64,000 nucleotides of DNA. Origin: Candidatus Pacebacteria bacterium CG2_30_36_39 (lineage in GTDB: Bacteria; Patescibacteriota; Microgenomatia; UBA1400; PJMF01). Below the pieces are notes generated by a model. That model was not told where the DNA came from and did no database searches. It saw only the letters and a program-made list of their open reading frames with translations. Positions 1 to 64,000 of this stretch are shown here, one piece after another; positions within the stretch are counted from its first letter, which is position 1, and each line of letters begins with the position of its first letter. The translations under genes were made by a program, and so were the position numbers. The stretch spans positions 206,031 through 270,030 of the forward strand of contig MNZB01000003.1 in the NCBI GenBank assembly GCA_001873435.1, written 5' to 3'.

Positions 1-1737
1 TGGATAGTAATAACATCAGTCATATTGTCCAAGTTTTCACCATTGACTGTAAATTTTTTGACTGTGGCACAGTCTTTTTGTTTACCACACTCAGTAAAAG
101 CATCAACAAACATAAAGCTACCATCGCCAACATAGGCAACATTGGTGTCATTAATTCTTTTTGGATCTGAGTTTTTAAAGTATCCTTTTAAATCAACATT
201 TAGAATTTTGGTGTTTTCCTTATTATTGAAATCAAGAATTTTAACTGCTCCAGTTTCATAATTTGTTAACCACATATATTTGCCGTCATAGGCAAGGTTG
301 CTGATATTCATTTTTTCAAATTCTGTGTCACCTAGTTTTTCTAATTTATCTGTTGGTAAATCATAGATATAGATACCATCACTAAAAACGCTTACTTCGC
401 ATGGCTCTGAACCACTACAGGTTTTTTCTTGAGACACTGGTCCTTTGATAATTAACCTGTCATAGCTGATGTAGCCACCAGCAAAAGTCCAAGCGGTAAC
501 AATGGGTAGCTTTTTGACAGTCAAAGTACTGCCGTCACATGACAAAGTGTAGATACGCCAATCCTCGCCAGTTGCTTTGCCATAGATAACTGCATGGGTC
601 TCATTTTGGAAGCGAGCAGCAATAGGATCATATGGGTAAGAAACGCTATAAAGTTCAATTGGTTTGTTGTCGTAACGTACTAATTGTCTACCACAAGCAG
701 AGTCAGGTGTTTGGAAAAAAGCGCCATCATGACCACCATAAACTATGGCTGTGCCTTGTGGAGAGATGACATAGTAACTATCGTCTGGCGCAGTGACTTG
801 ATCATAAACTTTTTCAGAATAACCGTTATAACTTACAAATGGGTCGTATTTATATAAGGCTCCACTTTTGACATAAAAAAGTTTGTTGTCACGAATCTCA
901 AATTTCTTGGGAAAACTTGCGTCATCCCAAATATTACTACCAGTAAAACGAATGTTTTCAGCTGGATCATAGAGAACCAGTTGCCTATTTTGAATTCCCA
1001 CCAACTTTTTTGGTTTATACTCTCTGAGTCCCATGGTTACAGTAGTGCCCTCTGGGGAGACCTTTAGTTCTTTGAAGGTGGTAGGAAACAAACCTGTGAC
1101 TCCATTAGATGATTCAAAGATTTGGTAATATTTTTGACCAAAAAAGTGTTGGTCAGCTGTTGGGCCATACTCATTATTGTAAGGACTCAGATAATAGGCT
1201 ACTTCATAATCGCCTTTGTCCAAGCCACTAAGCATAATTACTCCCTCGCCATCAGTTTCTAAGCTGATAAAGGGAAGTGTTTCTCCTTTGCGGCGAACAT
1301 TGATGCCTACTCCATCCTGGCCTTTTTCCCATTGTTCTTGTTTGCCATTGTCATTTAGATCAAACCAAAACTGGAATTTAACCATGCCAGCCGAAACTTT
1401 TTCTTCTGTACCAAACTTAGCAAAAAGCGTTTCTCCAATATCTGGCAAAGCCTGAGTTTGTTCTGGAGTTGGAGTTTTTTTCCAGGATGCTTTGGCATAA
1501 AAACCAACAGAGAAGAAGAATAATGCTATTAGAAAAGCACCAAAAATCCACATGGCAATTTTGATCATGCGTTTTCTTGCTATTTTTTTATCAGCATCAT
1601 CGTTGAAAGATTTTAGAATTGAAGTACCACCAGGATTTGTTTGTTCAGTTTTTGTTTCTTCTGGTTGTTCCAACCTAATTTTTGGAGTTGGAGAAACTTG
1701 GTTACTAGAGAAGGGTGAGCGTTGGAAAGAATCCATG
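1..1737 (-). CDS. Large N-terminally membrane-anchored extracellular protein; partial, runs off the window start
   Basis: Open minus-strand frame from ATG (revcomp of CAT at 1735-1737) to the window edge. The N-terminus has a charged stretch followed by one TM helix (IAMWIFGAFLIALFFF). The rest is Gly/Tyr/Asp-rich and repeat-like. It is not in the ORF track because it is truncated by the window. Confidence 0.45.
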
Positions 1738-1836
1738 TGTCTTATTATACGCACAATTTAATAATAAAAGAACAAATGGAGTTTTTTCAAAAAACTTGGT
1801 AATTATTAATATTTGTTAATTATAGATAGAAGAGCT

Positions 1837-1877
1837 CTGTAAACGTGAAAACAGGGTGGCTTTTGGCCACCCTGTTT
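1837..1877. terminator. 41-bp hairpin repeat, copy 1 (ctgtaaacgtgaaaacagggtggcttttggccaccctgttt); intrinsic terminator downstream of minus gene 1904..2452
   Basis: An 11-bp perfect stem (AACAGGGTGGC/GCCACCCTGTT) with a 5-nt loop. On the minus-strand RNA the stem is followed by UUUU. An identical copy lies at 2638-2678. Confidence 0.6.
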
Positions 1878-1903
1878 GTTTCTCACAAAGCACACAGGTG
1901 GGA

Positions 1904-2452
1904 TTAATCTTGCTTTCGGGCTACGGCAGCTGACAGCGCTGTAACCTTTGCAACTTTGCTTTTCTTGCGGCTCAGCGCGTTGCGTTCGCGAGTCATTTCC
2001 CGGATATTTTTCTGTAACTGATCGGTTTCCCGTTCAGCCATCTGCTCAACTTGTTCCGGAGTTTGTTGAAGCAGAACCAGGAGCTCTCTGGCTCCTTCGG
2101 TCACGTCCTTGACTTCTTTGCGAGCGGTTCGCAGATCCTTGCGCAGAACCTTGTTTTTCTTTTTTTCCTCTTCGAGCGCAGCCTGAGCTGCGTCTCCGAG
2201 TTCAACTCTTTCGAGGAGTCTGGCATTTTCAGCCATAAGAGCCTCGTATTCGTCGAGAGAAACAAGATCATCGAAGGTTGCCGCCAAGCGTCCGAAGACT
2301 TGCTTGTTGCCAGCCCATTGGGCGACTGATTTGGCGGTATTGCGAATTTTCCACTCGGTCCAGAAAGCGAAGAACTCAGAAAGCCAATGGCTAACTTTGT
2401 TCTGGCTCAGAACGATTTGTTCGAACTTCTTGACTTGGATGGGTTCGTCCAT
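1904..2452 (-). CDS. Hypothetical Ala/Glu/Arg/Lys-rich coiled-coil protein (unit A of the GC-rich module)
   Basis: 182-aa ORF in a ~57% GC region. A GAGGTG SD lies 4 nt upstream of the ATG. A promoter sits upstream and the hairpin terminator downstream. No recognisable catalytic motif. Confidence 0.5.
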   Translation of the reverse strand: MDEPIQVKKFEQIVLSQNKVSHWLSEFFAFWTEWKIRNTAKSVAQWAGNKQVFGRLAATFDDLVSLDEYEALMAENARLLERVELGDAAQAALEEEKKKNKVLRKDLRTARKEVKDVTEGARELLVLLQQTPEQVEQMAERETDQLQKNIREMTRERNALSRKKSKVAKVTALSAAVARKQD

Positions 2453-2555
2453 AGATCACCTCATGATTCTTGAATTAATCCTGTGTGTTGTGAAGGTGCG
2501 TCTTTGCGCGCTTGACTCCCATACGGGAATTGTTGCAGGCATCGACACATCTGTA

Positions 2556-2584
2556 ATTATAGCACAATAAGCCTATAATATCAA
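2556..2584 (-). promoter_or_regulatory. Sigma70-like promoter for unit A, read on the minus strand: TTGATA-17 nt-TATAAT with an upstream TG (extended -10)
   Basis: Revcomp of 2551-2590 reads ctaTTGATAttataggcttattgTGcTATAATtacag. The spacer is 17 nt. It lies about 100 nt upstream of the start at 2452. Confidence 0.5.
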
Positions 2585-2637
2585 TAGTAGAGATGTATTG
2601 GTTGAGTTTGAAAAAGAACGAAATTTATATATTTTGG

Positions 2638-2678
2638 CTGTAAACGTGAAAACAGGGTGGCTTTTGGCCACCCTGTTT
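2638..2678. terminator. 41-bp hairpin repeat, copy 2; intrinsic terminator downstream of minus gene 2746..3288
   Basis: Identical to 1837-1877. The stem-loop is followed by a T-tract on both strands (ttttgggg on plus). Confidence 0.6.
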
Positions 2679-2745
2679 TGGGGTATTACACTTGCACGGA
2701 GGAGAGAGGATCCAGCGCTATTCGATTGTAGCCGAGAGCCGCAGG

Positions 2746-3288
2746 TTACGCGCTGAGTTTTGAAGTCAGGGCGCGGACCTTGCGAGCCGAGGAGGTTGCC
2801 GAGCGGGACTGGCGGATGGTCTGGTTCACGAACGTCATGGAGACGGTCGCTTCCTTCTCAGCCTGTTCCATCCACTTGTCAACCTGATCGGGACTGATCT
2901 TGGCGAGTGTCAAGACCGTCTCGAACGCTTCTTGCTGTTCGCCGGCGAGGGCTTCAGCGCGTTCAGCGCGGGTCTTCATCGCGGGATATTTGTCCGCCAC
3001 GGCTTTGGCGCCGGCGAGAGCCTTGTTCAGGCGCTCGATTTCCTTGTTCGCGGTGCTGAGTTGGGACTCGAGACTGCGGACTTCGGAAATGTGGGCAAGG
3101 TGCTTCGGGAAGGAAGCGGCGATGCGACCGAATGAATCGGCATCGTGCAGGTCGGTCAGAGCGCCGAAGGCGGTCTGCAGATTGCTGGCTTCCTGGCGGG
3201 CTGCCAGGTTGGCGCGCATGGAGGCAAAGTTATCGGACAAGCCGAAAACGCCGGACGCGGGGACGATGGGTTCAAAAGTTTTGGTCAT
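2746..3288 (-). CDS. Hypothetical Ala-rich coiled-coil protein (unit B of the GC-rich module)
   Basis: 180-aa ORF at ~60% GC. An AGGAG SD lies 7 nt upstream of the ATG (revcomp of 3289-3310). It has its own promoter and terminator. The composition resembles phage scaffold or phasin-like proteins, but there is no diagnostic motif. Confidence 0.5.
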   Translation of the reverse strand: MTKTFEPIVPASGVFGLSDNFASMRANLAARQEASNLQTAFGALTDLHDADSFGRIAASFPKHLAHISEVRSLESQLSTANKEIERLNKALAGAKAVADKYPAMKTRAERAEALAGEQQEAFETVLTLAKISPDQVDKWMEQAEKEATVSMTFVNQTIRQSRSATSSARKVRALTSKLSA

Positions 3289-3349
3289 GGGTAGTACTCC
3301 TTGAGTTTTTTTTGGCTATTTAAAGCCGAATATGCAGTTTCACCTTTTT

Positions 3350-3423
3350 CTGAGTGCAGCGCACTCAGTATTTGGATTACGCAGTCAAAAACCTAAAAAT
3401 AAGTTTCTCACTGCGCAATCCAA
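3350..3423 (-). promoter_or_regulatory. Palindromic elements in the long 5' leader of unit B: a hairpin at 3350-3368 (ctgagtgc-agc-gcactcag) and a 14-bp inverted repeat at 3372-3385/3410-3423
   Basis: The hairpin has two perfect 8-bp arms (CTGAGTGC/GCACTCAG) around a 3-nt centre. TTGGATTACGCAGT pairs with ACTGCGCAATCCAA with one mismatch across a 24-nt spacer. Both lie between the predicted TSS (~3538) and the start codon at 3288. They could be operator-like or RNA structural elements. Confidence 0.3.
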
Positions 3424-3545
3424 TTTGGATCACAAGCAAAAAAATCAAAGAAGTAAAAACCTCTTTTCTATGTGCAATGTAAATGTGCGGTTGTTAGTGC
3501 CTTAGTGCATCGTAGTGATGCGTTAGGCGACTGACAACGAGGGGA

Positions 3546-3574
3546 AGTATAGCAAAATGAGCCTATAGTGTCAA
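3546..3574 (-). promoter_or_regulatory. Sigma70-like promoter for unit B, read on the minus strand: TTGACA-17 nt-TATACT
   Basis: Revcomp of 3541-3580 reads ctaTTGACActataggctcattttgcTATACTtcccc. The spacer (ctataggctcattttgc) is near-identical to the unit A promoter spacer (ttataggcttattgtgc). Confidence 0.5.
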
Positions 3575-3838
3575 TAGTTAAAATTATATCTGGTAGTGTA
3601 TTAGCAGTTTACCAGACTAAATATATATTTTATATTGTTATTATATATTTGTTATAAGACTGTTATTTCTATTACTATAACTATATATAAGTAGTCTTTG
3701 CTGACTAATTTGTGTTACTATATATTTGTAGTAAGCCAGTTGATTATCATTTTTCTTGTTTTTTATTGTGTGTCGTAATATTCACTTTTAAACAAAAAGC
3801 GAATGGGCTTAACTACCTAAAATGGATGAAAAAATGTT

Positions 3839-5812
3839 ATGAACACTCACGAATTTGTTGAATTTATTCTTTTTATTGGTATTTTTTTTACGGTTGCATC
3901 TCTATTGCAAGTGTTTGTAGAGAAAGTTAAATTCCCCTACACCGTTGCACTATTGATTTTGGGATTTTTTGTTCAATACCTCTCAAGAGTTTTTCATATC
4001 CCAATCCATGCAGAGCTAACTCCGGATTTTATTTTTTTCTTTCTTCTTCCCATTCTTTTGTTTGGGGCAGCAATGCATATTCGTTTACATCAATTCAAAC
4101 TCCAATTTAAAACAATAGCTTTTGCCGCTACCTTTGGTTTACTGTTATCAATTTTAATTGTGGGATTGGGAACAACTTGGTTATTGGGCTTACCCATAGA
4201 AGGAGCTTTTCTTTTTGGAGCTCTAATTTCTGCCACAGACCCAATTGCTGTTTTAGCAATTTTTAAAACTTTAGGCGCTCCCAAACGTTTATCTTTATTA
4301 GCAGACGGTGAAAGTATGTTCAATGATGCTACAGCCGTTATTTTATTTAGAATCTTAATTACCATAGTTTCTGGTGCGACTGTTTTTTCTAGTTATACTT
4401 TAGTTGAAGGTGTTGAAGAATTTTTTTATGTTTTCTTTGGTAGTATTGCTGCTGGACTAATCTTAGGCTATGGAGTGAGTTGGTTGGTTTCAAAAATCAA
4501 TAACTATGCTGTAGAAATGACTCTAACCATTGGTGCAGCTCTAATTGCCTTTACTGGTGCTGAATATTTTTTTCATCTATCTGGGGTTATTACTAGTGTA
4601 ATAGCTGGATTAGTAGTAGGAAACATGGGCAGATCTCGTTTTTCACCAAGTGTTGCCCATTTTATTAGCGAGCTATGGGAATATCTGGGTTACTTGGCTG
4701 TATCTGTGGTATTTTTCTTTGCTACTTTTTCACTTGATACAACTCAATTTTTATATAATCCGACTCGTTGGATGTTAGCCATAGGAATTGTGATTGTTGC
4801 CAGATCAATTTCTACTTATTTAACCTATGCCATTAGCAATGTTTTACCACTATTCAAAGATGAACCAACTGTGCCACTTAATTGGCAACATGTTCTCAAT
4901 TGGGGTGGATTGAGAGGAGTTATTCCACTGGTATTGGTTTTTTCTATTCCAGACTCTGTTTGGTATAAAGAGGATTTAACAATCTTTACTTTTGCAGTTT
5001 TATTATTTTCACTTTTTGTTAATGGCTTAACAATCAAATATTTATTAAAGTTTCTTGGTTTAAACATAACTAAAAAAGAAGTTCAGATTGCACAAATAGA
5101 AAAAGATATTTTTCGAATAGAAAAAGCTAAAAACATTCTCGCCTCTTTACCTAGTGGTGAATTTAATATTACCAATCTTAATGAAATGGATATTTTATTA
5201 AAAAATGAAGAAGCTTTGTATAAAAAACAATTAGACTCATTAGTAACAGTTGAGAGCTTAGAAAAGAGTTTGAGACTTGAGTTCATTTCTTTGCAACGTG
5301 AACATCTTGAAAGTTTATTTTGGCAGGGTTACGTAAGTGAAAATGTTATGTTGGAATTTGATGCGCGACTTGATTTATTGGAGGATGCTTTGGAATATCC
5401 AGAGGTATATAACAAAGAAAATTTTCGTTCAAAAAGCAGAATTACCGAGCGTGAATTATTTCGTAAACAATTATCTAGAGTGCGTCGAATCATGAGACGT
5501 TTGCCGTTTATTAAGAGACTTTTATTTAATGAAAACCAGCATTTGGTCACTGAACGCTTCTATTTACTCAAAGCCAGAATTATCACTAGCCGTGAAGTGC
5601 TCAAACAAATTGAAAGACTAGTTCCTTTATTTGCCAAAGAAGAAGCTGTGAAAGTATTGAAGAGTTTACAAGAAGAACATGAGATTTATATTGTCGATAA
5701 TACCTTAGAAATTAAAGAATTAAGACGTAAATATGGTAAATGGATTGATGAGTGTCAACAAAAATTATTAAGAAAGCTAATTCATCCCATTAACCCAAGT
5801 TTTATTGATTGA
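3839..5812 (+). CDS. Na+/H+ (cation:proton) antiporter, CPA1/NhaP-type, with a C-terminal cytoplasmic regulatory domain
   Basis: 657 aa. The N-terminal ~400 aa are polytopic membrane protein with NhaP-like motifs (ATDPIAVLAIF, GESMFNDA). The C-terminal ~250 aa are soluble. Confidence 0.75.
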   Translation: MNTHEFVEFILFIGIFFTVASLLQVFVEKVKFPYTVALLILGFFVQYLSRVFHIPIHAELTPDFIFFFLLPILLFGAAMHIRLHQFKLQFKTIAFAATFGLLLSILIVGLGTTWLLGLPIEGAFLFGALISATDPIAVLAIFKTLGAPKRLSLLADGESMFNDATAVILFRILITIVSGATVFSSYTLVEGVEEFFYVFFGSIAAGLILGYGVSWLVSKINNYAVEMTLTIGAALIAFTGAEYFFHLSGVITSVIAGLVVGNMGRSRFSPSVAHFISELWEYLGYLAVSVVFFFATFSLDTTQFLYNPTRWMLAIGIVIVARSISTYLTYAISNVLPLFKDEPTVPLNWQHVLNWGGLRGVIPLVLVFSIPDSVWYKEDLTIFTFAVLLFSLFVNGLTIKYLLKFLGLNITKKEVQIAQIEKDIFRIEKAKNILASLPSGEFNITNLNEMDILLKNEEALYKKQLDSLVTVESLEKSLRLEFISLQREHLESLFWQGYVSENVMLEFDARLDLLEDALEYPEVYNKENFRSKSRITERELFRKQLSRVRRIMRRLPFIKRLLFNENQHLVTERFYLLKARIITSREVLKQIERLVPLFAKEEAVKVLKSLQEEHEIYIVDNTLEIKELRRKYGKWIDECQQKLLRKLIHPINPSFID

Positions 5813-7157
5813 GTAGTTTTTGTCTTTGTAAATTCCAATATTTACCACGACGACACAAATATTTTTCATCTTCTGGATTTGCCAGAAGTTTTTCTACGGC
5901 AATTTCAAGTAGAAGAGTATTTTGCGAAGCTTTGACCAAGGCACAGTCATTTGGTTGAATTTTTGGTAATAGAAAATCAGCTGCTTTATGGGCATTGGAA
6001 AACCAATAAACAGGTGGTTTGCCATTTAGTTGTTCAAGATAAGGAAGAGCATATTCTTTCATCAATGGTCCAATTAAAATAATTAAATCAGCAATTTGAC
6101 TGGCTTTTTTTGCTATTTGCAGATGAGCTTGCTTGGCCTCGTCCCCCATCTCTCTCATATCACCAAGAACTGCAATTTTTCTTTTTGCTTGTAATTTATC
6201 AAGCAGTTCCAATAGCATTTCCATTGGTTTAACCGAGGCATTATAGGTACTGTCAAGAATATAGGAATTATTTTTTCCCTGAAAAAGACTAGATCTTCCT
6301 GGTGGATTAACTAGATTTTTTTCTAAAGCACTAACTGCTTCTTTTTGAGTAATGCCTAGAATTTTGGCTAAATTAAATACTGCTGCTAGGCTCAATCCAA
6401 ATTGTTCTGGTAGTACATGTTGAGGAAAGTTTAAAGAAAATTCTTTTAAGTCTTGTTTAAAAATAAACTTAGTTCCTTCAAAGGAAGTCTGCCAATTAAT
6501 GAGAAATGCTCCCTCATCTTCTTTATTTTTTTGGCCGAAAAATAATACTTGAGCTTTGGTTTTGTTAGAGAAGACTGAAACCTCACTATCATCTCTATTT
6601 AAAATTGCAAAACCATTTTTGGGTAATGAAGTAATTAATTTCCCCTTTTCTTGAGCAATGGCGTGAACAACTGCTTGTTTCTTTTTATTTTGATCAATCT
6701 CTTTAACTAAAGAATCAAATGCCTCGCTGTGAACAGCTTCAGCATTTAAAAATATTCCAATTTGAGGTTTTAAGAAACTCAATAAATAACTCATATTTTT
6801 GGGTGCAAAAGGACTATCAACTCCCATTTCTGCGACATAAATATCCACTGGTTGCCAATTAACTAGTAGTTGCCAAATTGCTTTAAAAGCAATCTTTGAC
6901 CAGGCTGCAATACTGAAATCTTGAGTTGTAATTCCGAGAATGTGGAGAGGCAGTCCTAGCTCTGAATTTGCCTTATGACTTACACTTATTTTTTTATTAG
7001 GCAAGGCTTTTAACACTGCTTCTATGGCATTTAGAACGCTGGTTTTACCGCTAGAACCAGTGATGCCAATAATTAGTGGTTTGGTTTTTCTAAGCTGTAA
7101 CTTGGCTAAATTTTTGATGTACCAAAGAAATAGTTTTAATAAAATATTTTTTACCAT
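5802..7157 (-). CDS. murF: UDP-N-acetylmuramoyl-tripeptide--D-alanyl-D-alanine ligase (Mur ligase family)
   Basis: 451 aa with the Mur ligase P-loop GITGSSGKTS, central domain and C-terminal domain. Length and domain order fit MurF. Confidence 0.7.
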   Translation of the reverse strand: MVKNILLKLFLWYIKNLAKLQLRKTKPLIIGITGSSGKTSVLNAIEAVLKALPNKKISVSHKANSELGLPLHILGITTQDFSIAAWSKIAFKAIWQLLVNWQPVDIYVAEMGVDSPFAPKNMSYLLSFLKPQIGIFLNAEAVHSEAFDSLVKEIDQNKKKQAVVHAIAQEKGKLITSLPKNGFAILNRDDSEVSVFSNKTKAQVLFFGQKNKEDEGAFLINWQTSFEGTKFIFKQDLKEFSLNFPQHVLPEQFGLSLAAVFNLAKILGITQKEAVSALEKNLVNPPGRSSLFQGKNNSYILDSTYNASVKPMEMLLELLDKLQAKRKIAVLGDMREMGDEAKQAHLQIAKKASQIADLIILIGPLMKEYALPYLEQLNGKPPVYWFSNAHKAADFLLPKIQPNDCALVKASQNTLLLEIAVEKLLANPEDEKYLCRRGKYWNLQRQKLLNQ

Positions 7158-7255
7158 ACACCAGATTGTAGCTTATCCATTGGCTTGTAAAAACCTTAAG
7201 AATTTGCCATACTCAATCTATCAATAGAATATATTTTTATTTAAAAAGGAAAAAA

Positions 7256-8107
7256 ATGAAAAAAACTGCATTAAAATTTGGCTTGGCTACCTTTGTTTTT
7301 ATAGCCTTAACATCTCCAGCTTTGGCTTTTGAAGTAGAAGTCGATCAAGCTGGTAATATGAAAATGTATGAGGGCTATGTTTTGGGTAGATCTACCGATG
7401 GTAGACCAGCTATTCGACAAGCGATGCCATCAAGAGCTCCATCTAGAATAGTGCCTGTTTCTTCTAATAAAGATATGGTGGTAACCATGGAAGCTGATGG
7501 GGCAAAAATTGAACTTAAAGATGATTTAGAGCAAACAGTTGTTGACGAGAAAGATGTTGTTAAAACCGAGAATTTAGAAGTGCGTTTTCCATCAAAAACT
7601 AAAAATATGACTGATGAGCAAAAGCAAAAGCTTAGTGAATATCAGGAAAAAATTCGTACTGCTAGACAAGAGCGTATTCAAGAAATGACTGAACTTCGTG
7701 AGCGTAAAAATGCTGATAGCAAAGCTTTGGAATTAAAGTCTAGGAATGTCAAAGCTCATATGAACGGTGCAGAGTTTGTTTATGATCCAACTACTGGTGA
7801 TGTTGCTCTTACAACCCCATCTGGCCAAACTCATGTTTTAACTCATTTGCCAGACCAAGCTTTGGCTAGAATGCAAGAAGCTGGATTAATTTCTGGCTTT
7901 GATTCAGAGAATCAGCAATTGGATGCTGTTGCCAATGATGATGGAGTTGAATATTCGTTAACTGTGGCAGAGAAGAAAAAATTCTTAAGCTTTTTCCCAA
8001 GAACAGTTGAACGTAAAGTTACTCTTGATGATGCTACTGGTGAGGTGAGTCAAGACTATACTTCTACTAGTTTCTTCACTCGTTTAATGGATAGATTGTC
8101 TTACTAA
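7256..8107 (+). CDS. Secreted hypothetical protein
   Basis: 283 aa with a signal peptide (MKKTALKFGLATFVFIALTSPALA). Charged, coiled-coil-prone body. No motif recognised. Confidence 0.45.
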   Translation: MKKTALKFGLATFVFIALTSPALAFEVEVDQAGNMKMYEGYVLGRSTDGRPAIRQAMPSRAPSRIVPVSSNKDMVVTMEADGAKIELKDDLEQTVVDEKDVVKTENLEVRFPSKTKNMTDEQKQKLSEYQEKIRTARQERIQEMTELRERKNADSKALELKSRNVKAHMNGAEFVYDPTTGDVALTTPSGQTHVLTHLPDQALARMQEAGLISGFDSENQQLDAVANDDGVEYSLTVAEKKKFLSFFPRTVERKVTLDDATGEVSQDYTSTSFFTRLMDRLSY

Positions 8108-8128
8108 AAGAAAAAAGTAATTAGATGG

Positions 8129-8158
8129 CCAGCCTCTTCATAAGGAGGCTGGTTTTTG
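8129..8158. terminator. Bidirectional intrinsic terminator between convergent genes
   Basis: ccagcctcctt-cata-aggaggctgg followed by TTTTT. Located between the stop of 7256..8107 (+) and the stop of 8167..8886 (-). Confidence 0.6.
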
Positions 8159-8166
8159 TTTAATAA

Positions 8167-8886
8167 CTATTTCATTTTTAAAAATTCAAGTCGAATGTCT
8201 TCTGGAAATTTTTCAATGGTATAGCGCAGCATTGTTCTTGGCATTTTAGTAGCATTGAGATAAAGAAAGTCTTTGAGAATTTGTTCGTTTCTTTTACCTA
8301 CTTCTCTCAACATCCAACCACTGGCTTTGTGGATTAAATCATGTCGGTCATTTAATACTTGTTTACCAATCTTTAGAATTTGTTTGAAATCATTGTTTTT
8401 AATAAATGGGAAGCAGGCAAGAATAGAAATTCTTCTTTCCCATAAATTATTTGAGCTAATTAAATTAAATATTTCTTTTTGTCTTTCAGGATTATTTAAA
8501 ATGTAATCCCCGATTATGTTTGGTGTTGTAACATCAACTAAATCCCAATTATTAATGTATTTACGTTGAGAAAAATATAAATTAAAGATTATTCCTTTTT
8601 GTTTTTCAGTCGCTTTTTTATATGCATAGACCATAGATAAAAGGCTAGTCAGTCTAATTTCATGGATTGGACTGGCAATGAGATTTTTTAAATCTGGCAA
8701 ATTAGTTAAAATCTTTGGAGCAAATTTTTGGGCGACTTTTCTTTGTTGTGGCACAGTAATTCCCCAAAAAATATCGCCTTCAGCATACTGACCTTTTCCA
8801 GTTTTAAAAAATCTCTGCAAAACTTTTGCTTTTTCTAGATTTTTAAGCTTTTCGAGGTCTTTAATGAGAGAGCTAGTCATTGTCAT
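8167..8886 (-). CDS. DNA alkylation repair protein (AlkD/AlkC-like HEAT-repeat family)
   Basis: 239-aa all-helical protein. Sequence features resemble the DNA_alkylation family (e.g. FFKTGKGQYAEGDIFWGI, WDLVD). Confidence 0.5.
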   Translation of the reverse strand: MTMTSSLIKDLEKLKNLEKAKVLQRFFKTGKGQYAEGDIFWGITVPQQRKVAQKFAPKILTNLPDLKNLIASPIHEIRLTSLLSMVYAYKKATEKQKGIIFNLYFSQRKYINNWDLVDVTTPNIIGDYILNNPERQKEIFNLISSNNLWERRISILACFPFIKNNDFKQILKIGKQVLNDRHDLIHKASGWMLREVGKRNEQILKDFLYLNATKMPRTMLRYTIEKFPEDIRLEFLKMK

Positions 8887-9005
8887 TGATTAACTTTAAC
8901 ACAACTATCAAGAACTGATATTTAAACATCAAGGGATACGAGATATAATTAAAATACTCCCTTTAGGGTAGTTGTTTTGTTTATTAAATTATTAAAGGAA
9001 ATTTC

Positions 9006-10424
9006 ATGCAGAAAATGCTCAAAAGAACCAAGATTGTAGCTACTATTGGTCCAGCCACAGAAACAGAAGAAGTTATTGGTCAATTGATTGATGCTGGTAT
9101 GAACGTAGCTCGTTTTAATACCAAACACGGTACTCCAGAATGGCATCGTGAGCGGGTTCAAAGAGTTCGTAAAGTTGCTGCTGAAAAAGGTTTGCCAGTA
9201 GCAGTATTACTTGATTTACAGGGTCCAGAAATTCGCGTAGATTTACGCGATGGTCAAGCTTTTTCAGTTCGTGATGGTGAAGAGGTATTTTTTACTTTTA
9301 ACAAGCAATCAACTGAAGAAAAAGTAATTTTTATTCCTGAAAACGTAGTAGATACTTTGCAAATTGGCAACTTTGTTCTTTTGGATGATGGTGCTTGTGA
9401 ATTTGAAATAGTAAAAAAAGAAGATGATTTTTTAATGGCAAAAGCTCTAGGTGATTTTGAAGTAAAAACTAGAAAAACTATGAATACTCCTGGTATTGTT
9501 ATTGATATGCCCTCATTGATCGATCCAGATCGTGTACAACTTGATGGGGCTGTAGAGACTGGAGTTGATTTTGTTGGTCTATCATTTGTAAGGGACAAAG
9601 AAGATATTAAAATTTTACGCGATGAGCTAGACAAGCGTGGTCTTAAGGACACCAGTATTGTTGCCAAAATTGAGAATCAATCAGCCTTGGACAATCTTGA
9701 TGAAATCATCAATGCCAGTGATGCTGTTATGGTGGCTCGTGGCGATTTGGCTGTAGAAGTACCTTTTGAGCAATTGGCTTTTTGGCAAAAACTCATTATT
9801 ACCAAATGTCGTTTGGCTGGTAAACCAGTAATTACTGCCACTCAAATGTTGAAATCAATGGTTGAGAGCCCACGTCCCACTCGTGCTGAAGTAAGTGATG
9901 TTGCCAACGCTGTTTACGATAGTACAGATGCAGTCATGCTTTCTGAAGAAACAACTATTGGTAAGTTTCCAGTTAAAGCAGTTGAGACTCAAGCAAAAAT
10001 TGCAGCTTTCAATGAAGAATATGAAACATCATATTTGGATGAATGGGAAGATGAAACTGATCCAAGTTTAGTTGCTCACGCAGCAGTTTATTTAATGCAA
10101 AATGAGGAGAATTCTATTGATAGTGTTGTGTGTTTGACTGAGACTGGTAATACTGTTAACTTATTAACTCGCTTTAGACCAAAAGTAGATGTTCATGCTT
10201 TGACTAGTAATGAACTTACTTATCGTAAATTAGCTCTTAATTATGGTGTAATTCCTCATATTGTGGAGTTTGCTGGCGGCAAGATTGAAGAGCCAAATGC
10301 TATGGTAGAAATTCTAAAAGAAAAAGGAATTGTAAAATCCGGAGAAACTGTTTTGGTGATTTATGGCACTATTTGGAAGACACCAGGATTAACCAATAGC
10401 TTGTCAATTGTTCATGTTAAATGA
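9006..10424 (+). CDS. pyk: Pyruvate kinase
   Basis: 472 aa. N-terminus RTKIVATIGPA...NVARFN, K+/Mg2+ site motifs, MVARGDLAVE, and a C-terminal allosteric domain. Confidence 0.9.
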   Translation: MQKMLKRTKIVATIGPATETEEVIGQLIDAGMNVARFNTKHGTPEWHRERVQRVRKVAAEKGLPVAVLLDLQGPEIRVDLRDGQAFSVRDGEEVFFTFNKQSTEEKVIFIPENVVDTLQIGNFVLLDDGACEFEIVKKEDDFLMAKALGDFEVKTRKTMNTPGIVIDMPSLIDPDRVQLDGAVETGVDFVGLSFVRDKEDIKILRDELDKRGLKDTSIVAKIENQSALDNLDEIINASDAVMVARGDLAVEVPFEQLAFWQKLIITKCRLAGKPVITATQMLKSMVESPRPTRAEVSDVANAVYDSTDAVMLSEETTIGKFPVKAVETQAKIAAFNEEYETSYLDEWEDETDPSLVAHAAVYLMQNEENSIDSVVCLTETGNTVNLLTRFRPKVDVHALTSNELTYRKLALNYGVIPHIVEFAGGKIEEPNAMVEILKEKGIVKSGETVLVIYGTIWKTPGLTNSLSIVHVK

Positions 10425-10478
10425 TCTCTTGACAACCACATTCTTTTTACTAGAGAATGAATACATCACAAAGTAGAC

Positions 10479-10727
10479 ATGAGGGATGTACTTATGGCAA
10501 AAAGAAAAGGTGGCTTGCTTGCTTTAATTGCTGGTTTAGCAGTTGGCGCAACAGCTTTATTTCTTTCTAAAAAAGAGAACAGAGCAAAAGTAGTTAAGAC
10601 TGCAAAAAGAGCAGCTTCAGTTGCTAAAAAAGAAGGCAAAAAAGTTGCAGTTACTGCTAAGAAGGTAGTAGCTAAGGGAAAAGCAGCAGCTAAAAAAGTT
10701 AGCAAGAAAGTTGCTAAGAAAAAGTAA
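10479..10727 (+). CDS. Small lysine/alanine-rich histone H1/Hc1-like protein with an N-terminal TM anchor
   Basis: 82 aa. One hydrophobic helix (LLALIAGLAVGATALFL) is followed by a KKxxAKK-type repetitive basic tail. A strong terminator lies immediately downstream. Confidence 0.5.
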   Translation: MRDVLMAKRKGGLLALIAGLAVGATALFLSKKENRAKVVKTAKRAASVAKKEGKKVAVTAKKVVAKGKAAAKKVSKKVAKKK

Positions 10728-10744
10728 TTTTTTTTGAAAATAAA

Positions 10745-10772
10745 AAGCCCCATTTAATATGGGGCTTTTTTT
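10745..10772. terminator. Bidirectional intrinsic terminator
   Basis: aaagccccat-ttaat-atggggcttttttt, between convergent genes 10479..10727 (+) and 10771..11214 (-). Confidence 0.65.
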
Positions 10773-11214
10773 ATTTAACTATATTTTGTAATTTTGCCAG
10801 CCACTGTTGTAATGCCTCCAAATTACTTTCCATTTGTGGAAAGCCATCTATTTTTAAACTGTCCATAATTTTTTCAGCATTTTTACTTAACCAAAATTCT
10901 TCAATTTTATCGACAGCAAAACAAAAGTGTTCATAACTACTATCACCACAGCCAAAGGCTATGAATTTTTTGCCAGTAAAATCCATATTTTGTACTTCTT
11001 GGAAAAAAGCATCAAAATCATATTGAAGCAAACCATCATCCCAAGTTGATGAACCCAAGATTAATAGATCATAATTTTGAATTTCATTTGGAGAAAATTC
11101 ATTGGCATTAATTAGGTCATGTGTAACGCCAGATTGAGTTAGAAACTCAGAAATTTGCTCAGCTACATATTGGGTGTTGCCGGTTAAAGAACCGTATAAA
11201 AGAAGAGTTTTCAT
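10771..11214 (-). CDS. Flavodoxin (short-chain)
   Basis: 147 aa. FMN-binding N-terminus MKTLLLYGSLTGNTQYVAE and the typical acidic, W-containing loops. Confidence 0.8.
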   Translation of the reverse strand: MKTLLLYGSLTGNTQYVAEQISEFLTQSGVTHDLINANEFSPNEIQNYDLLILGSSTWDDGLLQYDFDAFFQEVQNMDFTGKKFIAFGCGDSSYEHFCFAVDKIEEFWLSKNAEKIMDSLKIDGFPQMESNLEALQQWLAKLQNIVK

Positions 11215-11280
11215 AGCAAAATTGTATCATTTTTATCTAATTCTATTGACCTAAGTCTACTCTAACCCTACAATTGCCCC

Positions 11281-12987
11281 ATGATGAAGTGGAACTGGAA
11301 AATCGCTGGTCAGGCTGGCGAAGGTGTAATGGTTGTTTCAAGAATGGTGGCTCAATTGGCTAAAAGGCATGGTCTTTATGCTTTTAACTATCTTGAATAT
11401 CCATCACTAATTAAGGGTGGTCATCAAACTGGACAAGTTTTATTTTCTGATAAACCAGTTTTTTCTCAACAAAGAGAACTAGATGTTTTAATTGCTTTTG
11501 GTAAAGCTGCTTTCAAAGAGCATGTCAAAGAAATTACTAAAAAAACTATTGTAATTTACAATCAAAATGCTGGTGATTTAACCGCAGAAGATACAAATGA
11601 TTGTCAGGGAAAAATTATTAATTTACCATTGAATGAATTTGCACGTAGAGCAACCAAAACAAAATTAGCAACTAATACAGTTGCCTTTGGTATTACTACT
11701 GCTATTTTTGGTTTTGATAAAAAAGTTTCACTATCTTTGGTAAGCGAAGCATTTGTTGGTAAGGGAGAAGAAGTAATTAAAACTAACCATGCAGCTTTTA
11801 TGTTGGGTTACGAGGCAATTTTAGCTGAGCTCTCTCCTCTTCATGAATTTAAAGTTGCAACTGATAATCAAGTTATTACTACTGGTAACGAAGCAGTTGG
11901 ACTTGGGGCATTGGCTGGTGGTGTTCAGTTCTATAGCGCTTATCCTATGACTCCAGCTTCGGCTGCAATGCATTTCTTGGCTGATCAACAAAAAAATTAT
12001 CCTTTAATTGTTAAACATGTAGAAGATGAAATAGCAGCTATTAACCAAGCTATTGGTGCCTCCTATGCTGGAGTAAGATCTATGACTGGGTCTTCTGGCG
12101 GCGGTTTTGCTTTAATGGTTGAGGGTTTGTCTTTGGCTGGTATTACGGAAACCCCACTGGTTATTCTTTATGGTCAGAGACCAGGTCCAGCTACCGGTTT
12201 ACCAACTTGGACTTCGCAAGCTGATCTACAATTTATTCTTAGAGCAGGTCATGGAGAGTTTCAAAGAGTGGTTTTGACGCCAGGCACTATTGCCGAACAC
12301 TATGAATTAACTAAACTGGCCTTTGATCTCGCTGAGAAGTACCATATTCCGGTTTTTATTGTGAGTGATAAGTATGCCCTTGAATCACACCAAACTTGGC
12401 AACAACCACCCACAGAAGTCGAAGTGAAAAAGCTTAGTTATATGGCAGATAAAGATTTGTCTGCAGATGATAGTTACTTAAGATATTCGCTAGAAGCAGA
12501 AGATGGTATTTCTCCTCGCTCAGTTCCTGGTCAACCACATGGTTTGTATATTAGTAATTCTTATGAACATGATCCTTCTGGTTATGCAACAGAAGATGCT
12601 GATATGACTCGTCAGCAAACCGAGAAAAGAGCTGAAAAATATAATGGTTTGATTAAAGAAATTCCCCAGCCAGAACTAATTGGTCCCAAGGATGCTCCCA
12701 CTACTTTTGTATGTTGGGGTTCAACTGTTAATGTTTTGAAAGATTTGGTTGCTATGACTGATAAAGTAAATGTAATTCATTTGCCTTGTGTCTGGCCATT
12801 TCCTTCTAATGCCTTTATTGAATTAGCAGCAAAAGCTCAAAGATTAGTGATGGTTGAGGGTAACCATACCGGACAAGGAGAACAGTTAATTCGTCAAGAA
12901 ACTGGTATTACTTTTAAAGAAAATTTGCGTCGTTTTGATGGTCGTCCTTTTTATGCAGAAGATATTTTGAATTGGTTGGAGCAATAA
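11281..12987 (+). CDS. 2-oxoacid:ferredoxin/flavodoxin oxidoreductase, alpha subunit (fused gamma-alpha type)
   Basis: 568 aa with KorA/PorA-like domains. Translationally coupled to the TPP-binding beta subunit, overlapping it by 16 nt. Confidence 0.8.
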   Translation: MMKWNWKIAGQAGEGVMVVSRMVAQLAKRHGLYAFNYLEYPSLIKGGHQTGQVLFSDKPVFSQQRELDVLIAFGKAAFKEHVKEITKKTIVIYNQNAGDLTAEDTNDCQGKIINLPLNEFARRATKTKLATNTVAFGITTAIFGFDKKVSLSLVSEAFVGKGEEVIKTNHAAFMLGYEAILAELSPLHEFKVATDNQVITTGNEAVGLGALAGGVQFYSAYPMTPASAAMHFLADQQKNYPLIVKHVEDEIAAINQAIGASYAGVRSMTGSSGGGFALMVEGLSLAGITETPLVILYGQRPGPATGLPTWTSQADLQFILRAGHGEFQRVVLTPGTIAEHYELTKLAFDLAEKYHIPVFIVSDKYALESHQTWQQPPTEVEVKKLSYMADKDLSADDSYLRYSLEAEDGISPRSVPGQPHGLYISNSYEHDPSGYATEDADMTRQQTEKRAEKYNGLIKEIPQPELIGPKDAPTTFVCWGSTVNVLKDLVAMTDKVNVIHLPCVWPFPSNAFIELAAKAQRLVMVEGNHTGQGEQLIRQETGITFKENLRRFDGRPFYAEDILNWLEQ

Positions 12988-13853
12988 ATATGTCAAATAT
13001 AACGCAACAAAGTATTCAATCACCTATTACTCCAACTTGGTGTCCTGGTTGCGGTAATTTTGGGATTTTAGGAGCTATTAAACAAGCCTTTGTGCAAATG
13101 GCTATGCCAGAAGAAAATTTGGTGGTAGTTTATGGTGTAGGTTGTAGTGGTAATATGGCGGATTTTAATCGGGTTTATGGTTTTCATTCACTTCATGGTC
13201 GAGCTATTTCAAATGCTATGGGTATTAAGATGGCAAATCATAAGCTTAAGGTGATTGTAGTTGCTGGCGAAGGAGATACTTATGGTGAGGGTCTCAATCA
13301 TTTGATTTCTGCTGCTCGTGGTAATCATGACATTACTGTTTTGGTTCATAATAACCAGACTTACAGTTTAACTACTGGCCAAAGTTCTCCTACTACTTTT
13401 AAGGGGACTGCAACCAAATCAACTCCAGACGGTCTAATCGAAGAACCAATGAATCCTTTGACTATGGCTTTGGCTGCTCATGCTGGTTATGTTGCTAGAG
13501 CCTATGCTGGTAATATGGCTCAACTGATTAACTTGGTTAAAGCGGCTTTAAATCATGAGGGTTTTGCTTTGGTTGATGTCTTACAGCCTTGTCCAACTTT
13601 TAATAAGGTAAATACTTATCAATGGTTTCAACAAAAAGTTTATGATTTGGATAAAGAAGGTTATCAACCATACGACCAGAGATTGGCTTGGGAAAAAGCT
13701 ATGGAGACTGAAAAGATTCCTGTTGGTTTGTTTTATCATGATCCTAGTTTATTGGCTTATCATAAACATTTAAGTCAGTTGGAGAAACAATCTTTACTTG
13801 AACAAAGAGCGGAAAAAATTTCTCTTGAAAAACCTTTTCAAGCGTTTGTTTAA
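12972..13853 (+). CDS. 2-oxoacid:ferredoxin oxidoreductase, beta subunit (TPP-binding)
   Basis: 293 aa. Has CPGCGNFG and a GDG-type TPP motif (AGEGDTYGEG). Confidence 0.8.
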   Translation: MVGAINMSNITQQSIQSPITPTWCPGCGNFGILGAIKQAFVQMAMPEENLVVVYGVGCSGNMADFNRVYGFHSLHGRAISNAMGIKMANHKLKVIVVAGEGDTYGEGLNHLISAARGNHDITVLVHNNQTYSLTTGQSSPTTFKGTATKSTPDGLIEEPMNPLTMALAAHAGYVARAYAGNMAQLINLVKAALNHEGFALVDVLQPCPTFNKVNTYQWFQQKVYDLDKEGYQPYDQRLAWEKAMETEKIPVGLFYHDPSLLAYHKHLSQLEKQSLLEQRAEKISLEKPFQAFV

Positions 13854-13871
13854 AAAAAGTTCAAATACTAA

Positions 13872-13905
13872 ATAAGCCAGCTTTCGCTGGCTTATTCTAT
13901 TTTTT
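13872..13905. terminator. Bidirectional intrinsic terminator
   Basis: aataagccagc-tttc-gctggcttatt followed by ctatttttt, between convergent genes. Confidence 0.6.
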
Positions 13906-13918
13906 AAGCTTTTTGTAA

Positions 13919-14629
13919 TTATTCGGCTTTGATAGTTATTGATTGAACAGTTATTGGTTCAACTGGGCTAGATTTTTCTCCACCCAAACTTGTTTTTACT
14001 GGTGCAGTAGCAATTTTATCTACTGTTTCAATACCGCTAATGACTTTGCCAAAAATGACATAGTTCTGTGGTAATGGATAGTCTTGATGCATGATAAAAA
14101 ATTGGCTGCCATTGGTGTTTGGTCCAGCATTGGCCATAGCGATGGTACCGCGAGTGTATTCACCAGAGAACTTTTCATCGGCAAAGCGATATCCTGGTCC
14201 ACCCATGCCAGTTCCTTCTGGGTCACCTCCTTGGATCATAAAACCTTTGATAGTGCGGTGAAAAATTGTGTTGTCATAAAATTTTTCATTAGCTAAGAAC
14301 ACAAAGTTGTTGACAGTGTTAGGTACTTGGTCTGCATATAATTCAACTACGATTTCACCGGCTGAAGTAGTAAAAGTGGCCTGATATTTTTTATTTGCAT
14401 CAATGGCCATTGTTGGAGCAGAATCATATTGTTTTTTCATGTTTTCCTTTTTATTAATATTAATTGCTAAAGTTGGAACTGCGGTTGGTTTTGGTGTAAC
14501 TACTGGAACTTGGGTGTTCTGGTTGAGATAGGCCTCATTTTTTAATGAGTTGTTTTTGTTCATTAATAAAGCGAATCCACCTAAAGTTACAAAGATAGCA
14601 ATGATGATTATAATTGTTTCTTTTTTCAT
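13919..14629 (-). CDS. Peptidyl-prolyl cis-trans isomerase, cyclophilin type, with an N-terminal membrane anchor or signal
   Basis: 236 aa. An N-terminal TM is followed by the cyclophilin core (FHRTIKGFMIQGGDP, GTIAMANAGPNTNGSQFFI). Confidence 0.85.
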   Translation of the reverse strand: MKKETIIIIIAIFVTLGGFALLMNKNNSLKNEAYLNQNTQVPVVTPKPTAVPTLAININKKENMKKQYDSAPTMAIDANKKYQATFTTSAGEIVVELYADQVPNTVNNFVFLANEKFYDNTIFHRTIKGFMIQGGDPEGTGMGGPGYRFADEKFSGEYTRGTIAMANAGPNTNGSQFFIMHQDYPLPQNYVIFGKVISGIETVDKIATAPVKTSLGGEKSSPVEPITVQSITIKAE

Positions 14630-14942
14630 AAGAATGCTGGAATGGTATCACCGTAGGTAGTCAAATTACAAGGTTGTTTTTCTGTTGTCGGGTGAATGAT
14701 TTTTACTGGTTTTACGACTCTTAGATATATGGATATTGTGAGGCATTGGCGCTTAAGAAAACAGAGATATAGCTTGGAGGGAATTGATAAGGTTGATCAA
14801 GCCAATGGTGTTGGTTTGGCTCACATGAGTTCTTCATTGGAAACCATAGCTCAGGTGAAAAAGAATTTTAATGCATTGAAGCAAATACAAGAACAGCAAG
14901 ACCTTGAGGACCTTGCTGTTCTTAGAAAAGCATTTGAAAATA

Positions 14943-16199
14943 TTAAATAAAGGTTAGAGCGATGCCTGTTTTATTGGCTCTACCTGTACGACCAATGCGA
15001 TGGATGTAGTCTTCGTAAGATCCTGGTAGGTCATAGTTAATAACGTGAGTTACATCATCAATATCAAGTCCACGAGCTACAACGTCAGTTGCAATTAAGG
15101 CTTGTAGCTGATTTGCTTTAAATTGTTTTAAAGCTTTTTGTCTTTGGCTTTGAGTTTTATTGCCATGAATGGCATTGACTTTAAAGCCATTATCTTGAAG
15201 TTGTCTAGATAAGGTTTCAGCCCCTCTTTTGGTACGACCAAAGACTAGGACTTTTTCAAAGTTTTCTGAAACTAATAGTTCTTTAAGAACTTCAATTTTT
15301 GGTCTACCTTGAACTTTAATAATTTTTTGTTCAATGTTCTCTGAAGATTGCTGAGTTTTGATCGTAACAGAAACTGGATTGGTTAAAAAACCTCCCATGA
15401 TTTCTTCTACTTTAGTTGACATGGTGGCTGAGAAAAACAATGATTGTCTTTTTTCAGCTAAGCCATCGATAATCATTTTGACATCTTTGACAAATCCCAT
15501 ATCCAACATACGATCCACCTCATCTAAGATAATGTTGGTGAATTGATCAAAATTTAATTTTCTTCTTTGATTTAAATCTTTAATTCTTCCAGGAGTGCCA
15601 ATAACAAAGTGTTGTCCCATTCTCAATGAATCAACTTGTCTTTGAATTGAAGAACCGCCGATACAAACAGTGGAATAGATTCTTAAGCCAAAAGCAAAAG
15701 AAGCTAGTTCATCACGTACTTGAATAGCAAGTTCTCTGGTAGGAACAACGATTAAAACTTTTTCTTCAGAGTTATTAAGAACTTTATTAATCATAGGAAC
15801 TAAAAAGGCAGCAGTTTTTCCTGTACCAGTTTTAGCAACGCCAACTACGTCTCTACCAGCCAAGACATGAGGGATCACTTGATCCTGAATTGGGGTAGGA
15901 GTTAGATATTTTTTGTGAATAATGTTCTTTTTTAGTTCTTCAGCAATGTCAAAATCAATAAATTGATTTACTGGCACGAAGTTTTCTTGGGTTTGTTTTG
16001 GTTTTCTAACACCAGATTGCATGATTAGTGAGGTTGGGTCAAAGATGGTTTGTTTCATGCCACCCTTTTTACCACCACGACTTCTGCTACTGTAGTTACC
16101 ACCAAAGCTTCTGCCGCCTCCATTTTTGGAACGACGATCGTATCCCCCGCTATTGCGGTTGCCGAAACTAGAAGATGAGCGTTTGTTAAATTGACGCAT
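14943..16199 (-). CDS. DEAD-box ATP-dependent RNA helicase with an N-terminal RGG/Ser-rich extension
   Basis: 418 aa. Q-motif, Walker A AKTGTGKT, DEAD (DEVD variant), SAT and HRIGRTGR motifs. Confidence 0.85.
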   Translation of the reverse strand: MRQFNKRSSSSFGNRNSGGYDRRSKNGGGRSFGGNYSSRSRGGKKGGMKQTIFDPTSLIMQSGVRKPKQTQENFVPVNQFIDFDIAEELKKNIIHKKYLTPTPIQDQVIPHVLAGRDVVGVAKTGTGKTAAFLVPMINKVLNNSEEKVLIVVPTRELAIQVRDELASFAFGLRIYSTVCIGGSSIQRQVDSLRMGQHFVIGTPGRIKDLNQRRKLNFDQFTNIILDEVDRMLDMGFVKDVKMIIDGLAEKRQSLFFSATMSTKVEEIMGGFLTNPVSVTIKTQQSSENIEQKIIKVQGRPKIEVLKELLVSENFEKVLVFGRTKRGAETLSRQLQDNGFKVNAIHGNKTQSQRQKALKQFKANQLQALIATDVVARGLDIDDVTHVINYDLPGSYEDYIHRIGRTGRANKTGIALTFI

Positions 16200-16377
16200 A
16201 ATATATTTCTTTCTTTAACTATTATTAGGTTAAAGACAAGAAACAAATGTAATTAAGGGAAAAAATTCTTCTTAAAGCCAATTGTGAGCTTAACCTGGTT
16301 GATTGCATTAAAGAACAATCAATGAACCGGAAGTTTAGCATTATTATTAACTAATGTCAAACTATAGGATAAATTAT

Positions 16378-16863
16378 TTATTTTACTTGATGTAATTTAG
16401 TAATATCTTTGCTAAGTTTTTCTAGACTGGCTCTAATTTCTTCGATTGAAACTACTATTTTATCTTCATCTTCATCGTCTTCAATGTAGTCATCCGAAAT
16501 TTCTTTTACATCGTCGGTAAGATCCTCAACGTTTTCTTGGATGTCGTCAATGTCTTTTTCTACTCCAGCTAGGCTTTCTCGGTTTTTATTAATGGTCATT
16601 TGAATAAAAATGGCAAGATAAATGGCCTCCAGGGAGACTGCGGTGGTTAAAATTAACAAGATGTCATCATTGCTAACTCCAATGAATCTAAGTGAGAAGA
16701 TACTGATAAATAAAATAGTATGAGTAACTATCGAGGCTGGGGTGCCTACCCAAACAGTGAGTTTTTCTGATAGTTTTTCTAGATTTTTCATTAGATCCTT
16801 TCCAATTGTTTCTAATAATAGAAACAATAAGCCTATGTTGGTCTTAATTTTTTTTCTTGTCAA
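16378..16863 (-). CDS. Hypothetical membrane protein with an acidic coiled-coil C-terminus
   Basis: 161 aa with two predicted TM helices followed by a D/E-rich helical region. Confidence 0.35.
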   Translation of the reverse strand: MTRKKIKTNIGLLFLLLETIGKDLMKNLEKLSEKLTVWVGTPASIVTHTILFISIFSLRFIGVSNDDILLILTTAVSLEAIYLAIFIQMTINKNRESLAGVEKDIDDIQENVEDLTDDVKEISDDYIEDDEDEDKIVVSIEEIRASLEKLSKDITKLHQVK

Positions 16864-16884
16864 CCAAATGTTTGTTTTTGAAAA

Positions 16885-17142
16885 TTAATCTTCTTTTTCA
16901 GTTTCAATTCTTACAGTGCATTCAGTTAGTAGTACGAAGATGGCGGTGATAATAGTTATTGGTGGGAAGATTAAGGTTATAAATGTGGCGATAGTGACGG
17001 AGATGATAATTAGTGATTTTTCATCTTTGTCTTCAATTATTATTTTTCTAATATTTCCCTGATGGATTAGTTCTTTTATTTTTTTAAGTAGGTTTTCTCC
17101 ATTAACTTCGAAGGATTTTGTTTTTGTATTTTTTGTTGTCAT
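16885..17142 (-). CDS. Hypothetical small membrane protein
   Basis: 85 aa with a C-terminal hydrophobic hairpin. Tightly spaced with its neighbours. Confidence 0.3.
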   Translation of the reverse strand: MTTKNTKTKSFEVNGENLLKKIKELIHQGNIRKIIIEDKDEKSLIIISVTIATFITLIFPPITIITAIFVLLTECTVRIETEKED

Positions 17143-17168
17143 CTCGTTATTATATAGCTTTTTGGTTA

Positions 17169-17939
17169 TTAATGTTTTTTTGTAAATGAGAGGATGTTGG
17201 TTGATAAATTGGTGATAAACATAAAAATTCGCTCTTTTAAAGTTGGTTTTGGCATGAATAAATCAAAAAGTACCATGGTATAGGCAACTGAAAGAATGGT
17301 CATAATCCACCAGAATCCAGCAACAAAGCCTGCTATTACATCTGAAAAATAATGTACTCCTAGATATATTCTGCTGAAACTAATTATTCCAACCATGGAG
17401 ATTGAGAATATTCCTACTAATGAAGTGAGTTTTTTGTTTTTTGATAAATGATAGGTTAGATAGGTTAAGAGAATATAAAAAATAAAGTTGTTCATTGCGT
17501 GAGCTGATGGAAAGCTATAGGTAGATTCGTATGCTAGGGCATTAAATTGTGGCCTAGGTCGATCAAACATTGTTTTTAATGTGGAGTTAATTACTACTCC
17601 CATGATCATGCTGATTAAAAATAAAGCTGTTTCTTTTCTATGCTTTTTGAGTAGTAGTAAAGAAATTATTAGAGTGGCTAGGCTTAAGATTACGGCACCA
17701 CCCAAATGAGTGAAGAAGAACATTGTTTGGGTTAAAAGGGGTGTTCTAATGGTGTTTACCCAACTAATAAATTGGTTGTCAAGGTTGACTAGGTTTTTGT
17801 TAGTAGCAAAGTCTGCCAGATCATTGAAAGAGACGATGGAGACGATGCTGAAAATTAATCCAACCATTATTTCCATGGAGATGATGAGAACTTTTTTTGA
17901 TTTGCTGAGAGCTTGAAAATAATAATGTCTTATTTTCAT
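17169..17939 (-). CDS. PAP2-family lipid phosphatase (undecaprenyl-diphosphate or phosphatidate phosphatase-like)
   Basis: 256-aa polytopic protein with PAP2 motifs KxxxxxxRP (KTMFDRPRP), SFPSAH and a downstream GVHYFSD-type motif. Confidence 0.7.
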   Translation of the reverse strand: MKIRHYYFQALSKSKKVLIISMEIMVGLIFSIVSIVSFNDLADFATNKNLVNLDNQFISWVNTIRTPLLTQTMFFFTHLGGAVILSLATLIISLLLLKKHRKETALFLISMIMGVVINSTLKTMFDRPRPQFNALAYESTYSFPSAHAMNNFIFYILLTYLTYHLSKNKKLTSLVGIFSISMVGIISFSRIYLGVHYFSDVIAGFVAGFWWIMTILSVAYTMVLFDLFMPKPTLKERIFMFITNLSTNILSFTKKH

Positions 17940-17943
17940 AGAA

Positions 17944-18297
17944 TTAGATTAAATAGGGTAAGAAGATTATTAGTCCTGCAACGAGCGCTGCTATGGAAAC
18001 AATTAGAACTGCTCCAGCCGAGAGATCTTTTGGCAGTCCCATGGCTTTATAGGTTTCTGGGTTGGTTTTAGTGATGTTGTTGATTGTTTTTTCAATGGCT
18101 GTATTTAAGAGTTCGACTGAAATAACTAGTGATATTGCAAATGTAATGAGTAGCCATTCAGCTTTGGTGATGTGAAGAGCAGATCCCATTGTTATGGCAG
18201 CAATCGCAGCTAAAACATGAATTTTCATGTTTTTTTCAGATTTAAAGCCCTCAATGATTCCCATAATGGCATATTTAAATGAGTTAATTAATTTCAT
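17944..18297 (-). CDS. Diacylglycerol kinase (DgkA-like, prokaryotic)
   Basis: 117-aa three-TM protein whose N-terminal amphipathic helix resembles DgkA. Adjacent to the PAP2 phosphatase. Confidence 0.6.
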   Translation of the reverse strand: MKLINSFKYAIMGIIEGFKSEKNMKIHVLAAIAAITMGSALHITKAEWLLITFAISLVISVELLNTAIEKTINNITKTNPETYKAMGLPKDLSAGAVLIVSIAALVAGLIIFLPYLI

Positions 18298-18398
18298 ATG
18301 AATAGATCAAGTATACATTATTTATTTATGTTATTAATGTATGTTAACTTAAATTTATCTTTCTCAAGAACAAATTTTCAGTTATAATACTGCATCTA

Positions 18399-19322
18399 AT
18401 GTCTCCCAAAAACACCAACATAAGCGCTGAAAAAGTAGTTACAGTATCTTTTTTAGTTGATGTCAGCGATGTTTTAATAAATGTATTTTTAACTATTATT
18501 TCTGGTAGCGCTATTATGCTCTCCCAAGCCTTGCAAGGAGGAGCTGGTTTGTTAGCTTCTGGATTGCTAGTTGTTGGAGCAAACAAATCAAAAAGAGCTC
18601 CTGATAAAAAACATCCATTTGGCTATGGTAGGGAAATATATTTTTGGACTTTCATTTCAGCATTGGTCACTTTCACAATCACAGCTGGCATGTCATTTTT
18701 TTTGGGTTTACAAAGATTTTTAAATCCAGAGTCTGTTAAAAATGTTAATTACGTAATTATTGTTTTGCTAATCTCTATTTTTACTAATGGCTATGCAATG
18801 TCCTTAAGCTTTAGAAGATTGCTGGGTAAAAATGTTTATACAAAAATATTTGAAATATTTTTACACTCATCATTTATCACAACCAAAACAGCTTTTGTCT
18901 TAGATTTAATGGGCACGGTTGCCTCAATCATTGGTTTGATTTCAATCACAATTTATAAATTAACAGGCAACCAAAGATTTGATGGTGCTGGATCTATGGT
19001 GATTGGTGTCATCCTGGCTGTTTTAACAATTTATATTTTAAAGAGCGCCAAAGACCTTTTGGTTGGTCAAAGCGCCTCAGTAAAAATAGAAAATAGAATT
19101 AGAACTTCTGTTAAAGACCTTAAAGAAGTAAAAGAAATAATTATGCTCAGAACCCTACATATGGGAACTGGTACTTTATTGGTTGATATCGAGGTTAATT
19201 TAGAAAATAATTTAACAACAGATGAAATAGAACTTTTAGTTGATAAAATTCAACACAGCATTACCACTGATGTACCACAAGCAAAAGAAGTCAGAGTATC
19301 TTTGGAAACTCCAAGTAAATAA
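18399..19322 (+). CDS. Cation diffusion facilitator (CDF) family metal efflux transporter
   Basis: 307 aa with six TM helices plus a C-terminal cytoplasmic domain. CDF-like TM2/TM5 acidic/His positions. Confidence 0.65.
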   Translation: MSPKNTNISAEKVVTVSFLVDVSDVLINVFLTIISGSAIMLSQALQGGAGLLASGLLVVGANKSKRAPDKKHPFGYGREIYFWTFISALVTFTITAGMSFFLGLQRFLNPESVKNVNYVIIVLLISIFTNGYAMSLSFRRLLGKNVYTKIFEIFLHSSFITTKTAFVLDLMGTVASIIGLISITIYKLTGNQRFDGAGSMVIGVILAVLTIYILKSAKDLLVGQSASVKIENRIRTSVKDLKEVKEIIMLRTLHMGTGTLLVDIEVNLENNLTTDEIELLVDKIQHSITTDVPQAKEVRVSLETPSK

Positions 19323-19496
19323 ATTTATATGGAAAAAAATCAATCAACTATTGGAGATTTGTGGAAAATAAGTGATCAGAAAAATCTAGAAATATTAGAA
19401 AATCCTCTTAAAGATCCATTACATTTTTTAAGGTTAGTTCTTTTTTACGGGATGACCAAAAAAGATTTTCAAAAAGAATAACTCAGTTTAATTGTG

Positions 19497-19567
19497 ATGC
19501 CCGGCATGGATTCGAACCATGATTGAAGGCTTCAAAGGCCTCTGTCCTGCCATTAGACGACCGGGCA
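19497..19567 (-). tRNA. tRNA-Gln (anticodon UUG)
   Basis: The minus-strand sequence folds as a cloverleaf with a U1-A72 acceptor pair, anticodon loop CUUUGAA and T-loop GGTTCGAATCC. Not in the ORF track. Confidence 0.8.
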
Positions 19568-19612
19568 TTATGTTATAGAACTTTGATATTCTAAGCTCTA
19601 ACAGCTATTTTC

Positions 19613-20374
19613 TCAAGGCTTACTCAGAATTTGGTAATTATTCAGATTTCCAGATTTTCCATCAGCCGTATACTCTTTTTTTAATACCAAACTAGTTTGT
19701 TCAATTAATTTTTTTGCTTCCCCCTCATTGGTATAATGACAATAACGATAGGCAGTCAAACCCCTTTGCCAATCCAAAATATAATCATTTTCCTCGATTT
19801 CATCTGGATCAATTTTAGCTAAAGTAGGATGAATTTGTTTTTTCTCAAAACGCTTCTCATTCAAAAATCTCCACGCTGTAAAAACTAAAAGACCACCATC
19901 GGTAAGACGTTCAGCCAGAGCATTAAAAAGCTTTTTTCTCAAAGCAAAAGAAGGAATGTGATGCAAAACTCCAAACAAAGTAATAACATGATATTTTTTT
20001 AACGGCAAAATATTCGTTAAATTATCATTGATCAAAGCATCAATTAGATCAATATAAAAAAGATTTTTTTCAAAAGACTGCTTTTCCAACCTGCTTTGAG
20101 CAAAAGCCAAAAGCTCTTTGCTATTATCTCCACCATGATAAACAAGTTTTTTATGAACCCCCTCTTTTTGCAAAAATTCTGCAAACCTACCATTGCCACA
20201 ACCCAAGTCTAAAACCTTTAATTGAGAATGACTCTTCCCCAACTCAGTCAAAGGACCAACCAATTCTTTCCAACCTTGCCAATAAAAACTGCGAGTCTTA
20301 CTAAACTCCTCAGCTGTAATTTGATAAAAACGCTGATTTAAACGATTAAGCTGGAGGACGGTTTCCTGTTTCAT
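19613..20374 (-). CDS. Class I SAM-dependent methyltransferase
   Basis: 253 aa with motif I VLDLGCGNGRF and downstream methyltransferase motifs. Confidence 0.7.
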   Translation of the reverse strand: MKQETVLQLNRLNQRFYQITAEEFSKTRSFYWQGWKELVGPLTELGKSHSQLKVLDLGCGNGRFAEFLQKEGVHKKLVYHGGDNSKELLAFAQSRLEKQSFEKNLFYIDLIDALINDNLTNILPLKKYHVITLFGVLHHIPSFALRKKLFNALAERLTDGGLLVFTAWRFLNEKRFEKKQIHPTLAKIDPDEIEENDYILDWQRGLTAYRYCHYTNEGEAKKLIEQTSLVLKKEYTADGKSGNLNNYQILSKP

Positions 20375-20394
20375 TGATACAATACACTTCCTAA

Positions 20395-22218
20395 ATGAAG
20401 AAACATCTTAATTATACCGATCATCTAGCACAAGTGGTAGCCATTTTGAAAGAAATAGAAAATTCACCACGCATTAGTGCCAAAAAACTAAGTCAGCTCA
20501 CCAAAAAACATCCTTTGACTGATGGCGATCTATTATCTAAAACCCAATTAATTGAAGCATATGCAGAGCTAGCTGGAAAACATGGTTTGGCAGATTTCAA
20601 CGAATCGGTGATCAAAAGAATCATGATGAAGCCAGTTAGAACGCTCTCTGGCGTAGCTCCAGTCACTGTTCTGACTAAGCCATTTCCCTGTCCAGGAAAA
20701 TGCATTTTTTGTCCCAGTGATGTACGCATGCCCAAAAGCTATTTAAGCGACGAGCCAGGAGCTCAAAGAGCTGAACGCAACTATTTTGATCCATATCTCC
20801 AAACCTATAACAGACTCACTGCCCTACATGCAATGGGACATACGGTTGATAAAGTTGAGCTAATAATTTTAGGTGGAACCTGGTCATATTATCCAGAAAA
20901 TTATCAAATTTGGTTTATTAAAGAATGCTTTAGAGCTTTAAACAATTTTGAAGTCAAAGACGACAGAAAAATAATTCGTGAGCAATACAAAAAAATACAA
21001 CAGGATTTAGAAAAAAATAATCAACACGTAAGAAGCGATAGTCCTGAAGAAAACAGAGAACGTTTTTCCGATGCCTTAATCTCTGGTGCTGATCTTATAA
21101 AACCATACAACCAAACCGTAGCTGATTTCTATATTGCTCCAGAAAAAAAACTTGGCATCGACAAATTACAAACCGCTACTTGGGAAGAATTAGCTAAAGA
21201 ACAAAAACAAAATGAAACTGCTAGTATTCGCAACGTAGGCCTAGTAATCGAAACCAGACCAGACAATATTTCTGAAAAAGAAGTCTTAAGAATTCGCAAA
21301 TTAGGTTGTACTAAAACACAAATTGGTTTGCAAAGCACCAACGATGAAGTCTTAGAAAAAAACCATCGAGGACATAATGTCGATGCCACTCGTAGAGCCT
21401 TCAAGCTACTGCGCCAAGCAGGCTTCAAAATTCATGCTCATTGGATGGCAAATCTCTATGGCTCAAATCCAGCAGCAGATAAAAAAGATTTTGATCACTT
21501 ATTTACTGGTAAAGATTTCTATCCAGACGAACTCAAAGTTTACCCTTGCTCATTGATTGATAGTGCTGAACTAATGCAATACTACCAAAAAGGCTTATGG
21601 CAACCATATTCTCACGAAGAACTTTTGGGAGTATTAGAACATGTGTTAGAAACTACTCCATCCTATTGTCGTTTAACTAGAATTATTCGCGACATACCAT
21701 CACAAGACATTGTGGTAGGAAACAAAAAAAGCAATTTTAGACAAATAGCTGAACAAGGAATTAAAGACAAGGGAATTATCTCTCATGACATCAGATCTCG
21801 TGAAGTTAGAGGTGAAGTATTTGACCCAACTAAAGCAGAGCTAAAAACTGAAAAATACAGCACCTCAATTAGCGATGAAGAATTTTTACAGTTCATAGTA
21901 CCCACTGAAAATGGTGAAAAACTTCTTGCTTTCTTAAGACTTAGTTTTCCCAAAGAAAACTTTATTCCAGAATTAAAAACTAGCGCCATCATTCGTGAGA
22001 TACACGTTTATGGTCGAGCTTTGCAAATTGGTAAAAAAGGTTTAAAACATGCCCAACATTTTGGTTTTGGTACACGCCTAATAGAAGAAGCAGTTTTACG
22101 AGCGAAAGACCAAGGCTATCAGGATTTAGCAGTTATTTCTGCGATAGGCACTAAAGAATATTATCGTAAAAAAGGCTTTACTGATGGAGAGCTTTATCAA
22201 CATCGAGAATTAAAATAA
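20395..22218 (+). CDS. Elp3-like tRNA uridine-34 modification enzyme (radical SAM domain + C-terminal GNAT acetyltransferase)
   Basis: 607 aa. RTLSGVAPVTVLTKPFPCPGKCIFCP matches the Elp3 radical-SAM cysteine cluster. The C-terminus has a GNAT motif (HVYGRALQIGK...QHFGFGTRLIEEA). Confidence 0.7.
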   Translation: MKKHLNYTDHLAQVVAILKEIENSPRISAKKLSQLTKKHPLTDGDLLSKTQLIEAYAELAGKHGLADFNESVIKRIMMKPVRTLSGVAPVTVLTKPFPCPGKCIFCPSDVRMPKSYLSDEPGAQRAERNYFDPYLQTYNRLTALHAMGHTVDKVELIILGGTWSYYPENYQIWFIKECFRALNNFEVKDDRKIIREQYKKIQQDLEKNNQHVRSDSPEENRERFSDALISGADLIKPYNQTVADFYIAPEKKLGIDKLQTATWEELAKEQKQNETASIRNVGLVIETRPDNISEKEVLRIRKLGCTKTQIGLQSTNDEVLEKNHRGHNVDATRRAFKLLRQAGFKIHAHWMANLYGSNPAADKKDFDHLFTGKDFYPDELKVYPCSLIDSAELMQYYQKGLWQPYSHEELLGVLEHVLETTPSYCRLTRIIRDIPSQDIVVGNKKSNFRQIAEQGIKDKGIISHDIRSREVRGEVFDPTKAELKTEKYSTSISDEEFLQFIVPTENGEKLLAFLRLSFPKENFIPELKTSAIIREIHVYGRALQIGKKGLKHAQHFGFGTRLIEEAVLRAKDQGYQDLAVISAIGTKEYYRKKGFTDGELYQHRELK

Positions 22219-22261
22219 TTTTCCTCTATTATTTTTAGGTTTTTTTCGCTACTGTGAAAGA

Positions 22262-22828
22262 GTGAAAATATCTTTAAAAAGCAAAAGTTTTTATTCCCTA
22301 CTTTCACTAGTATTTATTGCCATTTATTCCCTATTTCAACTTTTTCAGGAACACTTTGTCCTAGGTGATGCAACTCAAAAACCATTAAACGACGAAGTAC
22401 TAGTTACCAGAGTAGTTGATGGAGATACTTTTGAAATTGAAAGCGGTGAAAAAGTTAGATTAATCGGCATTGATGCTCCAGAAACAGTCCACCCACAGCA
22501 ACCAGTTGAGTGCTATGGGAAAGTTTCTAGTGAAACACTGAAGAAATTAATCGAGGGTAAACAAGTAACTATGGAGAAAGATGTGAGTGAAACTGATCGC
22601 TATGGTCGACTACTACGCTATGTCTATATCGATGGCCAGAGTATCAATGAGTTCTTAGTTCAAGAGGGTTTTGCCTATGCTAGCTCATATCCACCTGATG
22701 TAGCAGAACAAACAAAGCTCAAAGATTTGCAGCAACAAGCAATGGTATCTGGTAAAGGTTTGTGGGGTACTTGTGAAGTAAATAACTCACAAGAAATAAA
22801 TGATTTTTTAAAACAAAAATCTTTTTAA
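22262..22828 (+). CDS. Thermonuclease (staphylococcal nuclease, SNase-like), membrane-anchored or secreted
   Basis: 188 aa. An N-terminal TM or signal is followed by an SNase fold (VVDGDTFEI, VRLIGIDAPE, RYGRLLRYVY). Confidence 0.8.
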   Translation: MKISLKSKSFYSLLSLVFIAIYSLFQLFQEHFVLGDATQKPLNDEVLVTRVVDGDTFEIESGEKVRLIGIDAPETVHPQQPVECYGKVSSETLKKLIEGKQVTMEKDVSETDRYGRLLRYVYIDGQSINEFLVQEGFAYASSYPPDVAEQTKLKDLQQQAMVSGKGLWGTCEVNNSQEINDFLKQKSF

Positions 22829-23169
22829 TCGTTCATTCCAAAACGGTCGCGAGTAAATTTGAGTTTTTTACGCATCACCTGTTCAACATCAATATCTAAT
22901 TCATTAGCCAATAGGATAAGTGAACCCAAAACATCAGCAAACTCATCTTCCATGTTTTCACGACTAAAAGCTGCAATTTTTGTATCACGAGCAAGGTTCA
23001 TACTAGTTAGAATTTCATCAGCCAATTCACCTAGTTCTTCAACCACCTTCATGGTTCTAGCAAAAATTTGTTGATTCTTATCTTTCAAAGGCCAGCGAGT
23101 GTTTAAAAATTCACCAACCTCTTTATATTCTTCAACCAATTTATTAATAGTTAAATCATTATTATTCAT
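22825..23169 (-). CDS. MazG-like nucleoside triphosphate pyrophosphohydrolase
   Basis: 114 aa with the EExxE motif pair (VEELGELADE, EDEFADVLG). Confidence 0.7.
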   Translation of the reverse strand: MNNNDLTINKLVEEYKEVGEFLNTRWPLKDKNQQIFARTMKVVEELGELADEILTSMNLARDTKIAAFSRENMEDEFADVLGSLILLANELDIDVEQVMRKKLKFTRDRFGMND

Positions 23170-24589
23170 GAGACATATATTTTAGCACATTTTCCCCTAC
23201 TCCCAGATAGTGCTGAAGATTACTTGACTGATTAACATAATCAAAGATTATTTTTTGTTGTTCAACTGTTGTATTAATATATTTATTATGTTTAATTTTT
23301 TGACGGATTTTTTGTTTAATTAACTCGCAACTTGGACTGCAATATTCACAAGCCGCACAAGAAAAATTAGTATAAGTTTTTTCACCAAAAAAACTAAGGA
23401 TCTTTTGATGATGACATTTTTTAGTTGCAAAATATTCAATCATTACGTCTAAAGCCTGATTATTTTTATTAAGTTTTTGTTGAACAACAATATCGCTAGG
23501 ATGAATAAGTAATTCACAAAAAGACAGTTTTCTATCTCTACCAGCCCTACCTATTTCTTGCACATAATGTTCCAAACAAGCTGGTAATTGAGCATGAATA
23601 ACAAATCTCACATCACTTTTATCTATGCCCATGCCAAAGGCATTGGTAGTGACCAACAGTTTAATTTTCCCACTTAAAAATTTATTCTGTACAACTTGTT
23701 TTTCTTCAGGTTTTCTTCCAGCATGAAAGTAATCTATTTTTAATTGCTTCTCAAAATCAAATTTTTTTAGAGCCTGAAAAATTACCTCTGTTTCTTTTCT
23801 GGTAATGCAATAAATAATTCCATTTTGTTGTGTATATTTCTTTAATACTAAATAACAAAGATAGAGAAAGCGTTGGTGACGTAATGAAAAATTAGTAATC
23901 TTAATAAAGAGGTTTTTTCGTAAAAAACTACCTGCAAAAGTATTTGTTTTTAAAATGCCAAAAGCTTGCTGTAAATCGTCTATTACTCTTTGAGAGGCAG
24001 TTGCAGTCAGCAAAATTAATTTAACTGATTTGTCCAGTGATTCAATGAAATTTGGCAATTGTCTGTAGGCAGGTCTAAAGTCATGTCCCCAAAGAGAAAA
24101 ACAATGGGCTTCATCTATAGCAATTAAAGCTGGAGGATTTTCTTTAATTATTTGATTGAATTTTTTTGAAAGCAATTTTTCAGGAGAAATATAGATAAAT
24201 TTATCTTTAATGTTGGCGAAAGTTTTTGAATCAAAAGGATTTAGGCTATGAATTGCTCTAGCTGAAATATTATTTTGTTTTAAATGTAAAACTTGGTCGT
24301 CCATTAGCGCAATTAATGGTGAAATAACTAAGGTATAGTCGTTTAGGTATAGACCTGGAATTTGGTAACAAATTGATTTGCCATAGCCAGTTGGCAAAAG
24401 GGCAAGGGTTTTTTTGTTTTCTAGAACAGTTTTAATGATTTGGTCTTGAGGTTTGCGAAATTCTTTAAGTTTAAAAAACGTATTTAAGATGTTAAGTATT
24501 TTTTGGTTTTCCATATTGGCAAAATTGTATGAAATCTTCCTTGCAAGAAACCAGATCATGATGAATAATAGGAAACATGAAAGATTCAA
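23162..24589 (-). CDS. recQ: ATP-dependent DNA helicase, RecQ family
   Basis: Walker A LLPTGYGKS, DEAH (IDEAHC) and a RecQ zinc-binding region (CxxCxxC). The first 25 aa of the ORF are hydrophobic, so the true start is probably M26 (about 24514). Confidence 0.8.
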   Translation of the reverse strand: MNLSCFLLFIMIWFLARKISYNFANMENQKILNILNTFFKLKEFRKPQDQIIKTVLENKKTLALLPTGYGKSICYQIPGLYLNDYTLVISPLIALMDDQVLHLKQNNISARAIHSLNPFDSKTFANIKDKFIYISPEKLLSKKFNQIIKENPPALIAIDEAHCFSLWGHDFRPAYRQLPNFIESLDKSVKLILLTATASQRVIDDLQQAFGILKTNTFAGSFLRKNLFIKITNFSLRHQRFLYLCYLVLKKYTQQNGIIYCITRKETEVIFQALKKFDFEKQLKIDYFHAGRKPEEKQVVQNKFLSGKIKLLVTTNAFGMGIDKSDVRFVIHAQLPACLEHYVQEIGRAGRDRKLSFCELLIHPSDIVVQQKLNKNNQALDVMIEYFATKKCHHQKILSFFGEKTYTNFSCAACEYCSPSCELIKQKIRQKIKHNKYINTTVEQQKIIFDYVNQSSNLQHYLGVGENVLKYMSHE

Positions 24590-25035
24590 TTAACTTGCTA
24601 GAAAAATATAAAAACTGGGTTATGGGCTTGGCAATTTTTGGCGTTGGCTTGGCTTCTTATCTTTTTTATGAATATCTAATCCAAGATACAGCTGGAATTT
24701 GTAATATTAATGCTGTTTTTAATTGTGCTCCTATTACCACTGGTTCTTTAGCAGAGCTTTGGGGAATTCCTGTGGCCTTAATAGGTTTGGTTGGTTATGT
24801 GGTAATCTTTTTAACTGCTAAATTCAAGAGCTTTAAATGGGCGTATTACATGGCTGTTTTTGGAATGGTTTTTTGTTTAAGATTAACTATTCTTGAGATT
24901 TTTGTAGAGCATGTTTTATGTCCAATCTGTATGGCATGCCAGGCAGTAATGTTAGTTGAGTTTATTTTAACTTATCAATTAGCTTTTCCTGAAAAGGTAG
25001 GGTTAAAATCCTCCCAAGAAAAGAAAACTAAGTGA
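24577..25035 (+). CDS. VKOR (vitamin K epoxide reductase) family membrane protein; DsbB-analogue disulfide oxidoreductase
   Basis: 152 aa and polytopic. A loop Cys pair (CNINAVFNC) plus a TM CxxC (CPIC) is typical of bacterial VKOR. Confidence 0.5.
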   Translation: MKDSINLLEKYKNWVMGLAIFGVGLASYLFYEYLIQDTAGICNINAVFNCAPITTGSLAELWGIPVALIGLVGYVVIFLTAKFKSFKWAYYMAVFGMVFCLRLTILEIFVEHVLCPICMACQAVMLVEFILTYQLAFPEKVGLKSSQEKKTK

Positions 25036-25053
25036 TATAATCTCTAAGTCTTT

Positions 25054-25127
25054 CGGAGAGTAGCTCAGATGGCTAGAGTGCACGCTTTGGGAGCGTGAGG
25101 TCGCAGGTTCGAGCCCTGTCTCTCCGA
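25054..25127 (+). tRNA. tRNA-Pro (anticodon UGG)
   Basis: CGGAGAG...CTCTCCG acceptor, anticodon stem-loop CACGC-TTTGGGA-GCGTG, T-loop GGTTCGAGCCC. Confidence 0.85.
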
Positions 25128-25149
25128 CATTAACATCTCTTGTGTGAAG

Positions 25150-25235
25150 TGCCGCGATGGCGGAATTGGTAGACGCGCGAGACTTAAAATCTCGTTCTAG
25201 CAATAGAGTGTGGGTTCGATTCCCACCCGCGGCAC
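25150..25235 (+). tRNA. tRNA-Leu (anticodon UAA), long variable arm
   Basis: 86 nt. Anticodon stem-loop CGAGA-CTTAAAA-TCTCG, an extended variable arm and T-loop GGTTCGATTCC. Confidence 0.8.
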
Positions 25236-25240
25236 AAATT

Positions 25241-25627
25241 TTAATCTAAAATAGGTAAATTATCAGGATCATCTTCTTTTTTAACCAAACAAACAGCAAT
25301 ATAAGTATCTTTATCTGTGTCTTCTGTATTTTCTATCGAATAAGTTATGCTCACATTTTTACTTCTTACAATCTTATACCAGGCAAGAAATTCTTTTTTT
25401 AGAAAAAAAGGAATTTGTAGTAAAGCCATACTCCCATTTTTATTCATTTTCGCCCAAATATTATTAATTAAGAAATACAAAGAATCTAAGCTATCTGGTA
25501 AATCATAAAGAGCTCCTCTAGGCATGGCTAGCACCAGATCTAAGTTATTTTGAATTTGAGACCAGGTTTCTTTATCCAGCAAGTCTCGTTCAATAGTTTC
25601 AAATCTTGAATCTTTTTTCTTTTTCAA
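25241..25627 (-). CDS. Hypothetical protein
   Basis: 128-aa ORF. Its N-terminal SRFETIERDLL resembles the N-terminus of the adjacent 72-aa ORF (SRFESNFLALL). Confidence 0.3.
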   Translation of the reverse strand: MKKKKDSRFETIERDLLDKETWSQIQNNLDLVLAMPRGALYDLPDSLDSLYFLINNIWAKMNKNGSMALLQIPFFLKKEFLAWYKIVRSKNVSITYSIENTEDTDKDTYIAVCLVKKEDDPDNLPILD

Positions 25628-25689
25628 TTGAACAGCTTGACCTTCATCTAGATTTAGGTCTTCTAGAATTGTTGTTCCACCAAATAAGT

Positions 25690-25908
25690 TTATGCCTTTA
25701 GTAGTCCCTTCTTTTGTTTAATTACATCAACCACATCAGCAATACTTTTGCCTTTTAATATATTTCTAAAAAAATTATCAAAGGCAATCAAGTTTTCATT
25801 ATCAAAAGTCCAGACATCATTTTTTTCTAATAGACGATCTCTAATAGCTCTTTTTGCTTCTAATAAAGCTAGGAAATTGGATTCAAACCTAGATGACTCA
25901 TTAGGCAT
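25690..25908 (-). CDS. Hypothetical small protein
   Basis: 72-aa ORF immediately downstream of murC. Shares an N-terminal motif with 25241..25627. Confidence 0.3.
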   Translation of the reverse strand: MPNESSRFESNFLALLEAKRAIRDRLLEKNDVWTFDNENLIAFDNFFRNILKGKSIADVVDVIKQKKGLLKA

Positions 25909-25922
25909 ATGACAACGATGTA

Positions 25923-27329
25923 TTAAAGTTTTTCGTACACTTCATAAATATCACCTGCTCCAACAGTAAGAAAAACATCTCCTGGTTGTAGAGTGGAGTT
26001 AAAAAAGTCAGCTAATTTTTCAATAGAACCAAGATTTTTTGCTTTAATCATTGGGTACTTATTAACGATTGCCTCACATAAAAGTGTACTAGAAATTGTT
26101 GAGTCATCCTTTTCTCTAGCAGAAGAAAAAATATCAATCATAACCACTTCTTTTGCCTGCTCAAAAGCATCAACAAAATCTGGAAATAATTGTTTAGTTC
26201 TAGAGTAAGTATGAGACTGAAAAGCAATTACTTTACGAGCATTGGGATACCATTCATTAAGAGCTTGAATGGCAGCTTTAACTTCTTGTGGATGGTGAGC
26301 ATAGTCATCAAAACAATGAACTCCTTTGATAGAGCCTTTATTTTCAAAACGACGAGCTGTAGATCGAAACTTATTTAAGCCATTATTAGTCAGTACTTCT
26401 GGATATAAGGGGGCCACTACGGTAATTGCAGCTAGAGCATTTAGAAAGTTGTATTTACCTGGAATTTGTAACTCAAGATCATAGGTTTCTTCTAGATAAG
26501 TGAATTTTCCGTAAGTTCTTCCCAACTCTGATTTGTATTCAATTAATCTAATGTCCGCTTTTTCGTTTTCACCAAAACTGATTTTTTTAATTTCCAAATT
26601 TTCTACTAATTCCATTAAATTTTGATCATCAGCATTAACGACGAGATAACCACTTGGATTTATCTGTTGAAAGAAAGCTTTATAAACAGATTTAGTGTGG
26701 TTAAAATCAACATAAACATCTGGATGGTCATAACGTAAATTAGTACAAACTGTCGCGTATGGTTTGAGGAAAGAAAAACGAGGAGTAATTAACTCTCCCC
26801 TTTGTGGGGCAGAAGGATCAATAACATATTCATCAGCTTCGGCTACACAATATTCAGATTTATTTTTCCAAGCTCCAGTTTTTTCTAGACCAGGAATATT
26901 ACCTACTCCAACTGAAAAAGACGGTTCTTGTTTTAGATATTCTAAAATCCAAGTGATCATGGCGGAGACAGTTGATTTGCCCCCTACTCCACAGACAGCA
27001 ATGCCTTTTTTTTGATTAAATAAAGAAGCAATAGCTTCTGCTTGTGAAAAAACTGGTAAATTATTTTCTATTGCCCACTGAACTTGAGGATTATTTATGC
27101 CTTGATGAGCAGCGGTATAGACAACGCAATCAATTTCACTAGGTAGTGGTAAAACAAAATTATCAATTTTAATTTGCAAATCTTGGAGAATTTTTTCAGT
27201 AACAAACTTTTGAGTTACATCGCTACCAACAACTGTTTTTCCAGCGTCAATTAACATTTGAGCTAGAGAAGTCATGGCGACTCCTTTAATACCAACGAAA
27301 TAAAAATTAGAAAATTCTAATATGTTCAT
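25923..27329 (-). CDS. murC: UDP-N-acetylmuramate--L-alanine ligase
   Basis: 468 aa. MurC-type N-terminus (FVGIKGVAMTSLAQML), P-loop GVGGKST and Mur ligase C-domain. Confidence 0.85.
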   Translation of the reverse strand: MNILEFSNFYFVGIKGVAMTSLAQMLIDAGKTVVGSDVTQKFVTEKILQDLQIKIDNFVLPLPSEIDCVVYTAAHQGINNPQVQWAIENNLPVFSQAEAIASLFNQKKGIAVCGVGGKSTVSAMITWILEYLKQEPSFSVGVGNIPGLEKTGAWKNKSEYCVAEADEYVIDPSAPQRGELITPRFSFLKPYATVCTNLRYDHPDVYVDFNHTKSVYKAFFQQINPSGYLVVNADDQNLMELVENLEIKKISFGENEKADIRLIEYKSELGRTYGKFTYLEETYDLELQIPGKYNFLNALAAITVVAPLYPEVLTNNGLNKFRSTARRFENKGSIKGVHCFDDYAHHPQEVKAAIQALNEWYPNARKVIAFQSHTYSRTKQLFPDFVDAFEQAKEVVMIDIFSSAREKDDSTISSTLLCEAIVNKYPMIKAKNLGSIEKLADFFNSTLQPGDVFLTVGAGDIYEVYEKL

Positions 27330-28555
27330 TTTCTTTCAAGAGCTTGTTTGACTACTGCTTCTTCATCCCATGGGTATTCGACTGTGCCATAGCACATGCT
27401 TTTTTCTGGGCCTTTGCCAAAAATACCAATTAAATCACCTTTTTTTGCTAGTTTGTTAATAACAAAATCAATAGCTTCTTTGCGATCCGCAATAGAAATT
27501 ATTCTGTTGTGACCAGTTTCTAGCTGTTCTTTCATTTGTCTAATAATTGACCAAACATCTTCTGTGCGAGGATCTTCCGCAGTGAAGACTACCAAGTCAG
27601 CATATTGAAGCCCAACTTGTCCCATCATGGGTCTTTTTAAGGCATCTCTGAGTCCGGCACAGCCATATATGGCGATTAGTTTGCCAGTAATTTTATTTAC
27701 CTTCATGTATTTTTTGAGTGACTTTAATGCTTCTTCAAGAGCGTTGGGGGTGTGGGCAAAATCAATAGCGATGTTTAGTCCTCTTTTGTTTTTTACAAAC
27801 TGCATTCTTCCTTCTACGCCAGGGAAAGATTTTATTCCCTGAGCTATTTCATCTTGTGCCAAACCCAATTGTAATGAAATTTTTGTTACAAGACGAGAGT
27901 TCATTTGGTTGTATGGTTCTAGAAAACGTTGGTCAACTATTTCTCTGATTTTTTTTGGCAAAGGTTCTTCTTGGCTATAGGATACGACTTTGTTTTTTTC
28001 AGTTAAATATTTTCTAATTTTATGAAAAGAACCATCGTCTTGATTTAAAACAACTAGAGGAGCTTTTTTAATAATAAGTGATTTGGCTTCGATGTAGTTT
28101 TGATAATTTAGATGATAATCAAAATGGTCTTGAGTAATGTTGGTGACACCTACAATTGTTGGTTTAATTCCCCAAAGTCTATTTTGATAAGCTCCATGAG
28201 AGGTAAATTCTAAAACTAAAAATTCCATATCTTTTTTAACCATTTTAGCTAAAAACTTTTGTAGTGAATTAGCGTCTGGAGAGGTGACATGAAAACCAGT
28301 ATCAATTTTTTCATCACCAATGTAGGCAGCAACTGTGGAGAGTAGAGCTACTTTTTTTCCAGCATTTTTAAGAACGTGATAAAGCAAGGTTGAAGAAGTA
28401 GTTTTGCCATCAGTGCCAGTAATAGCAATGATTTTTAATTTTCTGGCTGGATTGCGATATTTTAAGGAAGCGATAGCTCCTTTTATTAGGCCGGTTTTGA
28501 AAAAATGATACCAGTATTTTAAACGGTATAAGATTTGTTGCATGAATTTATTCAT
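27326..28555 (-). CDS. murE: UDP-N-acetylmuramoyl-L-alanyl-D-glutamate--2,6-diaminopimelate (or L-Lys) ligase
   Basis: 409 aa with P-loop IAITGTDGKTTSS and Mur ligase domains. The stop and start overlap murC by 4 nt. Confidence 0.75.
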   Translation of the reverse strand: MNKFMQQILYRLKYWYHFFKTGLIKGAIASLKYRNPARKLKIIAITGTDGKTTSSTLLYHVLKNAGKKVALLSTVAAYIGDEKIDTGFHVTSPDANSLQKFLAKMVKKDMEFLVLEFTSHGAYQNRLWGIKPTIVGVTNITQDHFDYHLNYQNYIEAKSLIIKKAPLVVLNQDDGSFHKIRKYLTEKNKVVSYSQEEPLPKKIREIVDQRFLEPYNQMNSRLVTKISLQLGLAQDEIAQGIKSFPGVEGRMQFVKNKRGLNIAIDFAHTPNALEEALKSLKKYMKVNKITGKLIAIYGCAGLRDALKRPMMGQVGLQYADLVVFTAEDPRTEDVWSIIRQMKEQLETGHNRIISIADRKEAIDFVINKLAKKGDLIGIFGKGPEKSMCYGTVEYPWDEEAVVKQALERK

Positions 28556-28609
28556 TATATCAGTAAAATGTCCTCTGATCTGGAATAATTTATTGTTTAA
28601 TTTGGTTTA

Positions 28610-29374
28610 TTAGGTTAGTTGCGAAAATATCACGATTAGTCCGAGTGCTAAACAATAAATTCCAAACACTGTAAATTGTGATTTATTAATAAGTTTTTTA
28701 AATACAGTTAAACTGGCTAAGCTTGCAAATAAAGTGCTAATGCCTCCTATTACAAATAGTGACCAATGGGGCATGGTAGCTCCATCTCTTATGATATCTA
28801 TTCCTTGAAGTAATAGCGCGCCCATGATGGCTGGAATAGCCAACAAGAAAGTGAAGGTGAAAGCTTGTTTTTTTCCCAGTTTTTGTCCTAAACTAGCTAA
28901 GAGGGTTGTACCAGACCTAGATATTCCAGGGATTAAAGCCAAAGATTGAAATAGTCCAATGATTAAAGCTTTTTGGGGAGTAATTTCAGTTTCTTCTTTA
29001 GGTGATTTCTGTAGTAGTCGATGAGAAAAAAGGTTGTCGATACCGGTAATTAACAGAGCAACTCCAATTAGTAGAGGTACTTGCAGAGCTAATTCCAAAG
29101 TATCTTTAAAAAGAAGTCCAACTATTACTGCTGGGATAGTGGCAATACCGATGAGAAAATATTGTTTGAAGTTGAGTTGGCGAATTTCTTGAAAGAAAAA
29201 TACTAAAATGGCAATTAAGCTCATGCCATGAAGAAAGACGTCAAATGATAAAAGTGGTTCTTGGATACCAAACCAGTTTTGGGCTAAAGCTAAGTGTCCA
29301 GAGCTTGAGACTGGAAGAAACTCAGTTACTCCCTGAAGCAATCCTAGAATAAGGGCTTGCCATGTGTTCATCAT
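28610..29374 (-). CDS. uppP: Undecaprenyl-diphosphatase
   Basis: 254 aa. N-terminal LGLLQGVTEFLPVSSSGHL and PGxSRSG motif (PGISRSGTT). Confidence 0.85.
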   Translation of the reverse strand: MMNTWQALILGLLQGVTEFLPVSSSGHLALAQNWFGIQEPLLSFDVFLHGMSLIAILVFFFQEIRQLNFKQYFLIGIATIPAVIVGLLFKDTLELALQVPLLIGVALLITGIDNLFSHRLLQKSPKEETEITPQKALIIGLFQSLALIPGISRSGTTLLASLGQKLGKKQAFTFTFLLAIPAIMGALLLQGIDIIRDGATMPHWSLFVIGGISTLFASLASLTVFKKLINKSQFTVFGIYCLALGLIVIFSQLT

Positions 29375-29379
29375 AATAA

Positions 29380-30090
29380 TTATTTTTTCTTGGGTTTATC
29401 TTCTATATTATTAGTGACATTTTTCTCATAAAGATCATTCAAGATTTTTTCCACGAGAGTTTTACCACCAAGTCCAATGGCTAGGCCAAAGCCTAGTGAA
29501 AGCATGGCTACAAAACCAATAAAGACGATGGTAAGAAATTCTGCCGCAATGCCAAGTTCAGAAAAAGCTGTCATTGCTGTTAGGGTAATCACGAAATATC
29601 CAGAAACTTTACCCAGTAAACGACCGGTTTTTGGATCAATGGTTCTAATAGCGCCTTTAACCAAGCTTTCTACCCAACCAGCAACCAAAACACCAAAGAG
29701 CAGGATAAACATGGCTGAGATTACATTGGGGATGTAACCTAGGATTTTTTCTAAAACAATAGATATTGAGCCCAAGCCTAGGATGGAGACAATGGTATGA
29801 ATAATTACTAGCATTGTTAACCAGTAAAAAAGATTGGAGATGGTGAAAACAATTCGATCGCCAAGATTTTCTTGTTCAAAAGCTAGTTGTAATGGAGTTT
29901 TGTTTACAAAGCCAGCAAAATTTATGGCTTTAAGAACTTTTTTAACAATGCTTCTAACCATTTTTGCTAGGATGACTCCAACTACTAAGGCAGTAAGAGC
30001 ACCTAGTATTTTTGGTAGTAAAAGTGAGAGGCTTTGGGTGGTCTGTAAGGCCAGATATTGGAAGGAATTTTGTAGGGCTTCATTTGTCAT
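29380..30090 (-). CDS. Membrane protein with TM-helix repeats (mechanosensitive-channel-associated-like)
   Basis: ORF 29380..30294 as listed reads through the RNase P RNA gene. Its first 68 aa are a translation of structured RNA. The likely start is M69 (MTNEALQNSF), about 30090. The remaining ~236 aa are polytopic and end in a basic tail. Confidence 0.45.
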   Translation of the reverse strand: MTNEALQNSFQYLALQTTQSLSLLLPKILGALTALVVGVILAKMVRSIVKKVLKAINFAGFVNKTPLQLAFEQENLGDRIVFTISNLFYWLTMLVIIHTIVSILGLGSISIVLEKILGYIPNVISAMFILLFGVLVAGWVESLVKGAIRTIDPKTGRLLGKVSGYFVITLTAMTAFSELGIAAEFLTIVFIGFVAMLSLGFGLAIGLGGKTLVEKILNDLYEKNVTNNIEDKPKKK

Positions 30091-30111
30091 AATGATCCCA
30101 TTATATACACA

Positions 30112-30430
30112 AAAGCGTACAACCCGTAAGCCGGATTCTGTTTTAGGCGAGATTTGTCTAATGCCGAAAGCTTGATGACCCGGCTTTGTTGCCAAAGCAC
30201 CAGGAGTAGGTCTAATAAGGTCAAGGTCGTTCGTTGCAGCCGGGAGGATTGCCCCATTCCCGAAGGAATAGATCCAGTAGCTTGATCGTTTCACTCGGCG
30301 CCACCCGATTCGTCACTGTTGCTCTAACTGTCAAAGCCTCCATTTTCATGGAGCACCGTCTACTCTGCTGTCCGGACTTTCCTCCCCTTTTGCATAAAGC
30401 AAAAGAGGCCGCGCCCGGTTGTACGCAACC
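30112..30430 (-). ncRNA. rnpB: RNase P RNA (bacterial type A)
   Basis: The minus strand contains the P4 5' strand AGGAAAGTCCGGAC (revcomp of ~30374-30387) and the conserved 3' region ACAGAATCCGGCTTACGGGTTGTACGC. The P1 stem pairs GCGTACAACCGGG with CGGGTTGTACGC. A TATAAT -10 lies just upstream (revcomp of ~30432-30440). Local GC is elevated. Not in the ORF track. Confidence 0.85.
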
Positions 30431-30445
30431 TATATTATACCTTAA

Positions 30446-31417
30446 TTAATTTTCGAGTATTTTATTGATAATTAATTCTATAGAAAATTCTTCTGCAGTT
30501 TGCCAAGTTATTTGGGTTTGTTTTTTCCACCAAGTCATTTGTCGTCTGGCATATTGGATTTCACTTGTAGTCCAAAGCTCGATCATTTTTTCTTGATCTA
30601 TTTCATTTTTTAGGTATTGATTAATTTCTTGGTAACCCAGTGAAGCTTTGGCAATTAAGTTTTCTGTGGAATAGTTTTTTTCAAAGTTTTTTATTTCTTC
30701 AATTACTTGTTGTTCGATTCTTTTTTTTACTCTTAGAGCTATCTTTTCCTCTAAGTTTTCTGTGGTTAATCCTATTTGAATAGTTGGAATGATTTTTTTA
30801 ATGTTATTATTTTTTGGATTATCTTTAGGAGATAAACTGATTTCTATTGCTCTAATTAAACGACGTGGATTGTTTAAATCTGAGTTGTTCATGGCAATTA
30901 ATTTATTTGGATCACTTTCAATTAGTTGATTTTGAAGTTCTTCTAGGGTTTTGGTTTCTAGTTCGGTTCTTAGTTTTTCATTTGGTTGCTGATGAAGAGT
31001 TGCTGCTGGTTGATAAATCTGTTGATGGTAAAGACCAGTGCCTCCTACAATAATAAAAATTGTTTCTGTTAAATTAGCTACTAAATTAATAACTAAGTTA
31101 TGGAAATGGCCAACTGACCATTCTTTGTCACCAGTTAAAATGCTGGTGCCATGCAAGGTTATCGGTAGTTTTTGGTGAGCAAAATATTGATAAGTTAGTG
31201 AGTCGTTTTTCTTTTTCAACCAGTTTTTTGGAATATCTGCTCCAGTGAGAATAGCGAGCTCTGAGAATACTTGTTTTGAGTCTGCGGAGATTAAAGCTAT
31301 TTTGTAGTTAGGAAATTGTTGATGGAGTTTGTTGGCAAGGCTAAGGGCTTTTTCAGTTTTACCTGTAGCTGTTTGACCGACTAAAGAAATAAATAAAGGT
31401 GTGTTACGATTAATCAC
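30446..31417 (-). CDS. miaA: tRNA dimethylallyltransferase
   Basis: 323 aa with P-loop LVGQTATGKTEKAL and a MiaA-like fold. Confidence 0.8.
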   Translation of the reverse strand: MINRNTPLFISLVGQTATGKTEKALSLANKLHQQFPNYKIALISADSKQVFSELAILTGADIPKNWLKKKNDSLTYQYFAHQKLPITLHGTSILTGDKEWSVGHFHNLVINLVANLTETIFIIVGGTGLYHQQIYQPAATLHQQPNEKLRTELETKTLEELQNQLIESDPNKLIAMNNSDLNNPRRLIRAIEISLSPKDNPKNNNIKKIIPTIQIGLTTENLEEKIALRVKKRIEQQVIEEIKNFEKNYSTENLIAKASLGYQEINQYLKNEIDQEKMIELWTTSEIQYARRQMTWWKKQTQITWQTAEEFSIELIINKILEN

Positions 31418-31449
31418 ATAGTTATTATAACTAAATAAAGGAAATACCT

Positions 31450-31890
31450 ATGTCAAGAATAATAGTTCACGATCAACAGGGTCCAGTTAAAGTTGGTGAT
31501 AAGTTTGTTTGTCAGTGTGGGTTGAGTAAAAACAAGCCATTTTGTGATAAATCTCATCTAAAAACTCTGGATGAAAAGGAAGACACTCTTTATAGCTATG
31601 ATGAAAATGGCAATCGTGAGGAGGTCGAAGAAATGATGGATGATTGTTGTTGTGGTGATTGTGATGATGAAAAATGTGAAAGTTGTTGTAGCGAGGAGCA
31701 ATGTAAAGAATGTTGTGATGATGGTTGTAAAGAATGTGGAGATGAGAAGTGTGGTTGTGGCGACTGTAAAGATTGCAAAGCTGATAAAAAAGATGATAAA
31801 TGTGGTTGCGAATGCGAAGATTGCTCTGATGATGAATGCGGTAGCTGTGACTGTAAAAAATGTGGTTGCGGCAAAGGCTGTTGTAGCTAA
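31450..31890 (+). CDS. CDGSH-type iron-sulfur domain protein with a metallothionein-like Cys/Asp/Glu-rich C-terminal tail
   Basis: The N-terminus has the zf-CDGSH signature CQCGLSKNKPFCDKSH. The C-terminal ~85 aa contain more than 30 Cys in CC, CxC and CxxC arrangements interspersed with D/E/K. The underlying DNA is internally repetitive (tgtgg/tgtga/tgatga units). Confidence 0.6.
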   Translation: MSRIIVHDQQGPVKVGDKFVCQCGLSKNKPFCDKSHLKTLDEKEDTLYSYDENGNREEVEEMMDDCCCGDCDDEKCESCCSEEQCKECCDDGCKECGDEKCGCGDCKDCKADKKDDKCGCECEDCSDDECGSCDCKKCGCGKGCCS

Positions 31891-33062
31891 ACGATTTTTG
31901 GTCGGTTGTTTAAATTGTCTTTATTAATGATTTGATCGAGTATTTCCCAACGCTTTTTTCTAATTGGGTATGGGATCTCGTCGTGATATAGGCGATGTGC
32001 TGCTGTTCCAGGTCTTGGGGAATACATAGCGACAAAGCCTACTTTCCAGTTCATTTTTTTAGCAAATTCTACTGTTTCATTAAATTCTTCATCTGTTTCT
32101 CCAGGGAAACCTACGATAATATCTGTGCCTAATACTATTTCTGGGTCTCCTGCTCTTAGTTTTTCAACTACTTTAGCATAGTCTGCGGTGGTATAACCTC
32201 GATTCATTCTATCCAAAACAGTGTTGCTTCCAGATTGAACTGGTAGATGGACATAGCGATCAATTTTTTTGTTTTTAACTATCTCTGCCACTAGTTCATC
32301 ATGGAAGTCCCAAGGGTTGCTGCTTAAAAAGCGAATTATTTTTATTTCTGGGAAAGCTGAAATTTTTTGTAATAATTCCACAAAAGGTGGAGTTCCCTCA
32401 GGTTTTAGGTATTGGGATTGGTTATTTGGAATCATTTCTCTAGTGAATTTTTCATCGCTCATTAACATTTTTCTAAGGCTAATGCCCATTTTTTCCAGTC
32501 CCCAGGAATTGACGTTTTGGCCAAGTAAAGTAATTTCGCTATAGCCTTTTTTTACTAAATCTTCAACTTCTATAATGATTTCCTCCATGCTTCTGGATTG
32601 TTCTCTGCCTCTAGAATATGGGACTATGCAGTAGGTACAAAAAGAGTTGCAGCCAGCAGAAATTGGTACCCAAGCATGTTTTTTATCTCTACGAACAGCG
32701 CTTTGATTGAAGCCAACCTCATTGACAGGCAAAATTTCATCAATGGCTGTGACCATTTCCATGATTTTGTTTTTGCCATGATGTAGCATGCAGCCAGTAA
32801 AGATTATTTTTGGTTTTGGTAAATTGCGATCAGCATATGACTTAACTACTTTAAGGACAAAAGCTCTTGCTCTGTCCTCGGCGCTTTTGCGGATGGCACA
32901 GGTATTTACCACTAGTTCATCAGTGTTATCCCAAGATTTGGCTGGTTCATATCCTCTGGCCTCGTAATCACCAGCGATTCTTTCTGAATCACTTTTGTTT
33001 GATTGGCAGCCAAAGGTGTGAATGAAATATGTTTTTTTCATAATAAATAGGACTTGAGGCAC
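31887..33062 (-). CDS. miaB: tRNA-2-methylthio-N6-dimethylallyladenosine synthase (radical SAM methylthiotransferase)
   Basis: 391 aa. UPF0004 N-domain with TFGCQSNKSD, radical SAM CxxxCxxC (CTYCIVP) and a TRAM-like C-terminus. Confidence 0.85.
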   Translation of the reverse strand: MPQVLFIMKKTYFIHTFGCQSNKSDSERIAGDYEARGYEPAKSWDNTDELVVNTCAIRKSAEDRARAFVLKVVKSYADRNLPKPKIIFTGCMLHHGKNKIMEMVTAIDEILPVNEVGFNQSAVRRDKKHAWVPISAGCNSFCTYCIVPYSRGREQSRSMEEIIIEVEDLVKKGYSEITLLGQNVNSWGLEKMGISLRKMLMSDEKFTREMIPNNQSQYLKPEGTPPFVELLQKISAFPEIKIIRFLSSNPWDFHDELVAEIVKNKKIDRYVHLPVQSGSNTVLDRMNRGYTTADYAKVVEKLRAGDPEIVLGTDIIVGFPGETDEEFNETVEFAKKMNWKVGFVAMYSPRPGTAAHRLYHDEIPYPIRKKRWEILDQIINKDNLNNRPKIV

Positions 33063-33130
33063 GAGCGGGATTCGAACCCGCGAACGAAGGTTTTGCAGAC
33101 CTCGCCATTAGGCCACTCTGGTATCGTGCC
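33057..33130 (-). tRNA. tRNA-Cys (anticodon GCA)
   Basis: The minus strand reads GGCACGA...TCGTGCC acceptor with a U73 discriminator, anticodon loop CUGCAAA and T-loop GGTTCGAATCC. Not in the ORF track. Confidence 0.85.
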
Positions 33131-33205
33131 GTTTCTCACCGGTAAGCAGTACGGGTGCGATTATACTGGTTGAATCATTAAAATTCGAGGTGCTTTTTAT
33201 TTTTT

Positions 33206-34141
33206 TTAGGCTGTTTGTTGTTTTGCCTGTAGTTCACCTAAGATTTGTTGGGTTTTGACTAAGTTTTCTGCTACGTGCGGCAGTATTTCTTGGGCGGCTG
33301 CAGTGTAATAGCCGTAGGTTGTTGGTTGGTTTTCTTTGGTTCTAGCGCTTTCTCTTTTTAGGAAGCCAGTTAAGATTGTTTCTTGGCTTTTATAGAATTT
33401 TATCCATTCTTCATCGGTGTATGGTTCTTCATGACTTGGTAAGATTCCTAGTTCTCTGCAGATTTTTATTGCTCCATTTAGATAAGTATTCCATTCGCTA
33501 CCCATGCCACATAAATCGGCATCGGCCATGATTTTTTTTAATTTTAAAATACCAATGCTGTCCTTGGTATTTAAATTTGCATCCCAGGTTGTAACTTCTT
33601 CTCCCCCACCAAGAGTAGGAACAATTGTATTTTTTCTTTTGCCTAGTAAGTTGTTTATTTTTTGGGCGATTGCTCCATTGGTATCCATATACCATTGTGT
33701 TGCCAAGATTGTTTCTATTACTTTGCGGATTTGTATTGGAGGAAAATTTAATTCTGCCATTCTTTTCATTACAGTCGTCGCAGTTTTAATTTCATCAATG
33801 CCAGATTCTTGGTTGCTGTCTATATCGTGCCAAGCAACAGCAATTCTTAGAAGAATGGTATCTTCTTTGGGTAATCCCATTTTTTGTGCAATTTTTTCTG
33901 CTACTGCCATTACGGTATTGATGTGTTCTGGATTATGATAGATTCTTGGTTCTTTACCTTTTGTTCCATATTTTTCATTCATTAAAAAATATGCTTCAGC
34001 AATGAGTTGTTCTGCTTTTGCTTCTAGTTCTTTGTCTTTGAGGGAAGTTTTTTCTGGGATGTTCCAGAATTGTGTATTTAGTTCATGTGACAAGTCTTCT
34101 TGCATCAAAATAATGATACGTTGACTTGAGGATAAGCACAA
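33206..34141 (-). CDS. HD-domain phosphohydrolase-like protein
   Basis: 311 aa. H...HD spacing (YHNPEH, then AVAWHDID). The start may be M13 (about 34105). Confidence 0.35.
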   Translation of the reverse strand: MCLSSSQRIIILMQEDLSHELNTQFWNIPEKTSLKDKELEAKAEQLIAEAYFLMNEKYGTKGKEPRIYHNPEHINTVMAVAEKIAQKMGLPKEDTILLRIAVAWHDIDSNQESGIDEIKTATTVMKRMAELNFPPIQIRKVIETILATQWYMDTNGAIAQKINNLLGKRKNTIVPTLGGGEEVTTWDANLNTKDSIGILKLKKIMADADLCGMGSEWNTYLNGAIKICRELGILPSHEEPYTDEEWIKFYKSQETILTGFLKRESARTKENQPTTYGYYTAAAQEILPHVAENLVKTQQILGELQAKQQTA

Positions 34142-34153
34142 GCTAGCAGATTC

Positions 34154-34930
34154 TTATTCTGTTTCTGGTATTTCAGCTAAAACTGGAATTAGAATTGAGG
34201 CATAGAGGTTTAGGGCTTCATTGTCTGCAATCAGTGTTTCTTGATCGTTAAATATTTCGTCACTTGCTAATGATTCTCTGGCTACAACAATTATTGGAAT
34301 TGTTGGTACTGAGATTTGTTTGTCTAGTAATGCTTTGGAGATGAGTTTTTTTAGAGAGTTAATGGTTGCTCCAGAGCTGTAGACGTCATCGACAAAGGCA
34401 ATATTTTTTCCTTGTTGAATTAGGTTGATTATTTTTTCTAGAGTTTCTTCGTTAATAGCAAAGAATTTTGATGGATCGTTTGGTCCTAGGGTGATTGGTC
34501 TACATTCTTCTATCCAATATGTTTCTCCGTTGGGGCTAGCTAGTTTTACTACTTCGTCTTTGGTGTAGATGTGTTTTTGTCCGTTTTCTTGAGTTGATCC
34601 GCCAAGAATAATAATTGGTTGATTTTCAAGTTCGGCTTTAATATTTGCTTCTTGGATCATTTGTTCTGATTTTGAAGATGGTGCAGTGATGATTAAATCA
34701 ATTTTTAGTTTCTTTAAGAATTCAGCCAAAACATTGGCTCCTGCGATGCCTAGTTCTGGAGATCTTGGGTCTAGAATGGCAATGTATTCTGGGTGTTCTG
34801 TGGTTCCAACATTAATGATTGGAAGGTGAAATTTTTGGTTGTCTAAGGTTATTTCTAAGGAAAAAGTATCGTTACTTTCTTTTTTAATATTTTTAGCAGT
34901 GTAGATTTCGATCTCTTTTGAATGACTCAT
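34154..34930 (-). CDS. Phosphoribosyltransferase-domain protein with an N-terminal domain of unknown function
   Basis: 258 aa. The C-terminus has the type I PRTase PRPP-binding motif IAFVDDVYSSGATI. Confidence 0.5.
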   Translation of the reverse strand: MSHSKEIEIYTAKNIKKESNDTFSLEITLDNQKFHLPIINVGTTEHPEYIAILDPRSPELGIAGANVLAEFLKKLKIDLIITAPSSKSEQMIQEANIKAELENQPIIILGGSTQENGQKHIYTKDEVVKLASPNGETYWIEECRPITLGPNDPSKFFAINEETLEKIINLIQQGKNIAFVDDVYSSGATINSLKKLISKALLDKQISVPTIPIIVVARESLASDEIFNDQETLIADNEALNLYASILIPVLAEIPETE

Positions 34931-34977
34931 TTAAAAATAATATAGCACAAGTTTTATTTAATAAATAATTTTATATT

Positions 34978-35310
34978 TTGGATGTATTATGTTTGTATAT
35001 GTCAACTGAATTTGCTCAAAAGGTTTATGAAGCTTTGAAAAAAGTTCCTAGGGGGAAAGTAATCAGTTATAAGCGATTAGCTGAGATGATTGGCTCAAAA
35101 GCCTATAGGGCTGTTGGTTCTGTTTTGGCAAAAAATCCTTACGCTCCAGTAGTTCCTTGTCATCGGGTGGTTGCCAGCGACGGATCTCTTGGTGGTTTTA
35201 TGGGTAGTAAATCCAAGAATAATTTAATTAAAAAACAATTACTTCTTAATTCTGAGGGGGTTATAATAAAAGATGGAAAAATAGTAGATTTTGAGGTAAT
35301 AAGTTTTTAA
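34978..35310 (+). CDS. Methylated-DNA--protein-cysteine methyltransferase DNA-binding domain protein (Ogt/MGMT C-terminal domain)
   Basis: 110 aa containing the PCHRVV active-site motif. Confidence 0.75.
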   Translation: MDVLCLYMSTEFAQKVYEALKKVPRGKVISYKRLAEMIGSKAYRAVGSVLAKNPYAPVVPCHRVVASDGSLGGFMGSKSKNNLIKKQLLLNSEGVIIKDGKIVDFEVISF

Positions 35311-35315
35311 TTGAA

Positions 35316-35594
35316 ATGGAAGAAAAAGAAAAGCAATCAGGGTATAAATTGCCAGAGCGAGGTCCTAATATCATTAGGAATTGGTGGGATTTTTTAGTGT
35401 TAACCGTTATGTTGGGTAAGCCAATTTCTTGGAATAAGAGTCTTGGAGATTTTATTGAGACTAGGGGTATTTCTAGAAAATATATTATTGATTTGTATGG
35501 TAGATACGACAGGAAAAGTATTGAAAAATATATAAATGCTTTAGCTGATATTAGGGGCAATAGTTATGATGAAATTCTTGGAAAGAAGATATGA
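35316..35594 (+). CDS. Hypothetical protein
   Basis: 92-aa ORF immediately after the MGMT gene. No motif. Confidence 0.3.
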   Translation: MEEKEKQSGYKLPERGPNIIRNWWDFLVLTVMLGKPISWNKSLGDFIETRGISRKYIIDLYGRYDRKSIEKYINALADIRGNSYDEILGKKI

Positions 35595-35643
35595 TATTTT
35601 TCCCAGTAAGTAATAGTAAATGATTCAGATATTTAGTCTCATA

Positions 35644-35672
35644 TTGACATATTATAGGATATAAAGTATAAT
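35644..35672 (+). promoter_or_regulatory. Consensus sigma70-like promoter TTGACA-17 nt-TATAAT upstream of the small membrane protein gene
   Basis: Perfect -35 and -10 hexamers with a 17-nt spacer (tattataggatataaag). Followed by a ~190-nt leader containing hairpin GGAGAC-actgc-GTCTC and a 12-bp perfect inverted repeat TCTAGGGGAAAA...TTTTCCCCTAGA (35792-35803/35827-35838). Confidence 0.4.
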
Positions 35673-35870
35673 TATTGGTGTTCTTTACCAATTTAGTTAT
35701 CCAAGATGTTGGAGACACTGCGTCTCAAGGCTAAATGCCAAAAATATCTTGTTTTACTAATTCATACGCCACACTGATATATTCTCTATTTTCTAGGGGA
35801 AAATTATGTTTATTTTGTAAATATAGTTTTCCCCTAGATTCTAAACCCTGACTCGGGAAAGAACCACAGA

Positions 35871-36182
35871 ATGAGTCATTTATGGAGAAGTATCATGTTT
35901 AACCATCTTAATATTCTATTTGCTATCCTTTGGGCAATTTCGCAAACCCTGTTGGGCGTTGCTATTGCTTTTGCCATTGCCAAGCTTCGCAAGAACTGGT
36001 ATGGCGCTGGTCGCTGGGGCGCTGGTCTTTCGACCGCGATGGCTTTGTTGCTGTTTGCTCATGTTTATGAAAGCAATCCAGTCACTTTCGCTGTGGGAAT
36101 TTTCATTGGCTTAGTTATCTCTGCCATTGTTGATGCCCTCTTTTCCCCAAAGACTGAGCAGGATGTAGATGATATGTATTAA
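35871..36182 (+). CDS. Small three-TM membrane protein with an acidic C-terminus (holin-like topology; function unknown)
   Basis: 103-aa ORF. GC (~47%) is higher than the flanks. Followed by a stem-loop at 36192-36224 and a canonical terminator at 36304-36330. Confidence 0.45.
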   Translation: MSHLWRSIMFNHLNILFAILWAISQTLLGVAIAFAIAKLRKNWYGAGRWGAGLSTAMALLLFAHVYESNPVTFAVGIFIGLVISAIVDALFSPKTEQDVDDMY

Positions 36183-36303
36183 TAGTTTGAGAAGGTGGGA
36201 TGTCGTTAGTTGACATCCCACCTTTGAAGATAAGATTTTTATTTAGGAGTGGATAAATATTTTTTTATCAGTGTGGCAAACACAAATTAGCAATAAACAT
36301 AAT

Positions 36304-36330
36304 AAGAGCTCCTCTAAGGGAGCTTTTTTT
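36304..36330 (+). terminator. Intrinsic terminator (agctcc-tctaag-ggagct + TTTTTTT)
   Basis: GC stem followed by a 7-T tract after the small membrane protein gene. Confidence 0.6.
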
Positions 36331-36369
36331 GTTTAATATTAATGAAAATAATTGTTATTATTTCTTTTT

Positions 36370-38091
36370 TTAATTTAATTTTGCCTTTTTGCATAATTCA
36401 AGCAAAACAGTCTTTTTTTCTAACGAAATATTTTTTGATTCCCAAGCTCTTAAAGCAATTTTTTCTGGATGAAATCTATTATGGTGAGTATAGATTCTAT
36501 CTGGCTTAAACTGTTCAATAGGAATGGCATCAACATCGTTGCTTGAAGCTACAACTAAGACATTTTTTTCAATTAAGTAACATGGAGCGGTATTGTTTTT
36601 AACAGCCCAAAAATAGACATTGTCCAACTGTTTAATTCCTTCAAGGGTTTTTTCATCACGATTGTTTGCTTGAAATTGAACTAGACTAGGATCTATTTGG
36701 TTGTACCAAGAAAAGAAAATATATGGTTGTGTGTCGGTATTTGTAAAATAAATTTTGTCGTAATTATGTCTGTTATTCCAGATTTCTGTACTAGCTTCTT
36801 TATAAAAACCATGCCAATAAGGCTCAGACATTTCTGGAAAATATATTAACCAATCATGAAAATATAAACCAAAGTTTAAGCCTAAGATTAATATAATACC
36901 TATTTTATAAAATAATGTGAAAGTATAGCTCTTGGTTTTTATTTTAATCCAACTAATACTATCAATGATTCCTTTTGCAGCGAAGAAACAGAGGGCTGGA
37001 ATCATAATGAGCGATCTATTTGGGTTGGTGTCACCACTTGTAAGAGTTGATGGGATTGGAGAGATGAGAAGCCATGATATGAAGAACCAATACATGTTGT
37101 TTCTGTTTTTTGTTGAAAAGATACCAATTATTAAGAATGGCACTAAAAATAAATAAAAGTTTCCATGTATGCTAAACGAAAAAGCAGCAGTTTGGTTGTT
37201 TGAGGGCAATAAATACTCTGGTGAAAAATGTGATGTATATTTTTTTCCCAACTGATTTATTACATACCAGCCTTTATTATTAAAGATTCTCACAAATGGG
37301 TAATTTAGGATTCTATTTCTATAAATCCCTTCTTCCGTTGCACTTGTTATTTCTGTGCTATTCCAAAAAAAGACAGTTTTAGCGCGTTCTCCTCCAAAAG
37401 AAAAAATAGCGTTGTATAGTATTAAAATACTTCCAATTACTAGTATCATCCATGGAGTTTTTTGTTTTAAAATTTGTTTCCAAAATTCTTTTTTATAAAA
37501 AATTATTTGATAAATAAATATTAGAACTGGAACAAATAGTCTGGCTGAATGATAAACATACATGGACATTAATAATAAAATAGCGCCAAGTATATTTAGT
37601 TTTTTATTTTTTACAGTCCAAAACCAGAGTCCCATTAGCATTAATCCAAGTGATGGCATTGGTTCAAAGGCAATTCTTGAGTAATGAAGAAACCATGGGT
37701 TTGTAACAAGTATTAATCCTGTAACTAAAGATAATTTATCTGCTTTTGGTTGGATAAATTTAATTAGCCCTAAAACTCCTATTATTGCAAGAATTACACT
37801 GGGTAATCTGGCCATAGTTTCATTTACTCCACCTATAATAAAAAAAGGAATAATGGCATATGATAAAAATGCAGATTTGTAGTCGCCAAATGATTTAATA
37901 AATAATGGCCAGTTTATCCCCCATTCGTCTTTTCCAGATTTTAATATGCTATAGGCACTGTATCCATTTGCTGATTCATCCCAATGAAAACCGTTTGGAA
38001 CAGAGCCTAAGTTGAATGAGGTTAAAAATATTCCAAGCAGAATAATTAAAATTAGATACAGATTAAATTTTTGAGTTAAAAACTTATACAC
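36370..38091 (-). CDS. Glycosyltransferase family 39 (ArnT/PMT-like) polytopic membrane protein
   Basis: 573 aa with about 11 TM helices. N-terminal region and loop motifs resemble dolichyl-phosphate-mannose / undecaprenyl-phosphate-sugar transferases. Confidence 0.6.
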   Translation of the reverse strand: MYKFLTQKFNLYLILIILLGIFLTSFNLGSVPNGFHWDESANGYSAYSILKSGKDEWGINWPLFIKSFGDYKSAFLSYAIIPFFIIGGVNETMARLPSVILAIIGVLGLIKFIQPKADKLSLVTGLILVTNPWFLHYSRIAFEPMPSLGLMLMGLWFWTVKNKKLNILGAILLLMSMYVYHSARLFVPVLIFIYQIIFYKKEFWKQILKQKTPWMILVIGSILILYNAIFSFGGERAKTVFFWNSTEITSATEEGIYRNRILNYPFVRIFNNKGWYVINQLGKKYTSHFSPEYLLPSNNQTAAFSFSIHGNFYLFLVPFLIIGIFSTKNRNNMYWFFISWLLISPIPSTLTSGDTNPNRSLIMIPALCFFAAKGIIDSISWIKIKTKSYTFTLFYKIGIILILGLNFGLYFHDWLIYFPEMSEPYWHGFYKEASTEIWNNRHNYDKIYFTNTDTQPYIFFSWYNQIDPSLVQFQANNRDEKTLEGIKQLDNVYFWAVKNNTAPCYLIEKNVLVVASSNDVDAIPIEQFKPDRIYTHHNRFHPEKIALRAWESKNISLEKKTVLLELCKKAKLN

Positions 38092-38179
38092 AACTCACAA
38101 GATTTTAATGATTTAATGAAAAATTAGCAATCTTAATAAAAAATAATTTTTTTGAAAACTGGTGAGCAACCGTTTGGCT

Positions 38180-38345
38180 GGTTCAAACTTTTTATCTGAT
38201 GTTGTCCATGCGTTGGAAGACTTTAAAGCCTTCATCGCGAGCATGGGCGAGGCATTTTTACCAACCCCTGCACTTGCATATTAGCCCACCCACGGTGTGG
38301 CCTACACCCCCTGCGTGGGAATTACCCTTAAAGGGGCGACATATA
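38180..38345. other. GC-rich (~55%) structured intergenic element; candidate small ncRNA or recombination site
   Basis: Nested inverted repeats: CCATGC...GCATGG enclosing GGAAGACTTTAAAGCCTTC, and CCCACG-GTGTGGCCTACACC-CCCTG-CGTGGG. No ORF. Lies between the GT39 gene start and the OLD-like gene stop, at the proposed island edge. Confidence 0.25.
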
Positions 38346-38412
38346 CTAATGGTATAGCTTGGTTTATAGGTTAAATAATACCTATATTGAAATATTCATA
38401 TTTCAATAAACA

Positions 38413-40311
38413 TTACTCAGAAATTGGTTCTGTCGGTGATTCTGTTTGAACAGGTGGCGAAATTTCTGTCATTATTTCCTCAACTACTTTTGCTAATTTC
38501 TCGAGATTCTTTTTTGAAGTGTTATCTAATTCATTCAATGTAATAGTACCGTCCTCCACTGCGTTAAAGAAACGAACTGCAAGTAACCCCTTTGATTCTT
38601 TCTTTGTCGGGTGTTTCATATACGTAGAATTCTCTTTAGAAATATCCTTGATATCAATCTGAGCAATCAATTTGGCAAAATTGTCTTTGCTGAAAACATC
38701 TTCTATGCCTTTGCAACCAGGAATTACACGTAAGATTTTGTCTAGTCTTTCTTTTAGTACGTCTCCCGGATATACCTCTTTTCGAACTTTTTCTAGAGTT
38801 TTTCTCCCACTGTCTTCATCATCAACTAATACGCCATATGTAATGCCCCAACCAAATAAAAGGCGCGCAAGTTGAGGTATTGTTGTTGTGCCATTGGCTG
38901 GAAGCAAATGAACATTTTTAATATTTTTGAGCTTGAAAAGTGCTTGTAGATAATAGCAAACACTTACTTCTTCAACAATTATATTGTTCGTTTTATCAAT
39001 AACATTTTGATTAGCAAAACTGCTACCCATGCAATCAAAAATTGGAGTCAATGTATCAGATGATAATGCCCCTAATTGATGTGCACTGAAAACACGCGTG
39101 TTGGCCAAACTATAGTCGTCTCCTTCAATGGTTTCTCTTTGAGCCGCAATTATCCTGTAAAGTCTAGTTAGGTCAAGCAAGTGGTGAGTATGTGTTGTAT
39201 AGATGACTTGAATATTTTTTTTAAGTGTTTCAAAAACTCTTAGTACATCTTCTTGTGCTTTAGCGTGAAGACTACCAGCAGGCTCATCAATTAGGAGTAT
39301 TAAATCTTTTTTAACACCATCGCTGTCCTCACTTTGTTTTTCACTTCTAACTGAACAAGCTTTTAATTGCAAATAAAACGACAAGAACCAGAGCAATCCT
39401 TTGCTTCTTTGTCTTGGGGAGAACTGCACCCCATTCTCAGCTATCCAAAAACTCAAATATGATTCTCCAACAAGCTCTGGTTCATCTTTACCATGTCTTT
39501 GGAAAACAACCTGAATTTCTAGCTCGTCACGATTGCCAATTTTTTGTGACCAAAATTGCCTAAAGTCAGCTGTGAACGAGCGGTATTTTTTTCCTAATTG
39601 GTTGTTTCTCAATCTATCACTAAGTAGTTCAAGCTCATCAACTTTAATGTCTAAAATTTCCAATAGATTCAAAACACCATGTAGTCCTTCAGTTTTGGGA
39701 TTTTTTTTGATGACATCTTTAATGTCAATTTTATCTGGAAGTAAGCTTTCAAAATCTACAAATTTTTGAAATTCAGGTAGAGATGAAACAACTCGGTCAG
39801 TAAACTCTTTAGCCGTTAGTTGTTTCACTGTTGGTTCTGGAGGAGCTGTTGGAGTCTCTGTTTTAGTTTCTCCCACAGTTTGTTTTTCAGCTGGTTGCGG
39901 TTCTGATTCTGGAGGAGCTATTGGAGCAAAAAGTGTTTCTAAATCAAGAAAGTTGATTTTTACTTCGTTCTTTGTCAGTGTCGACCAATTTCTAGTTAAT
40001 GAAATCCTGTTTTCTGCTTCTTTAATTTTTGCCTTCAATCCTCTTGGCAGTTCTCCCTCTTCAAAATTTTCATCAAACCAAGCTTTTTGAATCCTAAAAA
40101 CACAAGTAATCTCTGGAAAGCCGTCTTCTCGTAAAGCATCTGGATTAAGTTTTCCCGTTGAAAATGTTTCAAGCGCCTCGAGTATCGAAGTTTTGCCAGA
40201 CTCATTTTGTCCGATAATTGCTGAAATATTGTCTGCTGGAAAATTAAAAAAACCAGTATTCTGAATCGACTTAAAATTTGAAATTTTGCATGAAATCAAC
40301 TGAGTTCTCAT
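38413..40311 (-). CDS. OLD-family (overcoming lysogenization defect) ABC-type ATPase + TOPRIM nuclease; candidate anti-phage defence protein. A fused PARIS AriAB-like assignment is an alternative.
   Basis: 632 aa. Walker A GQNESGKTS. ABC signature/Q-loop region RSKGLLWFLSF. Walker B/D-loop LILLIDEPAGSLH. H-loop YTTH. C-terminal TOPRIM-like Glu (IIVEEVSV) and DxD (VLVDDEDSG). A Pro/Thr/Glu-rich low-complexity insert (APIAPPESEPQPAEKQTVGETKTETPTAPPEPT) sits inside the ATPase domain. No UvrD-like helicase partner is adjacent. Confidence 0.6.
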   Translation of the reverse strand: MRTQLISCKISNFKSIQNTGFFNFPADNISAIIGQNESGKTSILEALETFSTGKLNPDALREDGFPEITCVFRIQKAWFDENFEEGELPRGLKAKIKEAENRISLTRNWSTLTKNEVKINFLDLETLFAPIAPPESEPQPAEKQTVGETKTETPTAPPEPTVKQLTAKEFTDRVVSSLPEFQKFVDFESLLPDKIDIKDVIKKNPKTEGLHGVLNLLEILDIKVDELELLSDRLRNNQLGKKYRSFTADFRQFWSQKIGNRDELEIQVVFQRHGKDEPELVGESYLSFWIAENGVQFSPRQRSKGLLWFLSFYLQLKACSVRSEKQSEDSDGVKKDLILLIDEPAGSLHAKAQEDVLRVFETLKKNIQVIYTTHTHHLLDLTRLYRIIAAQRETIEGDDYSLANTRVFSAHQLGALSSDTLTPIFDCMGSSFANQNVIDKTNNIIVEEVSVCYYLQALFKLKNIKNVHLLPANGTTTIPQLARLLFGWGITYGVLVDDEDSGRKTLEKVRKEVYPGDVLKERLDKILRVIPGCKGIEDVFSKDNFAKLIAQIDIKDISKENSTYMKHPTKKESKGLLAVRFFNAVEDGTITLNELDNTSKKNLEKLAKVVEEIMTEISPPVQTESPTEPISE

Positions 40312-40459
40312 AGCTAGTGCCTCTACTATTCAATATTACGATGTTTTGGGCAGGTTACCATGAGATAATGGTTTAGCATTCACTATAGCACTTTTCTTGT
40401 GCTGCAAAAGAGCAAATTAATTTATATCCAATAATTCTGTGTCAAGTTCACCTGAACAC

Positions 40460-41182
40460 TTAAAATGAAAACGAAATTTCGGCTCCATTTTTTTTTAGTT
40501 TCATAAATCCTGGCAAGCCATGTGTTTCACCAAAATCATCAGTATAAATATCATCACCGCCAAATCTATCAATTTTGAAACCCAAATTCTTGAATTTATC
40601 ATCGTCCATATCAAGTCGATGTAGCGGATAATCAAATAAGATTTTGAAGTCTTCATCTTCGAAAGTACCCTCCTTGTACTTAAGGCATGGACTAAGAACC
40701 CATGCTCTGTTTCCATCAGCAAACTTAATCAGGCGTTCATACACAGAAAATTCTAAGTTAGGCTCAAACCCATCTTCATCACCAGCCACAATTGAAGAAT
40801 ACAACAAGTTGGTTGTGCCGTCTCTTTTCACGAGACCACTAAGGTTGGAACCGTTGTTATTGGTCGAAACAAAGTAGACATTCTCACCCACCAAATAGTG
40901 AAAGTGAACATAAGCTCTATTGCCAAGTTTCTCTCTGTATTTTTTGTGCCATAGTTCGTTATCTGCTTTACTCCAATCCTTATAGGGTTTGCCTGCACTC
41001 TTAATTCCAGTGAGTTCTCCAAACTTTGGATGACTCATTATTGCCTCCATAACATTCACATTGAAGCTTGTTGAGAATCCAGGGCCTCGCTCATCCTCTA
41101 TTTTTTCAAATCTTTTACTTATAGAGGAGGAAATGCTGTATAAAGAGAATCCGACAACGGCGGTAAAAATGTATGACCACAT
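40460..41182 (-). CDS. Hypothetical membrane-anchored protein (N-terminal TM + ~210-aa soluble domain)
   Basis: 240-aa ORF. N-terminal helix MWSYIFTAVVGFSLYSI. The soluble part is rich in D/E/F/G with no known motif. Immediately upstream of the OLD-like gene in the same orientation. Confidence 0.4.
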   Translation of the reverse strand: MWSYIFTAVVGFSLYSISSSISKRFEKIEDERGPGFSTSFNVNVMEAIMSHPKFGELTGIKSAGKPYKDWSKADNELWHKKYREKLGNRAYVHFHYLVGENVYFVSTNNNGSNLSGLVKRDGTTNLLYSSIVAGDEDGFEPNLEFSVYERLIKFADGNRAWVLSPCLKYKEGTFEDEDFKILFDYPLHRLDMDDDKFKNLGFKIDRFGGDDIYTDDFGETHGLPGFMKLKKNGAEISFSF

Positions 41183-41252
41183 GATGATTATTTTACATCA
41201 AACGATTTAATCTTGCCAGATGAACAGCACTCTCAAATGATATAATTACCTC

Positions 41253-41906
41253 ATGGATAATTATATTGACCAGTGGGAAAAATCCCAGCTGGATGACTAT
41301 GAGCTTAGGAGTTCTCAAGAGGCACTTTCTTTAGCAGCCAAGCAGAACCAAGACCTTGCAAACCAGAGTCGGGGACAGTTTGATATTTTTTATGACAAGA
41401 TTCTTCTATATTCAGCTGGTGCTTTTTCTTTTAGTGTTGCCCTGGTAGGGCTAGTCGTTGGCGACAGAATCAACGCTCTTGCAAAAGCAGGCTTTCTATA
41501 TCCAAATATCTATTGGCTCTACTTAAGCCTCGGTGGTTATCTCATCACATGTGCTATGGTTCTATTATCTAGACGTTTCGATGCTTTGTACCTTGGTCAC
41601 TTCGGCATGGCCAACTACTGCAAACGAAAGAGAGAACAACAGGAAGCTATACATCAGAAACTCCAAAATAGCCAAAGCAATGAAATTCTGGTGACAAAAG
41701 GGGGAACTCGAGAATCTGAAATAGAGATTTGTAAAAGTAACATCCAAAAGTTGAGAAATGCGGAAAATAAGAATGCAAACGCTAGGGATAGAGAACAATT
41801 CTTAAAAAGGCTTTGTCACCAGATTGCTGAATTAATAGTGGTCGTGGCGACTATACTTTTACTATTTTTTACCATTCAGCTAACCCAAGCAATGATTTGG
41901 GGTTGA
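41253..41906 (+). CDS. Hypothetical 2-TM membrane protein with N- and C-terminal helical cytoplasmic segments
   Basis: 217 aa. Two central TM helices (LLYSAGAFSFSVALVGLVV, WLYLSLGGYLITCAMVLL) and a third C-terminal hydrophobic segment. Coiled-coil basic region. Confidence 0.35.
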   Translation: MDNYIDQWEKSQLDDYELRSSQEALSLAAKQNQDLANQSRGQFDIFYDKILLYSAGAFSFSVALVGLVVGDRINALAKAGFLYPNIYWLYLSLGGYLITCAMVLLSRRFDALYLGHFGMANYCKRKREQQEAIHQKLQNSQSNEILVTKGGTRESEIEICKSNIQKLRNAENKNANARDREQFLKRLCHQIAELIVVVATILLLFFTIQLTQAMIWG

Positions 41907-41909
41907 TGT

Positions 41910-42428
41910 TTACTCTGGAATAACTACTTTTAATTCTTTAATTGCTTTACTAAGGGCAGGTTTTAGCCTATGTGAAATACTTGTGAGCTGTCCACCATGA
42001 TTCCTTTGTATTTCTTGATTATGTGTGTAAAGGTTTATTTCTTCGTTGTATAGAGCAACTTCGTTATAAAGACTAATCAAGGATTTTTGTTCTTCAGGTT
42101 TCCACCAATATAAATACATTTTCGTTGATTCCCATGCCGAATCCGGAAATCTCCTATTCCTTGGTAGGTCCTTAACCATATCACTCATCTGCATAATCTC
42201 AGCGTGAATCCAATTCTTGGCTTGTTCAACTCTTTCCATTTTTTCTCTTTCGTCTTTAGCTCTCTCTTTTTTTGCCCTTTCTAACTCTGTTTTTTGAGAC
42301 TGTTCTACCGTGGCATCAATGCTTTTCCTTGTAGCCCAGATAGTTGCAAGGGCACCTGCAGCAGAGCCAATTACACCACTTCCTAATGAGAGAAACACTT
42401 GAAACCAGTCAATCATATTAATGTTCAT
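41910..42428 (-). CDS. Hypothetical TM + coiled-coil protein; last gene of the hydrolase-NTase operon
   Basis: 172 aa. N-terminal TM (WFQVFLSLGSGVIGSAAGALATIWA) then a K/E-rich coiled coil. Start overlaps the upstream gene's stop by 4 nt. Confidence 0.4.
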   Translation of the reverse strand: MNINMIDWFQVFLSLGSGVIGSAAGALATIWATRKSIDATVEQSQKTELERAKKERAKDEREKMERVEQAKNWIHAEIMQMSDMVKDLPRNRRFPDSAWESTKMYLYWWKPEEQKSLISLYNEVALYNEEINLYTHNQEIQRNHGGQLTSISHRLKPALSKAIKELKVVIPE

Positions 42429-43489
42429 TTATATTCCTCCGGCAACTCAATCCCAAACCTCTCACAAAGTGCTTTAACATCATGGAAGTCGCTCGCTCTC
42501 AGCTTATATCCTGTATGAAATTTGACCATCCACTCTGGAGAAATACACTTCACCTCTATATTGTCAACACAACCTTTGCCGCTAAGTGCATCTTTATGAT
42601 AGGAATTGCCGTTTTCTACTGGGCCATAAATACCATTGCCATTTTCATCTAAATTAATAACATGAAAATCAACGAATCGAGCATTTTTGTCACCCATGAT
42701 AAAATTCCAGTCGGTTTCATCACCTCTTTTTACTCGATTAAAACCTCTTACTTTAAGTAGATTAACTACGGAAGTCACGTCCTTTTGTTGAAGAACTAAA
42801 TCAAGGTCACCATGAGCTCTAGTTTGCTTCTCCAATAGAGCATCAACGCCCCAGCCACCATCAAGCCAAAATTCAATATTTTTATCTTTGAATTCTTTTA
42901 TAAGTTCCAACACATACTCCTCTGTCATTGCATCACCCGCGATATGATGCAAAAGAAAAGGAAACTGTCTATATGCTTCGCCAAATGTGCCAACGCTAAA
43001 ATGCTTTTGTCCTGGCAAAACAATTAAATCGCCACCAATTTTTTCATATAGGTATTCAGCGTGCTCGAGAGGGCAATAGGGGTCATTATCTGAGTGGATG
43101 AAGTACCATGTCAGAGACTTTGAATTAATTTTCTTAAAGTCAAATGGTGTGATGAAAAGGTCTTTAAGAGAATCCCATCCCAAATCATCTTTGAATGAAC
43201 CCACTAAGTAGCAGGCTTTGACAACAACACCCTCTGGCAATGCTTGCAAAAGACCGAGAGTAGCTACAGCCCCTGATGAGTGACCAATGATTGTGGTCTC
43301 CTCATCAAACTTCCAGTTTTTGTTGCTCAAAATGAATTCGTTATATCTCTGAATATTGGGTTTATCAGCTCCAGGCAAGTTAGGTGTCCAAACCTCGTAA
43401 CCTCGTGACTTTAATTCAGTCTCAAGCCAAGGAAACCAATTTTCTTGGGAATTGCCGTTTGTGCCGTGGAGGATGAGCGCTTTTTTCAT
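42425..43489 (-). CDS. Fusion protein: N-terminal alpha/beta serine hydrolase (RBBP9/YdeN-like) + C-terminal ANT(2'')/Lnu-type nucleotidyltransferase
   Basis: 354 aa. N-terminal ILHGTNGNSQENWFPWL with nucleophile elbow GHSSG. The C-terminal half aligns to ANT(2'')-Ia: WLDGGWGVDALLEKQTRAHGDLDL vs WIGGGWAIDARLGRVTRKHDDIDL. Its tail VKCISPEWMVKFH compares with VRCNSWEAIIWDY. Confidence 0.7.
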   Translation of the reverse strand: MKKALILHGTNGNSQENWFPWLETELKSRGYEVWTPNLPGADKPNIQRYNEFILSNKNWKFDEETTIIGHSSGAVATLGLLQALPEGVVVKACYLVGSFKDDLGWDSLKDLFITPFDFKKINSKSLTWYFIHSDNDPYCPLEHAEYLYEKIGGDLIVLPGQKHFSVGTFGEAYRQFPFLLHHIAGDAMTEEYVLELIKEFKDKNIEFWLDGGWGVDALLEKQTRAHGDLDLVLQQKDVTSVVNLLKVRGFNRVKRGDETDWNFIMGDKNARFVDFHVINLDENGNGIYGPVENGNSYHKDALSGKGCVDNIEVKCISPEWMVKFHTGYKLRASDFHDVKALCERFGIELPEEYK

Positions 43490-44001
43490 AAATCAATTAA
43501 AGGCTCATCACCTTCCTCCCATACTTCTTCATTAAAAAATTTCATTTTCTTTGGTGTGATTTTGTACATCCTCCCTTTTATCAGTTTCTTCATCATGCCT
43601 TCGTACGTATAGGCATCACTCTTAACATTCAGTGTATTCCTCCAAAGTTTGAGAGCATGAACAATTTTGTTTTTGCTGGTAATCTGCTCTGCTAGTCCAA
43701 AAATCTGAATCCCCATTTTCTTGCTTGCAGGATTTTGTGGTGAATCGGCAATAGCTACCGCCACTTGTGGGTTAGCGGTAATGTGCTTACAGTGAATCGT
43801 TTCTGGGTTGCTTAAGAAATACAAATTCAAGTCATCGTCAAATGAGTAATAAACAGTAGCAATCCAAGGATGTTCTCCCTGAGTTGCTATAACCATTTGT
43901 ACTCTTTCAGTTATGTATTTTCTAGCTAGGTCAAATGCTTTTTTATCACTCATAGACTTCAATCTTCTCAACGTCAACCATTTTGCCGTCAGCCATCTCA
44001 A
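43486..44001 (-). CDS. Pyridoxamine 5'-phosphate oxidase-like FMN-binding split-barrel protein (general stress protein 26 family)
   Basis: 171 aa with a PNPOx-like fold signature. Overlaps its neighbours by 4 nt (operon). Confidence 0.5.
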   Translation of the reverse strand: MRWLTAKWLTLRRLKSMSDKKAFDLARKYITERVQMVIATQGEHPWIATVYYSFDDDLNLYFLSNPETIHCKHITANPQVAVAIADSPQNPASKKMGIQIFGLAEQITSKNKIVHALKLWRNTLNVKSDAYTYEGMMKKLIKGRMYKITPKKMKFFNEEVWEEGDEPLIDL

Positions 44002-44335
44002 ACAGTATGCCTACATTAACCTCTGATTGGTTAACAACGGCATGTGGTAAATATGAAGGCACTTCAATTAGTAAAATTTGCCCATCTGGGTGCATATGTT
44101 CTTCATACTTTGCGCCATTTTCATCTAGCCACACAAACAGTAAGTCACCAATACCAATGAACCATTCTGTTCTTGGATGTTTGTGATTGCCACCAATACT
44201 CAAAGGTGCTAAGTGAACTATCTGTTGGTCTTTGATTTTTTCCTTACCAACAGGAATGTCATCTGTGTTGAGTACCCAGACATCGGTATCAGGTTTTTTG
44301 TAGGTGTAATTTAGTTTGGTGATGATAGGTGTCAT
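43946..44335 (-). CDS. Cupin-domain protein
   Basis: 129 aa. Cupin His/Glu motif region (GGNHKHPRTEWFIGIGDLLF ... HAVVN). The 3' end overlaps the PNPOx-like gene by 56 nt in another frame. Confidence 0.45.
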   Translation of the reverse strand: MTPIITKLNYTYKKPDTDVWVLNTDDIPVGKEKIKDQQIVHLAPLSIGGNHKHPRTEWFIGIGDLLFVWLDENGAKYEEHMHPDGQILLIEVPSYLPHAVVNQSEVNVGILFEMADGKMVDVEKIEVYE

Positions 44336-44340
44336 GTTAT

Positions 44341-45264
44341 TTAATTTACCTGTGTGAGATATTCTCCATTACATGCGTTAACTATTGCTTCAACCCACTG
44401 CTCAGCATTTTTTCTCATTGAATCTTCAGTGCACCATGCAAGTTCGGGGCCTGCCCAAACATTTCCTTCGAAGTTTTCCATCTTAGCCTTACCATCTTCA
44501 AATGCATAACCATATAAGTTACCATTCTTAACCATTTCTAGTAGTAAATCGTGGTTATAAACGGCATGAACATCACTTACAAACATTGCAGTTTTCTTCA
44601 TTGATTTAAGCATGTCGTCAGTCAGCATTCCTTGCGTTTCATCATTTTGGGCAACACAAGGGATGATTACATCAGATGTTTTCAATAACTCTTCAAGTTC
44701 TACACGCTTAAAACGGTCATCCTTTGAACTTTTTGACCAATACTGAACATTCATACCAAGCCCATGACAGTTTTCTGCTACAGCCGTGCCTATATTACCT
44801 ATTCCTATGACTCCTGCAGTTTTGCCTCGTAACTCAATACCTTGATGGGCAATATAATCCTGCTTCCAGCTATCTTTGATAATGATAGGTAGTTTACGTG
44901 CCAAAGCTAGCATCATCATTGTTGCCCACTCTGCGACAGCAATGCTAGAAAAGCCGCGGAGATTCATCACAGGAATGCCTTTTTTTTCTGCGAAGTCTAC
45001 ATCAATCCAGCTAAAAGAAGTTGTTTGCAAAACTATAGCTTTCAGTTGTGGTATTTTGTCGATTATCTTGTTCGGCACTTTCCAATCACAAAAATCAGGG
45101 TCAATAGCAAGAATTCTCTCTTCATTTCCTTCAAGTAAGCCAGGTATTTGTTCAAACGGTGTAATGTCAGAATGAAGGATTACTTCACTGACATCATTAA
45201 GCTGAGACATCTGCTTTTCAGAAAGTAGTGCTTTAATATTTGGGCTAATGAGAAAGAGTTTCAT
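44341..45264 (-). CDS. D-isomer-specific 2-hydroxyacid dehydrogenase (NAD-binding; glyoxylate/hydroxypyruvate/phosphoglycerate dehydrogenase-like)
   Basis: 307 aa. Rossmann GVIGIGNIGTAVA and catalytic R/E/H-region motifs. First gene of the operon. Confidence 0.8.
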   Translation of the reverse strand: MKLFLISPNIKALLSEKQMSQLNDVSEVILHSDITPFEQIPGLLEGNEERILAIDPDFCDWKVPNKIIDKIPQLKAIVLQTTSFSWIDVDFAEKKGIPVMNLRGFSSIAVAEWATMMMLALARKLPIIIKDSWKQDYIAHQGIELRGKTAGVIGIGNIGTAVAENCHGLGMNVQYWSKSSKDDRFKRVELEELLKTSDVIIPCVAQNDETQGMLTDDMLKSMKKTAMFVSDVHAVYNHDLLLEMVKNGNLYGYAFEDGKAKMENFEGNVWAGPELAWCTEDSMRKNAEQWVEAIVNACNGEYLTQVN

Positions 45265-45542
45265 ATAAGCTTCATTTTAACTCAAAAAAGCTCTACACCA
45301 AAACCAATATTGCAAAGTATGCAAAAATTCACAACATAAATAATCGCTAGTTGAGGTATAATATCCCCATAACAAAGAGATGACCTAAACTTGGTTTTTC
45401 GAAATCAGGCATGGTCAAAAAACTCACAACGGTTAAAGCCCCTCGCTGGGGAATTCGTTGTGAGTCGTACAGGGAAACTTGTGCGGGTGGAGACACCTAA
45501 ACCGGCGGGGGACTTTTGCGTCTTCCGGCCGAAAAGGCCGCA

Positions 45543-46238
45543 ATGAAAAAACTACGACAACTAATTACATCAATTCTTCCAGCAGTTTTATTATTGCTTT
45601 TAATTGGTACTGGTGTAGCCTTTGCACATTACCGCGAGCAACAAATCACTCAACGTGTTCAACTTGTGGTTTCACCAACCCCAACATTAAAACCAACCTC
45701 AAATCAGTTTCCAAGGGCAACCCCATTACCAAACACTGTACAACCAACCACCAAAAAAGCTTTTGACAATATTACTTGTACAGGGCCTGACGGTAAGCAG
45801 TTCCAAACTACTCAGAAAGAATGTGAAAACTTCAACGCCGCCTGGGGCAACACCTCTAAAACTCAACTAGCACCTGCTGATTTACCAAGTCAACAAAAAT
45901 ACACTGAAACCCAAAATGGACAAAAACAGCCACCTTGTACCGTTGGTGGTTATACCTATTATTACACTGACCCCACTACTTGTGCCCGTTGGCAACAAGA
46001 ACAAAAAGAATTTGAAGAATCACTAAACAATATACAGTACGTTTTTACTCCACCAGATACCACGACTATTCAACCAGATAATACCGTAGCGAAAGAAGCT
46101 TGCAAGTCCGCCGCACAATCCGAATATAACTCAGCAGTAGCCGCTGCTCAAACCTATGGCGGCAATGTGCAGACTGCAGCATTAGAGATTACTCGCAATG
46201 ACCTTAATTATAAACTTGGAAAATGTGAAGGCTTATAA
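45543..46238 (+). CDS. Secreted Thr/Gln/Pro-rich protein with conserved Cys pairs
   Basis: The ORF track starts at 45516 (TTG). The ATG giving MKKLRQLITSILPAVLLLLLIGTGVAFA is a classic signal peptide and has an AAAGG SD, so it is the likelier start. The mature protein has 6 Cys. Confidence 0.45.
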   Translation: MKKLRQLITSILPAVLLLLLIGTGVAFAHYREQQITQRVQLVVSPTPTLKPTSNQFPRATPLPNTVQPTTKKAFDNITCTGPDGKQFQTTQKECENFNAAWGNTSKTQLAPADLPSQQKYTETQNGQKQPPCTVGGYTYYYTDPTTCARWQQEQKEFEESLNNIQYVFTPPDTTTIQPDNTVAKEACKSAAQSEYNSAVAAAQTYGGNVQTAALEITRNDLNYKLGKCEGL

Positions 46239-46239
46239 A

Positions 46240-46563
46240 ATGGAAATAAAGATATTAAAACCAATCAATATCATACTTATCTATGGCGTAATTGTGTCTG
46301 TCTTGTTTACTACTATGGCACTCTATACTTGGCCCCAATTGACCTCGGACGGCACGAGATTCGGTTATGAAACTTGTATTGAGACAAGTCGTGAAATGGG
46401 TAAAGACATTTGTGATGCTTGGACAGATGACCCCTCATATTACCGCCCAGCTGGTGGCGAACTCTACGCAATACTAACAAGAGTTGCTATTCTGGTGGGA
46501 ATTATATGGTTTCCAACTAGTGTGTATCAATGGAATAAGCTAAGAACAAAAGAAGCAAAGTAG
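46240..46563 (+). CDS. Small 2-TM membrane protein
   Basis: The ORF track starts at 46198. The internal ATG at 46240, 1 nt after the upstream stop, gives a 107-aa protein that begins with a TM helix (translational coupling). Confidence 0.35.
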   Translation: MEIKILKPINIILIYGVIVSVLFTTMALYTWPQLTSDGTRFGYETCIETSREMGKDICDAWTDDPSYYRPAGGELYAILTRVAILVGIIWFPTSVYQWNKLRTKEAK

Positions 46564-46624
46564 TATGCAAAACTCACTTCGGAGTGTCTAGTCTGATAGT
46601 CTTTTCTTCAAGCCTCTATCTCAA

Positions 46625-47116
46625 TTGATTTCGGCAAATATTATCATGAGCTCCAGCAAAAGGGTGGTTGAAGCCACACCGCAAATTTCCATTTCTAGCG
46701 TTAAAGATTTTGTCAGTCAACGAAATTCAGTCGTTCAACTGAGCCTCACTAATAGCATTGGCAACCAATCACCTTATTTCGCAAAAACCACAACCACGAA
46801 ATGCTATTTTGGTGGCACTAGACCTTGGTTTGAGTGTAATTTATGTAGTAAAAGAGCAGGAAATTTATATCTCAATGAGAACGGCACAGACTTGTTTTGC
46901 AGAGTGTGTTCTAATCTTCGCTACCGTTCTCAAGGGTTCAGTGGTAGCTCACGTTTACTGATGATGGCCTTTGATGCTGATGAAAGAGCCGAAGCCGTTT
47001 TTAAGGGGCCACAGAGGGTCAAATTTCTCTATAAAGGTAGACCAACCAAGAGATTTAAGCGATTTTTGAAATATCGACAGAAAGCCGAGCGATTAAGTCG
47101 TATATTCACCAATTAA
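46625..47116 (+). CDS. Hypothetical protein with a zinc-ribbon-like CxxC...CxxC
   Basis: 163 aa. CNLCSKRAGNLYLNENGTDLFCRVC. Basic C-terminus. Confidence 0.3.
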   Translation: MISANIIMSSSKRVVEATPQISISSVKDFVSQRNSVVQLSLTNSIGNQSPYFAKTTTTKCYFGGTRPWFECNLCSKRAGNLYLNENGTDLFCRVCSNLRYRSQGFSGSSRLLMMAFDADERAEAVFKGPQRVKFLYKGRPTKRFKRFLKYRQKAERLSRIFTN

Positions 47117-47256
47117 ATTTGCTATTGCAGAACAATCACTAAGAATTTAAAATGTGACTCACTAGACTTCCCTGGATTCTACGCAGAATCCCTTTTAGTT
47201 CTAGTTACAAGCAATCCTATTAATAACGGCTGGCGAGCCGAAGGATTTTTGTAGCT

Positions 47257-48204
47257 ATGAACATTTCATTTTCCCTTCCCAAAGATAGAGTAAAAATGTT
47301 GTTTGACCCCAAGATAGCTAAATCGGTGGGAACTGACTCGGCCATTATTCTACAAAATATTGAATACTGGGTAACTCGTAAAGAAGAAGAAAGCTCAGAT
47401 TCGAATTTTCATGGTGGGCACTACTGGACTTACAACAGCTCCAGAAGATTCGCCGAGATATTTGACTGGATGCATGAACGAAAGATTGCCCGATGCCTTC
47501 AAAAACTTGAAGTAAAAGGTTATCTTATCTCTGGTAATTACAACAGGCATCAGTATGACCGCACAAAATGGTATTCACTCAAATGCAACCGACAAGATTG
47601 CACACTTTGCAATGGTATCAACCAAAAACGTCTAAAAGATTCACCTGCCAGTTCTGATGCTGGTGACAACAATGTCCAACCTATACCAGATACTAAACAC
47701 AGAGTAAATAAACCACCTATTAATCATTATTCTGGTTTGGAGCAAACCAGTGTACATGTAGAGGTAGATGACACCAACTTTCTTTCTCTTGGTTCTGAGC
47801 GAAGCTCGAGCGAGCGGTCTAAAGGCGATAGCCGTAGCGTAAAAAACCGCCCAATGAGTAAGCGATTAGCCAACAAGGCTCGAACACTTAGAGAAAGATT
47901 AAGCCTTGTTCATGGCTACAACATTCATTTCTATGAAGCTTGGGAAGAGAAATTTAGGAAGCCCTATCCATGGTCAGAAGATTACGAAAGCGAAGAAGTG
48001 TGGGAAAAAATGAAGGAATTAGAGCAAGAATGGGGAGAAGAATTTGAAGTATTGATAGAGCTTTACTTGCTTCAAGAGTTCAGAGGAAAGACAAATTCTA
48101 GGATACATCACTTTCTATCTGACCGAATTCAAAACAACCTTCAAAATAAGATTATTACCTCAAGTATGAAAAATGAACATAGAGAAAAAATACGCGGATG
48201 TTAA
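47257..48204 (+). CDS. Hypothetical protein with an N-terminal winged-helix-like DNA-binding region and acidic C-terminus (possible replication/regulatory protein of an integrated element)
   Basis: 315 aa. The N-terminal ~110 aa (IEYWVTRKEE...HGGHYWTYNSSRRFAEIFDWMHERKIARCLQKLEVKGYLISGNY) resemble phage/plasmid replication-initiator or DnaD-like wH domains. Serine- and acid-rich C-terminus. Confidence 0.35.
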   Translation: MNISFSLPKDRVKMLFDPKIAKSVGTDSAIILQNIEYWVTRKEEESSDSNFHGGHYWTYNSSRRFAEIFDWMHERKIARCLQKLEVKGYLISGNYNRHQYDRTKWYSLKCNRQDCTLCNGINQKRLKDSPASSDAGDNNVQPIPDTKHRVNKPPINHYSGLEQTSVHVEVDDTNFLSLGSERSSSERSKGDSRSVKNRPMSKRLANKARTLRERLSLVHGYNIHFYEAWEEKFRKPYPWSEDYESEEVWEKMKELEQEWGEEFEVLIELYLLQEFRGKTNSRIHHFLSDRIQNNLQNKIITSSMKNEHREKIRGC

Positions 48205-48429
48205 CTTGCTTGAAATGAAAATTACTATGAGCCTCTTCAACTATAACTGCAACTACAAGCCCTCACAAGAGATTTTTAAAAGTCAAGAATGTCTTTTTTT
48301 CACACTCAGTGTTATAAACACCTCACAAGCATTTATCTTTTATAAATAACTGCATAATCTAGGCACGCCTTTGAGTTTCAAATTTTGAGCTCCACCTGTG
48401 TGACTTGATGAAGCGCGGAAGCACTCATC

Positions 48430-48648
48430 ATGTCCAAAAGGCATTCTAGCGGTCGACAAGCGACGACTGGCTTACCAAACCCCCAAAACAGTCCTGCCCA
48501 ACAGTACAAATTTTCGAGTGATGAACTCGATAACCTTGTCGATTCTTTTATCGACTTGATTATTGACGACTTCATTGTGAAGTATCGCTCGGGCCAGCTT
48601 GATGTGTCTGTGTTGAAAAAGAAGGGAGTAAGTATGTTTGAAAAGTAG
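48430..48648 (+). CDS. Small ORF upstream of the serine recombinase (candidate recombination directionality factor or regulator; uncertain)
   Basis: 72 aa, co-oriented with and 55 nt upstream of the recombinase. It conflicts with antisense ORF 48378..48728, so either could be spurious. Confidence 0.2.
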   Translation: MSKRHSSGRQATTGLPNPQNSPAQQYKFSSDELDNLVDSFIDLIIDDFIVKYRSGQLDVSVLKKKGVSMFEK

Positions 48649-48702
48649 GCCTGTAAAAAGACCAAGGTTGAAATTATAATAAGTAAATGAAAGTATGAGT
48701 TT

Positions 48703-50253
48703 ATGAAAAATAAAAAAGAAACAATCAATATAAATAGAGCCTGTCTATATCTAAGGTTTAGCGATGATAAGCAAATTGGTGGAACATCAATTGCAGTTCA
48801 AAACAAATCATGTCGTGACTACTGCGCAATACATGAATGGAAAGTAGTAATAGTTGAGAAAAACGAAGCAGTCACAGCTAAAACCTCAAATATCCGTAGA
48901 GTTGCAGAATTACTAGAATTTTGCAAAAGAAATAAGGGTAAATTTGAGGTACTCGTGGTCTTCAAGCTTAATAGATTTGCTCGAGACCAAGCAATGCACC
49001 ATTATCTGAGGTCAGAACTTCTAAAATTAGGTATTTTATTACGTTCTGCCACTGAACCAATAGATGAAACTCCAATGGGTAAGTTAACTGAAGGAATATT
49101 AGCTGCTTTAGCTGAGTTTGATAATGGTGTTAAGTCTGAAATGGTTAAAGCAGCTCTTTGGCGCAGAGTTGAGGAAGGCATGTGGCCATGGCATCCGCCA
49201 CTTGGCTATATGTCAATTCGTCAAAAGGATGAGAAAGTGAAAGCTCACGTACCAGACCCAGGGCTTGAGCAAGCAATTATTGACCTTTTCACCAGTTTCT
49301 CAACGGGCACTGTCTCTCAATTCGATTTGTCAAAAGAGTATGCAGCCAAGAAATTAACAGACTATAAAGGGAGAACAATTAAATTTTCACCCCAGTCGGT
49401 CAATAATATTCTTAACAACCGCTACTATATGGGAATCTTGGTTCATGAAGATGGCAGGCATATCCAAGGAAAGCATAAAGCTATTATTAAGCCAAGTTTG
49501 TTTGAGAAATGCCAGTATATCTTGCACAAAAAGTCTAATGGCACCGCTGGAAGTCAACGACTGCACGATAACCCAGAATTTCCCTTGAAACCAACCTTGC
49601 GCTGTGCAAGTTGCAAGGAGTTATTGACGGCTCAGTTTTCCAACTCTGCAAGAGGTACTAAGCATCCTCATTACTTTTGCAGAAATAATAAGTGCAATTT
49701 ATTTCGTAAAACGTACAAGCGGTCAAAATTAGAGAATGAGTTTGGCATCTATTTGCGACAAATTAAACCAACTAAAGAGTTTGTAAAGCGGTTCCAGGAG
49801 AGATTCCTGGACCGCTACAAAACCCGTGAGCTAGACCTAAAAGGTGAGTATTTGCGAAAGCTTGGAGATGTGCAAAAACTCGAGAAAGACCTTAAGTTTG
49901 TTATTGACCAAGGTAAGAAGGGAGTTTTGAAAAATGACACTTTCAAGAATGCTATTGAGGAAGTTGAATCAAAGCTTAGTTTAGCAAAAATGTCACTGCG
50001 AGAAACTCATGGAGAAGAGATTGACGTTCAGCTTTTGATGGCTTATGCGGAGAGCTTTATTCAAACCATTGAAAAAGTCTGGTATGACGCTCCATTTGAG
50101 ATTAAGAAGAAAATTCAGAATTTTGTTCTGCCTGGTGGCGTTTACTTAACTAAGACCAGAGAAGGCTATTTTTTTTCGAACCCTCAATTAGGTGGATTGT
50201 TCCAACTAATTCAGGATTTTGGTGCTGATGATTCAACTGTTGTGACCCCATAG
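48703..50253 (+). CDS. Large serine recombinase (integrase)
   Basis: 516 aa. Resolvase catalytic domain with the Ser nucleophile in YLRFSDDKQ. Recombinase domain. Zinc-ribbon Cys cluster (CASCKELL...HYFCRNNKCN). C-terminal coiled coil. The last 11 nt overlap the 3' end of tRNA-Glu. Confidence 0.8.
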   Translation: MKNKKETININRACLYLRFSDDKQIGGTSIAVQNKSCRDYCAIHEWKVVIVEKNEAVTAKTSNIRRVAELLEFCKRNKGKFEVLVVFKLNRFARDQAMHHYLRSELLKLGILLRSATEPIDETPMGKLTEGILAALAEFDNGVKSEMVKAALWRRVEEGMWPWHPPLGYMSIRQKDEKVKAHVPDPGLEQAIIDLFTSFSTGTVSQFDLSKEYAAKKLTDYKGRTIKFSPQSVNNILNNRYYMGILVHEDGRHIQGKHKAIIKPSLFEKCQYILHKKSNGTAGSQRLHDNPEFPLKPTLRCASCKELLTAQFSNSARGTKHPHYFCRNNKCNLFRKTYKRSKLENEFGIYLRQIKPTKEFVKRFQERFLDRYKTRELDLKGEYLRKLGDVQKLEKDLKFVIDQGKKGVLKNDTFKNAIEEVESKLSLAKMSLRETHGEEIDVQLLMAYAESFIQTIEKVWYDAPFEIKKKIQNFVLPGGVYLTKTREGYFFSNPQLGGLFQLIQDFGADDSTVVTP

Positions 50254-50314
50254 GGAGTCGAACCCTACTTACCAGGATGAAAACCTGGTGTCCTAACCGA
50301 TAGACGATGGGGCC
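50243..50314 (-). tRNA. tRNA-Glu (anticodon UUC)
   Basis: The minus strand reads GGCCCCA...TGGGGTC acceptor, anticodon stem-loop CCAGG-TTTTCAT-CCTGG and T-loop GGTTCGACTCC. The 3' end overlaps the recombinase stop region. Not in the ORF track. Confidence 0.8.
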
Positions 50315-50398
50315 TTTTAAAAAGGCTATCAGTCACCCAACATTTCAAAGTGCTAGCAATGATAGCAAATTAATAACTATCTCGTAAATAACTCAATA

Positions 50399-50743
50399 TT
50401 ATTCAGCTTTAGTAAAAGCACTCTTCTCTTTAATACGAGAAGCAGCCTTACCAATCTTTTCGCGTAAATAATATAATTTACTACGGCGAACAGCACCTTT
50501 GCGTTTCACTTCGATATTTTTAATTGAACCAAGCATAACTGGGAAGATTTTCTCTACTCCAATACCATTGGCACCAATCTTTCTTACAGTAAAAGATTTA
50601 CCAGAAGCGACGTTTTTAATAGCAATAACAATACCCTCAAAAATCTGGATACGCTTCTTACTACCTTCTACAATCTCCTGATGAACACGAACGGTATCAC
50701 CGATAGAGACATTGTTGTTGTTATATTCAAAATATTGAGCCAT
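50399..50743 (-). CDS. rplS: 50S ribosomal protein L19
   Basis: L19 core ([24 protein letters not shown]...RRSKLYYLR). The ORF track begins 20 codons upstream. The likely start is MAQYFEY (about 50743) with an AAGGGA SD. Confidence 0.85.
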
Positions 50744-50860
50744 TATTTTTCCCTTTCTCAAAGTCTGAGAGATGTTCTTGTTTGCTGTCGGAATATCGCT
50801 CACGACAGACGGATATTTTACTCTGGAATGCTAGTTATCGCAAGTCCGGTATTTTAGTTA

Positions 50861-52630
50861 TTATACAGTTTCTGAAATTTTTTCTGCTTTACTAGTAGTT
50901 CCCTGGTCATGCTTAGCATCATAATCGAGAACAGCCTTAACATACTCAATAAAAATTGGATGTGGTTTCAAAGGCTGAGACTTGTATTCTGGATGAGCCT
51001 GAGTAGCGATAAAGAATGGATGCTCACTAATTGGCAACTCAATCATCTCGACAAAAAAATCATCTGGACTGGTACCTGAAATTACAAAACCCTTATCTTC
51101 CAAAACCTTGCGATAAGCATTATTAAATTCAAAACGATGACGATGACGTTCAGAAATCAAATTCTTACCCTTATCTTTGAAAGCATTATGTTTGGAATAG
51201 ATCTGGTGGGCAAGAGTCTTTGGTTTTAACACACAATCATAGCCACCAAGTCTCATGCTAGCCCCTACTCCTTTAATTTGCTGGTATTTAGCCTCAAAAG
51301 GAATATCATGAATAATTGGATTGGTTGTATTTGGATTAACCTCTTTTGTATTAGCATCTTCCAAACCAACAACATTACGAGCAAATTCTACTGAAGCCAA
51401 CTGCATACCATAACAAAGACCCAAATATGGAACCTTATTTTCTCTAGCATATTTAATAGCTGCTATCTTACCCTCAACACCTCTGGATCCCCAACCGATT
51501 GGCACAATAACTCCATCAGCCCGATGAAGATTTTCTAGTGCTTTTTCATCATTCTTTTCCAAAAGCTCTGCTTTAATGAAAATAATTTCTAAGTCAGTAT
51601 CGTTGTACCAACTAGAATGATCGAGTGACTCTAATAAAGAAGTATATGAATCTTTTAACTCATAATCACCAGTGGCAATATATTTAGCAATAATTGCAAT
51701 GGAAATTTTTCTTTTCTTCTTTGATAAAATCTTAGTGACCAAATTCTCCCACTCCTTCAACTTAACTGGTTTATATGGCAATTTTAATTTAGCCATCAAC
51801 TGTTTATCGACAGTTTGCTTGTGAAAAGTTAAAGGAATTTCATAGATACTCTTTGCATCTGGATTAGAAATAACATCTTCCTTTTGCATATTACAAAAGT
51901 AAGCTACTTTTTCTTTGCGCTTATCATCAATAACCGCCTCTGCTCTACCAACAATTAAATCTGGTTGAATACCCATGGCATGCAAATTTTTAACAGAAAG
52001 CTGAGTTGGTTTTGATTTAAGCTCATTAATATGATGAGGAGTTGGGAAGTATGTAACATGAACCAATACCACATCGTCTGGTAGACTTTGTTTCATGATG
52101 CGATAGGCTTCGTAGTAGATGATATTCTGGTATTCCCCAGCAGTGCCACCCAATTCAATCATAACCACGTCATAGCCCTCTGCAGCTTCTCTAATGCGTC
52201 TAATCACCTCTTCTGGAACATAGGGAATGGCATCAACAGTAGCACCTTCATATTCAAGGTTTTTGGCTTTTTCAATAACAGTTGAATAAATCTGGCCCAT
52301 GGTAGTGAAGTTTTTATATCCCACTTCTTTACCAATGAAGCGCTCATAGGTACCAAGGTCAAGATCTGCCTCGAGTCCATCTTCACATAAGAAAACATCC
52401 CCATGTTCAATGGGATTAATATTGCCTGAGTCAATGTTTAAATAATTTTCACACTTCAAATTAGTGACGGAAAAACCATGTTGCTTGAATAAAACTCCAA
52501 TAGATGCGGCTGTAGCGCCCTTTCCTAGACCAGAAAGAACACCTCCAGAAACGAAGATGTATTTCTTTGGTTTTTTGCTAGAAAAATTAAGTAACCCGTC
52601 TAATCTCACGGGATTGAATTGTACCGACAA
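50861..52630 (-). CDS. pyrG: CTP synthase
   Basis: 589 aa. N-terminal synthetase domain (KYIFVSGGVLSGLGKG). C-terminal glutamine amidotransferase with GLCYGMQ and HPE. The N-terminus may start later with a non-ATG codon. Confidence 0.9.
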   Translation of the reverse strand: MSVQFNPVRLDGLLNFSSKKPKKYIFVSGGVLSGLGKGATAASIGVLFKQHGFSVTNLKCENYLNIDSGNINPIEHGDVFLCEDGLEADLDLGTYERFIGKEVGYKNFTTMGQIYSTVIEKAKNLEYEGATVDAIPYVPEEVIRRIREAAEGYDVVMIELGGTAGEYQNIIYYEAYRIMKQSLPDDVVLVHVTYFPTPHHINELKSKPTQLSVKNLHAMGIQPDLIVGRAEAVIDDKRKEKVAYFCNMQKEDVISNPDAKSIYEIPLTFHKQTVDKQLMAKLKLPYKPVKLKEWENLVTKILSKKKRKISIAIIAKYIATGDYELKDSYTSLLESLDHSSWYNDTDLEIIFIKAELLEKNDEKALENLHRADGVIVPIGWGSRGVEGKIAAIKYARENKVPYLGLCYGMQLASVEFARNVVGLEDANTKEVNPNTTNPIIHDIPFEAKYQQIKGVGASMRLGGYDCVLKPKTLAHQIYSKHNAFKDKGKNLISERHRHRFEFNNAYRKVLEDKGFVISGTSPDDFFVEMIELPISEHPFFIATQAHPEYKSQPLKPHPIFIEYVKAVLDYDAKHDQGTTSKAEKISETV

Positions 52631-52744
52631 ACGTCAATAACGAAAAGGACTAATTTGAATAAGTAACCACAACCTGTGGTATCTCATCTGGATAAATTGG
52701 TGCCACTGCTAGTATTTGGCAAAATAATATTTTAATTAATTGAT

Positions 52745-53341
52745 TTGCAAGTTCAGTGTACAATCACTAGTGAAATGTTAAATGTCACAACCAAAACTGG
52801 TGATGCAGGTGAAACCTCGCTTGCCAATGGCAAAAGATTGTCTAAAGCAGATGCTACTTTTGCTGTTATCGGCACTTTAGACGAATTAAATTCTCATTTG
52901 GGTGTAGTTAATAGTTTATTTTTGAAATTAAATTCTGAGTTAAAAAAAACCAAAGAAAAAAAGACCTTATCTGATCAGCAATATCTCATTAAACAAATTC
53001 AAAAACAACTTTTTGTTTTGGGTGGTTATGTTGCCAAAGCAAACATAAAACTATCTTTGGAATTTCTTGAAAATTTAGAGCAAAACTCTATCTTACTTCA
53101 GGAGAAAATGGCAGCTGATTGGCACAATCGCTTTGTTTTGCCAGGAGGACATATATTAGCGGCTCACTTAGATGTTGCCAGATCAGTTTGCCGAAGATTA
53201 GAACGAGAGTGTGTTATTTATCAAATAGATAACAAAGTAGATGAACTATTGCTTAAAACAATCAATCGTCTTTCTGACTATCTTTATGTTTTGCGTTGTT
53301 TCATTAATGAAGAACTTGGTGTTGAAGAACACTACGTTTAA
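52745..53341 (+). CDS. ATP:cob(I)alamin adenosyltransferase, PduO-type (MMAB-like)
   Basis: TKTGDAGETSL motif near the N-terminus with a helical bundle. The start is probably M11 (about 52775). Confidence 0.6.
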   Translation: MQVQCTITSEMLNVTTKTGDAGETSLANGKRLSKADATFAVIGTLDELNSHLGVVNSLFLKLNSELKKTKEKKTLSDQQYLIKQIQKQLFVLGGYVAKANIKLSLEFLENLEQNSILLQEKMAADWHNRFVLPGGHILAAHLDVARSVCRRLERECVIYQIDNKVDELLLKTINRLSDYLYVLRCFINEELGVEEHYV

Positions 53342-53958
53342 TAACGAAATTTGCGAATTAAACCGACCACTCTACCCTGGATCTGCACATTAGTGGCATA
53401 AATTGGACTCATGGTGGCATTTGCTGGTTCAAGTCTAACGCGAGTTACTTCTTTATAGAAACGTTTGAGGGTGGCAAGGCCATTGTCTAGAAGAGCAACT
53501 ACAATGTCACCATTATTTACTTCAGCAGTTTCTTCAATGACTACATAATCGCCATCATCAATATGGTCTTCAATCATTGATTGACCTTTAACCTGAAGAA
53601 TATAGGCACGTTTTTTACCAGAAATCATTTCTGGGGAGACTTTAAAGGTTGCATCAGTATCGGTATATGGTTCAATCGGAGAACCAGCTGCGATGAAGCC
53701 TAAAATTGGCAAATCAATACTTTCTGTAACATGAAGAAAAGTGCGATCAAATAGTTCAATACCCCTAACAGTGCCTTCATGTTTTTTAATAACATTTTTT
53801 CTTTCCAAAGCTTGAAGATGTTCATGAACTGTAGCTAAAGATGAAACTTGAATAGAGCCAGCGATTTCTTTTAAGGTTGGAGAAAAGCCATTTTTCTGGA
53901 TATATTGAGCAATATAGTCCACAATTTGTCTTTGTCTTTTATAAAGAGTAACAGCCAT
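53338..53958 (-). CDS. lexA: LexA repressor (S24 peptidase family)
   Basis: 206 aa. N-terminal wH DNA-binding domain. C-terminal Ser/Lys dyad (VKGQSM...KRF) and an Ala-Gly-type cleavage region (GFIAAGSP). Confidence 0.85.
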   Translation of the reverse strand: MAVTLYKRQRQIVDYIAQYIQKNGFSPTLKEIAGSIQVSSLATVHEHLQALERKNVIKKHEGTVRGIELFDRTFLHVTESIDLPILGFIAAGSPIEPYTDTDATFKVSPEMISGKKRAYILQVKGQSMIEDHIDDGDYVVIEETAEVNNGDIVVALLDNGLATLKRFYKEVTRVRLEPANATMSPIYATNVQIQGRVVGLIRKFRY

Positions 53959-54193
53959 AAATTCTCCTTTTTAATGTTTATATATACCAAAACTATCCCA
54001 AACAATACCCAGAGTATATGCAAGTAAAGACCGAACATCAACAGCAACTTTAAGTATCTAAACATATCTTTTTCGATAAATTAACAAATACATGATTCGG
54101 GTTTGTGATAGGTTAGGCTTTTCAAATCAAGTTTTTCTCTTTATACTCTTCTCTATCTTTAATCAGATGAATTAATAAATAAAAGGAACAGAT

Positions 54194-54838
54194 ATGGAAT
54201 TTATCTCTGGAATAATTAGTTTTATTTTACACATTGATACGCACTTAACTGACTTGACCTCTACTTATGGTGCTTTAACGTATGGAATTTTGTTTTTAAT
54301 TGTTTTTGCTGAAACAGGATTTGTGGTAACTCCATTTTTACCAGGAGACTCACTTTTATTTGCGGCAGGTGCCTTAGCAGCCCTGGGAACTATGAATATT
54401 TGGATGATTGTGGGAATTTTATTGGCAGCTGCTATCTTGGGGGATGCAGTCAATTATTGGATTGGCCATTTTTTTGGGCAAAAAATCATTGAAAGCAAAA
54501 AATTTCCTTTGATTAAAAAAGAACATATTGATGAGGCACAAAAGTTTTACAATAAATATGGTGGTAAAGCCATTATGTTATCTAGATTCGTACCAATCGT
54601 CCGTACTTTTGCACCTTTTATTGCTGGTATTGGAAAAATGAACTACGCTCAATTTTTAATGTATAACGTTCTTGGAGGTACAGTTTGGATTTTGCTATTT
54701 TCTTTTGCTGGCTTTTTCTTTGGTAATATCCCCAGTGTCAAACATAATTTTACTTTAGTAATCTTAGGCATTATTGCTATTTCTGTTGTTCCAATTATTT
54801 TTGAGACACTAAAAGCAAAGAAAAATAAAAATAAATAA
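54194..54838 (+). CDS. DedA/SNARE-associated family membrane protein
   Basis: 214 aa. DedA signature FAETGFVVTPFLPGDSLLFAAG. Confidence 0.7.
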   Translation: MEFISGIISFILHIDTHLTDLTSTYGALTYGILFLIVFAETGFVVTPFLPGDSLLFAAGALAALGTMNIWMIVGILLAAAILGDAVNYWIGHFFGQKIIESKKFPLIKKEHIDEAQKFYNKYGGKAIMLSRFVPIVRTFAPFIAGIGKMNYAQFLMYNVLGGTVWILLFSFAGFFFGNIPSVKHNFTLVILGIIAISVVPIIFETLKAKKNKNK

Positions 54839-54846
54839 TCAATAAA

Positions 54847-55299
54847 ATGATTGCTAAATTACAAAATTGGGATTCTTCATTTTGGCAAGAGTGGTTGTCT
54901 AAAGCTCCTGTGCTTTGCGTTGATGCTGTTATTTTTAATCAAAAAAATGAAGTTCTTTTAGTTAAGCGCAACACTCAACCATCTGAAGGTCTTTGGCATT
55001 TGCCAGGCGGTGTAGTGAGAAAAAATGAGTTATTGGAAAATACTGTGAAGAGAGTTGTTGCTACTGAGGTTGGTAGTATTGATTTTGAGATAATTGAAAT
55101 GTTAGGAGTTTTTGATGATCCAAAAAGAGATCCTAGGGGTCATTTTGTAACTTGCGCTTTTAGATTAAAAACTAGTTCAGAGGTAGGTCCTTTCAATTCT
55201 CAGGGTGAAGCAATTAAATATTTTAATAATTTGCCAGCTATTCTTGGCTTTGATGCAAAAAAAATCATCGCTAAAGCAAAAGCTAAAGCGATGATTTAA
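54847..55299 (+). CDS. NUDIX hydrolase
   Basis: 150 aa. Nudix box region GGVVRKNELLENTVKRVVATEVG. Confidence 0.7.
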   Translation: MIAKLQNWDSSFWQEWLSKAPVLCVDAVIFNQKNEVLLVKRNTQPSEGLWHLPGGVVRKNELLENTVKRVVATEVGSIDFEIIEMLGVFDDPKRDPRGHFVTCAFRLKTSSEVGPFNSQGEAIKYFNNLPAILGFDAKKIIAKAKAKAMI

Positions 55300-55313
55300 T
55301 TATTTTTTCTACT

Positions 55314-57266
55314 TTAAACTTCAGGTTCTGTCTTTGGCAGTTCATCAGTTGAGTCTACAGTTGGAGCAGTTGGTGTTGCTACTTTGCCAATTTCAGCCAA
55401 GGTAGTATCAATGGCTTCCTGGGCATTAGTAGCAACCTCTACAACCTTTTCTGTTGGGTCGGTTGTCTCTACTGTAGGAACATTTTCTTGAGTTGCTGTT
55501 GGTTCGGCATTTTCAATGGGTGTAGTAGGAATTACTGGGGAGGGTGGAATGTTCATTGGAGGCTGACTATCAGCGACGAAAGGATTTGGGGCAACCATAG
55601 TTGGTGCAGTAGTCACTGCTGCTGCTCCCATGGAGAGAGGCTCATTAACTGTTTCTACTGGAGTAACTTGAGTTTCTGTTATTGCTACTGGAGTTGGAAT
55701 AGTTGGAGGTGTTGCTGCTGCTGGAGTTGGAACAACTGGAGGCATAGTAGGTTCTACCACTGGAGTAGGAGCAACTGGAGCTGCTACTTCTTGAGTTGCT
55801 ACCGCATCAGCAGGAGCAAATGGGTTTGGAGCTTGGGTAGCAACTGGTGTAGCTACTGTTTGTGTTGGTGCAGTGACATCAGTCACTGGATTTGTTGGTT
55901 GAGAATTCATATCTGAACTTTCTCCTTGATTATTTGTTACTTGGACAGGAGTTGGATTCGTGTTTATTTGGTCTTGGGCAATAGTTTGATTGATAACTTC
56001 ACCTTCAATATTTTGTTGTTCAATTGCAATATAAATATCGGCTAGACGGTTGTATTTTTCTACGGCTTCTCCACGATTTGTTGGTCCAAATTTTACAAAA
56101 TCTGCCCCAACACCAACAGCAAAATCAGCTAAAAAATTATCATTAGTTTCTCCACCCCTTTGTGAAACTACAATATTCCAACCAGCATTTTTAGCAGTTT
56201 TAACTGCTTGAATTGCCTCTGTGATAGTGCCGGTTTGACTAGGCTTAATAATAACTGTGTTAGCATATTTTTGATTAACAGCTTCTTGAATTTTTGCTTG
56301 GTCAGTAACAGTGAAAGCATCTGTGGCTATTCTAGTTGTGTTGCCAAGATCAGAAGTAAAGTTTTTCCATGTTTCAAGATCTTGAGTAGTAAAAGGATCT
56401 TCAAAATATGTAATGTTGTATTGTTCTTTGAGATTTTTGTAATAATCTAGAATGTCTTTACTACTATAAACAGCTGTCTTATCTCGAAGGATATATTTTC
56501 CTCTATCGACTAAATTTTCTGCACCAGAATCAAGGCCAAAGAAAAAATCTCTCGATAAAATGTATTCAGTCTTATGTGCTGCTTCAATAATAAAATCAAA
56601 AACATCAGTATTTTTTTGTAAAGCAGGAGTAAATCCTCCTAAAATTCCAGTTGAATAACCAGCTTTTCTTCCTTTTAAAATATTTAGCAAACTTTCTCTA
56701 ATAGCACTCTCAATCTCCAGTGCCACCCTATAATCAACATGGCTAGCGGGTAGAATTAAAAATTCCTGTAAATCTAAATTTCCAGACCCATATTTACCAC
56801 CATTTACTAAGCCAAAAATACAATTTGGTATTTCTAGTTCATTGGTTAAATGGTATTGCTCAAACAAATATTGATAAACAGCTGTGCCATTAATAGCAGC
56901 ACCAGCCTTGCAAATAGCTTGAGAAATTACAGCTAATGAATTTGCTCCGAATTGTTTTTTTTGTTCTAAAGGATTTTGTCCTAAAAGAATTTTATCTAAA
57001 GCTTCTTGTTGGGTAGGATCTTGTCCAATTAGTAGTGGAGCTAAATTTTTATTTATTAAAGAAATAGCTTTTTGAACTCCCCTACCACTACGATGATCCG
57101 GATCATTGTCAACTAAAACTGGAGCCTCATTGGCTAGATGCTGAGAGCTATTGGGAATGCTGCTTTCAACATAGAAACCATCGTCAGTCCACAAAGAAAC
57201 CTGTATGGTTGGAATACCTTGGGAATCTAATATTTCTTTAGCAACAATGGCACGAATGGCAGACAT
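55314..57266 (-). CDS. eno: Enolase-family protein with divergent active-site residues and a ~220-aa Pro/Thr/Ala/Val-rich C-terminal extension
   Basis: 650 aa. The N-terminal ~430 aa align to enolase (ILDSQG..., FGANS, IIKPSQTGTITE, VVSQRGGETND, FVKFG). At conserved catalytic positions it has GGKYGSGN instead of GGxHADN, TGILGG instead of GDEGG, and SQRGGET instead of SHRSGET. The equivalents of K345, K396, D246 and E290 appear retained. The tail is low-complexity (PTPV/APT repeats). Confidence 0.8.
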   Translation of the reverse strand: MSAIRAIVAKEILDSQGIPTIQVSLWTDDGFYVESSIPNSSQHLANEAPVLVDNDPDHRSGRGVQKAISLINKNLAPLLIGQDPTQQEALDKILLGQNPLEQKKQFGANSLAVISQAICKAGAAINGTAVYQYLFEQYHLTNELEIPNCIFGLVNGGKYGSGNLDLQEFLILPASHVDYRVALEIESAIRESLLNILKGRKAGYSTGILGGFTPALQKNTDVFDFIIEAAHKTEYILSRDFFFGLDSGAENLVDRGKYILRDKTAVYSSKDILDYYKNLKEQYNITYFEDPFTTQDLETWKNFTSDLGNTTRIATDAFTVTDQAKIQEAVNQKYANTVIIKPSQTGTITEAIQAVKTAKNAGWNIVVSQRGGETNDNFLADFAVGVGADFVKFGPTNRGEAVEKYNRLADIYIAIEQQNIEGEVINQTIAQDQINTNPTPVQVTNNQGESSDMNSQPTNPVTDVTAPTQTVATPVATQAPNPFAPADAVATQEVAAPVAPTPVVEPTMPPVVPTPAAATPPTIPTPVAITETQVTPVETVNEPLSMGAAAVTTAPTMVAPNPFVADSQPPMNIPPSPVIPTTPIENAEPTATQENVPTVETTDPTEKVVEVATNAQEAIDTTLAEIGKVATPTAPTVDSTDELPKTEPEV

Positions 57267-57312
57267 AATTCCACTATACCGAATTTTACTAGACTAGACC
57301 AGCAGCTATTCT

Positions 57313-58398
57313 TTATTTTTTGAGTTCTTCTTTGAACATATCAACATAAGGAATGGGACTTGGGTCTATTCCTTCTAAAATACTGAGATAGAAACCAGAG
57401 TAACTCATTAGGGTAATTAGTTCAAAAACTTGAGTTAGTTTTGTTTCAGCAGTCAAATGAATTGCCATGCTTTCAATTTCATTATGCTCAACAATGGTTT
57501 GGGTGATTTTCATTCTCTTCTGATTTCTTTCATCATATAGATTAGAGTTGAAGAATAAAAAGAAATGATTTAAAGCATTGCTTTTTGGAAACTTCAGACC
57601 TTCAAGTAAATGATGATTCATCTCTGGTATTGCCTTGAAATCAGCAAAAATCTTGGCATTTTCATTCCACTGATTGGCAGCAACATGAGCAGCTCCTTTT
57701 AAGAATTGGCTAGCTACAAACACAGGTCTTCGTTCAACACTAGAAAATGCTAAAAGCTTGGCTTGATTTTCTTCTTGTGGTACTTCTACTCTAAGTTTTT
57801 CAGAAGTACTAATAATAGTTGTAATTACCTCATCGATTTCTTCTTGAAGAATATTTGTTACTCCAGCGGCATTCATTAGGCCAAATAGACCAACTAAAGC
57901 ATAACCCAAAGCCATTCTCGGTTGGTTGGAAGGATTGTGAACGGGATTGATTACATAGGCTGGATAATTTTCTTTTTTAGCTAGCTCAACCAAATCTCCT
58001 CCAGCTGCAATTATTGCTACCTGAGTTTTTCTTTCTTTAACTTGTTCAATACAGTTAAGTACTTCTTCAGTTGTTCCAGAATAGCTAGATAGGATGACTA
58101 AAGTTTTTTCATTAACATAGGCTGGTAAAAAATAGTCGTTATAGATCTCAAAAGGAACCATTAACTGATCGGCAAAAAGATGTTTAAAAACATCTGCTCC
58201 TAATCCTGAGCCACCCATACCAACGACCACTACTTGCTCAATTTTTTCTTTTTTAGCAAATATAATTTTTTGAGTATCATCCCAAGCATGTTTGACTTGG
58301 TCGGCCAAAGCATCAATAGAACCCATCATGTTTGAGAGGTCTAATTTGGCAATTGAATCTCTAGAATTTAAAATAGCTGTTGAATTATTATTTGTCAT
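57313..58398 (-). CDS. SIS-domain bifunctional phosphoglucose/phosphomannose isomerase (archaeal-type PGI/PMI)
   Basis: 361 aa. SIS motifs (VVVGMGGSGLGADV; ILSSYSGTTEE). Length and architecture fit the PGI/PMI family. Confidence 0.5.
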   Translation of the reverse strand: MTNNNSTAILNSRDSIAKLDLSNMMGSIDALADQVKHAWDDTQKIIFAKKEKIEQVVVVGMGGSGLGADVFKHLFADQLMVPFEIYNDYFLPAYVNEKTLVILSSYSGTTEEVLNCIEQVKERKTQVAIIAAGGDLVELAKKENYPAYVINPVHNPSNQPRMALGYALVGLFGLMNAAGVTNILQEEIDEVITTIISTSEKLRVEVPQEENQAKLLAFSSVERRPVFVASQFLKGAAHVAANQWNENAKIFADFKAIPEMNHHLLEGLKFPKSNALNHFFLFFNSNLYDERNQKRMKITQTIVEHNEIESMAIHLTAETKLTQVFELITLMSYSGFYLSILEGIDPSPIPYVDMFKEELKK

Positions 58399-58416
58399 AA
58401 CTTTTTAAGATCTTTC

Positions 58417-58941
58417 TTAGTCTTTTAAATATTTTTTTACTTTTTCAATAATTATTTCTACATTACGAAATGCTAATTTTTGAGGAATTTCTTTTAATGA
58501 GAACCATTGCAAATCTGCTACATCATCTTGAGCAATTGGTTTTTGTTCAGGATCTTTTGCCTCAACTAAATACAAAAAAGGAATAGAAGGTCGTTCATTA
58601 TAGATATCCCAGACAGAACCTAAAAATTCTTTAATCTCAACATCTAAACCAGTTTCCTCTTTCATTTCTCTAATTACCGCTTCCTCGCAAGACTCCCCTG
58701 CTTCAATAAAACCACCAAGAATATCCCATTCTCCGAATTTTGGTTCAATTCCTCTTTTTGCTAACAATATCTTTCCATCTTTAATTAAAGCAATAGAAGT
58801 AGAGGCAGCTGGATTGTCATACCAGGAATTACCACATTTATTGCACTGCACACTATTTTTATCAATATCACCATGTTCCAATTCATTGCCACATTGAGGA
58901 CAGAATTGGTAGAGCTGATGAAATTTAGTGTGCAGTGACAT
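58417..58941 (-). CDS. NUDIX hydrolase with an N-terminal zinc ribbon
   Basis: 174 aa. CPQCGN...CNKCGN zinc ribbon followed by Nudix box GGFIEAGESCEEAVIREMKEETGL. Confidence 0.65.
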   Translation of the reverse strand: MSLHTKFHQLYQFCPQCGNELEHGDIDKNSVQCNKCGNSWYDNPAASTSIALIKDGKILLAKRGIEPKFGEWDILGGFIEAGESCEEAVIREMKEETGLDVEIKEFLGSVWDIYNERPSIPFLYLVEAKDPEQKPIAQDDVADLQWFSLKEIPQKLAFRNVEIIIEKVKKYLKD

Positions 58942-58951
58942 ATCTTTCTTA

Positions 58952-60373
58952 TTAATCTAAAGCGTGAGTATTGACGCCTGATTTCCAATCGATTTCTGGA
59001 TATTTTTTAAGTACTTCTCTTAGAGTTTTTTTCATAGCATCATAGTCTGCTTGAGTTTTACCTTCGAATTTAACAGTAATATATGGACCATTTTGTGAAG
59101 CTCTGACGATAGCCATTTCTTTGTCGGTGTCCATACGAATACCATCAATATCAATATAATCAGCTTTTGGCCATAAAGATTTGAATTCTTGACGAATTTT
59201 AGTGTCAATAAATTGGAATTTAATCTCGTCTGCTAGGCCAAACTTAATTTCTGGACTACTAACATAAATAGTTAATTCTCCGACTGCTTCACTAAGCTTC
59301 ATGTTTTTTCTCTCCAAATATTGAAGTAGACGCAAACTGGCATAAGCACCATCATCGTGACCATAGAAATTATCCATGAAGAAGATGTGGCCAGATAATT
59401 CACCCCCAAATGGAGAGCGAGCTTCTTTAACCTTAGCTTTAATAAATGAGTGACCGGTCATCCACATTACTGGTTTGCCACCAGCCGCCTCAATGGCTTC
59501 AGTTACTTGTCTAGAACAAAGAGTGTTATAGACAATTGGAGCACCGGGAATGAAGTCTAAAACATCTTTAGCAAATAAAGCGACAATAGTGTCCATCCAA
59601 AGCACTTTGCCATTTTCATCTACCACTGCCATACGATCACCATCTGTATCGTAGGCAAAGCCGATATCTGCTCCAGCTTTTTTAACGCCAGCAGAAAGTC
59701 TTTCTAGCACTTCTACTTCAGTGGGATCTGGAACGCCTAATGGGAAGTTGCCATCTAACTCGCAGTTTTGTTCAATAATTTCACAACCTGCTTGACGAAG
59801 AAGCTCTGGATAAAATTTGCCAGAACCAGTGTTGCAACCCTCAACTACAACCTTCCACTTTTTTTGGAGGTTAAAGTATTTGTTGATTTCATCGCGATAA
59901 ATTGGAAACAAATCAAATTCTCTATTTTTACCTTTGCCTTCAGAGTATTTGCCTTTTTCAACCAATTCTTTCATGTACAGAATTTCTTCTGCAATCATAG
60001 TGTCTGAATAGCCCACTCCCAATTTTAAGCCATTAAAGTCTTTGGGGTTGTGAGAGGCAGTAATCATGGCGCCACCCTTAGTTTTAAATTCATAACTAGA
60101 AAAATAGACTATTTGACTTAAGCTTAAGCCAATATAGATAGTGTCTATTCCTCCATCGTTAAGGCCTTGGATGAAAGCTTTACTAAACTCCACACTGGTT
60201 AAACGGTTATCATGTCCAACAGCAGATTCTTTAATTCTGCGTTCGGCTAAAAAAGTGGCATAAGCACGACCCATGGTGTAGTAGACATCGGCATTAAGTT
60301 GTTTACCAACTACGCCGCGAATGTCGTAGCCACGAAAAATGGTGGGATCGATTTTTTTCACTATTGAATACAT
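58952..60373 (-). CDS. Phosphoglucomutase/phosphomannomutase (alpha-D-phosphohexomutase superfamily)
   Basis: 473 aa. Active-site Ser loop TASHNP. Metal-binding DTDGDR (FAYDTDGDRM). Sugar-binding GELSGH. Confidence 0.8.
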   Translation of the reverse strand: MYSIVKKIDPTIFRGYDIRGVVGKQLNADVYYTMGRAYATFLAERRIKESAVGHDNRLTSVEFSKAFIQGLNDGGIDTIYIGLSLSQIVYFSSYEFKTKGGAMITASHNPKDFNGLKLGVGYSDTMIAEEILYMKELVEKGKYSEGKGKNREFDLFPIYRDEINKYFNLQKKWKVVVEGCNTGSGKFYPELLRQAGCEIIEQNCELDGNFPLGVPDPTEVEVLERLSAGVKKAGADIGFAYDTDGDRMAVVDENGKVLWMDTIVALFAKDVLDFIPGAPIVYNTLCSRQVTEAIEAAGGKPVMWMTGHSFIKAKVKEARSPFGGELSGHIFFMDNFYGHDDGAYASLRLLQYLERKNMKLSEAVGELTIYVSSPEIKFGLADEIKFQFIDTKIRQEFKSLWPKADYIDIDGIRMDTDKEMAIVRASQNGPYITVKFEGKTQADYDAMKKTLREVLKKYPEIDWKSGVNTHALD

Positions 60374-60385
60374 AAATTCCTTTCT

Positions 60386-61084
60386 CTATTGATGTTTATC
60401 ACTGTATAAATTTACTACTAAGAGATCAAGTCTCTGTTGCAATGAAGAAAAGCCTTTTGAAGACTTTAAATCCATGTCTATTTTGAATAAATCCTCATGG
60501 ATTTGTAATAGGGTTGGCAAAGAAAAATAGTTAGCTTGTTTTTTTATTTTCTGGATCATAAAGGGAGCTCCTGGGGGAATTATTCCTTCCTTAATTTGAA
60601 TTAATAAGCGAACTTGTCTCATGAGCATGACAAAGCACATGTGGTCAGTATTTGCCTCAATTGCTTTGTGGAGTGATTCTAGGTTTTTTTGAATTTGGGT
60701 TTCTGAATGAAATAGATCTAGCCAGCTAAATAAGGCGCTAGATAATTTAAACATTTCTATATTTGCATTGGGAAACTTTGCCAACATTGGTTTGGTTAAA
60801 TCTCTTTTTTCCCACAAAATCACATCTTTGTTGGCAGCAGCAACTAAGTTTATTAATTGGTCTTTTCTTTTTGATTTTAATAATGAGTGCAATTCCTCAA
60901 TTACTACTGTTTCTGTGGCACCAAATAAATCAGTTTGAATTAAGGCAGCTTCTAGTTCTGGAAGATTGAGTTTGTTTGCCTCCAAACGAACTATTTTTAT
61001 TCCTTTTGCTTGTAAGTCAGTTAGCAAAGAAACTAGTTTTTCTCGAGATTTGATAGTGTTTTCTCCATGGAGAATTTTTATCAT
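60386..61084 (-). CDS. holA: DNA polymerase III delta subunit-like protein
   Basis: 232 aa. The N-terminal pattern (MIKILHGENTIKSREKLVSLL) is typical of HolA N-termini and the rest is all-helical. A weak call. Confidence 0.35.
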   Translation of the reverse strand: MIKILHGENTIKSREKLVSLLTDLQAKGIKIVRLEANKLNLPELEAALIQTDLFGATETVVIEELHSLLKSKRKDQLINLVAAANKDVILWEKRDLTKPMLAKFPNANIEMFKLSSALFSWLDLFHSETQIQKNLESLHKAIEANTDHMCFVMLMRQVRLLIQIKEGIIPPGAPFMIQKIKKQANYFSLPTLLQIHEDLFKIDMDLKSSKGFSSLQQRLDLLVVNLYSDKHQ

Positions 61085-61135
61085 ACAAAGATCATATCAT
61101 TTCTATAGACGCTGTGAAGTACTTCATAATTTTTA

Positions 61136-61822
61136 TTATTCCAGTTGTCCACCTTGTCTTTTTAGCCAACCTCTATTAAGCCGATACTCTGGGTCATATT
61201 TTTCCACTAATTCCCAAAATTTATTGGAATGATTCATATGAGTAAGGTGAGCTAGCTCATGGATAATTACATAATCAATTATTTTTGGTTCAAAATGAAC
61301 TAGCCTCCAATTGAAGTTGAGGTTTTTTTGTGAGCTGCAACTTCCCCAGCGAGTTTTTTGGGCTCTGAAATGGATATCGTTGTATTTGGTATTCATAACT
61401 TTTGCCAATTCAGCTGTGCGTTTTAAAAGATAGTGTTGAGCAGTGTTTTTAAGGAATCTAACAAAAAAAGCCGGAGGGTCTATTGGGTTAAATATTGGGA
61501 TTTTGGCGTCGATATTATTCTGATGAAAGGCAATGATTAGTCTATCATTTTGTAAGTTTACTTGAGAGGCTTTTAATGTATTAATTTTATCCAAAAGATA
61601 TTTTTTACCAAAAAGGCTAATAGAGTTTTCTGCAAAAAATTGGTTTTGTTGTGATAATTTTTGTTGCCTAGCTTTATTTATCCAGGCCTGTTGTTGTTCA
61701 ACGAAGCGTTTAATAAAAAACTTTGGAACGAGTGGTGGCACTGTGACTAGTGGAATACCATCTTTGCCAATCCGCAGAGTAATGCGTCTCGACTTAGGAT
61801 TAACTTTAATCGTGTATTCCAT
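61136..61822 (-). CDS. YgjP-like (DUF45/WLM) zinc metallohydrolase
   Basis: 228 aa with the family motif VIIHELAHLTHMNHSNKFW (HExxH + NHS). Confidence 0.65.
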   Translation of the reverse strand: MEYTIKVNPKSRRITLRIGKDGIPLVTVPPLVPKFFIKRFVEQQQAWINKARQQKLSQQNQFFAENSISLFGKKYLLDKINTLKASQVNLQNDRLIIAFHQNNIDAKIPIFNPIDPPAFFVRFLKNTAQHYLLKRTAELAKVMNTKYNDIHFRAQKTRWGSCSSQKNLNFNWRLVHFEPKIIDYVIIHELAHLTHMNHSNKFWELVEKYDPEYRLNRGWLKRQGGQLE

Positions 61823-61854
61823 ATGTTTAAACTAATTAAATAGGACTTCTAGTA

Positions 61855-62418
61855 TTACTTGGGTTGGAGAAAACGCAAGAGTAAGTCACCGAGGATTTTG
61901 CTGGAGTTTTGGCTGTTTAAGAATTGGATTATTTCTGAGTTAGTAAAAAAGATGATCATACCAATAACTGTATTTAGTCTTTTAGCAAATTCTGATTTTA
62001 TACCAGAGAGTTTGACAGCAAAAACCATACTGATTAAGGCTGAGAACGCCATGATGATTATTCTACTAGTAAGGGCATTAACGTCTTCTTGACCAATTAA
62101 ACCGTTTTTGAGAGCTAGGCTCTGAGTAGGAATTTCCACCAAAACAAATACTCCTGATTTATAGATTGCTTGTAAGCCTTGAAAAGTTAATCCCCAAACT
62201 ACTAATTTATGTACCCAATGTCCATATTTGGTTATTAAGCGGTCGGCTAGTGGGGTTTCTAGCTTTTCTATAATATTTAGTTCTGGCGCTGGTTCTGGAG
62301 AAGTAGGGATTGTGTTTGTTGTCTGAATTTGGTTTCCCTGCAAAGGAAGATTATTAGTTTGAATGGTTTGTAATGGAGTTTCTTGAGGGTTTTTATTGAT
62401 GGTAGGCACCGAATTCAT
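61855..62418 (-). CDS. Hypothetical membrane protein
   Basis: 187 aa. N-terminal Thr/Asn/Gln-rich region, then several hydrophobic helices. Confidence 0.3.
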   Translation of the reverse strand: MNSVPTINKNPQETPLQTIQTNNLPLQGNQIQTTNTIPTSPEPAPELNIIEKLETPLADRLITKYGHWVHKLVVWGLTFQGLQAIYKSGVFVLVEIPTQSLALKNGLIGQEDVNALTSRIIIMAFSALISMVFAVKLSGIKSEFAKRLNTVIGMIIFFTNSEIIQFLNSQNSSKILGDLLLRFLQPK

Positions 62419-62492
62419 ATTTTTAATATTACTCTACTCTCGTCTTGAAAAGCAACCCAATTTTAGCAAAAAAAGGTATAATGTGACCTTAT

Positions 62493-62574
62493 GCCCAGGT
62501 GGCGGAATTGGTATACGCGTACGGCTTAGAACCGTATGGAGCAATCCTTGGAGGTTCAAGTCCTCTCCTGGGCA
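62493..62574 (+). tRNA. tRNA-Leu (anticodon UAG), long variable arm
   Basis: GCCCAGG...CCTGGGC acceptor, anticodon stem-loop ACGG-CTTAGAA-CCGT, extended variable arm and T-loop GGTTCAAGTCC. A TATAAT -10 lies at ~62477-62482. Confidence 0.8.
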
Positions 62575-62589
62575 CACTTAAATTGAATC

Positions 62590-62838
62590 TTATAAACGAT
62601 TACTAACTGAATTCACAAGCTCAATAAGTTCTTTATCTCTGCCAGAGTGACTTTTGGTATAGGACACATATTGGTCCCAAACAGCTGAGTGTTTACGTGC
62701 TTCAATAACAATTTCATTAAACAATTGAGGTAGATTTCTAGAAGAAAGAAATTTTGCTCTGCGATAGTGTCCGATTTTGGCATTTACCAAGTTAATGCAG
62801 AGTTCTAAAGGTGACAATGGTGATAATTCTTCTTGCAT
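62590..62838 (-). CDS. Hypothetical small protein
   Basis: 82-aa ORF. No motif. Confidence 0.25.
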   Translation of the reverse strand: MQEELSPLSPLELCINLVNAKIGHYRRAKFLSSRNLPQLFNEIVIEARKHSAVWDQYVSYTKSHSGRDKELIELVNSVSNRL

Positions 62839-62945
62839 AATATGTAGTTATAATCAATAATTATGGGATAATTATACTACATGAACCAAAAATGGTTCTT
62901 CGCACATAACTTGAATTTTTTTCTTTTGGCAATATACTACTTGGC

Positions 62946-64000
62946 GTGCACGAAAGATTTTCTACTTTTGAACTAACTCCTGGAAGAATTAGTATTCCAG
63001 TTTCTTCACATGGAATTAATACTCATTCTGAATTAAAAGATGTTGTGGAACGTACTAGGTTGATTAATTCTGAGGAGTGGTTGGAGAATATTTATGAAAA
63101 TGAAGCCTGTGGTTCTTATATTTCTCCAACCGGCACACGCTTTGGTTTTATTAGGCCAGTGGCACCCTATGCTGATTGGGATTTAATGCCAATGGTTTTT
63201 CCAAAAAAGGTTGAAAGCACTTTAAAGACAGAAGAAATTTATGATTATTCAGCAGTTGACCAGCTGATTTATTGGCAGATTTTAACAACTGGTCTTAGTG
63301 AAGCAACTAAAGTAATGGCTCAACAAGAGCCACAGCGTCCTCATCGTGTTTTTGCCACCCAGAACTCTAATCATTTTTTAAGTAATGAAAATCATCGTGG
63401 AGCAAGGTCAATTCATTTGATTCACGCTCGAATTTTAGGTTTTTATTTAGACAATATTGTTGCTGCTGGTGAAACAAATGCCAATGGCCAACCATTGCCT
63501 TTTGGAATACCAGAGCATTTATGGCAGGAATGGGGCTTATTGCGTGGAGCAGAAACTAGAATTGTTGAAGGTATTAAAAAAAGAATGAATCCAGATTTTT
63601 TACGTCACTGTTCTTTTGCAGTGCGAGAAGCTCCCCCATTTGGTCACAGCCTAATTATCGCTGGACCAAAAAATGGAGATTATAGTCAGTTTGATTGGTT
63701 GCAAAGAGTACAGTTGATTGCAGCTGATCATTATCAGGCTTATACAAAGTTTTGTGAGAGTGGTGATTTGGCAAAGACTTTAGGTGCAGATAATATTAAG
63801 TTTCCCCAACCATCTTTTCGTCTTTATGTTTCATTGCAAAACAATACATTAGAGTTAATTCATTCGCCTATTGTTTTGTCTCATGCTGGTCCAATTGAAG
63901 CTGCTGGTATTATTTTGCATCGTAATGAAGAAGTTCTTGAACCAGAGAGATTGGCAGAGAAAACTGCTCATGAAAATTTACTTTATGAAGCAATTATGGC
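62946..64000 (+). CDS. Hypothetical protein, partial (runs off the window end); possibly a HIT-like/GalT-like nucleotidyltransferase
   Basis: Open frame from a stop at 62907-62909 to the window end. There is no in-frame ATG near the 5' end, so the start is probably GTG at ~62946 or another non-ATG codon. The His-rich stretch HRVFATQNSNHFLSNENHRGARSIHLIHARILGF loosely resembles HxHxQ-type nucleotidyl transferases. Confidence 0.35.
   Translation, partial: MHERFSTFELTPGRISIPVSSHGINTHSELKDVVERTRLINSEEWLENIYENEACGSYISPTGTRFGFIRPVAPYADWDLMPMVFPKKVESTLKTEEIYDYSAVDQLIYWQILTTGLSEATKVMAQQEPQRPHRVFATQNSNHFLSNENHRGARSIHLIHARILGFYLDNIVAAGETNANGQPLPFGIPEHLWQEWGLLRGAETRIVEGIKKRMNPDFLRHCSFAVREAPPFGHSLIIAGPKNGDYSQFDWLQRVQLIAADHYQAYTKFCESGDLAKTLGADNIKFPQPSFRLYVSLQNNTLELIHSPIVLSHAGPIEAAGIILHRNEEVLEPERLAEKTAHENLLYEAIM

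Follow-up and report, generated by a model that had tools for sequence, protein, structure and literature searches.

What does a gene that joins a serine hydrolase to a resistance-type nucleotidyltransferase encode, and do the genes packed around it work with it or merely travel with it? The question is raised by a locus of Candidatus Pacebacteria bacterium CG2_30_36_39, which we examined within a stretch of 64,000 nucleotides of contig MNZB01000003.1 (hereafter, the window). The fusion gene lies there among four others on the minus strand, at some distance from a tRNA-Glu gene and a large serine recombinase gene (Table 1).

Table 1. Features of the five-gene array and of the element around it (positions in the window)
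Feature	Position	Strand	Basis or remark
2-Hydroxyacid dehydrogenase family gene (D-isomer-specific)	44341-45264	-	first in cargo array; ORF list and Pfam
Small cupin-like gene, 129 aa	43946-44335	-	ORF list; weak Cupin_2 and WbuC-cupin matches
PNPOx-like/YhbP-like flavoprotein gene	43486-43953	-	start revised to ATG; Pfam PNPOx_N
Hydrolase-nucleotidyltransferase fusion gene, 354 aa	42425-43489	-	ORF list, Pfam, PDB hits, predicted structure
TM/coiled-coil protein gene, 172 aa	41910-42428	-	ORF list and sequence reading
Whole integrative element, ~12.1 kb	38162-50245		att junctions, GC contrast, sibling in L222
attL crossover core GTGA	50242-50245		last 4 nt of tRNA-Glu; both element ends compared with joined form in L086
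tRNA-Glu	50242-50314	-	tRNA call; element inserted at 3' end
attR core GTGA (38162-38165), then split-off 40-codon integrase tail	38162-38284	+	VSNRLAGSNFLSDVVHALEDFKAFIASMGEAFLPTPALAY*
Large serine recombinase (integrase) gene, 516 aa	48703-50253	+	Pfam, PHROG
Replication-initiation/DnaD-like protein gene	47257-48204	+	PHROG
LOOT RNA (Rfam RF03000)	45382-45497	+	divergent from cargo array; heads backbone genes
Backbone ORFs after LOOT (orf240b, orf121, orf163)	45516-47116	+	conserved in L138
OLD/AriA/GajA-like AAA ATPase gene, defence-type cargo	38413-40311	-	cargo slot shared with five-gene array

Five genes are tightly packed on one strand

All five minus-strand ORFs occur in the order in which an earlier note on this DNA had listed them, and its family labels agree with the domain assignments. 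The dehydrogenase matches 2-Hacid_dh_C (3.6e-28) and 2-Hacid_dh (2.8e-13) in Pfam, and the flavoprotein matches PNPOx_N (5.6e-8); the Pfam match of the cupin to Cupin_2 is weak (0.0046) and sub-threshold, as is its match to WbuC-cupin. Against the NCBIfam equivalogs, every score of the dehydrogenase is far under the cut-off, and Pfam, PADLOC, and PHROG searches returned no significant family match for the TM/coiled-coil protein. The gene for the latter lies just beyond the range that had been given for the array (42425-45264).

The PNPOx-like gene overlaps the fusion gene by 4 nt (ATGA), the stop of the fusion gene overlaps the start of the TM/coiled-coil gene in the same way, and a gap of 5 nt separates the dehydrogenase and cupin genes. 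The overlaps had been put at 4 to 56 nt. The 4-nt overlaps are real, and the 56-nt overlap of the cupin and PNPOx-like genes is corrected to 8 nt (ATGAGTGA), as the PNPOx-like gene starts at the ATG at 43953 (“MSDKK”); the larger value arose because the ORF had been taken at its longest, from a TTG at 44001. The tight packing makes a single transcript for the five genes plausible. Promoter and terminator scans yielded nothing above chance.

The fusion gene encodes a genuine two-domain enzyme

The N-terminal half of the fusion protein (aa 1-185, nt 42935-43489) is a YdeN/RBBP9-type serine hydrolase and the C-terminal half (aa 186-354, nt 42425-42934) a Lnu/ANT(2'')-type nucleotidyltransferase, and the two abut without a linker. 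In Pfam, residues 5-167 match Ser_hydrolase (PF06821; 2.2e-13, 50.9 bits against a cut-off of 22), and residues 193-341 match Aminoglyc_resit (PF10706; 2.5e-28, 99.5 bits against a cut-off of 21) over profile positions 2-149 out of 149. Sequence hits in the PDB are LnuA (4e-18), YdeN (8e-11), and RBBP9 (9e-10). The AlphaFold2 model of the whole protein is confident (pLDDT 92.4, pTM 0.90), and with Foldseek it matches YdeN (1UXO, TM 0.90) and RBBP9 (TM 0.79-0.87), as well as LnuA (4FO1, TM 0.86, rmsd 2.3) and ANT(2'')-Ia (4WQK, TM 0.69). The nucleotidyltransferase half is thereby predicted to have the two-subdomain fold of the latter two enzymes.

Judged by the alignment of homologues, both predicted active sites are intact. 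The nucleotidyltransferase motif, proposed earlier as GGW followed by HxDxDL, is present as GGW...HGDLDL, and G211-G212-W213, H226, D228, D230, and D274 are invariant across 23 homologues; the catalytic Asp pair (D228/D230), the possible absence of which had been raised, is in place. In the hydrolase half, the nucleophile elbow GxSxG reads G69-H-S71-S72-G73 and the triad residues S71/D136/H163 are conserved: D136 and H163, and also S72, are invariant, and S71 occurs in at least 90% of the sequences. The domain junction is free of gaps in the same alignment.

The earlier note had also allowed for a frameshift artefact, and an assembly or frameshift error that unites two separate genes could be suspected from one member of the 90%-identity cluster, a 167-aa gene call in a sibling MAG that consists of the C-terminal half only (OIP74240.1). 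We regard the probability of such an error as close to nil, given that the identical 354-aa ORF is found on 42 contigs from several sources, that 52 divergent clusters of full-length homologues (49-77% identity) from independent assemblies have the same architecture, and that an unbroken reading frame and a confident model span the junction. The fusion gene encodes a genuine two-domain enzyme.

The fusion C-terminal halves form one pure clade in trees, and the N-terminal halves share one bipartition; the bootstrap for a single fusion origin is weak (2/30). The fusion most likely arose once, within the Patescibacteria. In such an event, a resident YdeN/RBBP9-type hydrolase module and a stand-alone PF10706 nucleotidyltransferase would have become one protein, head-to-tail and with no linker between them. 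Our literature search found no paper that describes a hydrolase-nucleotidyltransferase fusion, in line with the earlier view that such an architecture is undescribed among resistance enzymes. What is new is the domain architecture; the component enzyme families are already known.

The five genes fill a variable slot in an integrative element

As delimited by comparison with related loci, the five-gene array is variable cargo of an element integrated at the 3' end of the tRNA-Glu gene. A joined, attP-type junction is found in locus L086, where the integrase ORF, though decayed, is continuous over the join. In the window, the integrase gene is split because insertion moved its last 40 codons to the opposite end of the element: its final codons now extend into tRNA-Glu, while the translated tail at attR matches the C terminus of the integrase ORF in L086 and the corresponding part of L088, the homology of which ends at 38162. 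The attR junction in L222 is identical to that of the window; L222 has a sibling element at the same site of a ~99%-identical chromosome, with different cargo and without the fusion gene. The GC content of the element in the window is 38.8%, and none of 56 other segments of the same length exceeds 37.1%. An empty target site (attB) was not found in related genomes (L007 and L091 have a tRNA-Glu without the element, but their flanks differ), and the attP pattern is absent from the viral_contigs set.

The integrase has Resolvase (2.2e-22) and Recombinase (3.3e-9) domains in Pfam and matches PHROG 95, “integrase” (9.8e-69). The initiator gene matches PHROG 11233, “replication initiation protein” (5.7e-31), and PHROG 6493, “DnaD-like helicase loader” (1.3e-19), and the element is probably replicative as well as integrative. 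The LOOT RNA (77 bits; Rfam gathering score 46.4) keeps its relative position in L086, L088, L138, and L222; LOOT is an orphan RNA. Behind it lie orf240b (start probably near 45543), orf121 (46198-46563), and orf163 (46625-47116), which have no family matches in Pfam and PHROG but share 79%, 93%, and 80% protein identity, respectively, with their counterparts in L138; orf163 is found in L088, L086, and L222, too. Sibling elements have in common this backbone (integrase tail, orf163, LOOT RNA) and differ in their cargo arrays. Defence-type cargo is present in the window, where the ATPase matches AAA_15 and AAA_21 (Pfam) and AriA (7e-23), AbiLi, Old, and GajA (PADLOC), and siblings carry HEPN_AbiU2 and a KAP NTPase. 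This newly delimited element, LOOT RNA included, makes the fusion finding more valuable.

The neighbours of the fusion gene are exchanged between loci

The five genes had been described as a unit centred on the fusion. This description does not hold: we compared the window with 11 other fusion loci, and the neighbours are entirely different in all 11. Homologues of the dehydrogenase, the cupin, and the TM/coiled-coil protein recur at none of them, not even beside fusion homologues of 73-77% identity on sibling elements. In the window, the fusion gene takes fourth place in a translationally coupled series of five that does not constitute a conserved pathway. Elsewhere it seems to be expressed by itself in several genomes, as suggested by a TATAAT-like box of its own in five loci.

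The only association that recurs is that of PNPOx with the hydrolase module, which are adjacent in locus L023 and fused in proteins P0073 and P0079; the PNPOx-like protein of the window and the PNPOx domain of the P0073 hydrolase fusion share 39% identity (E 2e-37). This pairing and the translational coupling of all five genes are what a dedicated pathway would lead one to expect, in which a single small molecule would be oxidised or reduced, isomerised, hydrolysed, and nucleotidylated. Such a pathway is nonetheless very unlikely, and we consider it already largely refuted by the comparative context: three of its members are missing near every other fusion gene examined, and the array sits in a cargo slot that is wholly exchanged between sibling elements. 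We suggest that the dehydrogenase, the cupin, and the TM/coiled-coil protein are probably unrelated co-cargo, and that the hydrolase domain may work together with the PNPOx-like flavoprotein.

Near the fusion gene elsewhere, we found genes for APH, APH(6), GNAT, EamA/MFS, NUDIX, and AKR proteins, a co-cargo of accessory or detoxification flavour. The co-cargo also includes genes of nucleotide-salvage type, and an endogenous substrate of the fusion enzyme is therefore possible.

What the two domains may do

By analogy with its characterised relatives, the fusion protein is most likely an accessory enzyme that modifies small molecules, with predicted nucleotidylation of a hydroxyl and hydrolysis of an ester or amide. 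The residues H226/D228/D230/D274 correspond to His42/Asp44/Asp46/Asp86 of ANT(2'')-Ia, in which the mutants H42A, D44A, and D86A have no activity and Asp46 takes part in Mg2+ coordination (PMC4313920). In the fusion, D228 and D230 would hold two Mg2+, D274 would act as the catalytic base, and a nucleoside monophosphate would be transferred from an NTP onto a hydroxyl of a sugar-containing small molecule, as in Lnu and ANT(2'') enzymes. Among NCBIfam models, this half scores best with Lnu(D), Lnu(C), and Lnu(P). It shares ~38-40% identity with Lnu(C) and ~29-31% with Lnu(A), and it falls short of the NCBI cut-offs for Lnu(D) (124.8 of 325 bits), Lnu(C) (119.6 of 300 bits), and Lnu(A) (71.6 of 300 bits). 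Given the low identity and the sub-cut-off scores, conservation of the Lnu substrate is not to be assumed. The substrate-binding residues of ANT(2'')-Ia are markedly unlike even those of Lnu(A) (PMC4313920). The closest relatives of the nucleotidyltransferase half are thousands of uncharacterised stand-alone environmental proteins.

In the N-terminal domain, S71/D136/H163 and a hydrophobic pocket could cut an ester or amide bond of the same or a related compound. The GHSSG motif aligns with that around Ser75 of RBBP9, and the RBBP9 pocket residues Y99/L103/F140/L141 align with F99/L103/Y138/C139 of the fusion. Glu108 of RBBP9, the anchor of the alpha-amine, falls opposite an alignment gap, and aminopeptidase activity of the hydrolase half should therefore not be assumed. 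The two domains jointly would serve as detoxification or resistance cargo, to the benefit of any host with the element. With moderate confidence, we propose that the locus as a whole is best explained by a two-domain enzyme that an integrative element carries as accessory cargo for detoxification or resistance.

The joining of the domains could also be devoid of functional meaning, if packed genes with ATGA overlaps became fused and each domain retained an unrelated substrate. The hydrolase module is elsewhere fused N-terminally to PNPOx, HD, NUDIX, a C39-like peptidase, an unknown 270-aa region, and a second hydrolase; because its partners are so many and so unrelated, the fusion may be a by-product of gene packing. 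The same partner families also occur as separate neighbours in arrays, and most loci have overlaps of 4-17 nt between adjacent genes. On the other hand, the architecture has survived divergence to ~50% identity with the catalytic residues of both halves in place and no gaps at the junction, split versions are almost absent among relatives, and the pTM of 0.90 in the predicted model points to a defined packing of the domains. We therefore treat a fusion without meaning as possible but rather unlikely.

A role in defence, along the lines of the CBASS/SMODS alternative raised earlier, would have the nucleotidyltransferase engage in nucleotide signalling, or act on a protein or nucleic acid, within a system borne by the element. 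Apart from the defence-type cargo of this element and its siblings, the evidence runs against such a role, to which we give hardly any credence: the fusion has no family match among the PADLOC defence profiles, its nucleotidyltransferase groups by sequence and predicted fold with the small-molecule O-nucleotidyltransferases LnuA and ANT(2'')-Ia, the domain has merely ~165 aa, and most fusion loci are without nearby defence genes.

Comparison with known systems

The element resembles other elements with large serine integrases: its integrase has Resolvase and Recombinase domains, its crossover core is short, and its target is a tRNA gene. Elements of the SSV1 type have attP inside the integrase gene, and as in such archaeal elements, insertion breaks the integrase ORF. 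In contrast to SSV, the recombinase is of the serine and not the tyrosine type, and only the last 40 codons are detached, so that the catalytic part of the integrase is intact; the LOOT RNA, the wholesale replacement of the cargo array, and the Patescibacteria host also set it apart. Similar to integron cassette arrays, a conserved platform stands beside a co-directional array of small, heterogeneous genes that differs fully among close relatives. We rejected an integron, however: the recombinase is a serine recombinase and not an IntI tyrosine recombinase, attC sites are absent, gene overlaps of 4-8 nt leave no space for recombination sites between the genes, and the flanks of the fusion gene, compared over 12 loci, have no conserved motif.

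The hydrolase half resembles YdeN and human RBBP9 in its predicted fold, Ser-Asp-His triad, and similar hydrophobic pocket, and RBBP9 in its GHSSG nucleophile motif, but it is the N-terminal module within a fusion. For YdeN of Bacillus subtilis, we know of no natural substrate. Like Lnu(A), Lnu(C), Lnu(D), and Lnu(P), the nucleotidyltransferase is a domain of ~165 aa of similar predicted fold, with GG[W/S] and HxDxD motifs and a third acidic residue, and like lnu genes, the fusion gene rides a mobile element; unlike the Lnu enzymes, it is joined to a serine hydrolase and is hosted by an uncultivated lineage of Patescibacteria. It shares PF10706 membership and matched catalytic residues with ANT(2'')-Ia, although the sequence similarity is limited to the N-terminal NT-fold part and the structural match is weaker. 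In known bifunctional enzymes of antibiotic modification, such as AAC(6')-Ie/APH(2'')-Ia, both domains are established resistance enzymes that act on one drug class, whereas the hydrolase joined to the nucleotidyltransferase here is of no known resistance family and a common substrate is hypothetical. The fusion and these enzymes alike combine two small-molecule-modifying domains in one polypeptide, encoded by a gene on mobile DNA.

Two intact enzyme domains in the fusion protein

The 354-aa fusion protein consists of an N-terminal Ser_hydrolase domain (Pfam PF06821, residues 5-167, 2.2e-13) and a C-terminal Aminoglyc_resit domain (Pfam PF10706, residues 193-341, 2.5e-28). Its sequence matches in the PDB are LnuA (4e-18), YdeN (8e-11) and RBBP9 (9e-10), and the halves of an AlphaFold2 model built from the homologue alignment (mean pLDDT 92.4, pTM 0.90) match the folds of YdeN (1UXO, TM 0.90) and LnuA (4FO1, TM 0.86); no solved structure in the fold search covers both halves. 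The earlier note's identification of an alpha/beta hydrolase joined to an ANT(2'')/Lnu-type nucleotidyltransferase (NTase) thus holds for both halves by Pfam, PDB sequence search and model fold.

That note took its reading to be refuted if the gene were a frameshift artefact or lacked the catalytic Asp pair, neither of which proved to be the case, and had suggested a search for the fusion elsewhere. The identical protein is found on 42 contigs from several sources, and the homology search yielded 52 full-length homologue clusters (341-377 aa, 49-77% identity), which shows the fusion to be real; 11 other fusion loci were compared. Wherever one of the 52 clusters carries a source name, the label is Patescibacteria or Pacebacteria. 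When 23 of these homologues were aligned, the domain junction proved gap-free, and conservation extended to G69-H-S71-S72-G73, D136 and H163 in the hydrolase and to G211-G212-W213, H226, D274 and the Asp pair D228/D230 in the NTase. Residues H226/D228/D230/D274 are the counterparts of His42/Asp44/Asp46/Asp86 of ANT(2'')-Ia, in which each of the substitutions H42A, D44A and D86A abolishes activity and Asp46 contributes to Mg2+ coordination (PMC4313920). Scans of metagenomes and genomes based on the alignment of the fusion returned mostly single-domain genes and added only L138, L139 and L006 (L numbers denote compared loci from other contigs, P numbers homologous proteins). In viral contigs the NTase turned up only as a stand-alone protein, mostly at 32-42% identity, with no fusion among the matches. 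The fusion's 90%-identity cluster also includes a 167-aa gene call from a sibling Pacebacteria MAG that covers the C-terminal half only (P0241, OIP74240.1); it could stem from a local frameshift or from a difference in assembly or gene calling.

The literature search found no paper describing this architecture; both enzyme families are known, and their combination in one protein is new. It is annotated as "hypothetical protein" in Candidatus Pacebacteria MAGs, and database labels range from "hypothetical" and "alpha/beta hydrolase" to, in JGI, "lincosamide nucleotidyltransferase". The top NCBIfam ranks of the C-terminal half are Lnu(D), Lnu(C) and Lnu(P), at ~120-125 bits versus cut-offs of 300-325; judged by these curated sequence cut-offs, the fusion is outside the named Lnu enzymes. 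Because of the JGI label, resistome surveys could nevertheless count such fusions as resistance genes.

Ancestry of the hydrolase and NTase halves

The NTase half shares 38-40% identity with Lnu(C) and 29-31% with Lnu(A); with uncharacterised stand-alone proteins of ~171 aa (>2,000 clusters) from Acidobacteriota, Chloroflexi, Rokubacteria, actinomycetes and others, it shares 45-58%. For the hydrolase half, identity to hydrolases that stand alone in Patescibacteria is 50-70%. In every fusion seen, the YdeN-type hydrolase module of Patescibacteria is N-terminal. Its other partners are PNPOx, HD, NUDIX, a C39-like peptidase, a second hydrolase and an unannotated ~270-aa region, the last forming a large family of 455-459 aa (cases: P0058, P0061, P0065, P0070, P0073, P0077, P0079, P0080, P0082; L023, L034, L037). 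Such promiscuity makes an accidental fusion of two independent enzymes credible, an explanation against which stand the long-term retention of the hydrolase-NTase fusion and the confident inter-domain packing in the predicted model.

In neighbour-joining trees, all 53 fusion C-terminal halves form one pure clade (bootstrap only 2/30), and the N-terminal halves all fall in one bipartition, which also takes in one stand-alone protein and two truncated fusions. From these sequence groupings, a single fusion event is likely but not proven.

An integrative element at tRNA-Glu

In nucleotide comparisons, homology to the closest loci is confined to discrete blocks: the integrase, orf163 (a backbone ORF without a family match), the LOOT RNA (Rfam RF03000), the fusion gene at nearly its exact start-to-stop extent, and a ~255-bp block at 38152-38406, which adjoins the 3' end of the integrase gene in L086. 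A three-way alignment located both attachment sites (see the table) and the joined attP-type junction present in L086. In translation, 38162-38284 encodes the last 40 integrase codons, in frame across the join, and this tail is conserved in L086 and L088. The attP therefore lies inside the integrase gene, and integration at tRNA-Glu splits the last 40 codons off the integrase ORF. The resulting element (38162-50245, ~12.1 kb, at the tRNA-Glu 3' end) has a GC content of 38.8% versus ≤37.1% in any other segment of equal size, and encodes a large serine integrase and a DnaD-like replication initiator (PHROG, 5.7e-31). No virion genes were found in it, and a prophage was rejected, PHROGs having given only the integrase and the replication initiator. 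The predicted attP junction, ...CAACTGTTGTGAGCAACCGTTTGG..., has no match in viral contigs. The predicted empty attB junction is ...GAAAACTGGTGACCCCATAGGG...; a look-up via the flanking 573-aa chromosomal gene found no empty site and gave L222 instead.

Coordinates of mapped features, and neighbours of other fusion genes
Locus	Feature	Position	Strand	Basis
Window	attL, core GTGA, at 3' end of tRNA-Glu	50242-50245		three-way alignment
Window	attR, core GTGA	38162-38165		three-way alignment
Window	2-hydroxyacid dehydrogenase	44341-45264	-	ORF, Pfam
Window	cupin	43946-44335	-	ORF, Pfam
Window	PNPOx-like protein	start at ATG 43953	-	ORF, Pfam, sequence reading
Window	hydrolase-NTase fusion, 354 aa	42425-43489	-	ORF, Pfam
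Window	TM/coiled-coil protein	41910-42428	-	ORF
Window	LOOT RNA	45382-45497	+	
L086	LOOT RNA	2216-2350	-	
L088	LOOT RNA	3295-3424	-	
L138	LOOT RNA	7648-7779	+	
L222	LOOT RNA	806-938	-	
L001	fusion neighbour: GNAT			
L002	fusion neighbours: TPR, GH25, GT87			
L004	fusion neighbour: UPRTase			
P0002	fusion neighbours: RibD_C, NUDIX, HD, AKR			
L086	fusion neighbours: RibD_C, NUDIX, DUF5680, YecM, AKR			
L088	fusion neighbours: APH, dCMP deaminase, two NUDIX			
L090	fusion neighbours: MFS, S51, Hydrolase_4, EamA, SDR, APH(6)			
L091-L093	fusion neighbours: varied			
L218	fusion neighbours: S51, GNAT, NUDIX			

The 573-aa ORF (36370-38091, minus strand) lies directly outside attR and matched nothing in Pfam, PADLOC or PHROG; its exact sequence has entries in 44 index blocks of the contig collection, and 24 contigs were read. 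The integrase of L086 (10501-11643, minus strand) is decayed: it consists of an orf163-like N-terminus, integrase residues 244-515 and the tail, fused into one protein that lacks the catalytic resolvase domain, and the attP-type junction is still preserved. Downstream of tRNA-Glu, beside rplS-pyrG, a hydrolase-family gene occurs in three configurations: a stand-alone hydrolase with a second alpha/beta hydrolase (L007, 4997-7276), an inverted fusion without integrase (L091, 5001-8311) and the fusion inside the element (window, 42425-50314). The region looks like a recurrent insertion hot spot.

A gene array not conserved as a unit

The five co-directional minus-strand ORFs are arranged in the window in the order previously described. 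Dehydrogenase and cupin are separated by 5 nt, and ATGA overlaps occur at PNPOx/fusion and at fusion/TM protein, as read from the sequence. Of the 4-56-nt overlaps reported before, the 4-nt ones stand; that of 56 nt, between cupin and PNPOx, arose because the longest-ORF call used a TTG start, and it shrinks to 8 nt with the ATG at 43953. Promoter and terminator scans around the array gave nothing above chance.

The view of the five genes as a unit centred on the fusion did not survive comparison: neighbours are entirely different at the 11 other fusion loci, beside which tblastn found no homologues of the dehydrogenase, cupin or TM protein. At five loci, the fusion gene has a TATAAT-like box of its own, 10-15 nt 5' of the ATG. 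The sole recurring link is that of PNPOx with the hydrolase, adjacent in the window and L023 and fused in P0073 and P0079 (window PNPOx protein versus P0073 PNPOx domain: 39% identity, E 2e-37). An integron-like cassette structure was considered and rejected.

LOOT RNA and swappable cargo

Full-length LOOT RNA is present in all five backbone-sharing loci, always at the boundary between backbone and cargo array, divergent from the array, with a small co-oriented ORF starting 20-50 nt downstream. Weaker matches come from L049 and L142, two Patescibacteria loci with the hydrolase only, and none from ~100 non-Patescibacteria loci. The discovery paper does not discuss the motif in its main text. 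Neither the element nor its association with LOOT appears to have been observed before, and both observations concern one Patescibacteria lineage; they delimit an element to the base pair in an uncultivated lineage with poorly known mobile elements, and provide the first consistent genomic context for the function-unknown LOOT, making its role experimentally approachable.

On a ~99%-identical chromosome with an identical attR junction, L222 carries a sibling element with the same backbone blocks, including a LOOT RNA scoring 100 bits. Its cargo comprises a KAP NTPase, HEPN_AbiU2, a 215-aa ORF and an EamA-like gene, without the fusion gene; the cargo of L138 comprises a nucleoside deoxyribosyltransferase, Zn-ADH, DegT, a kinase and NUDIX. 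Of the five backbone-sharing loci, three have the fusion inside the array, one has it next to the array and one lacks it. Given these different cargo sets, the fusion is swappable cargo of the element.

The array's cargo slot in the window also holds an OLD/AriA/GajA/AbiLi-like AAA ATPase (38413-40311, minus strand), where sibling elements have HEPN_AbiU2 (L088, L222) and the KAP NTPase (L222); the slot thus mixes defence-type and enzyme cargo. In L138 (1819-2276), ...AGAAGTGTGACCCCTGGGG... directly 3' of the fusion stop resembles the GTGACCCC attL/tRNA-Glu core, and of the integrase-tail block just the inner 110 bp come next; in this locus the fusion sits outside a rearranged element end. Elsewhere in the window, next to tRNA-Cys (33056-33130), two adjacent ORFs (33206-34930, minus strand) have weak HD (0.0065) and PRTase-CE (1.7e-4) matches and may form a second accessory island. 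HD and PRTase-CE domains are reported in conflict systems.

Predicted function

Both halves are shown to belong to their families and to keep their catalytic residues, and the gene is shown to be mobile cargo; the functional readings that follow are inferred. Resembling Lnu and ANT(2'') enzymes in sequence and structure, the C-terminal domain is probably a transferase that places a nucleoside monophosphate on a hydroxyl group of a small, sugar-like molecule. The CBASS/SMODS-like role entertained in the earlier note is not supported. Co-cargo elsewhere is frequently detoxification- or resistance-like (APH, APH(6), GNAT, EamA/MFS), and nucleotide-salvage-like genes (NUDIX, deaminase, kinases) also occur.

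A bolder synthesis, which we regard as unlikely, is that these loci represent an undescribed Patescibacteria family of small, integrative, replicative, LOOT-marked tRNA-Glu elements, in which the serine integrase carries attP in its own 3' end, LOOT falls on the exact border between the conserved backbone and wholesale-replaced cargo, and the most frequently retained cargo is a truly bifunctional inactivator whose two domains act on one antibiotic-like compound. For example, a lincosamide-type molecule would undergo both sugar adenylylation and amino-acid amide hydrolysis. Were this so, the elements would offer portable protection for genome-reduced epibionts.

If active, the fusion would show that ultra-small Patescibacteria carry mobile small-molecule-modifying enzymes, and would give the Lnu/ANT(2'') family a two-domain form with an added hydrolytic activity. 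By analogy with RBBP9, an aromatic aminopeptidase (PMC8866121), the N-terminal domain is probably a hydrolase of an ester or amide that carries a hydrophobic group. The amine anchor of RBBP9, Glu108, lies opposite an alignment gap in the fusion (PMC8866121), whereas the RBBP9 pocket residues Y99/L103/F140/L141 are aligned with F99/L103/Y138/C139 of the fusion.

Follow-up and report, generated by a model that had tools for sequence, protein, structure and literature searches.

A 12-kb integrative element probably inserted at the 3' end of a tRNA-Glu gene by a large serine recombinase that has its attachment site within its own reading frame

Serine integrases are major tools of genome engineering, and the control of their directionality is the central open question of the family. 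To our knowledge, the natural targets of these enzymes are thought to exclude tRNA genes. Phage phiRSM uses the 3' end of a tRNA-Ser gene as its attB. The phiRSM integrase is cited as a serine-family enzyme that acts as a site-specific integrase (PMC7192596). Attachment sites within integrase genes are found among tyrosine recombinases: the integrases of phage Mx8 and of SSV both extend across attP (PMC4383910), and integration of Mx8 creates a gene with a new 3' end, with a reported change in specificity (PMC6070905). In the tycheposons of Prochlorococcus, new arrivals displace older material; tyrosine recombinases are present in 910 of 937 cases and partial tRNA repeats are left behind, while a minority carry a large serine recombinase, or LSR (bioRxiv 10.1101/2020.12.28.424599). 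A search of the literature for LSRs that use a tRNA gene as attB, or whose ORF contains attP, found none. A tRNA target together with an integrase gene cut by its own insertion is barely documented for serine integrases, and we know of no serine integrase with the layout described below.

The window (the whole 64,000-nucleotide stretch of DNA analysed here, from a groundwater Patescibacteria genome) carries an LSR ORF at 48703-50253 (+) that encodes 516 aa. Its catalytic domain matches Pfam Resolvase (PF00239, E 2.2e-22, residues 14-161) and is followed by a Recombinase domain (PF07508, E 3.3e-9, 37.4 bits against a cut-off of 21.1); among PHROGs, the protein matches integrase family phrog_95 (E 1e-68). 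In an alignment of 25 LSR homologues, R18 and S20, the latter of which we take to be the catalytic serine, are invariant, as are four cysteines (C301, C304, C326 and C331). The zinc ribbon PF13408 is recorded for many of the homologues and falls below detection in the 516-aa protein at E 0.01. As the original prediction had stated, the 3' end of the recombinase gene overlaps that of a tRNA gene on the opposite strand: ARAGORN and Rfam (55.8 bits) place the attB-bearing host gene, tRNA-Glu(UUC), at 50242/50243-50314 (-), giving a tail-to-tail overlap of 12 bp by the ORF coordinates. The last two codons of the integrated, truncated LSR form and its stop are tRNA antisense, with the stop TAG (50251-50253) falling within the 3' strand of the T-stem. 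CCA is encoded by no tRNA gene in the window.

We propose, at a probability of roughly 0.88, that positions 38166-50241, bounded by GTGA, are a 12,080-bp integrative element that was inserted at the 3' end of the host tRNA-Glu(UUC) gene by its own LSR. The far end was located using an uninterrupted relative (P0042), the C-terminus of which matched window positions 38156-38281 by tblastn (78.6% over 42 aa, E 1.3e-19). The matching segment, 39 codons and a stop at 38166-38284 (+) reading SNRLAGSNFLSDVVHALEDFKAFIASMGEAFLPTPALAY, is 88% identical to a second relative (P0107) and, when joined to 48703-50241, yields an uninterrupted ORF of 553 aa. An unsplit form of the gene is seen in another sequence, L266, which is contiguous and collinear with the left side of attR and the right side of attL in the window, joined at GTGA. 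Compared with L266, 10 codons of the tail differ synonymously and 8 by substitution (judged mostly conservative), and so many synonymous differences between elements are expected of translated sequence. These alignments identify the GC-rich element at 38180-38345 as the final 39 codons of the LSR gene, displaced from the rest. Because this 3' end lies at the far junction, attP would be situated inside the integrase ORF, and the C-terminus is replaced upon integration (553 versus 516 aa) in the manner of Mx8 IntP. Of the two left edges that had been suggested for the element, the GC-rich one is therefore borne out by the tail match and the GTGA junction, and the other, near 35600, is rejected.

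The tail stop is followed by a conserved non-coding stretch (38285-38350, +) with small hairpins and the motif GAATTACCCTTAAAGGGGCGAC, which is kept in the window, in L266 and in the attL of a sister element (L268); its folding energy is unexceptional (z = -0.87), and an Rfam search of 35300-38500 returned no family for the GC-rich element. A regular expression for the tail motif of a more distant group (the '31% clade') had no match in the window because the close clade has F where that clade has W.

Both junctions are defined by the points at which similarity between elements begins and ends. At the attL core, GTGA at 38162-38165 (+), similarity of the window to L268 and L266 begins exactly, and to its left the flanks of all three are unrelated; L268 thus has the same junction with another left flank. 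At the attR core, GTGA at 50242-50245 (+), equivalent to TCAC at tRNA positions 71-74, similarity among the window, L092, L093 and L266 stops, and the T-arm beyond varies from host to host. The two junctions have only these 4 bp in common. In our own reading of the joined sequence, the rebuilt attP arms are symmetric around GA (AACTGTTGT-GA-GCAACCGTT), which suggests GA on the plus strand, at tRNA positions 71-72, as the crossover dinucleotide. The attB arms show little symmetry, a point against the proposed site. The predicted junction sequence of the free element is ...GATGATTCAACTGTTGTGAGCAACCGTTTGGCTGG... and the predicted empty attB is ...CCCTATGGGGTCACCAGTTTTCAAAAAAATT....

Direct repeats of the tRNA 3' end were sought at lengths of 7 to 22 nt with mismatches, and none exceeded chance, confirming that only the GTGA core recurs further left; nor does the far end carry a displaced tRNA fragment of the kind by which Islander-type searches recognise islands. 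The absence of a long repeat is explained by serine-recombinase chemistry, as offered in the original prediction, the junctions having just the 4-bp core in common. The only recombinase in the element belongs to the serine family (Pfam), in place of the tyrosine-family integrase of classical tRNA islands. In a correction to the original prediction, the element restores no substantial part of the tRNA 3' end, as the crossover falls within tRNA positions 71-74 and the tRNA body is host DNA. Several other candidates for repeats and edges were set aside: copies of TGACCCCA at 45968 and 47304 lie inside ORFs and were judged coincidental; a terminal inverted repeat, sought with the right-end 30-mer, had its best match at 38095 (19/30), which was equalled in 14 of 40 shuffles; and left edges at a terminator (36304-36327, edge at about 36333), by analogy with empty sites, and at the GC3 step at about 40.4 kb were both superseded by the tail match at 38162. 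For a pair of family loci used in boundary mapping (L117 and L142), homology stops at about 7.5 kb with no assignable common core.

The element may have lost its mobility, such that the LSR moves it no more and the geometry is the relic of one ancient insertion. Such a fossil would fit the population data, in which every contig spanning the region carries the insertion. Exact-protein look-ups with the LSR, L19, the OLD-like protein described below and a 95-aa protein found only the integrated arrangement, with no empty attB, attP junction or excised circle; the contigs read for the LSR (24) and for the OLD-like gene (24) all have it, as do those listed for L19 and the 95-aa protein, except where a contig ends inside the region. 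No protein identical to the predicted 553-aa form was present in the protein database, and the attP junction pattern was absent from viral contigs. The host-like composition of the OLD-like gene also suits an old insertion. We nevertheless consider a fossil unlikely. The LSR retains an intact ORF in which R18, S20 and the four cysteines are conserved, and the 39-codon tail is still open, 79-88% identical to sister copies and separated from L266 by the synonymous differences noted above; as the tail is not expressed from the LSR promoter while integrated, it would be hard to keep open unless the element regularly passed through the joined form. Moreover, sister elements reside at different tRNA-Glu genes with different cargo.

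The content of the GTGA-bounded element includes the neighbours of the recombinase that had been listed at the outset (a replication protein, a small ORF, a nucleotidyltransferase operon and an OLD-like ATPase). Nearest the left junction, an OLD/AriA/GajA-like ABC-ATPase with a C-terminal nuclease-type region (38413-40311, -; Pfam AAA_15, AAA_21 and SMC_N) matches AriA (E 7e-23), AbiLi and Old in PADLOC, each in its ATPase part, and GajA over residues 324-616. No AriB or GajB partner was recognised near it; the 240-aa protein encoded upstream (40460-41182, -; GC3 0.36, above the host range) has no Pfam, PADLOC or PHROG match. A full-length homologue with 27% identity is carried by another family element (L144), and the OLD-like gene is probably defence cargo. 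Beyond a gene for a 217-aa predicted membrane protein (41253-41906, +; sub-threshold Pfam matches only, GC3 0.38), an operon of five cargo genes (41910-45264, -; Pfam) encodes a 172-aa protein, a fusion resembling a Ser-hydrolase and an aminoglycoside-2''-nucleotidyltransferase, a PNPOx-like protein, a cupin-like protein and a D-2-hydroxyacid dehydrogenase; the fusion and redox genes are also cargo of sister elements (P0005 locus and L266). A LOOT RNA (Rfam RF03000, 45382-45497, +; 77 bits against a gathering score of 46.4) is located where minus-strand cargo switches to plus-strand maintenance genes, and occupies the same position in L092 and L266 (82 bits each).

The maintenance genes begin with three small genes that have no family matches (45516-47116, +), encoding a 240-aa secreted Cys-rich protein, a 121-aa membrane protein and a 163-aa Cys-rich protein; the last of these (46625-47116) is conserved together with the LSR (64% in L092; also in L105 and L148). 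They are followed by a winged-helix, DnaD/O-like replication initiator (47257-48204, +; phrog_11233, E 5.7e-31), which also matches DnaD-like helicase loaders (E 1e-19). Directly upstream of the LSR, a 72-aa ORF (48430-48648, +) with no PHROG or Pfam family adjoins the LSR in L094 (82%), L092 (58%) and L093 (40%) as well, and is a candidate recombination directionality factor or regulator.

With an LSR and an initiator that both match phage protein families, and with three IMG/VR viral contigs (L177, L178 and L241) in which distant LSRs overlap tRNA genes likewise, the element could be a prophage or phage satellite rather than a plasmid-like cargo island. This is improbable, as those two proteins account for all PHROG matches: comparison of 9 element proteins with PHROGs, and Pfam, revealed no virion structural, packaging or lysis genes (no capsid, terminase, portal, tail or lysis match), the element is merely 12 kb long, and its remaining content is defence-like, metabolic or membrane cargo. 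The Pfam results likewise contain no relaxase, coupling protein or type IV secretion genes, and several small ORFs belong to no family.

Comparison with related genomes places the insertion in a variable interval. A close relative, L013 (PyrG 85% identical), is collinear with window positions 62238-50240 and 35310-26616; between these segments it carries 644 bp of unrelated DNA, as against 14.9 kb in the window. In relatives, the tRNA-Glu gene beside rplS-pyrG is intact, and at the empty site a terminator hairpin follows it directly, whereas the window has none. The original prediction would have been undermined by relatives with the same gene order and no indel; instead the segment is missing from them, which, together with the rebuilt ORF, upholds the junction of LSR and tRNA as the right edge of an integrated element. 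In the P0005 locus and in L117, L017, L024 and L051, LSRs of this family likewise sit at the rplS-adjacent tRNA-Glu, which appears to be an insertion hot spot.

Alternatively, the LSR might have moved a larger unit, either from MGMT to tRNA-Glu (35311-50241) or from tRNA-Cys to tRNA-Glu (33131-50241). All of 35311-50239 is missing in L013 and L012, proteins encoded in 35311-50241 were found in none of 80 PyrG-anchored loci of related genomes, the bidirectional terminator at 36304-36327 resembles those found next to the tRNA at empty sites, and one contig from the same population ends at about window position 36301. These observations are outweighed by the LSR tail and the exact GTGA junction at 38162, which three independent sequences back, and by the adjoining gene for a 573-aa multi-pass membrane protein (36370-38091), which has host-like GC3 (0.25) and its own promoter-like site (38130-38102), located in the gap from its start codon to the junction. 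A larger unit is accordingly very unlikely, and 35.3-38.2 kb is more readily interpreted as older, variable island content on the host side. The 573-aa protein was read as glycosyltransferase-like, though no family matched. Within the element, a comparison of codon usage with the core, as had been proposed, showed a GC3 of 0.29-0.38 for the genes between 40460 and 50253, above the host median of about 0.25. The OLD-like gene (38413-40311) was host-like at 0.26, a point against the proposed element, although we read the gene as cargo of host-like composition.

The arrangement at tRNA-Glu recurs throughout the LSR family. Of 72 related loci whose contig includes the LSR stop codon, 42 have an LSR ORF that runs antisense into a tRNA gene, compared to 3 of 56 control loci (distant LSRs from viral contigs), and on these counts the overlap is not due to chance. 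Two more family loci abut an antisense tRNA, and five truncated family contigs end in tRNA-antisense peptides. Most C-termini in the 25-homologue alignment are tRNA-antisense peptides of the form '..VTP.GFEP..', and the targets across the family are tRNAs for Glu, Lys, Leu, Arg, Val, Gln and Ala. At 8 of 34 integrated loci, a displaced tail lies upstream of the LSR, family loci having been taken with 10-kb flanks rather than as full contigs. In a distant clade, attR and attL of L129 have GTAG in common and, when joined, give an ORF with a conserved tail that is also that of L127, an unsplit relative with 75% identity; this clade appears to follow the same split-ORF logic. Members of the family occur in genomes of Patescibacteria and on many metagenome contigs that are unclassified. 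That the overlap is incidental packing in a compact genome, the recombinase being a conserved chromosomal resolvase or invertase with no connection to the tRNA, is hardly credible: few-base convergent overlaps are common in small genomes and the region has no flanking long repeat, but the LSR gene is missing at this site in the closest relatives, the antisense-tRNA overlap recurs over the family at different loci and tRNA species, and the split-ORF reconstruction works.

The sequence comparisons show the boundaries, the split ORF, the tRNA targets of the family and the lack of the segment in relatives. Taken together, these findings suggest how an LSR-driven insertion at the tRNA 3' end would proceed. 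The attP of the free element would lie inside the LSR ORF about 39 codons before the stop, and recombination with the tRNA 3' end (positions 71-74, TCAC) would split the gene. The gene body would remain beside the tRNA, ending after two tRNA-antisense codons to give 516 aa, while the last 39 codons would be carried 12 kb off, to the opposite end of the element. The tRNA would stay intact to and past the discriminator base, losing its native downstream flank. Once excised, the element may replicate through its own initiator protein. By analogy with the tyrosine integrase of phage Mx8, swapping the conserved amphipathic C-terminal helix may alter integrase activity or directionality. More tentatively, we suggest that the clade is specialised for tRNA 3' ends with attP in its own frame, such that integration could act as a built-in protein switch between a full-length form with the amphipathic helix (free element) and a truncated form with a tRNA-antisense tail (integrated element), differing in competence for integration or excision, or in stability; transcription of the tRNA gene, now lacking its native flank, may also run into the integrase gene in antisense.

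A broad and consistent clade with dozens of independent tRNA junctions would constitute the first solid sequence-level case of tRNA-targeting serine integrases, and supplies attP/attB pairs that are ready for testing. With attP inside the integrase ORF, the enzyme would change with integration state, which may offer the family a new way of controlling directionality. Besides an orphan structured RNA (LOOT), the elements bring defence-like and metabolic cargo, and the one described here accounts for much of the variable tRNA-Cys to tRNA-Glu island in the window. Island finders that depend on a tyrosine integrase or on a displaced tRNA fragment will overlook elements of this kind, and the missing end of a gene can turn up 12 kb from it as a short, GC-rich patch between other genes.

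The enzyme resembles LSRs of the phiC31, Bxb1, A118 and TP901-1 type in its resolvase domain with an invariant serine, its recombinase domain and a putative Cys4 zinc-ribbon region with a long helical insert. As for phiC31-type LSRs, the common core is very short, long direct repeats are lacking and the integrase gene is located at one end of the element; unlike for those enzymes, the target is a tRNA gene. The phiRSM Int, from a filamentous phage of Ralstonia, is by comparison a small resolvase-like 'S-Core' protein without recombinase and zinc-ribbon domains. The variable tRNA-Cys to tRNA-Glu interval and the tandem copies in L161 and in L125/L158 recall tycheposons and the growth of tRNA-proximal islands, but here the LSR clade itself appears specialised for tRNA ends, no tRNA fragment is left and the hosts are Patescibacteria. 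The closest parallel for attP within the integrase coding sequence is with Mx8 IntP/IntX and the fusellovirus SSV integrases; these are tyrosine recombinases with another chemistry and longer segments of identity, whereas here a serine recombinase uses a 4-bp core.

The right end of the element lies where its large serine recombinase (LSR) gene meets tRNA-Glu(ttc), placed at 50242-50314 on the minus strand by ARAGORN, in agreement with Rfam. The ORF at 48703-50253 (+) encodes 516 aa in which Pfam recognizes Resolvase (E 2e-22) and Recombinase (E 3e-9) domains; the protein also matches the PHROG integrase phrog_95 strongly. Its TAG stop codon (50251-50253) falls inside the 3' strand of the tRNA T-stem, which gives a tail-to-tail overlap of 12 bp between the genes. 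Right of the tRNA lie rplS (L19), pyrG and a cobalamin adenosyltransferase-family gene, a flank that is core chromosome. The original prediction found no direct repeat of the tRNA 3' end further left, and this was borne out across the window by a repeat search, which detected no second copy. Exact-protein look-ups placed the window proteins in a groundwater population that includes assemblies GCA_002772855.1 and GCA_009992265.1, and yielded no empty-site or circular variant of that population.

LSR homologues are numerous, and most of the C-termini among 25 that were aligned (38-87% identity) finish '...VTP.GFEP...', as results when the ORF is translated antisense across the tRNA acceptor stem and T-arm. 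At unrelated host loci, the LSRs of L092 (87% identical) and L093 (58%) overlap tRNA-Glu(CTC) by 39 bp. An alignment-based metagenome scan added 80 loci, and overlaps were counted in the 72 family loci with the LSR stop codon on the contig: the LSR overlaps an antisense tRNA by 28-83 bp in 42 and abuts one in two, while five end at the contig edge with a tRNA-antisense peptide as terminus. The overlapped and abutted tRNAs comprise 29 Glu, the remainder being Lys, Leu, Arg, Val, Gln and Ala. As a control, distant LSRs from viral contigs were considered, and 3/56 overlap an antisense tRNA. The tRNA-Glu adjacent to rplS also holds family LSRs at the P0005 locus (77% identical), L117 (40%), and L017, L024 and L051 (21-27%), marking this site as a hot spot. 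In the IMG/VR viral contigs L177, L178 and L241, the 3' ends of distant LSRs (26-28% identity) run antisense into tRNA-Lys or tRNA-Val for 37-43 bp; this layout may thus occur in bona fide prophages too.

Long direct repeats are missing from nearly all family loci, as is expected of serine recombinases. Several leads to the left end failed: an inverted-repeat match at 38095 was no better than chance, and neither the terminator at 36304-36327 nor the GC3 step near 40.4 kb was more than suggestive. The 23 family members lacking a tRNA revealed the position of the left end. Most finish in a conserved non-tRNA tail, '..W/F-x-x-I/V-I/V-x-x-L-x-x-W/F..', yet their identity to members with tRNA-antisense ends reaches 83%. 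L129 is integrated at tRNA-Glu CTC, and the tail-coding segment of its relative L127 (75% identical) recurs in L129 9.6 kb upstream, with 95% DNA identity. When attR and attL of L129 are joined at their common GTAG, the ORF is restored whole, conserved tail included, which indicates that attP sits within the integrase ORF in this LSR family and that integration leaves the final 30-40 codons at the opposite end of the element. Displaced tails were found in 8/34 integrated members, with 10-kb flanks available for most family loci. P0106, an 86-aa JGI fragment 76% identical to the window LSR, carries another tail (...STVVTQDPWDWNQIIRDLVSLF...), one of the W-type found in the distant clade; tail types do not simply track LSR phylogeny.

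In the window, the displaced tail was recognized by comparison with P0042, a relative that is 69% identical and terminates in '...EDSKVVSHRLSGSNFLSDVVQALEDFQAFVASLGEAYLPVPALAY'. By tblastn, the P0042 tail matches window 38156-38281 (+) with 78.6% identity over 42 aa (E 1.3e-19), a match that falls inside the GC-rich element at 38180-38345 originally offered as one candidate for the left edge. The contiguous DNA of the P0042 locus, L266, reads ...GATTCAAAAGTTGTGAGCCACCGTTTGTCTGG... and is collinear with the right end of the window element up to GTGA and with its left end from GTGA on. A third sister element, L268 (GCA_009995485.1), whose LSR is an estimated ~90% identical to that of the window (by eye, from the translation), has the same left junction next to a wholly different flank. 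Because similarity in the three-way alignment of the window, L266 and L268 begins exactly at GTGA, the junction cores were assigned to 38162-38165 and 50242-50245, the latter being TCAC at tRNA positions 71-74, for an element length of 12,080 bp. Joining the element ends yields a 553-aa ORF with the terminus ...GADDSTVV/SNRLAGSNFLSDVVHALEDFKAFIASMGEAFLPTPALAY followed by a stop codon. The rebuilt attP, AACTGTTGT-GA-GCAACCGTT, is symmetric about GA at 7/9 positions, and on this basis GA is proposed as the probable crossover dinucleotide. The rebuilt attB consists of the intact tRNA, then CAGTTTTCAAAAAAATT..., then a promoter-like site (38130-38102), beyond which lies the gene for a 573-aa multi-pass membrane protein (36370-38091). 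This protein matched no family and is glycosyltransferase-like in our reading; being on the attB side of the junction, its gene is host or older island DNA outside the element. The mature tRNA-Glu sequence is unaltered by crossover at positions 71-74. CCA is encoded by 0/6 window tRNA genes (at 19496, 25054, 25151, 33056, 50242 and 62493), so the organism must depend on a CCA-adding enzyme. By happenstance, the rebuilt empty site reads ...TCACCAG. Taken together, these computational comparisons show where the element begins and ends, that its LSR ORF is split, and which gene it targets.

Insertion was also evaluated in 80 loci around PyrG homologues, one genome per species, from relatives labelled Pacebacteria/Paceibacterota and Patescibacteria. 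L013, whose PyrG is 85% identical, is the closest relative; it runs collinear with window 62238-50240, and collinearity resumes at 35310-35020 (the MGMT gene) and then at 33131-26616. The unchanged, indel-free gene order that the original prediction named as counting against integration is not what was found: from the tRNA-Glu 3' end to MGMT, the window has 14.9 kb and L013 644 bp, the latter holding a single unrelated ORF. Similarly, the tRNA-Cys to tRNA-Glu interval is 1.0-8.9 kb in L012, L013, L016 and L017 versus 17 kb in the window. An A-run/hairpin/T-run terminator lies within a few bases downstream of the tRNA in L012, L013, L014, L018 and L019, and also in L021, L023, L027 and L037; the window tRNA-Glu has no such tRNA-proximal terminator.

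Two further stretches left of the element vary. Window 35311-38161 is species-specific and outside the element, and contains a 92-aa ORF, a perfect (12/12) sigma-70 consensus promoter (35644-35672), a 21-bp near-perfect palindrome (35792-35838), a 103-aa membrane protein, the terminator, which is bidirectional, and the 573-aa multi-pass membrane protein; none of these features occurs in the 80 PyrG-anchored loci, and the stretch may be older island material. Window 33206-34930 (-), between tRNA-Cys and MGMT, which abut in L013, encodes an HD-like protein and a PRTase-CE protein with a weak match (E 7.5e-6) to ShosT, a Shosta defence component; it is a second variable insertion, separate from the first, and its genes possibly form a defence pair. 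Elsewhere, the 1-kb bin at 2001-3000 has a G+C of 0.505 versus ~0.35 in the rest of the window, and Rfam detected no RNA family there.

From left to right, the element carries the displaced LSR tail with a conserved non-coding motif; an OLD/AriA/GajA-like ATPase-nuclease and a 240-aa protein; a membrane protein; a minus-strand operon (a Ser-hydrolase/aminoglycoside-nucleotidyltransferase-like fusion, PNPOx-like, cupin-like and 2-hydroxyacid dehydrogenase genes); a LOOT RNA (Rfam RF03000; 45382-45497, +); three small genes for secreted, membrane or Cys-rich proteins; a replication initiator (PHROG E 6e-31); a conserved 72-aa ORF; and the LSR. GC3 is 0.29-0.38 for genes in 40460-50253 versus a host median of ~0.25. 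The right-hand module and the LOOT RNA recur in sister elements, and the cargo differs: an NTase/aldo-keto-reductase/NUDIX operon at the P0005 locus and in L266, a KAP NTPase with HEPN_AbiU2 in L268, and another OLD homologue in L144. The LOOT RNA (77-82 bits) occupies the equivalent place in the window, L092 (552-666) and L266 (19301-19420), where it separates the minus-strand cargo operon from the first gene on the plus strand, and this orphan RNA motif appears to be a standard component of these LSR elements. The non-coding stretch after the tail stop codon is likewise conserved (window 38285-38350, L268 ~210-290, L266 ~11145-11230); its motif GAATTACCCTTAAAGGGGCGAC contains TAAAGGGGCGAC, invariant in the three elements, and could be a terminator, origin or regulatory site. 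Pfam and PHROG searches of the element turned up no genes for virion formation, packaging, lysis or conjugation. We read it as a plasmid-like island that replicates itself and carries cargo and defence genes; a phage-satellite lifestyle is less probable.

We propose that the excised circle would express the full-length 553-aa integrase and replicate via its own initiator. The integrase would bring attP, which lies in its coding sequence, into synapsis with the 3' end of tRNA-Glu; strand exchange at a 2-bp core inside TCAC would leave an integrated copy encoding the 516-aa enzyme without its amphipathic C-terminal helix; the 72-aa ORF is a candidate directionality factor. The helix is conserved between clades only ~30% identical, and its codons show 10 synonymous and 8 non-synonymous differences, the latter mostly conservative in our judgement, between the window and L266. 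These observations suggest that the tail is translated and under selection, and hence that the elements regularly go through the joined form.

Tandem copies (L161; L125 with L158) indicate that elements pile up at the tRNA, the newest adjoining it. The stretches concerned are 1599-1642 and 8435-8478 in L161 and 2982-3107 in L125. L161 retains the 3' end of an older LSR and 19 nt of tRNA 3' end 6.9 kb from the current junction, and the break there, in the T-loop, seems to place the crossover deeper within the tRNA in that clade, with CCA supplied by the element. The P0042 gene (L266 10001-11143) is a fusion ORF, the first ~75 residues resembling a 163-aa Cys-rich protein (window 46625-47116) and the remainder being the C-terminal half of an LSR with intact tail; it appears to derive by deletion from an element that sits in tandem with an intact copy.

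By domain content and junction structure, the window enzyme belongs to the large serine recombinases. The attB of phiRSM is the 3' end of tRNA-Ser, and its small serine recombinase is a partial precedent for tRNA targeting. The phiRSM enzyme is cited as an integrase in a 2020 survey in which 14/297 serine-integrase elements lie at t(m)RNA genes; its authors stated that such elements had not been reported before and that 'experimental proof will be required' (PMC7192596). The word 'tRNA' is absent from the full text of a large LSR survey (PMC10083194). A literature search, itself incomplete, found no case of attP within the ORF of a serine integrase; the tyrosine integrases of Mx8 and SSV have attP inside the integrase ORF (PMC4383910, PMC6070905). 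By analogy with that of Mx8, the tail swap could possibly alter integrase activity or directionality (PMC6070905).

What the first reader, a model, noticed from the sequence alone, without database searches (positions are those of the whole stretch)
55314..57266. Enolase homologue with substituted catalytic residues and a ~220-aa Pro/Thr-rich surface-like tail
The fold and several ligand residues are conserved. Positions equivalent to the catalytic His/Glu in GGxHADN, GDEGG and SHRSGET read GGKYGSGN, TGILGG and SQRGGET. The protein may therefore be a weakly active or inactive pseudo-enolase. The C-terminal 220 residues are low-complexity PT/PA/PV repeats, like cell-surface or mucin-like linkers. 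Enolase moonlights as a surface adhesin in many bacteria. Here the gene may have been repurposed as a structural or adhesive protein. This would also mean canonical enolase activity is missing from this locus.
Basis: partly seen in the sequence, partly recalled or inferred. Interest (0 to 1): 0.6.

Follow-up and report, generated by a model that had tools for sequence, protein, structure and literature searches.

The report
Remodelled enolase with disordered docking tail
A groundwater ultra-small bacterium (Candidatus Pacebacteria) carries, in the normal enolase position, a well-conserved enolase-fold protein that lacks the residues needed for the enolase reaction and has gained a 218-residue acidic, floppy tail with conserved docking motifs, so automatic annotation as a working glycolytic enolase is probably wrong.

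Summary
ORF 55314-57266 (-) encodes 650 aa: a confident enolase fold (residues 1-432) followed by a 218-aa Pro/Thr/Val/Ala-rich acidic tail.

- **Active site.** Against yeast and E. coli enolase, Glu211 is Leu, His159 is Tyr, His373 is Gln, and the Ser39 metal-II loop is rewritten. The Mg(I) triad, Lys345, Lys396, Glu168, Gln167 and Arg374 are kept.
- **Family.** 22 tailed relatives, all Pacebacteria, share Tyr159/Leu211/Gln373. In this clade 11 of 14 pocket positions are invariant, against 30% of core columns, so the pocket is remodelled, not decaying.
- **Orthology.** Synteny makes it the positional orthologue of enolase, at the end of a stepwise series:
  - canonical relatives have PEPS-enolase-iPGM;
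  - a large sister group has Glu211-less enolase next to a PEPS that lacks its phospho-His domain;
  - the tailed clade has lost both PEPS and iPGM from the locus.
- **Tail.** It is predicted to be disordered and evolves fast, but it carries conserved motifs, including a universal Q..IDSTLAEIG helix. It has no signal peptide, anchor or DNA repeats, so a surface adhesin is not supported.
- **Open problem.** Pyruvate kinase is retained across the lineage, so the source of PEP is unexplained.

Best reading: an exapted, tethered ligand-binding or altered-chemistry module. I could not check the whole genome for a second enolase.

The parts
55314..57266 (-). Whole ORF, 650 aa plus stop: enolase-like core and tail. 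It equals NCBI PIR65106.1 'hypothetical protein COU63_00335'.
56865..57257 (-). Enolase N-terminal domain (residues 4-134)
   Evidence: Pfam PF03952, E=3e-30; pLDDT about 90
56031..56831 (-). Enolase C-terminal TIM-barrel domain (residues 146-412)
   Evidence: Pfam PF00113, E=6e-59; Foldseek against PDB enolases gives target-normalised TM 0.87-0.93
57123..57155 (-). Loop 1, PNSSQHLANEA, in place of PSGASTGxxEA. The Ser39 position (metal-II ligand) is Gln here and varies within the clade.
56778..56801 (-). GGKYGSGN. The His159 equivalent is Tyr159, invariant in 22 relatives.
56634..56651 (-). TGILGG in place of GDEGG. The general acid Glu211 equivalent is Leu209, invariant in 22 relatives.
56145..56165 (-). 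SQRGGET in place of SHRSGET. His373 is Gln369 (invariant), Arg374 is kept, and Ser375 is Gly here (Ser or Thr in relatives).
56229..56540 (-). Retained catalytic and metal residues within this span: Asp246 (FGLDSG), Glu289 (=yeast Glu295) and Asp290 (=yeast Asp296) in FEDPF, Asp316 (=yeast Asp320) in ATDAF, and Lys341 (=yeast Lys345) in IIKPSQTG. Lys392 (=yeast Lys396) lies further 3' at 56082-56096.
55317..55970 (-). Acidic Pro/Thr/Val/Ala-rich tail predicted to be disordered (residues 433-650)
   Evidence: pLDDT below 50; composition; present in all orthologues
55818..55826 (-). NPF motif 1 (residues 481-483), conserved in subclade P0001-P0009
55578..55586 (-). NPF motif 2 (residues 561-563)
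55620..55640 (-). PLSMGAA, the counterpart of the LSLGETP motif of close relatives
55545..55565 (-). QPPMNIP motif (QPPMNxP / APxNTPP in relatives)
55386..55424 (-). AQEAIDTTLAEIG: an acidic amphipathic helix motif, universal in the tailed clade, 20-45 residues before the C-terminus
   Evidence: (helix 616-624)
57313..58398 (-). Upstream same-strand gene: PGI/PMI-type SIS isomerase. This syntenic anchor is shared with canonical and Glu211-less enolase loci.
58952..60373 (-). PGM/PMM, a syntenic anchor of the same gene string
9006..10424 (+). Pyruvate kinase with intact motifs, the consumer of PEP in the same genome

Best explanation
**Shown.**
- The gene is the positional orthologue of enolase in one sub-lineage of Candidatus Pacebacteria (CPR).
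- Its core is a stable enolase fold.
- It keeps the half of the active site that binds Mg2+ and a carboxylate and abstracts the alpha-proton: Asp246, Glu295, Asp320, Lys345, Lys396, Glu168, Gln167, Arg374.
- It has replaced the residues that carry out and support dehydration of 2-phosphoglycerate. Glu211 is Leu, His159 is Tyr, His373 is Gln, and the Ser39 metal-II loop is rewritten.
- The replacements are fixed in all 22 relatives.

**Inferred.**
- It no longer works as a conventional enolase.
- It still binds a 2-PG/PEP-like Mg-carboxylate ligand, or at most performs a partial or altered reaction.
- The 218-aa acidic disordered tail acts as a flexible tether. Its conserved short motifs (NPF, LSLGETP-like, QPPMNxP, and the universal Q..IDSTLAEIG helix) dock the core to one or more unknown cytoplasmic or membrane-proximal partners.
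- In short, a moonlighting role of enolase has become its main role.
For: - **Fold and domains:**
- **Residue map:**
- **Fixation of the new pocket:** 11 of 14 pocket positions are invariant in the tailed clade, against 30% of core columns (P=1.8e-4).
- **Core conservation:** the core is as conserved as the neighbouring PGI within the clade (58-77% against 63-80% identity).
- **Positional orthology and stepwise decay of the PEPS-enolase-iPGM module:**
- **Tail disorder:** pLDDT below 50, with one helix exactly at the conserved motif.
- **Tail evolution:** the tail is acidic in all 22 members. It evolves 3-4 times faster than the core, with indels, yet keeps motif islands.
- **Established knowledge:** in yeast enolase the E211Q, H159A and S39A substitutions each cut activity by 10^3 to 10^5 fold. 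This is from memory (Poyner/Reed, Vinarov/Nowak, Brewer) and was not re-read here.
Against: - Pyruvate kinase is intact here and retained across the tailed lineage. PEP must therefore come from somewhere, yet PEPS is gone from the locus.
- The strongly conserved pocket would also fit a still-active enzyme.
- The protein scores above the TIGR01060 enolase equivalog cut-off (333 against 300 bits).
- No partner of the tail is identified. The helix motif was found in no other protein family among 1.84 billion representatives.
- Whether ligand still binds is inference only.
Confidence: 0.45

Rival explanations
1. It is still the cell's enolase and uses a non-canonical acid catalyst (for example Glu168, Tyr159 or water) in place of Glu211. 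The tail merely localises it or keeps it soluble.
For: - Pyruvate kinase is retained lineage-wide and looks intact.
- The gene sits in the ancestral enolase slot after PGM-PGI.
- The pocket is under strong purifying selection.
- It passes the TIGR01060 cut-off.
- No second enolase is in the window. None of the 119 nearest homologues lies on the large contigs that carry tailed proteins, judged by matching contig lengths.
- The sister Glu211-less clade stays next to iPGM and overlaps its start in one locus.
Against: - Four independently important positions are changed at once: Ser39 loop, His159, Glu211, His373.
- Single substitutions at these positions are crippling in yeast enolase (established knowledge).
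- iPGM and PEPS have been lost from the locus exactly in the clade with the extra substitutions.
- Position 39 varies freely within the clade, so the metal-II site is not maintained.
Confidence: 0.2
2. It is a neofunctionalised enzyme. It keeps metal-assisted alpha-proton abstraction, as enolase-superfamily members do, but acts on another acid-sugar or phospho-acid substrate, or on a leaving group that needs no general acid.
For: - Superfamily-level residues are retained and invariant: three metal carboxylates, Lys345, Lys396.
- New residues are fixed in the clade: Tyr159, Gln373, Glu186, Arg190, Tyr206, Ser347.
- The phosphate and metal-II contacts (Ser39, Ser375, His159) are the ones relaxed or changed.
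Against: - To my knowledge the enolase subgroup has no member with another activity.
- No new pathway genes co-occur at the locus.
- An enzyme does not obviously need a 140-260 aa docking tail.
Confidence: 0.2
3. It is a cell-surface adhesin or structural protein. The enolase fold is displayed outside the cell on a mucin-like Pro/Thr stalk.
For: - Pro/Thr-rich composition resembles extracellular linkers.
- Enolase is exported without a signal peptide and binds host molecules in many bacteria (searches list such papers).
- CPR bacteria live attached to other cells (general knowledge).
Against: - There is no signal peptide, membrane segment, sortase signal or wall-binding domain.
- The tail is at the C-terminus and ends in a polar acidic peptide.
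- The catalytic pocket is conserved far above background.
- The tail carries short conserved motifs typical of intracellular docking peptides.
- There are no tandem repeats.
Confidence: 0.08
4. The tail is an artefact: read-through, a frameshift, or an assembly chimera joining enolase to non-coding or another gene's sequence.
For: None found. The only hint was that iPGM, which follows enolase in relatives, is missing here.
Against: - The identical ORF occurs in many independent assemblies.
- All 22 orthologues carry tails with shared motifs.
- GC3 of the tail equals that of the core, and the chance of an open frame is 3e-5.
- iPGM and PEPS proteins give no tblastn match in the tail region or elsewhere in the window.
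Confidence: 0.01

Closest known systems
Canonical enolase / phosphopyruvate hydratase (EC 4.2.1.11; TIGR01060; PF03952+PF00113), e.g. E. coli Eno, yeast Eno1, human ENO1
   Same: - Two-domain fold: target-normalised TM 0.87-0.93, rmsd 1.6-2.3 Å.
- 32-35% identity.
- Mg(I) ligands, Lys345, Lys396, Glu168, Gln167 and Arg374 are kept.
- Same genomic slot as the enolase of related CPR bacteria.
   Different: - Glu211 is Leu, His159 is Tyr, His373 is Gln, and Asp321 is Ala.
- The Ser39 loop is rewritten and Ser375 is Gly.
- It has a 218-aa disordered C-terminal tail.
- The iPGM and PEPS neighbours are lost.
Glu211-less ~423-aa 'phosphopyruvate hydratases' of other Pacebacteria/Patescibacteria (P0023-P0090 here; named as enolase in NCBI/JGI). 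I found no description of them in the literature.
   Same: - Closest relatives, 45-52% identity.
- Same synteny: YgjP-holA-PGM-PGI-...-LexA.
- They also lack Glu211 and Asp321.
- A few also carry Pro/Thr-rich tails (P0023, P0046, P0056, P0084).
   Different: - They keep Ser39, His159, His373 and Ser375.
- Their position 211 is variable (V, G, D, Q, N, S, T, A, L).
- They remain flanked by iPGM and a truncated PEPS-like gene.
- Most have no tail.
Moonlighting or recruited enolases: surface plasminogen-binding enolase of Gram-positives and Mycoplasma, degradosome enolase bound to RNase E, tau-crystallin (alpha-enolase as a lens protein)
   Same: An enolase fold is used for a role other than glycolysis, through protein-protein contacts.
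   Different: Those proteins keep a complete active site and activity (tau-crystallin has reduced activity) and have no dedicated disordered tail. Here the catalytic set is changed and the docking element is built into the protein.
Globular domain plus disordered linker plus conserved C-terminal peptide architectures (FtsZ C-terminal linker and peptide, SSB tail and tip, RNase E C-terminal scaffold)
   Same: - A long linker that varies in length and sequence and has low complexity.
- Short conserved motifs that are the only constrained parts.
- The motif lies near the C-terminus.
   Different: There is no sequence relationship. The partner is unknown. The tail is uniformly acidic and lacks the basic RNA- or membrane-binding segments of RNase E.

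Membership tests
Enolase (EC 4.2.1.11) | N-terminal alpha+beta domain plus C-terminal TIM barrel; profile score above the curated cut-off | tested here: met
   Pfam PF03952 and PF00113; TIGR01060 333 bits against a cut-off of 300; Foldseek target-normalised TM about 0.9
Enolase (EC 4.2.1.11) | Mg(I) ligands Asp246, Glu295, Asp320 | tested here: met
   All three present and invariant
Enolase (EC 4.2.1.11) | Catalytic base Lys345 and carboxylate-binding Lys396, Gln167, Glu168 | tested here: met
Enolase (EC 4.2.1.11) | General acid Glu211 (GDEGG) | tested here: not met
   Leu (TGILGG), invariant Leu in 22 relatives
Enolase (EC 4.2.1.11) | His159 and His373 (loop closure, phosphate contact, proton relay) | tested here: not met
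   Tyr and Gln, both invariant in the clade
Enolase (EC 4.2.1.11) | Ser39 loop (PSGASTG) providing the metal-II ligand | tested here: not met
   PNSSQHL here; the position varies (Q, K, E, S, T, R, L) in the clade
Enolase (EC 4.2.1.11) | Catalyses 2-PG <-> PEP | not testable with these tools
   Needs an enzyme assay or complementation
Enolase superfamily (metal-assisted alpha-proton abstraction from carboxylates) | Three carboxylate metal ligands on barrel strands plus a Lys base | tested here: met
   Asp246, Glu295, Asp320 and Lys345 retained; weak MR_MLE_C match
Pseudoenzyme (catalytically inactive homologue) | Loss of one or more essential catalytic residues | tested here: met
   Glu211, His159, His373, Ser39
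Pseudoenzyme (catalytically inactive homologue) | Demonstrated lack of activity; pocket free to drift | tested here: inconclusive
   Activity is not testable here. The pocket is not drifting: 11 of 14 positions are invariant.
Secreted or wall-anchored surface adhesins with Pro/Thr stalks | N-terminal signal peptide | tested here: not met
   The N-terminus MSAIRAIVAKEILDSQG is the first enolase strand. Maximum hydropathy window is 1.16 and lies inside the core.
Secreted or wall-anchored surface adhesins with Pro/Thr stalks | C-terminal anchor (LPXTG plus hydrophobic segment plus basic tail) or a wall- or S-layer-binding domain | tested here: not met
   Ends ...DELPKTEPEV with no hydrophobic stretch. 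Pfam finds no domain in the tail.
Linker-plus-docking-peptide hub architecture (works like, not a homology family) | Length-variable disordered linker with conserved short motif(s) near the terminus | tested here: met
   Tails of 98-263 aa; motif islands; helix at 616-624
Linker-plus-docking-peptide hub architecture (works like, not a homology family) | Identified binding partner | not testable with these tools
   No other motif carrier in flanking genes or in 1.84 billion representatives

The most novel reading that the evidence does not exclude
A whole Pacebacteria radiation (the Glu211-less ~423-aa proteins plus this tailed clade) has only an enolase orthologue without the textbook general acid, while keeping pyruvate kinase (and, in the untailed group, iPGM). 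If there is no second enolase, one of three things must hold:
- these proteins catalyse 2-PG dehydration by a new mechanism;
- the supposedly monofunctional enolase subgroup has evolved a new reaction;
- these symbionts obtain PEP by an unrecognised route.

In all three cases, metabolic reconstructions that score 'enolase present' from profile hits are wrong for this lineage.
Probability: 0.25. Interest if true: 0.85.

Novelty: new variant of a known kind. Interest (0 to 1): 0.6.

Why it matters
- **Annotation.** Enolase is treated as an isofunctional, near-universal marker enzyme. HMM-based reconstructions of CPR metabolism would count this protein as enolase, because it passes the TIGR01060 cut-off. 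This clade shows a conserved, selected enolase fold with the dehydration machinery removed and a built-in docking tail.
- **Evolution.** It is the endpoint of a visible stepwise series: canonical, then Glu211-less with truncated PEPS, then tailed without iPGM or PEPS. That offers a natural experiment in how a core glycolytic enzyme is exapted.
- **Testable questions.** Where do these symbionts get the PEP that their retained pyruvate kinase uses? Can an enolase active site work without Glu211?

Tried and rejected
- **Read-through or fusion with a decayed iPGM.** tblastn of iPGM and PEPS proteins from related loci against the window found nothing in the tail. The N-terminal Pro/Thr extensions of iPGM in relatives share none of the tail motifs. 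Rejected.
- **Tandem repeats in the tail.** None found.
- **Second enolase.**
  - None in the window.
  - Matching contig lengths found no other homologue on the large contigs among the 119 nearest relatives. The list is truncated, so a distant canonical copy is not excluded.
- **iPGM in tailed-lineage genomes.** The best 120 relatives of a sister-clade iPGM include none on tailed-lineage contigs. The list stops at 67% identity, so this is inconclusive.
- **Other carriers of the tail helix motif.**
  - A regular-expression search in the window and 17 loci found only the enolase tail.
  - A profile search of 1.84 billion representatives found only family members plus one repetitive chance hit.
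- **Compensating acid residue.** Group-specific conservation analysis found no new fixed Asp, Glu or His in the Glu211-less clade. In the tailed clade the new fixed residues are Glu186, Arg190 and Tyr206, of unknown position relative to the pocket.
- **Promoter and terminator scan.** No more sites than chance, and no sign that the tail is expressed separately.
- **Literature.** Six full-text searches found no description of Glu211-less or tailed CPR enolases.
Full report
**1. What is in the sequence**

- The minus-strand ORF 55314..57266 starts with ATG and encodes 650 aa.
- Pfam places Enolase_N at residues 4-134 and the Enolase_C TIM barrel at 146-412.
- phmmer against PDB sequences gives only enolases, with human ENO1 best at E=1e-74 over residues 4-411.
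- An AlphaFold2 model built from a 56-sequence alignment has pLDDT of about 90 or more through the core. Its last helix extends to residue 432.
- The model superposes on solved enolases with target-normalised TM 0.87-0.93 and rmsd 1.6-2.3 Å.
- The exact protein is in public collections as a 'hypothetical protein' of Candidatus Pacebacteria bacterium CG10_big_fil_rev_8_21_14_0_10_36_11.
- It has been assembled independently many times from groundwater metagenomes; the index lists it in 81 blocks.

**2. Active site**

I aligned 120 homologues with yeast Eno1 and E. coli Eno and read the catalytic columns in yeast numbering.

Kept:
- Gln167, Glu168
- Asp246, Glu295, Asp320 (the Mg(I) ligands)
- Lys345 (base), Arg374, Lys396

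Changed:
- Ser39 to Gln; the loop reads PNSSQHL instead of PSGASTG
- His159 to Tyr
- Asp210-Glu211 to Ile-Leu
- Asp321 to Ala
- His373 to Gln
- Ser375 to Gly

The blocks around each site align without gaps and are flanked by invariant residues (NGG, QEF, GG.xP, R.GET).

From established mutagenesis of yeast enolase (recalled, not re-read here), E211Q, S39A and H159A each cost three to five orders of magnitude in activity.

**3. The family**

- 22 full or nearly full relatives (P0001-P0022, P0026; 511-676 aa), all from Pacebacteria/Paceibacterota where named, share Tyr159, Leu211 and Gln373. All have tails.
- The next ring of about 69 proteins (~423 aa, often named 'phosphopyruvate hydratase') keeps Ser39, His159, His373 and Ser375.
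  - It lacks Glu211. The position is variable: V in 48 of 69, also G, D, Q, N, S, T, A, L.
  - It mostly has Ser at position 321.
- Canonical GDEGG proteins of other CPR bacteria come only after that.
- A neighbour-joining tree (no support values) shows the tailed clade as one long-stemmed group nested inside the Glu211-less radiation. That radiation is in turn nested in CPR enolases.

**4. Orthology by synteny**

| Type | Example loci | Gene order |
|---|---|---|
| Tailed | window/L001, L007, L009, L015 | YgjP-like, holA, PGM/PMM, (NUDIX), PGI, enolase-like, then VTT/DedA or another membrane protein, LexA, Cob_adeno_trans, CTP synthase, L19 |
| Glu211-less | L011, L014, L016, L017 | Same frame, with PGI followed by a PEPS-like gene, then enolase, iPGM and LexA |
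| Canonical | L013 | PGM, PGI, full three-domain PEPS (758 aa), enolase, iPGM (494 aa) |

- In the Glu211-less loci the PEPS-like gene has lost the phosphohistidine domain. It is 616-617 aa with PPDK_N plus PEP-utilizers_C, or only a 321-aa PPDK_N.
- In the same loci iPGM is 565-675 aa.
- The tailed protein is thus the positional orthologue of enolase.
- The PEPS-enolase-iPGM module changes stepwise, and the tailed clade is the endpoint where both neighbours are gone.
- The window holds no second enolase, iPGM or PEPS, and no other lower-glycolysis gene among the ORFs I scanned.

**5. Selection**

- Within the tailed clade the core is about as conserved as the adjacent PGI: 58-77% against 63-80% identity for the same genome pairs.
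- Of 403 core columns, 30% are invariant in the clade.
- Of 14 pocket positions, 11 are invariant, including the substituted Tyr159, Leu211 and Gln373 (hypergeometric P=1.8e-4).
- The three free positions are Ser39, Asp321 and Ser375, which are the metal-II and phosphate contacts.
- This is the signature of a remodelled, still-used pocket, not of a decaying one.
- Further clade-specific fixed residues are Gly152, Glu186, Arg190, Tyr206 and Ser347.

**6. The tail**

- Residues 433-650 are T 18%, P 18%, V 13%, A 13% and E 8%, with 25 acidic against 3 basic residues.
- There is no Cys, His, Trp or Tyr and no hydrophobic segment.
- GC3 is 0.19, like the core at 0.18. The chance that the frame stays open is 3e-5.
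- There are no DNA tandem repeats.
- AlphaFold gives pLDDT below 50 except for a short helix at 616-624.
- All 22 tails are acidic and 98-263 aa long.
- Between close pairs the core is 88-95% identical while the tail is 59-77% identical with many indels.
- Conserved islands (coordinates):
  - the helix extension EIEQQMLEGENM just after the core;
  - NPF and LSLGETP in the P0001-P0009 subclade;
  - QPPMNxP / APxNTPP;
  - in every member, [AV]Q..IDSTLAE[IL]G, 20-45 residues from the end. This is the predicted helix, and its hydrophobic face is I, L, I among acidic residues.
- The motif occurs nowhere else in the window or in 17 related loci.
- A profile of it found only family members in 1.84 billion representative proteins.
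- No other ORF in the window has such a segment: the maximum P+T+A fraction in a 60-residue window is 0.68 here and at most 0.48 elsewhere.

**7. Metabolic context**

- The window encodes:
  - an intact-looking pyruvate kinase;
  - a 2-oxoacid:ferredoxin oxidoreductase pair;
  - a flavodoxin;
  - a D-2-hydroxyacid dehydrogenase.
- Pyruvate kinase is retained at 64-83% identity in relatives. These include proteins on the same contigs as tailed proteins P0020 and P0021, and one from the same genome as P0011.
- These organisms therefore consume PEP, which the best explanation leaves unaccounted for.

**8. Interpretation**

- *Shown:* real gene, enolase fold, orthologous position, loss of four catalytic elements, fixation of the new residues, a conserved pocket, and a tail predicted to be disordered that carries conserved motifs.
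- *Inferred:*
  - The protein is not a conventional enolase.
  - It still binds a Mg-carboxylate ligand such as 2-PG or PEP, or performs a partial or altered reaction.
  - The tail tethers it to partners through its motifs.
- I put about 0.45 on this tethered-binding-module reading, 0.2 on an altered enzymatic activity and 0.2 on a still-functional unconventional enolase.
- I put under 0.1 on a surface adhesin, because there is no signal peptide, anchor or repeats and the pocket is conserved.
- An artefact is excluded.

**9. Comparison and novelty**

- The protein fails the membership test for functional enolase at Glu211, His159, His373 and Ser39. It passes the fold, profile and metal-site criteria, and TIGR01060 scores 333 bits against a cut-off of 300.
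- It works like linker-plus-docking-peptide proteins (FtsZ, SSB, RNase E scaffold), without any homology to them.
- Six literature searches found no description of Glu211-less or tailed CPR enolases.
- A Microgenomates genome paper simply lists 'enolase' as present (PMC7143001), as profile-based reconstructions would do here.
- I rate it a new variant of a known kind.

**10. Limits**

- I could not scan the rest of the genome for a second enolase or for iPGM.
- The contig-length trick and the iPGM search were inconclusive.
- Activity and binding are untested.

Noticed in passing
Related loci L011, L014, L016, L017; proteins P0023-P0090: A large Pacebacteria/Patescibacteria clade of ~423-aa proteins annotated 'phosphopyruvate hydratase' lacks the general acid Glu211. 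The position is variable: V, G, D, Q, N, S, T, A, L. Most members also lack Asp321. All other catalytic residues are kept, and the protein is as conserved as iPGM (71-73% identity). This may matter more than the tailed protein itself.
   Followed up: partly
L014 8119-9969, L016 2425-4275, L017 3934-5787, L011 9029-9994: In the Glu211-less loci the PEPS/PPDK-like gene upstream of enolase is a conserved 616-617-aa ORF with PPDK_N and PEP-utilizers_C but no phosphohistidine swivel domain, or only a 321-aa PPDK_N. The canonical relative L013 has the full 758-aa three-domain PEPS.
   Followed up: partly
L014 11354-13381, L016 5985-7916, L017 7611-9413; proteins P0121-P0240: iPGM of the Glu211-less lineage carries an N-terminal Pro/Thr-rich extension (median 70 aa, up to 243 aa in 120 relatives). 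A conserved PI[LIV]SS.P[FM][DN]S segment lies just before the core. The nucleophile motif reads GNTETGH (Thr, not Ser) in CPR loci, including the canonical one.
   Followed up: partly
L015 11761-12405; L007 12012-12653; window 54194-54838 (+): A VTT/DedA-family membrane protein gene lies next to the tailed enolase-like gene. In L015 its start overlaps the enolase-like stop codon, in L007 it is 68 bp downstream on the same strand, and in the window it is convergent. It is a possible functional partner.
   Followed up: no
Proteins P0071, P0094 (418-419 aa): A second, untailed divergent pair of enolase homologues has His159 as Phe/Leu, His373 as Glu/Lys and Arg374 as His/Glu. They group next to the tailed clade in the NJ tree.
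   Followed up: no
window 45382-45497 (+): LOOT RNA (Rfam RF03000), 77 bits against a gathering score of 46.4, just upstream of a small membrane-like ORF at 45516-46238.
   Followed up: no
window 48703-50253 (+) and tRNA 50243-50314 (-): A large serine recombinase (Resolvase plus Recombinase domains in the identical loci L001-L006) abuts a tRNA gene. Several ORFs beside it have no domain hit on record (47257-48204 also gave none in my own Pfam scan). This may be an integrated element.
   Followed up: no
window 38413-40311 (-) and 42425-43489 (-): An AAA_15/AAA_21 (AbiEii-like) ATPase, and a fusion of a serine hydrolase with an aminoglycoside-2''-adenylyltransferase-like domain. These may be defence or resistance genes in a CPR genome.
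   Followed up: no
window 2001-4000: GC content jumps to 0.45 against about 0.35 elsewhere. ORFs 1904-2452 and 2746-3288 have no Pfam match, and no Rfam family was found there.
   Followed up: no
window 54847-55299 (+) and 58417-58941 (-): Two NUDIX hydrolase genes bracket the PGI and enolase-like pair in this subclade (also in L009). They are absent from the other tailed subclade and from the Glu211-less and canonical loci I read.
   Followed up: no
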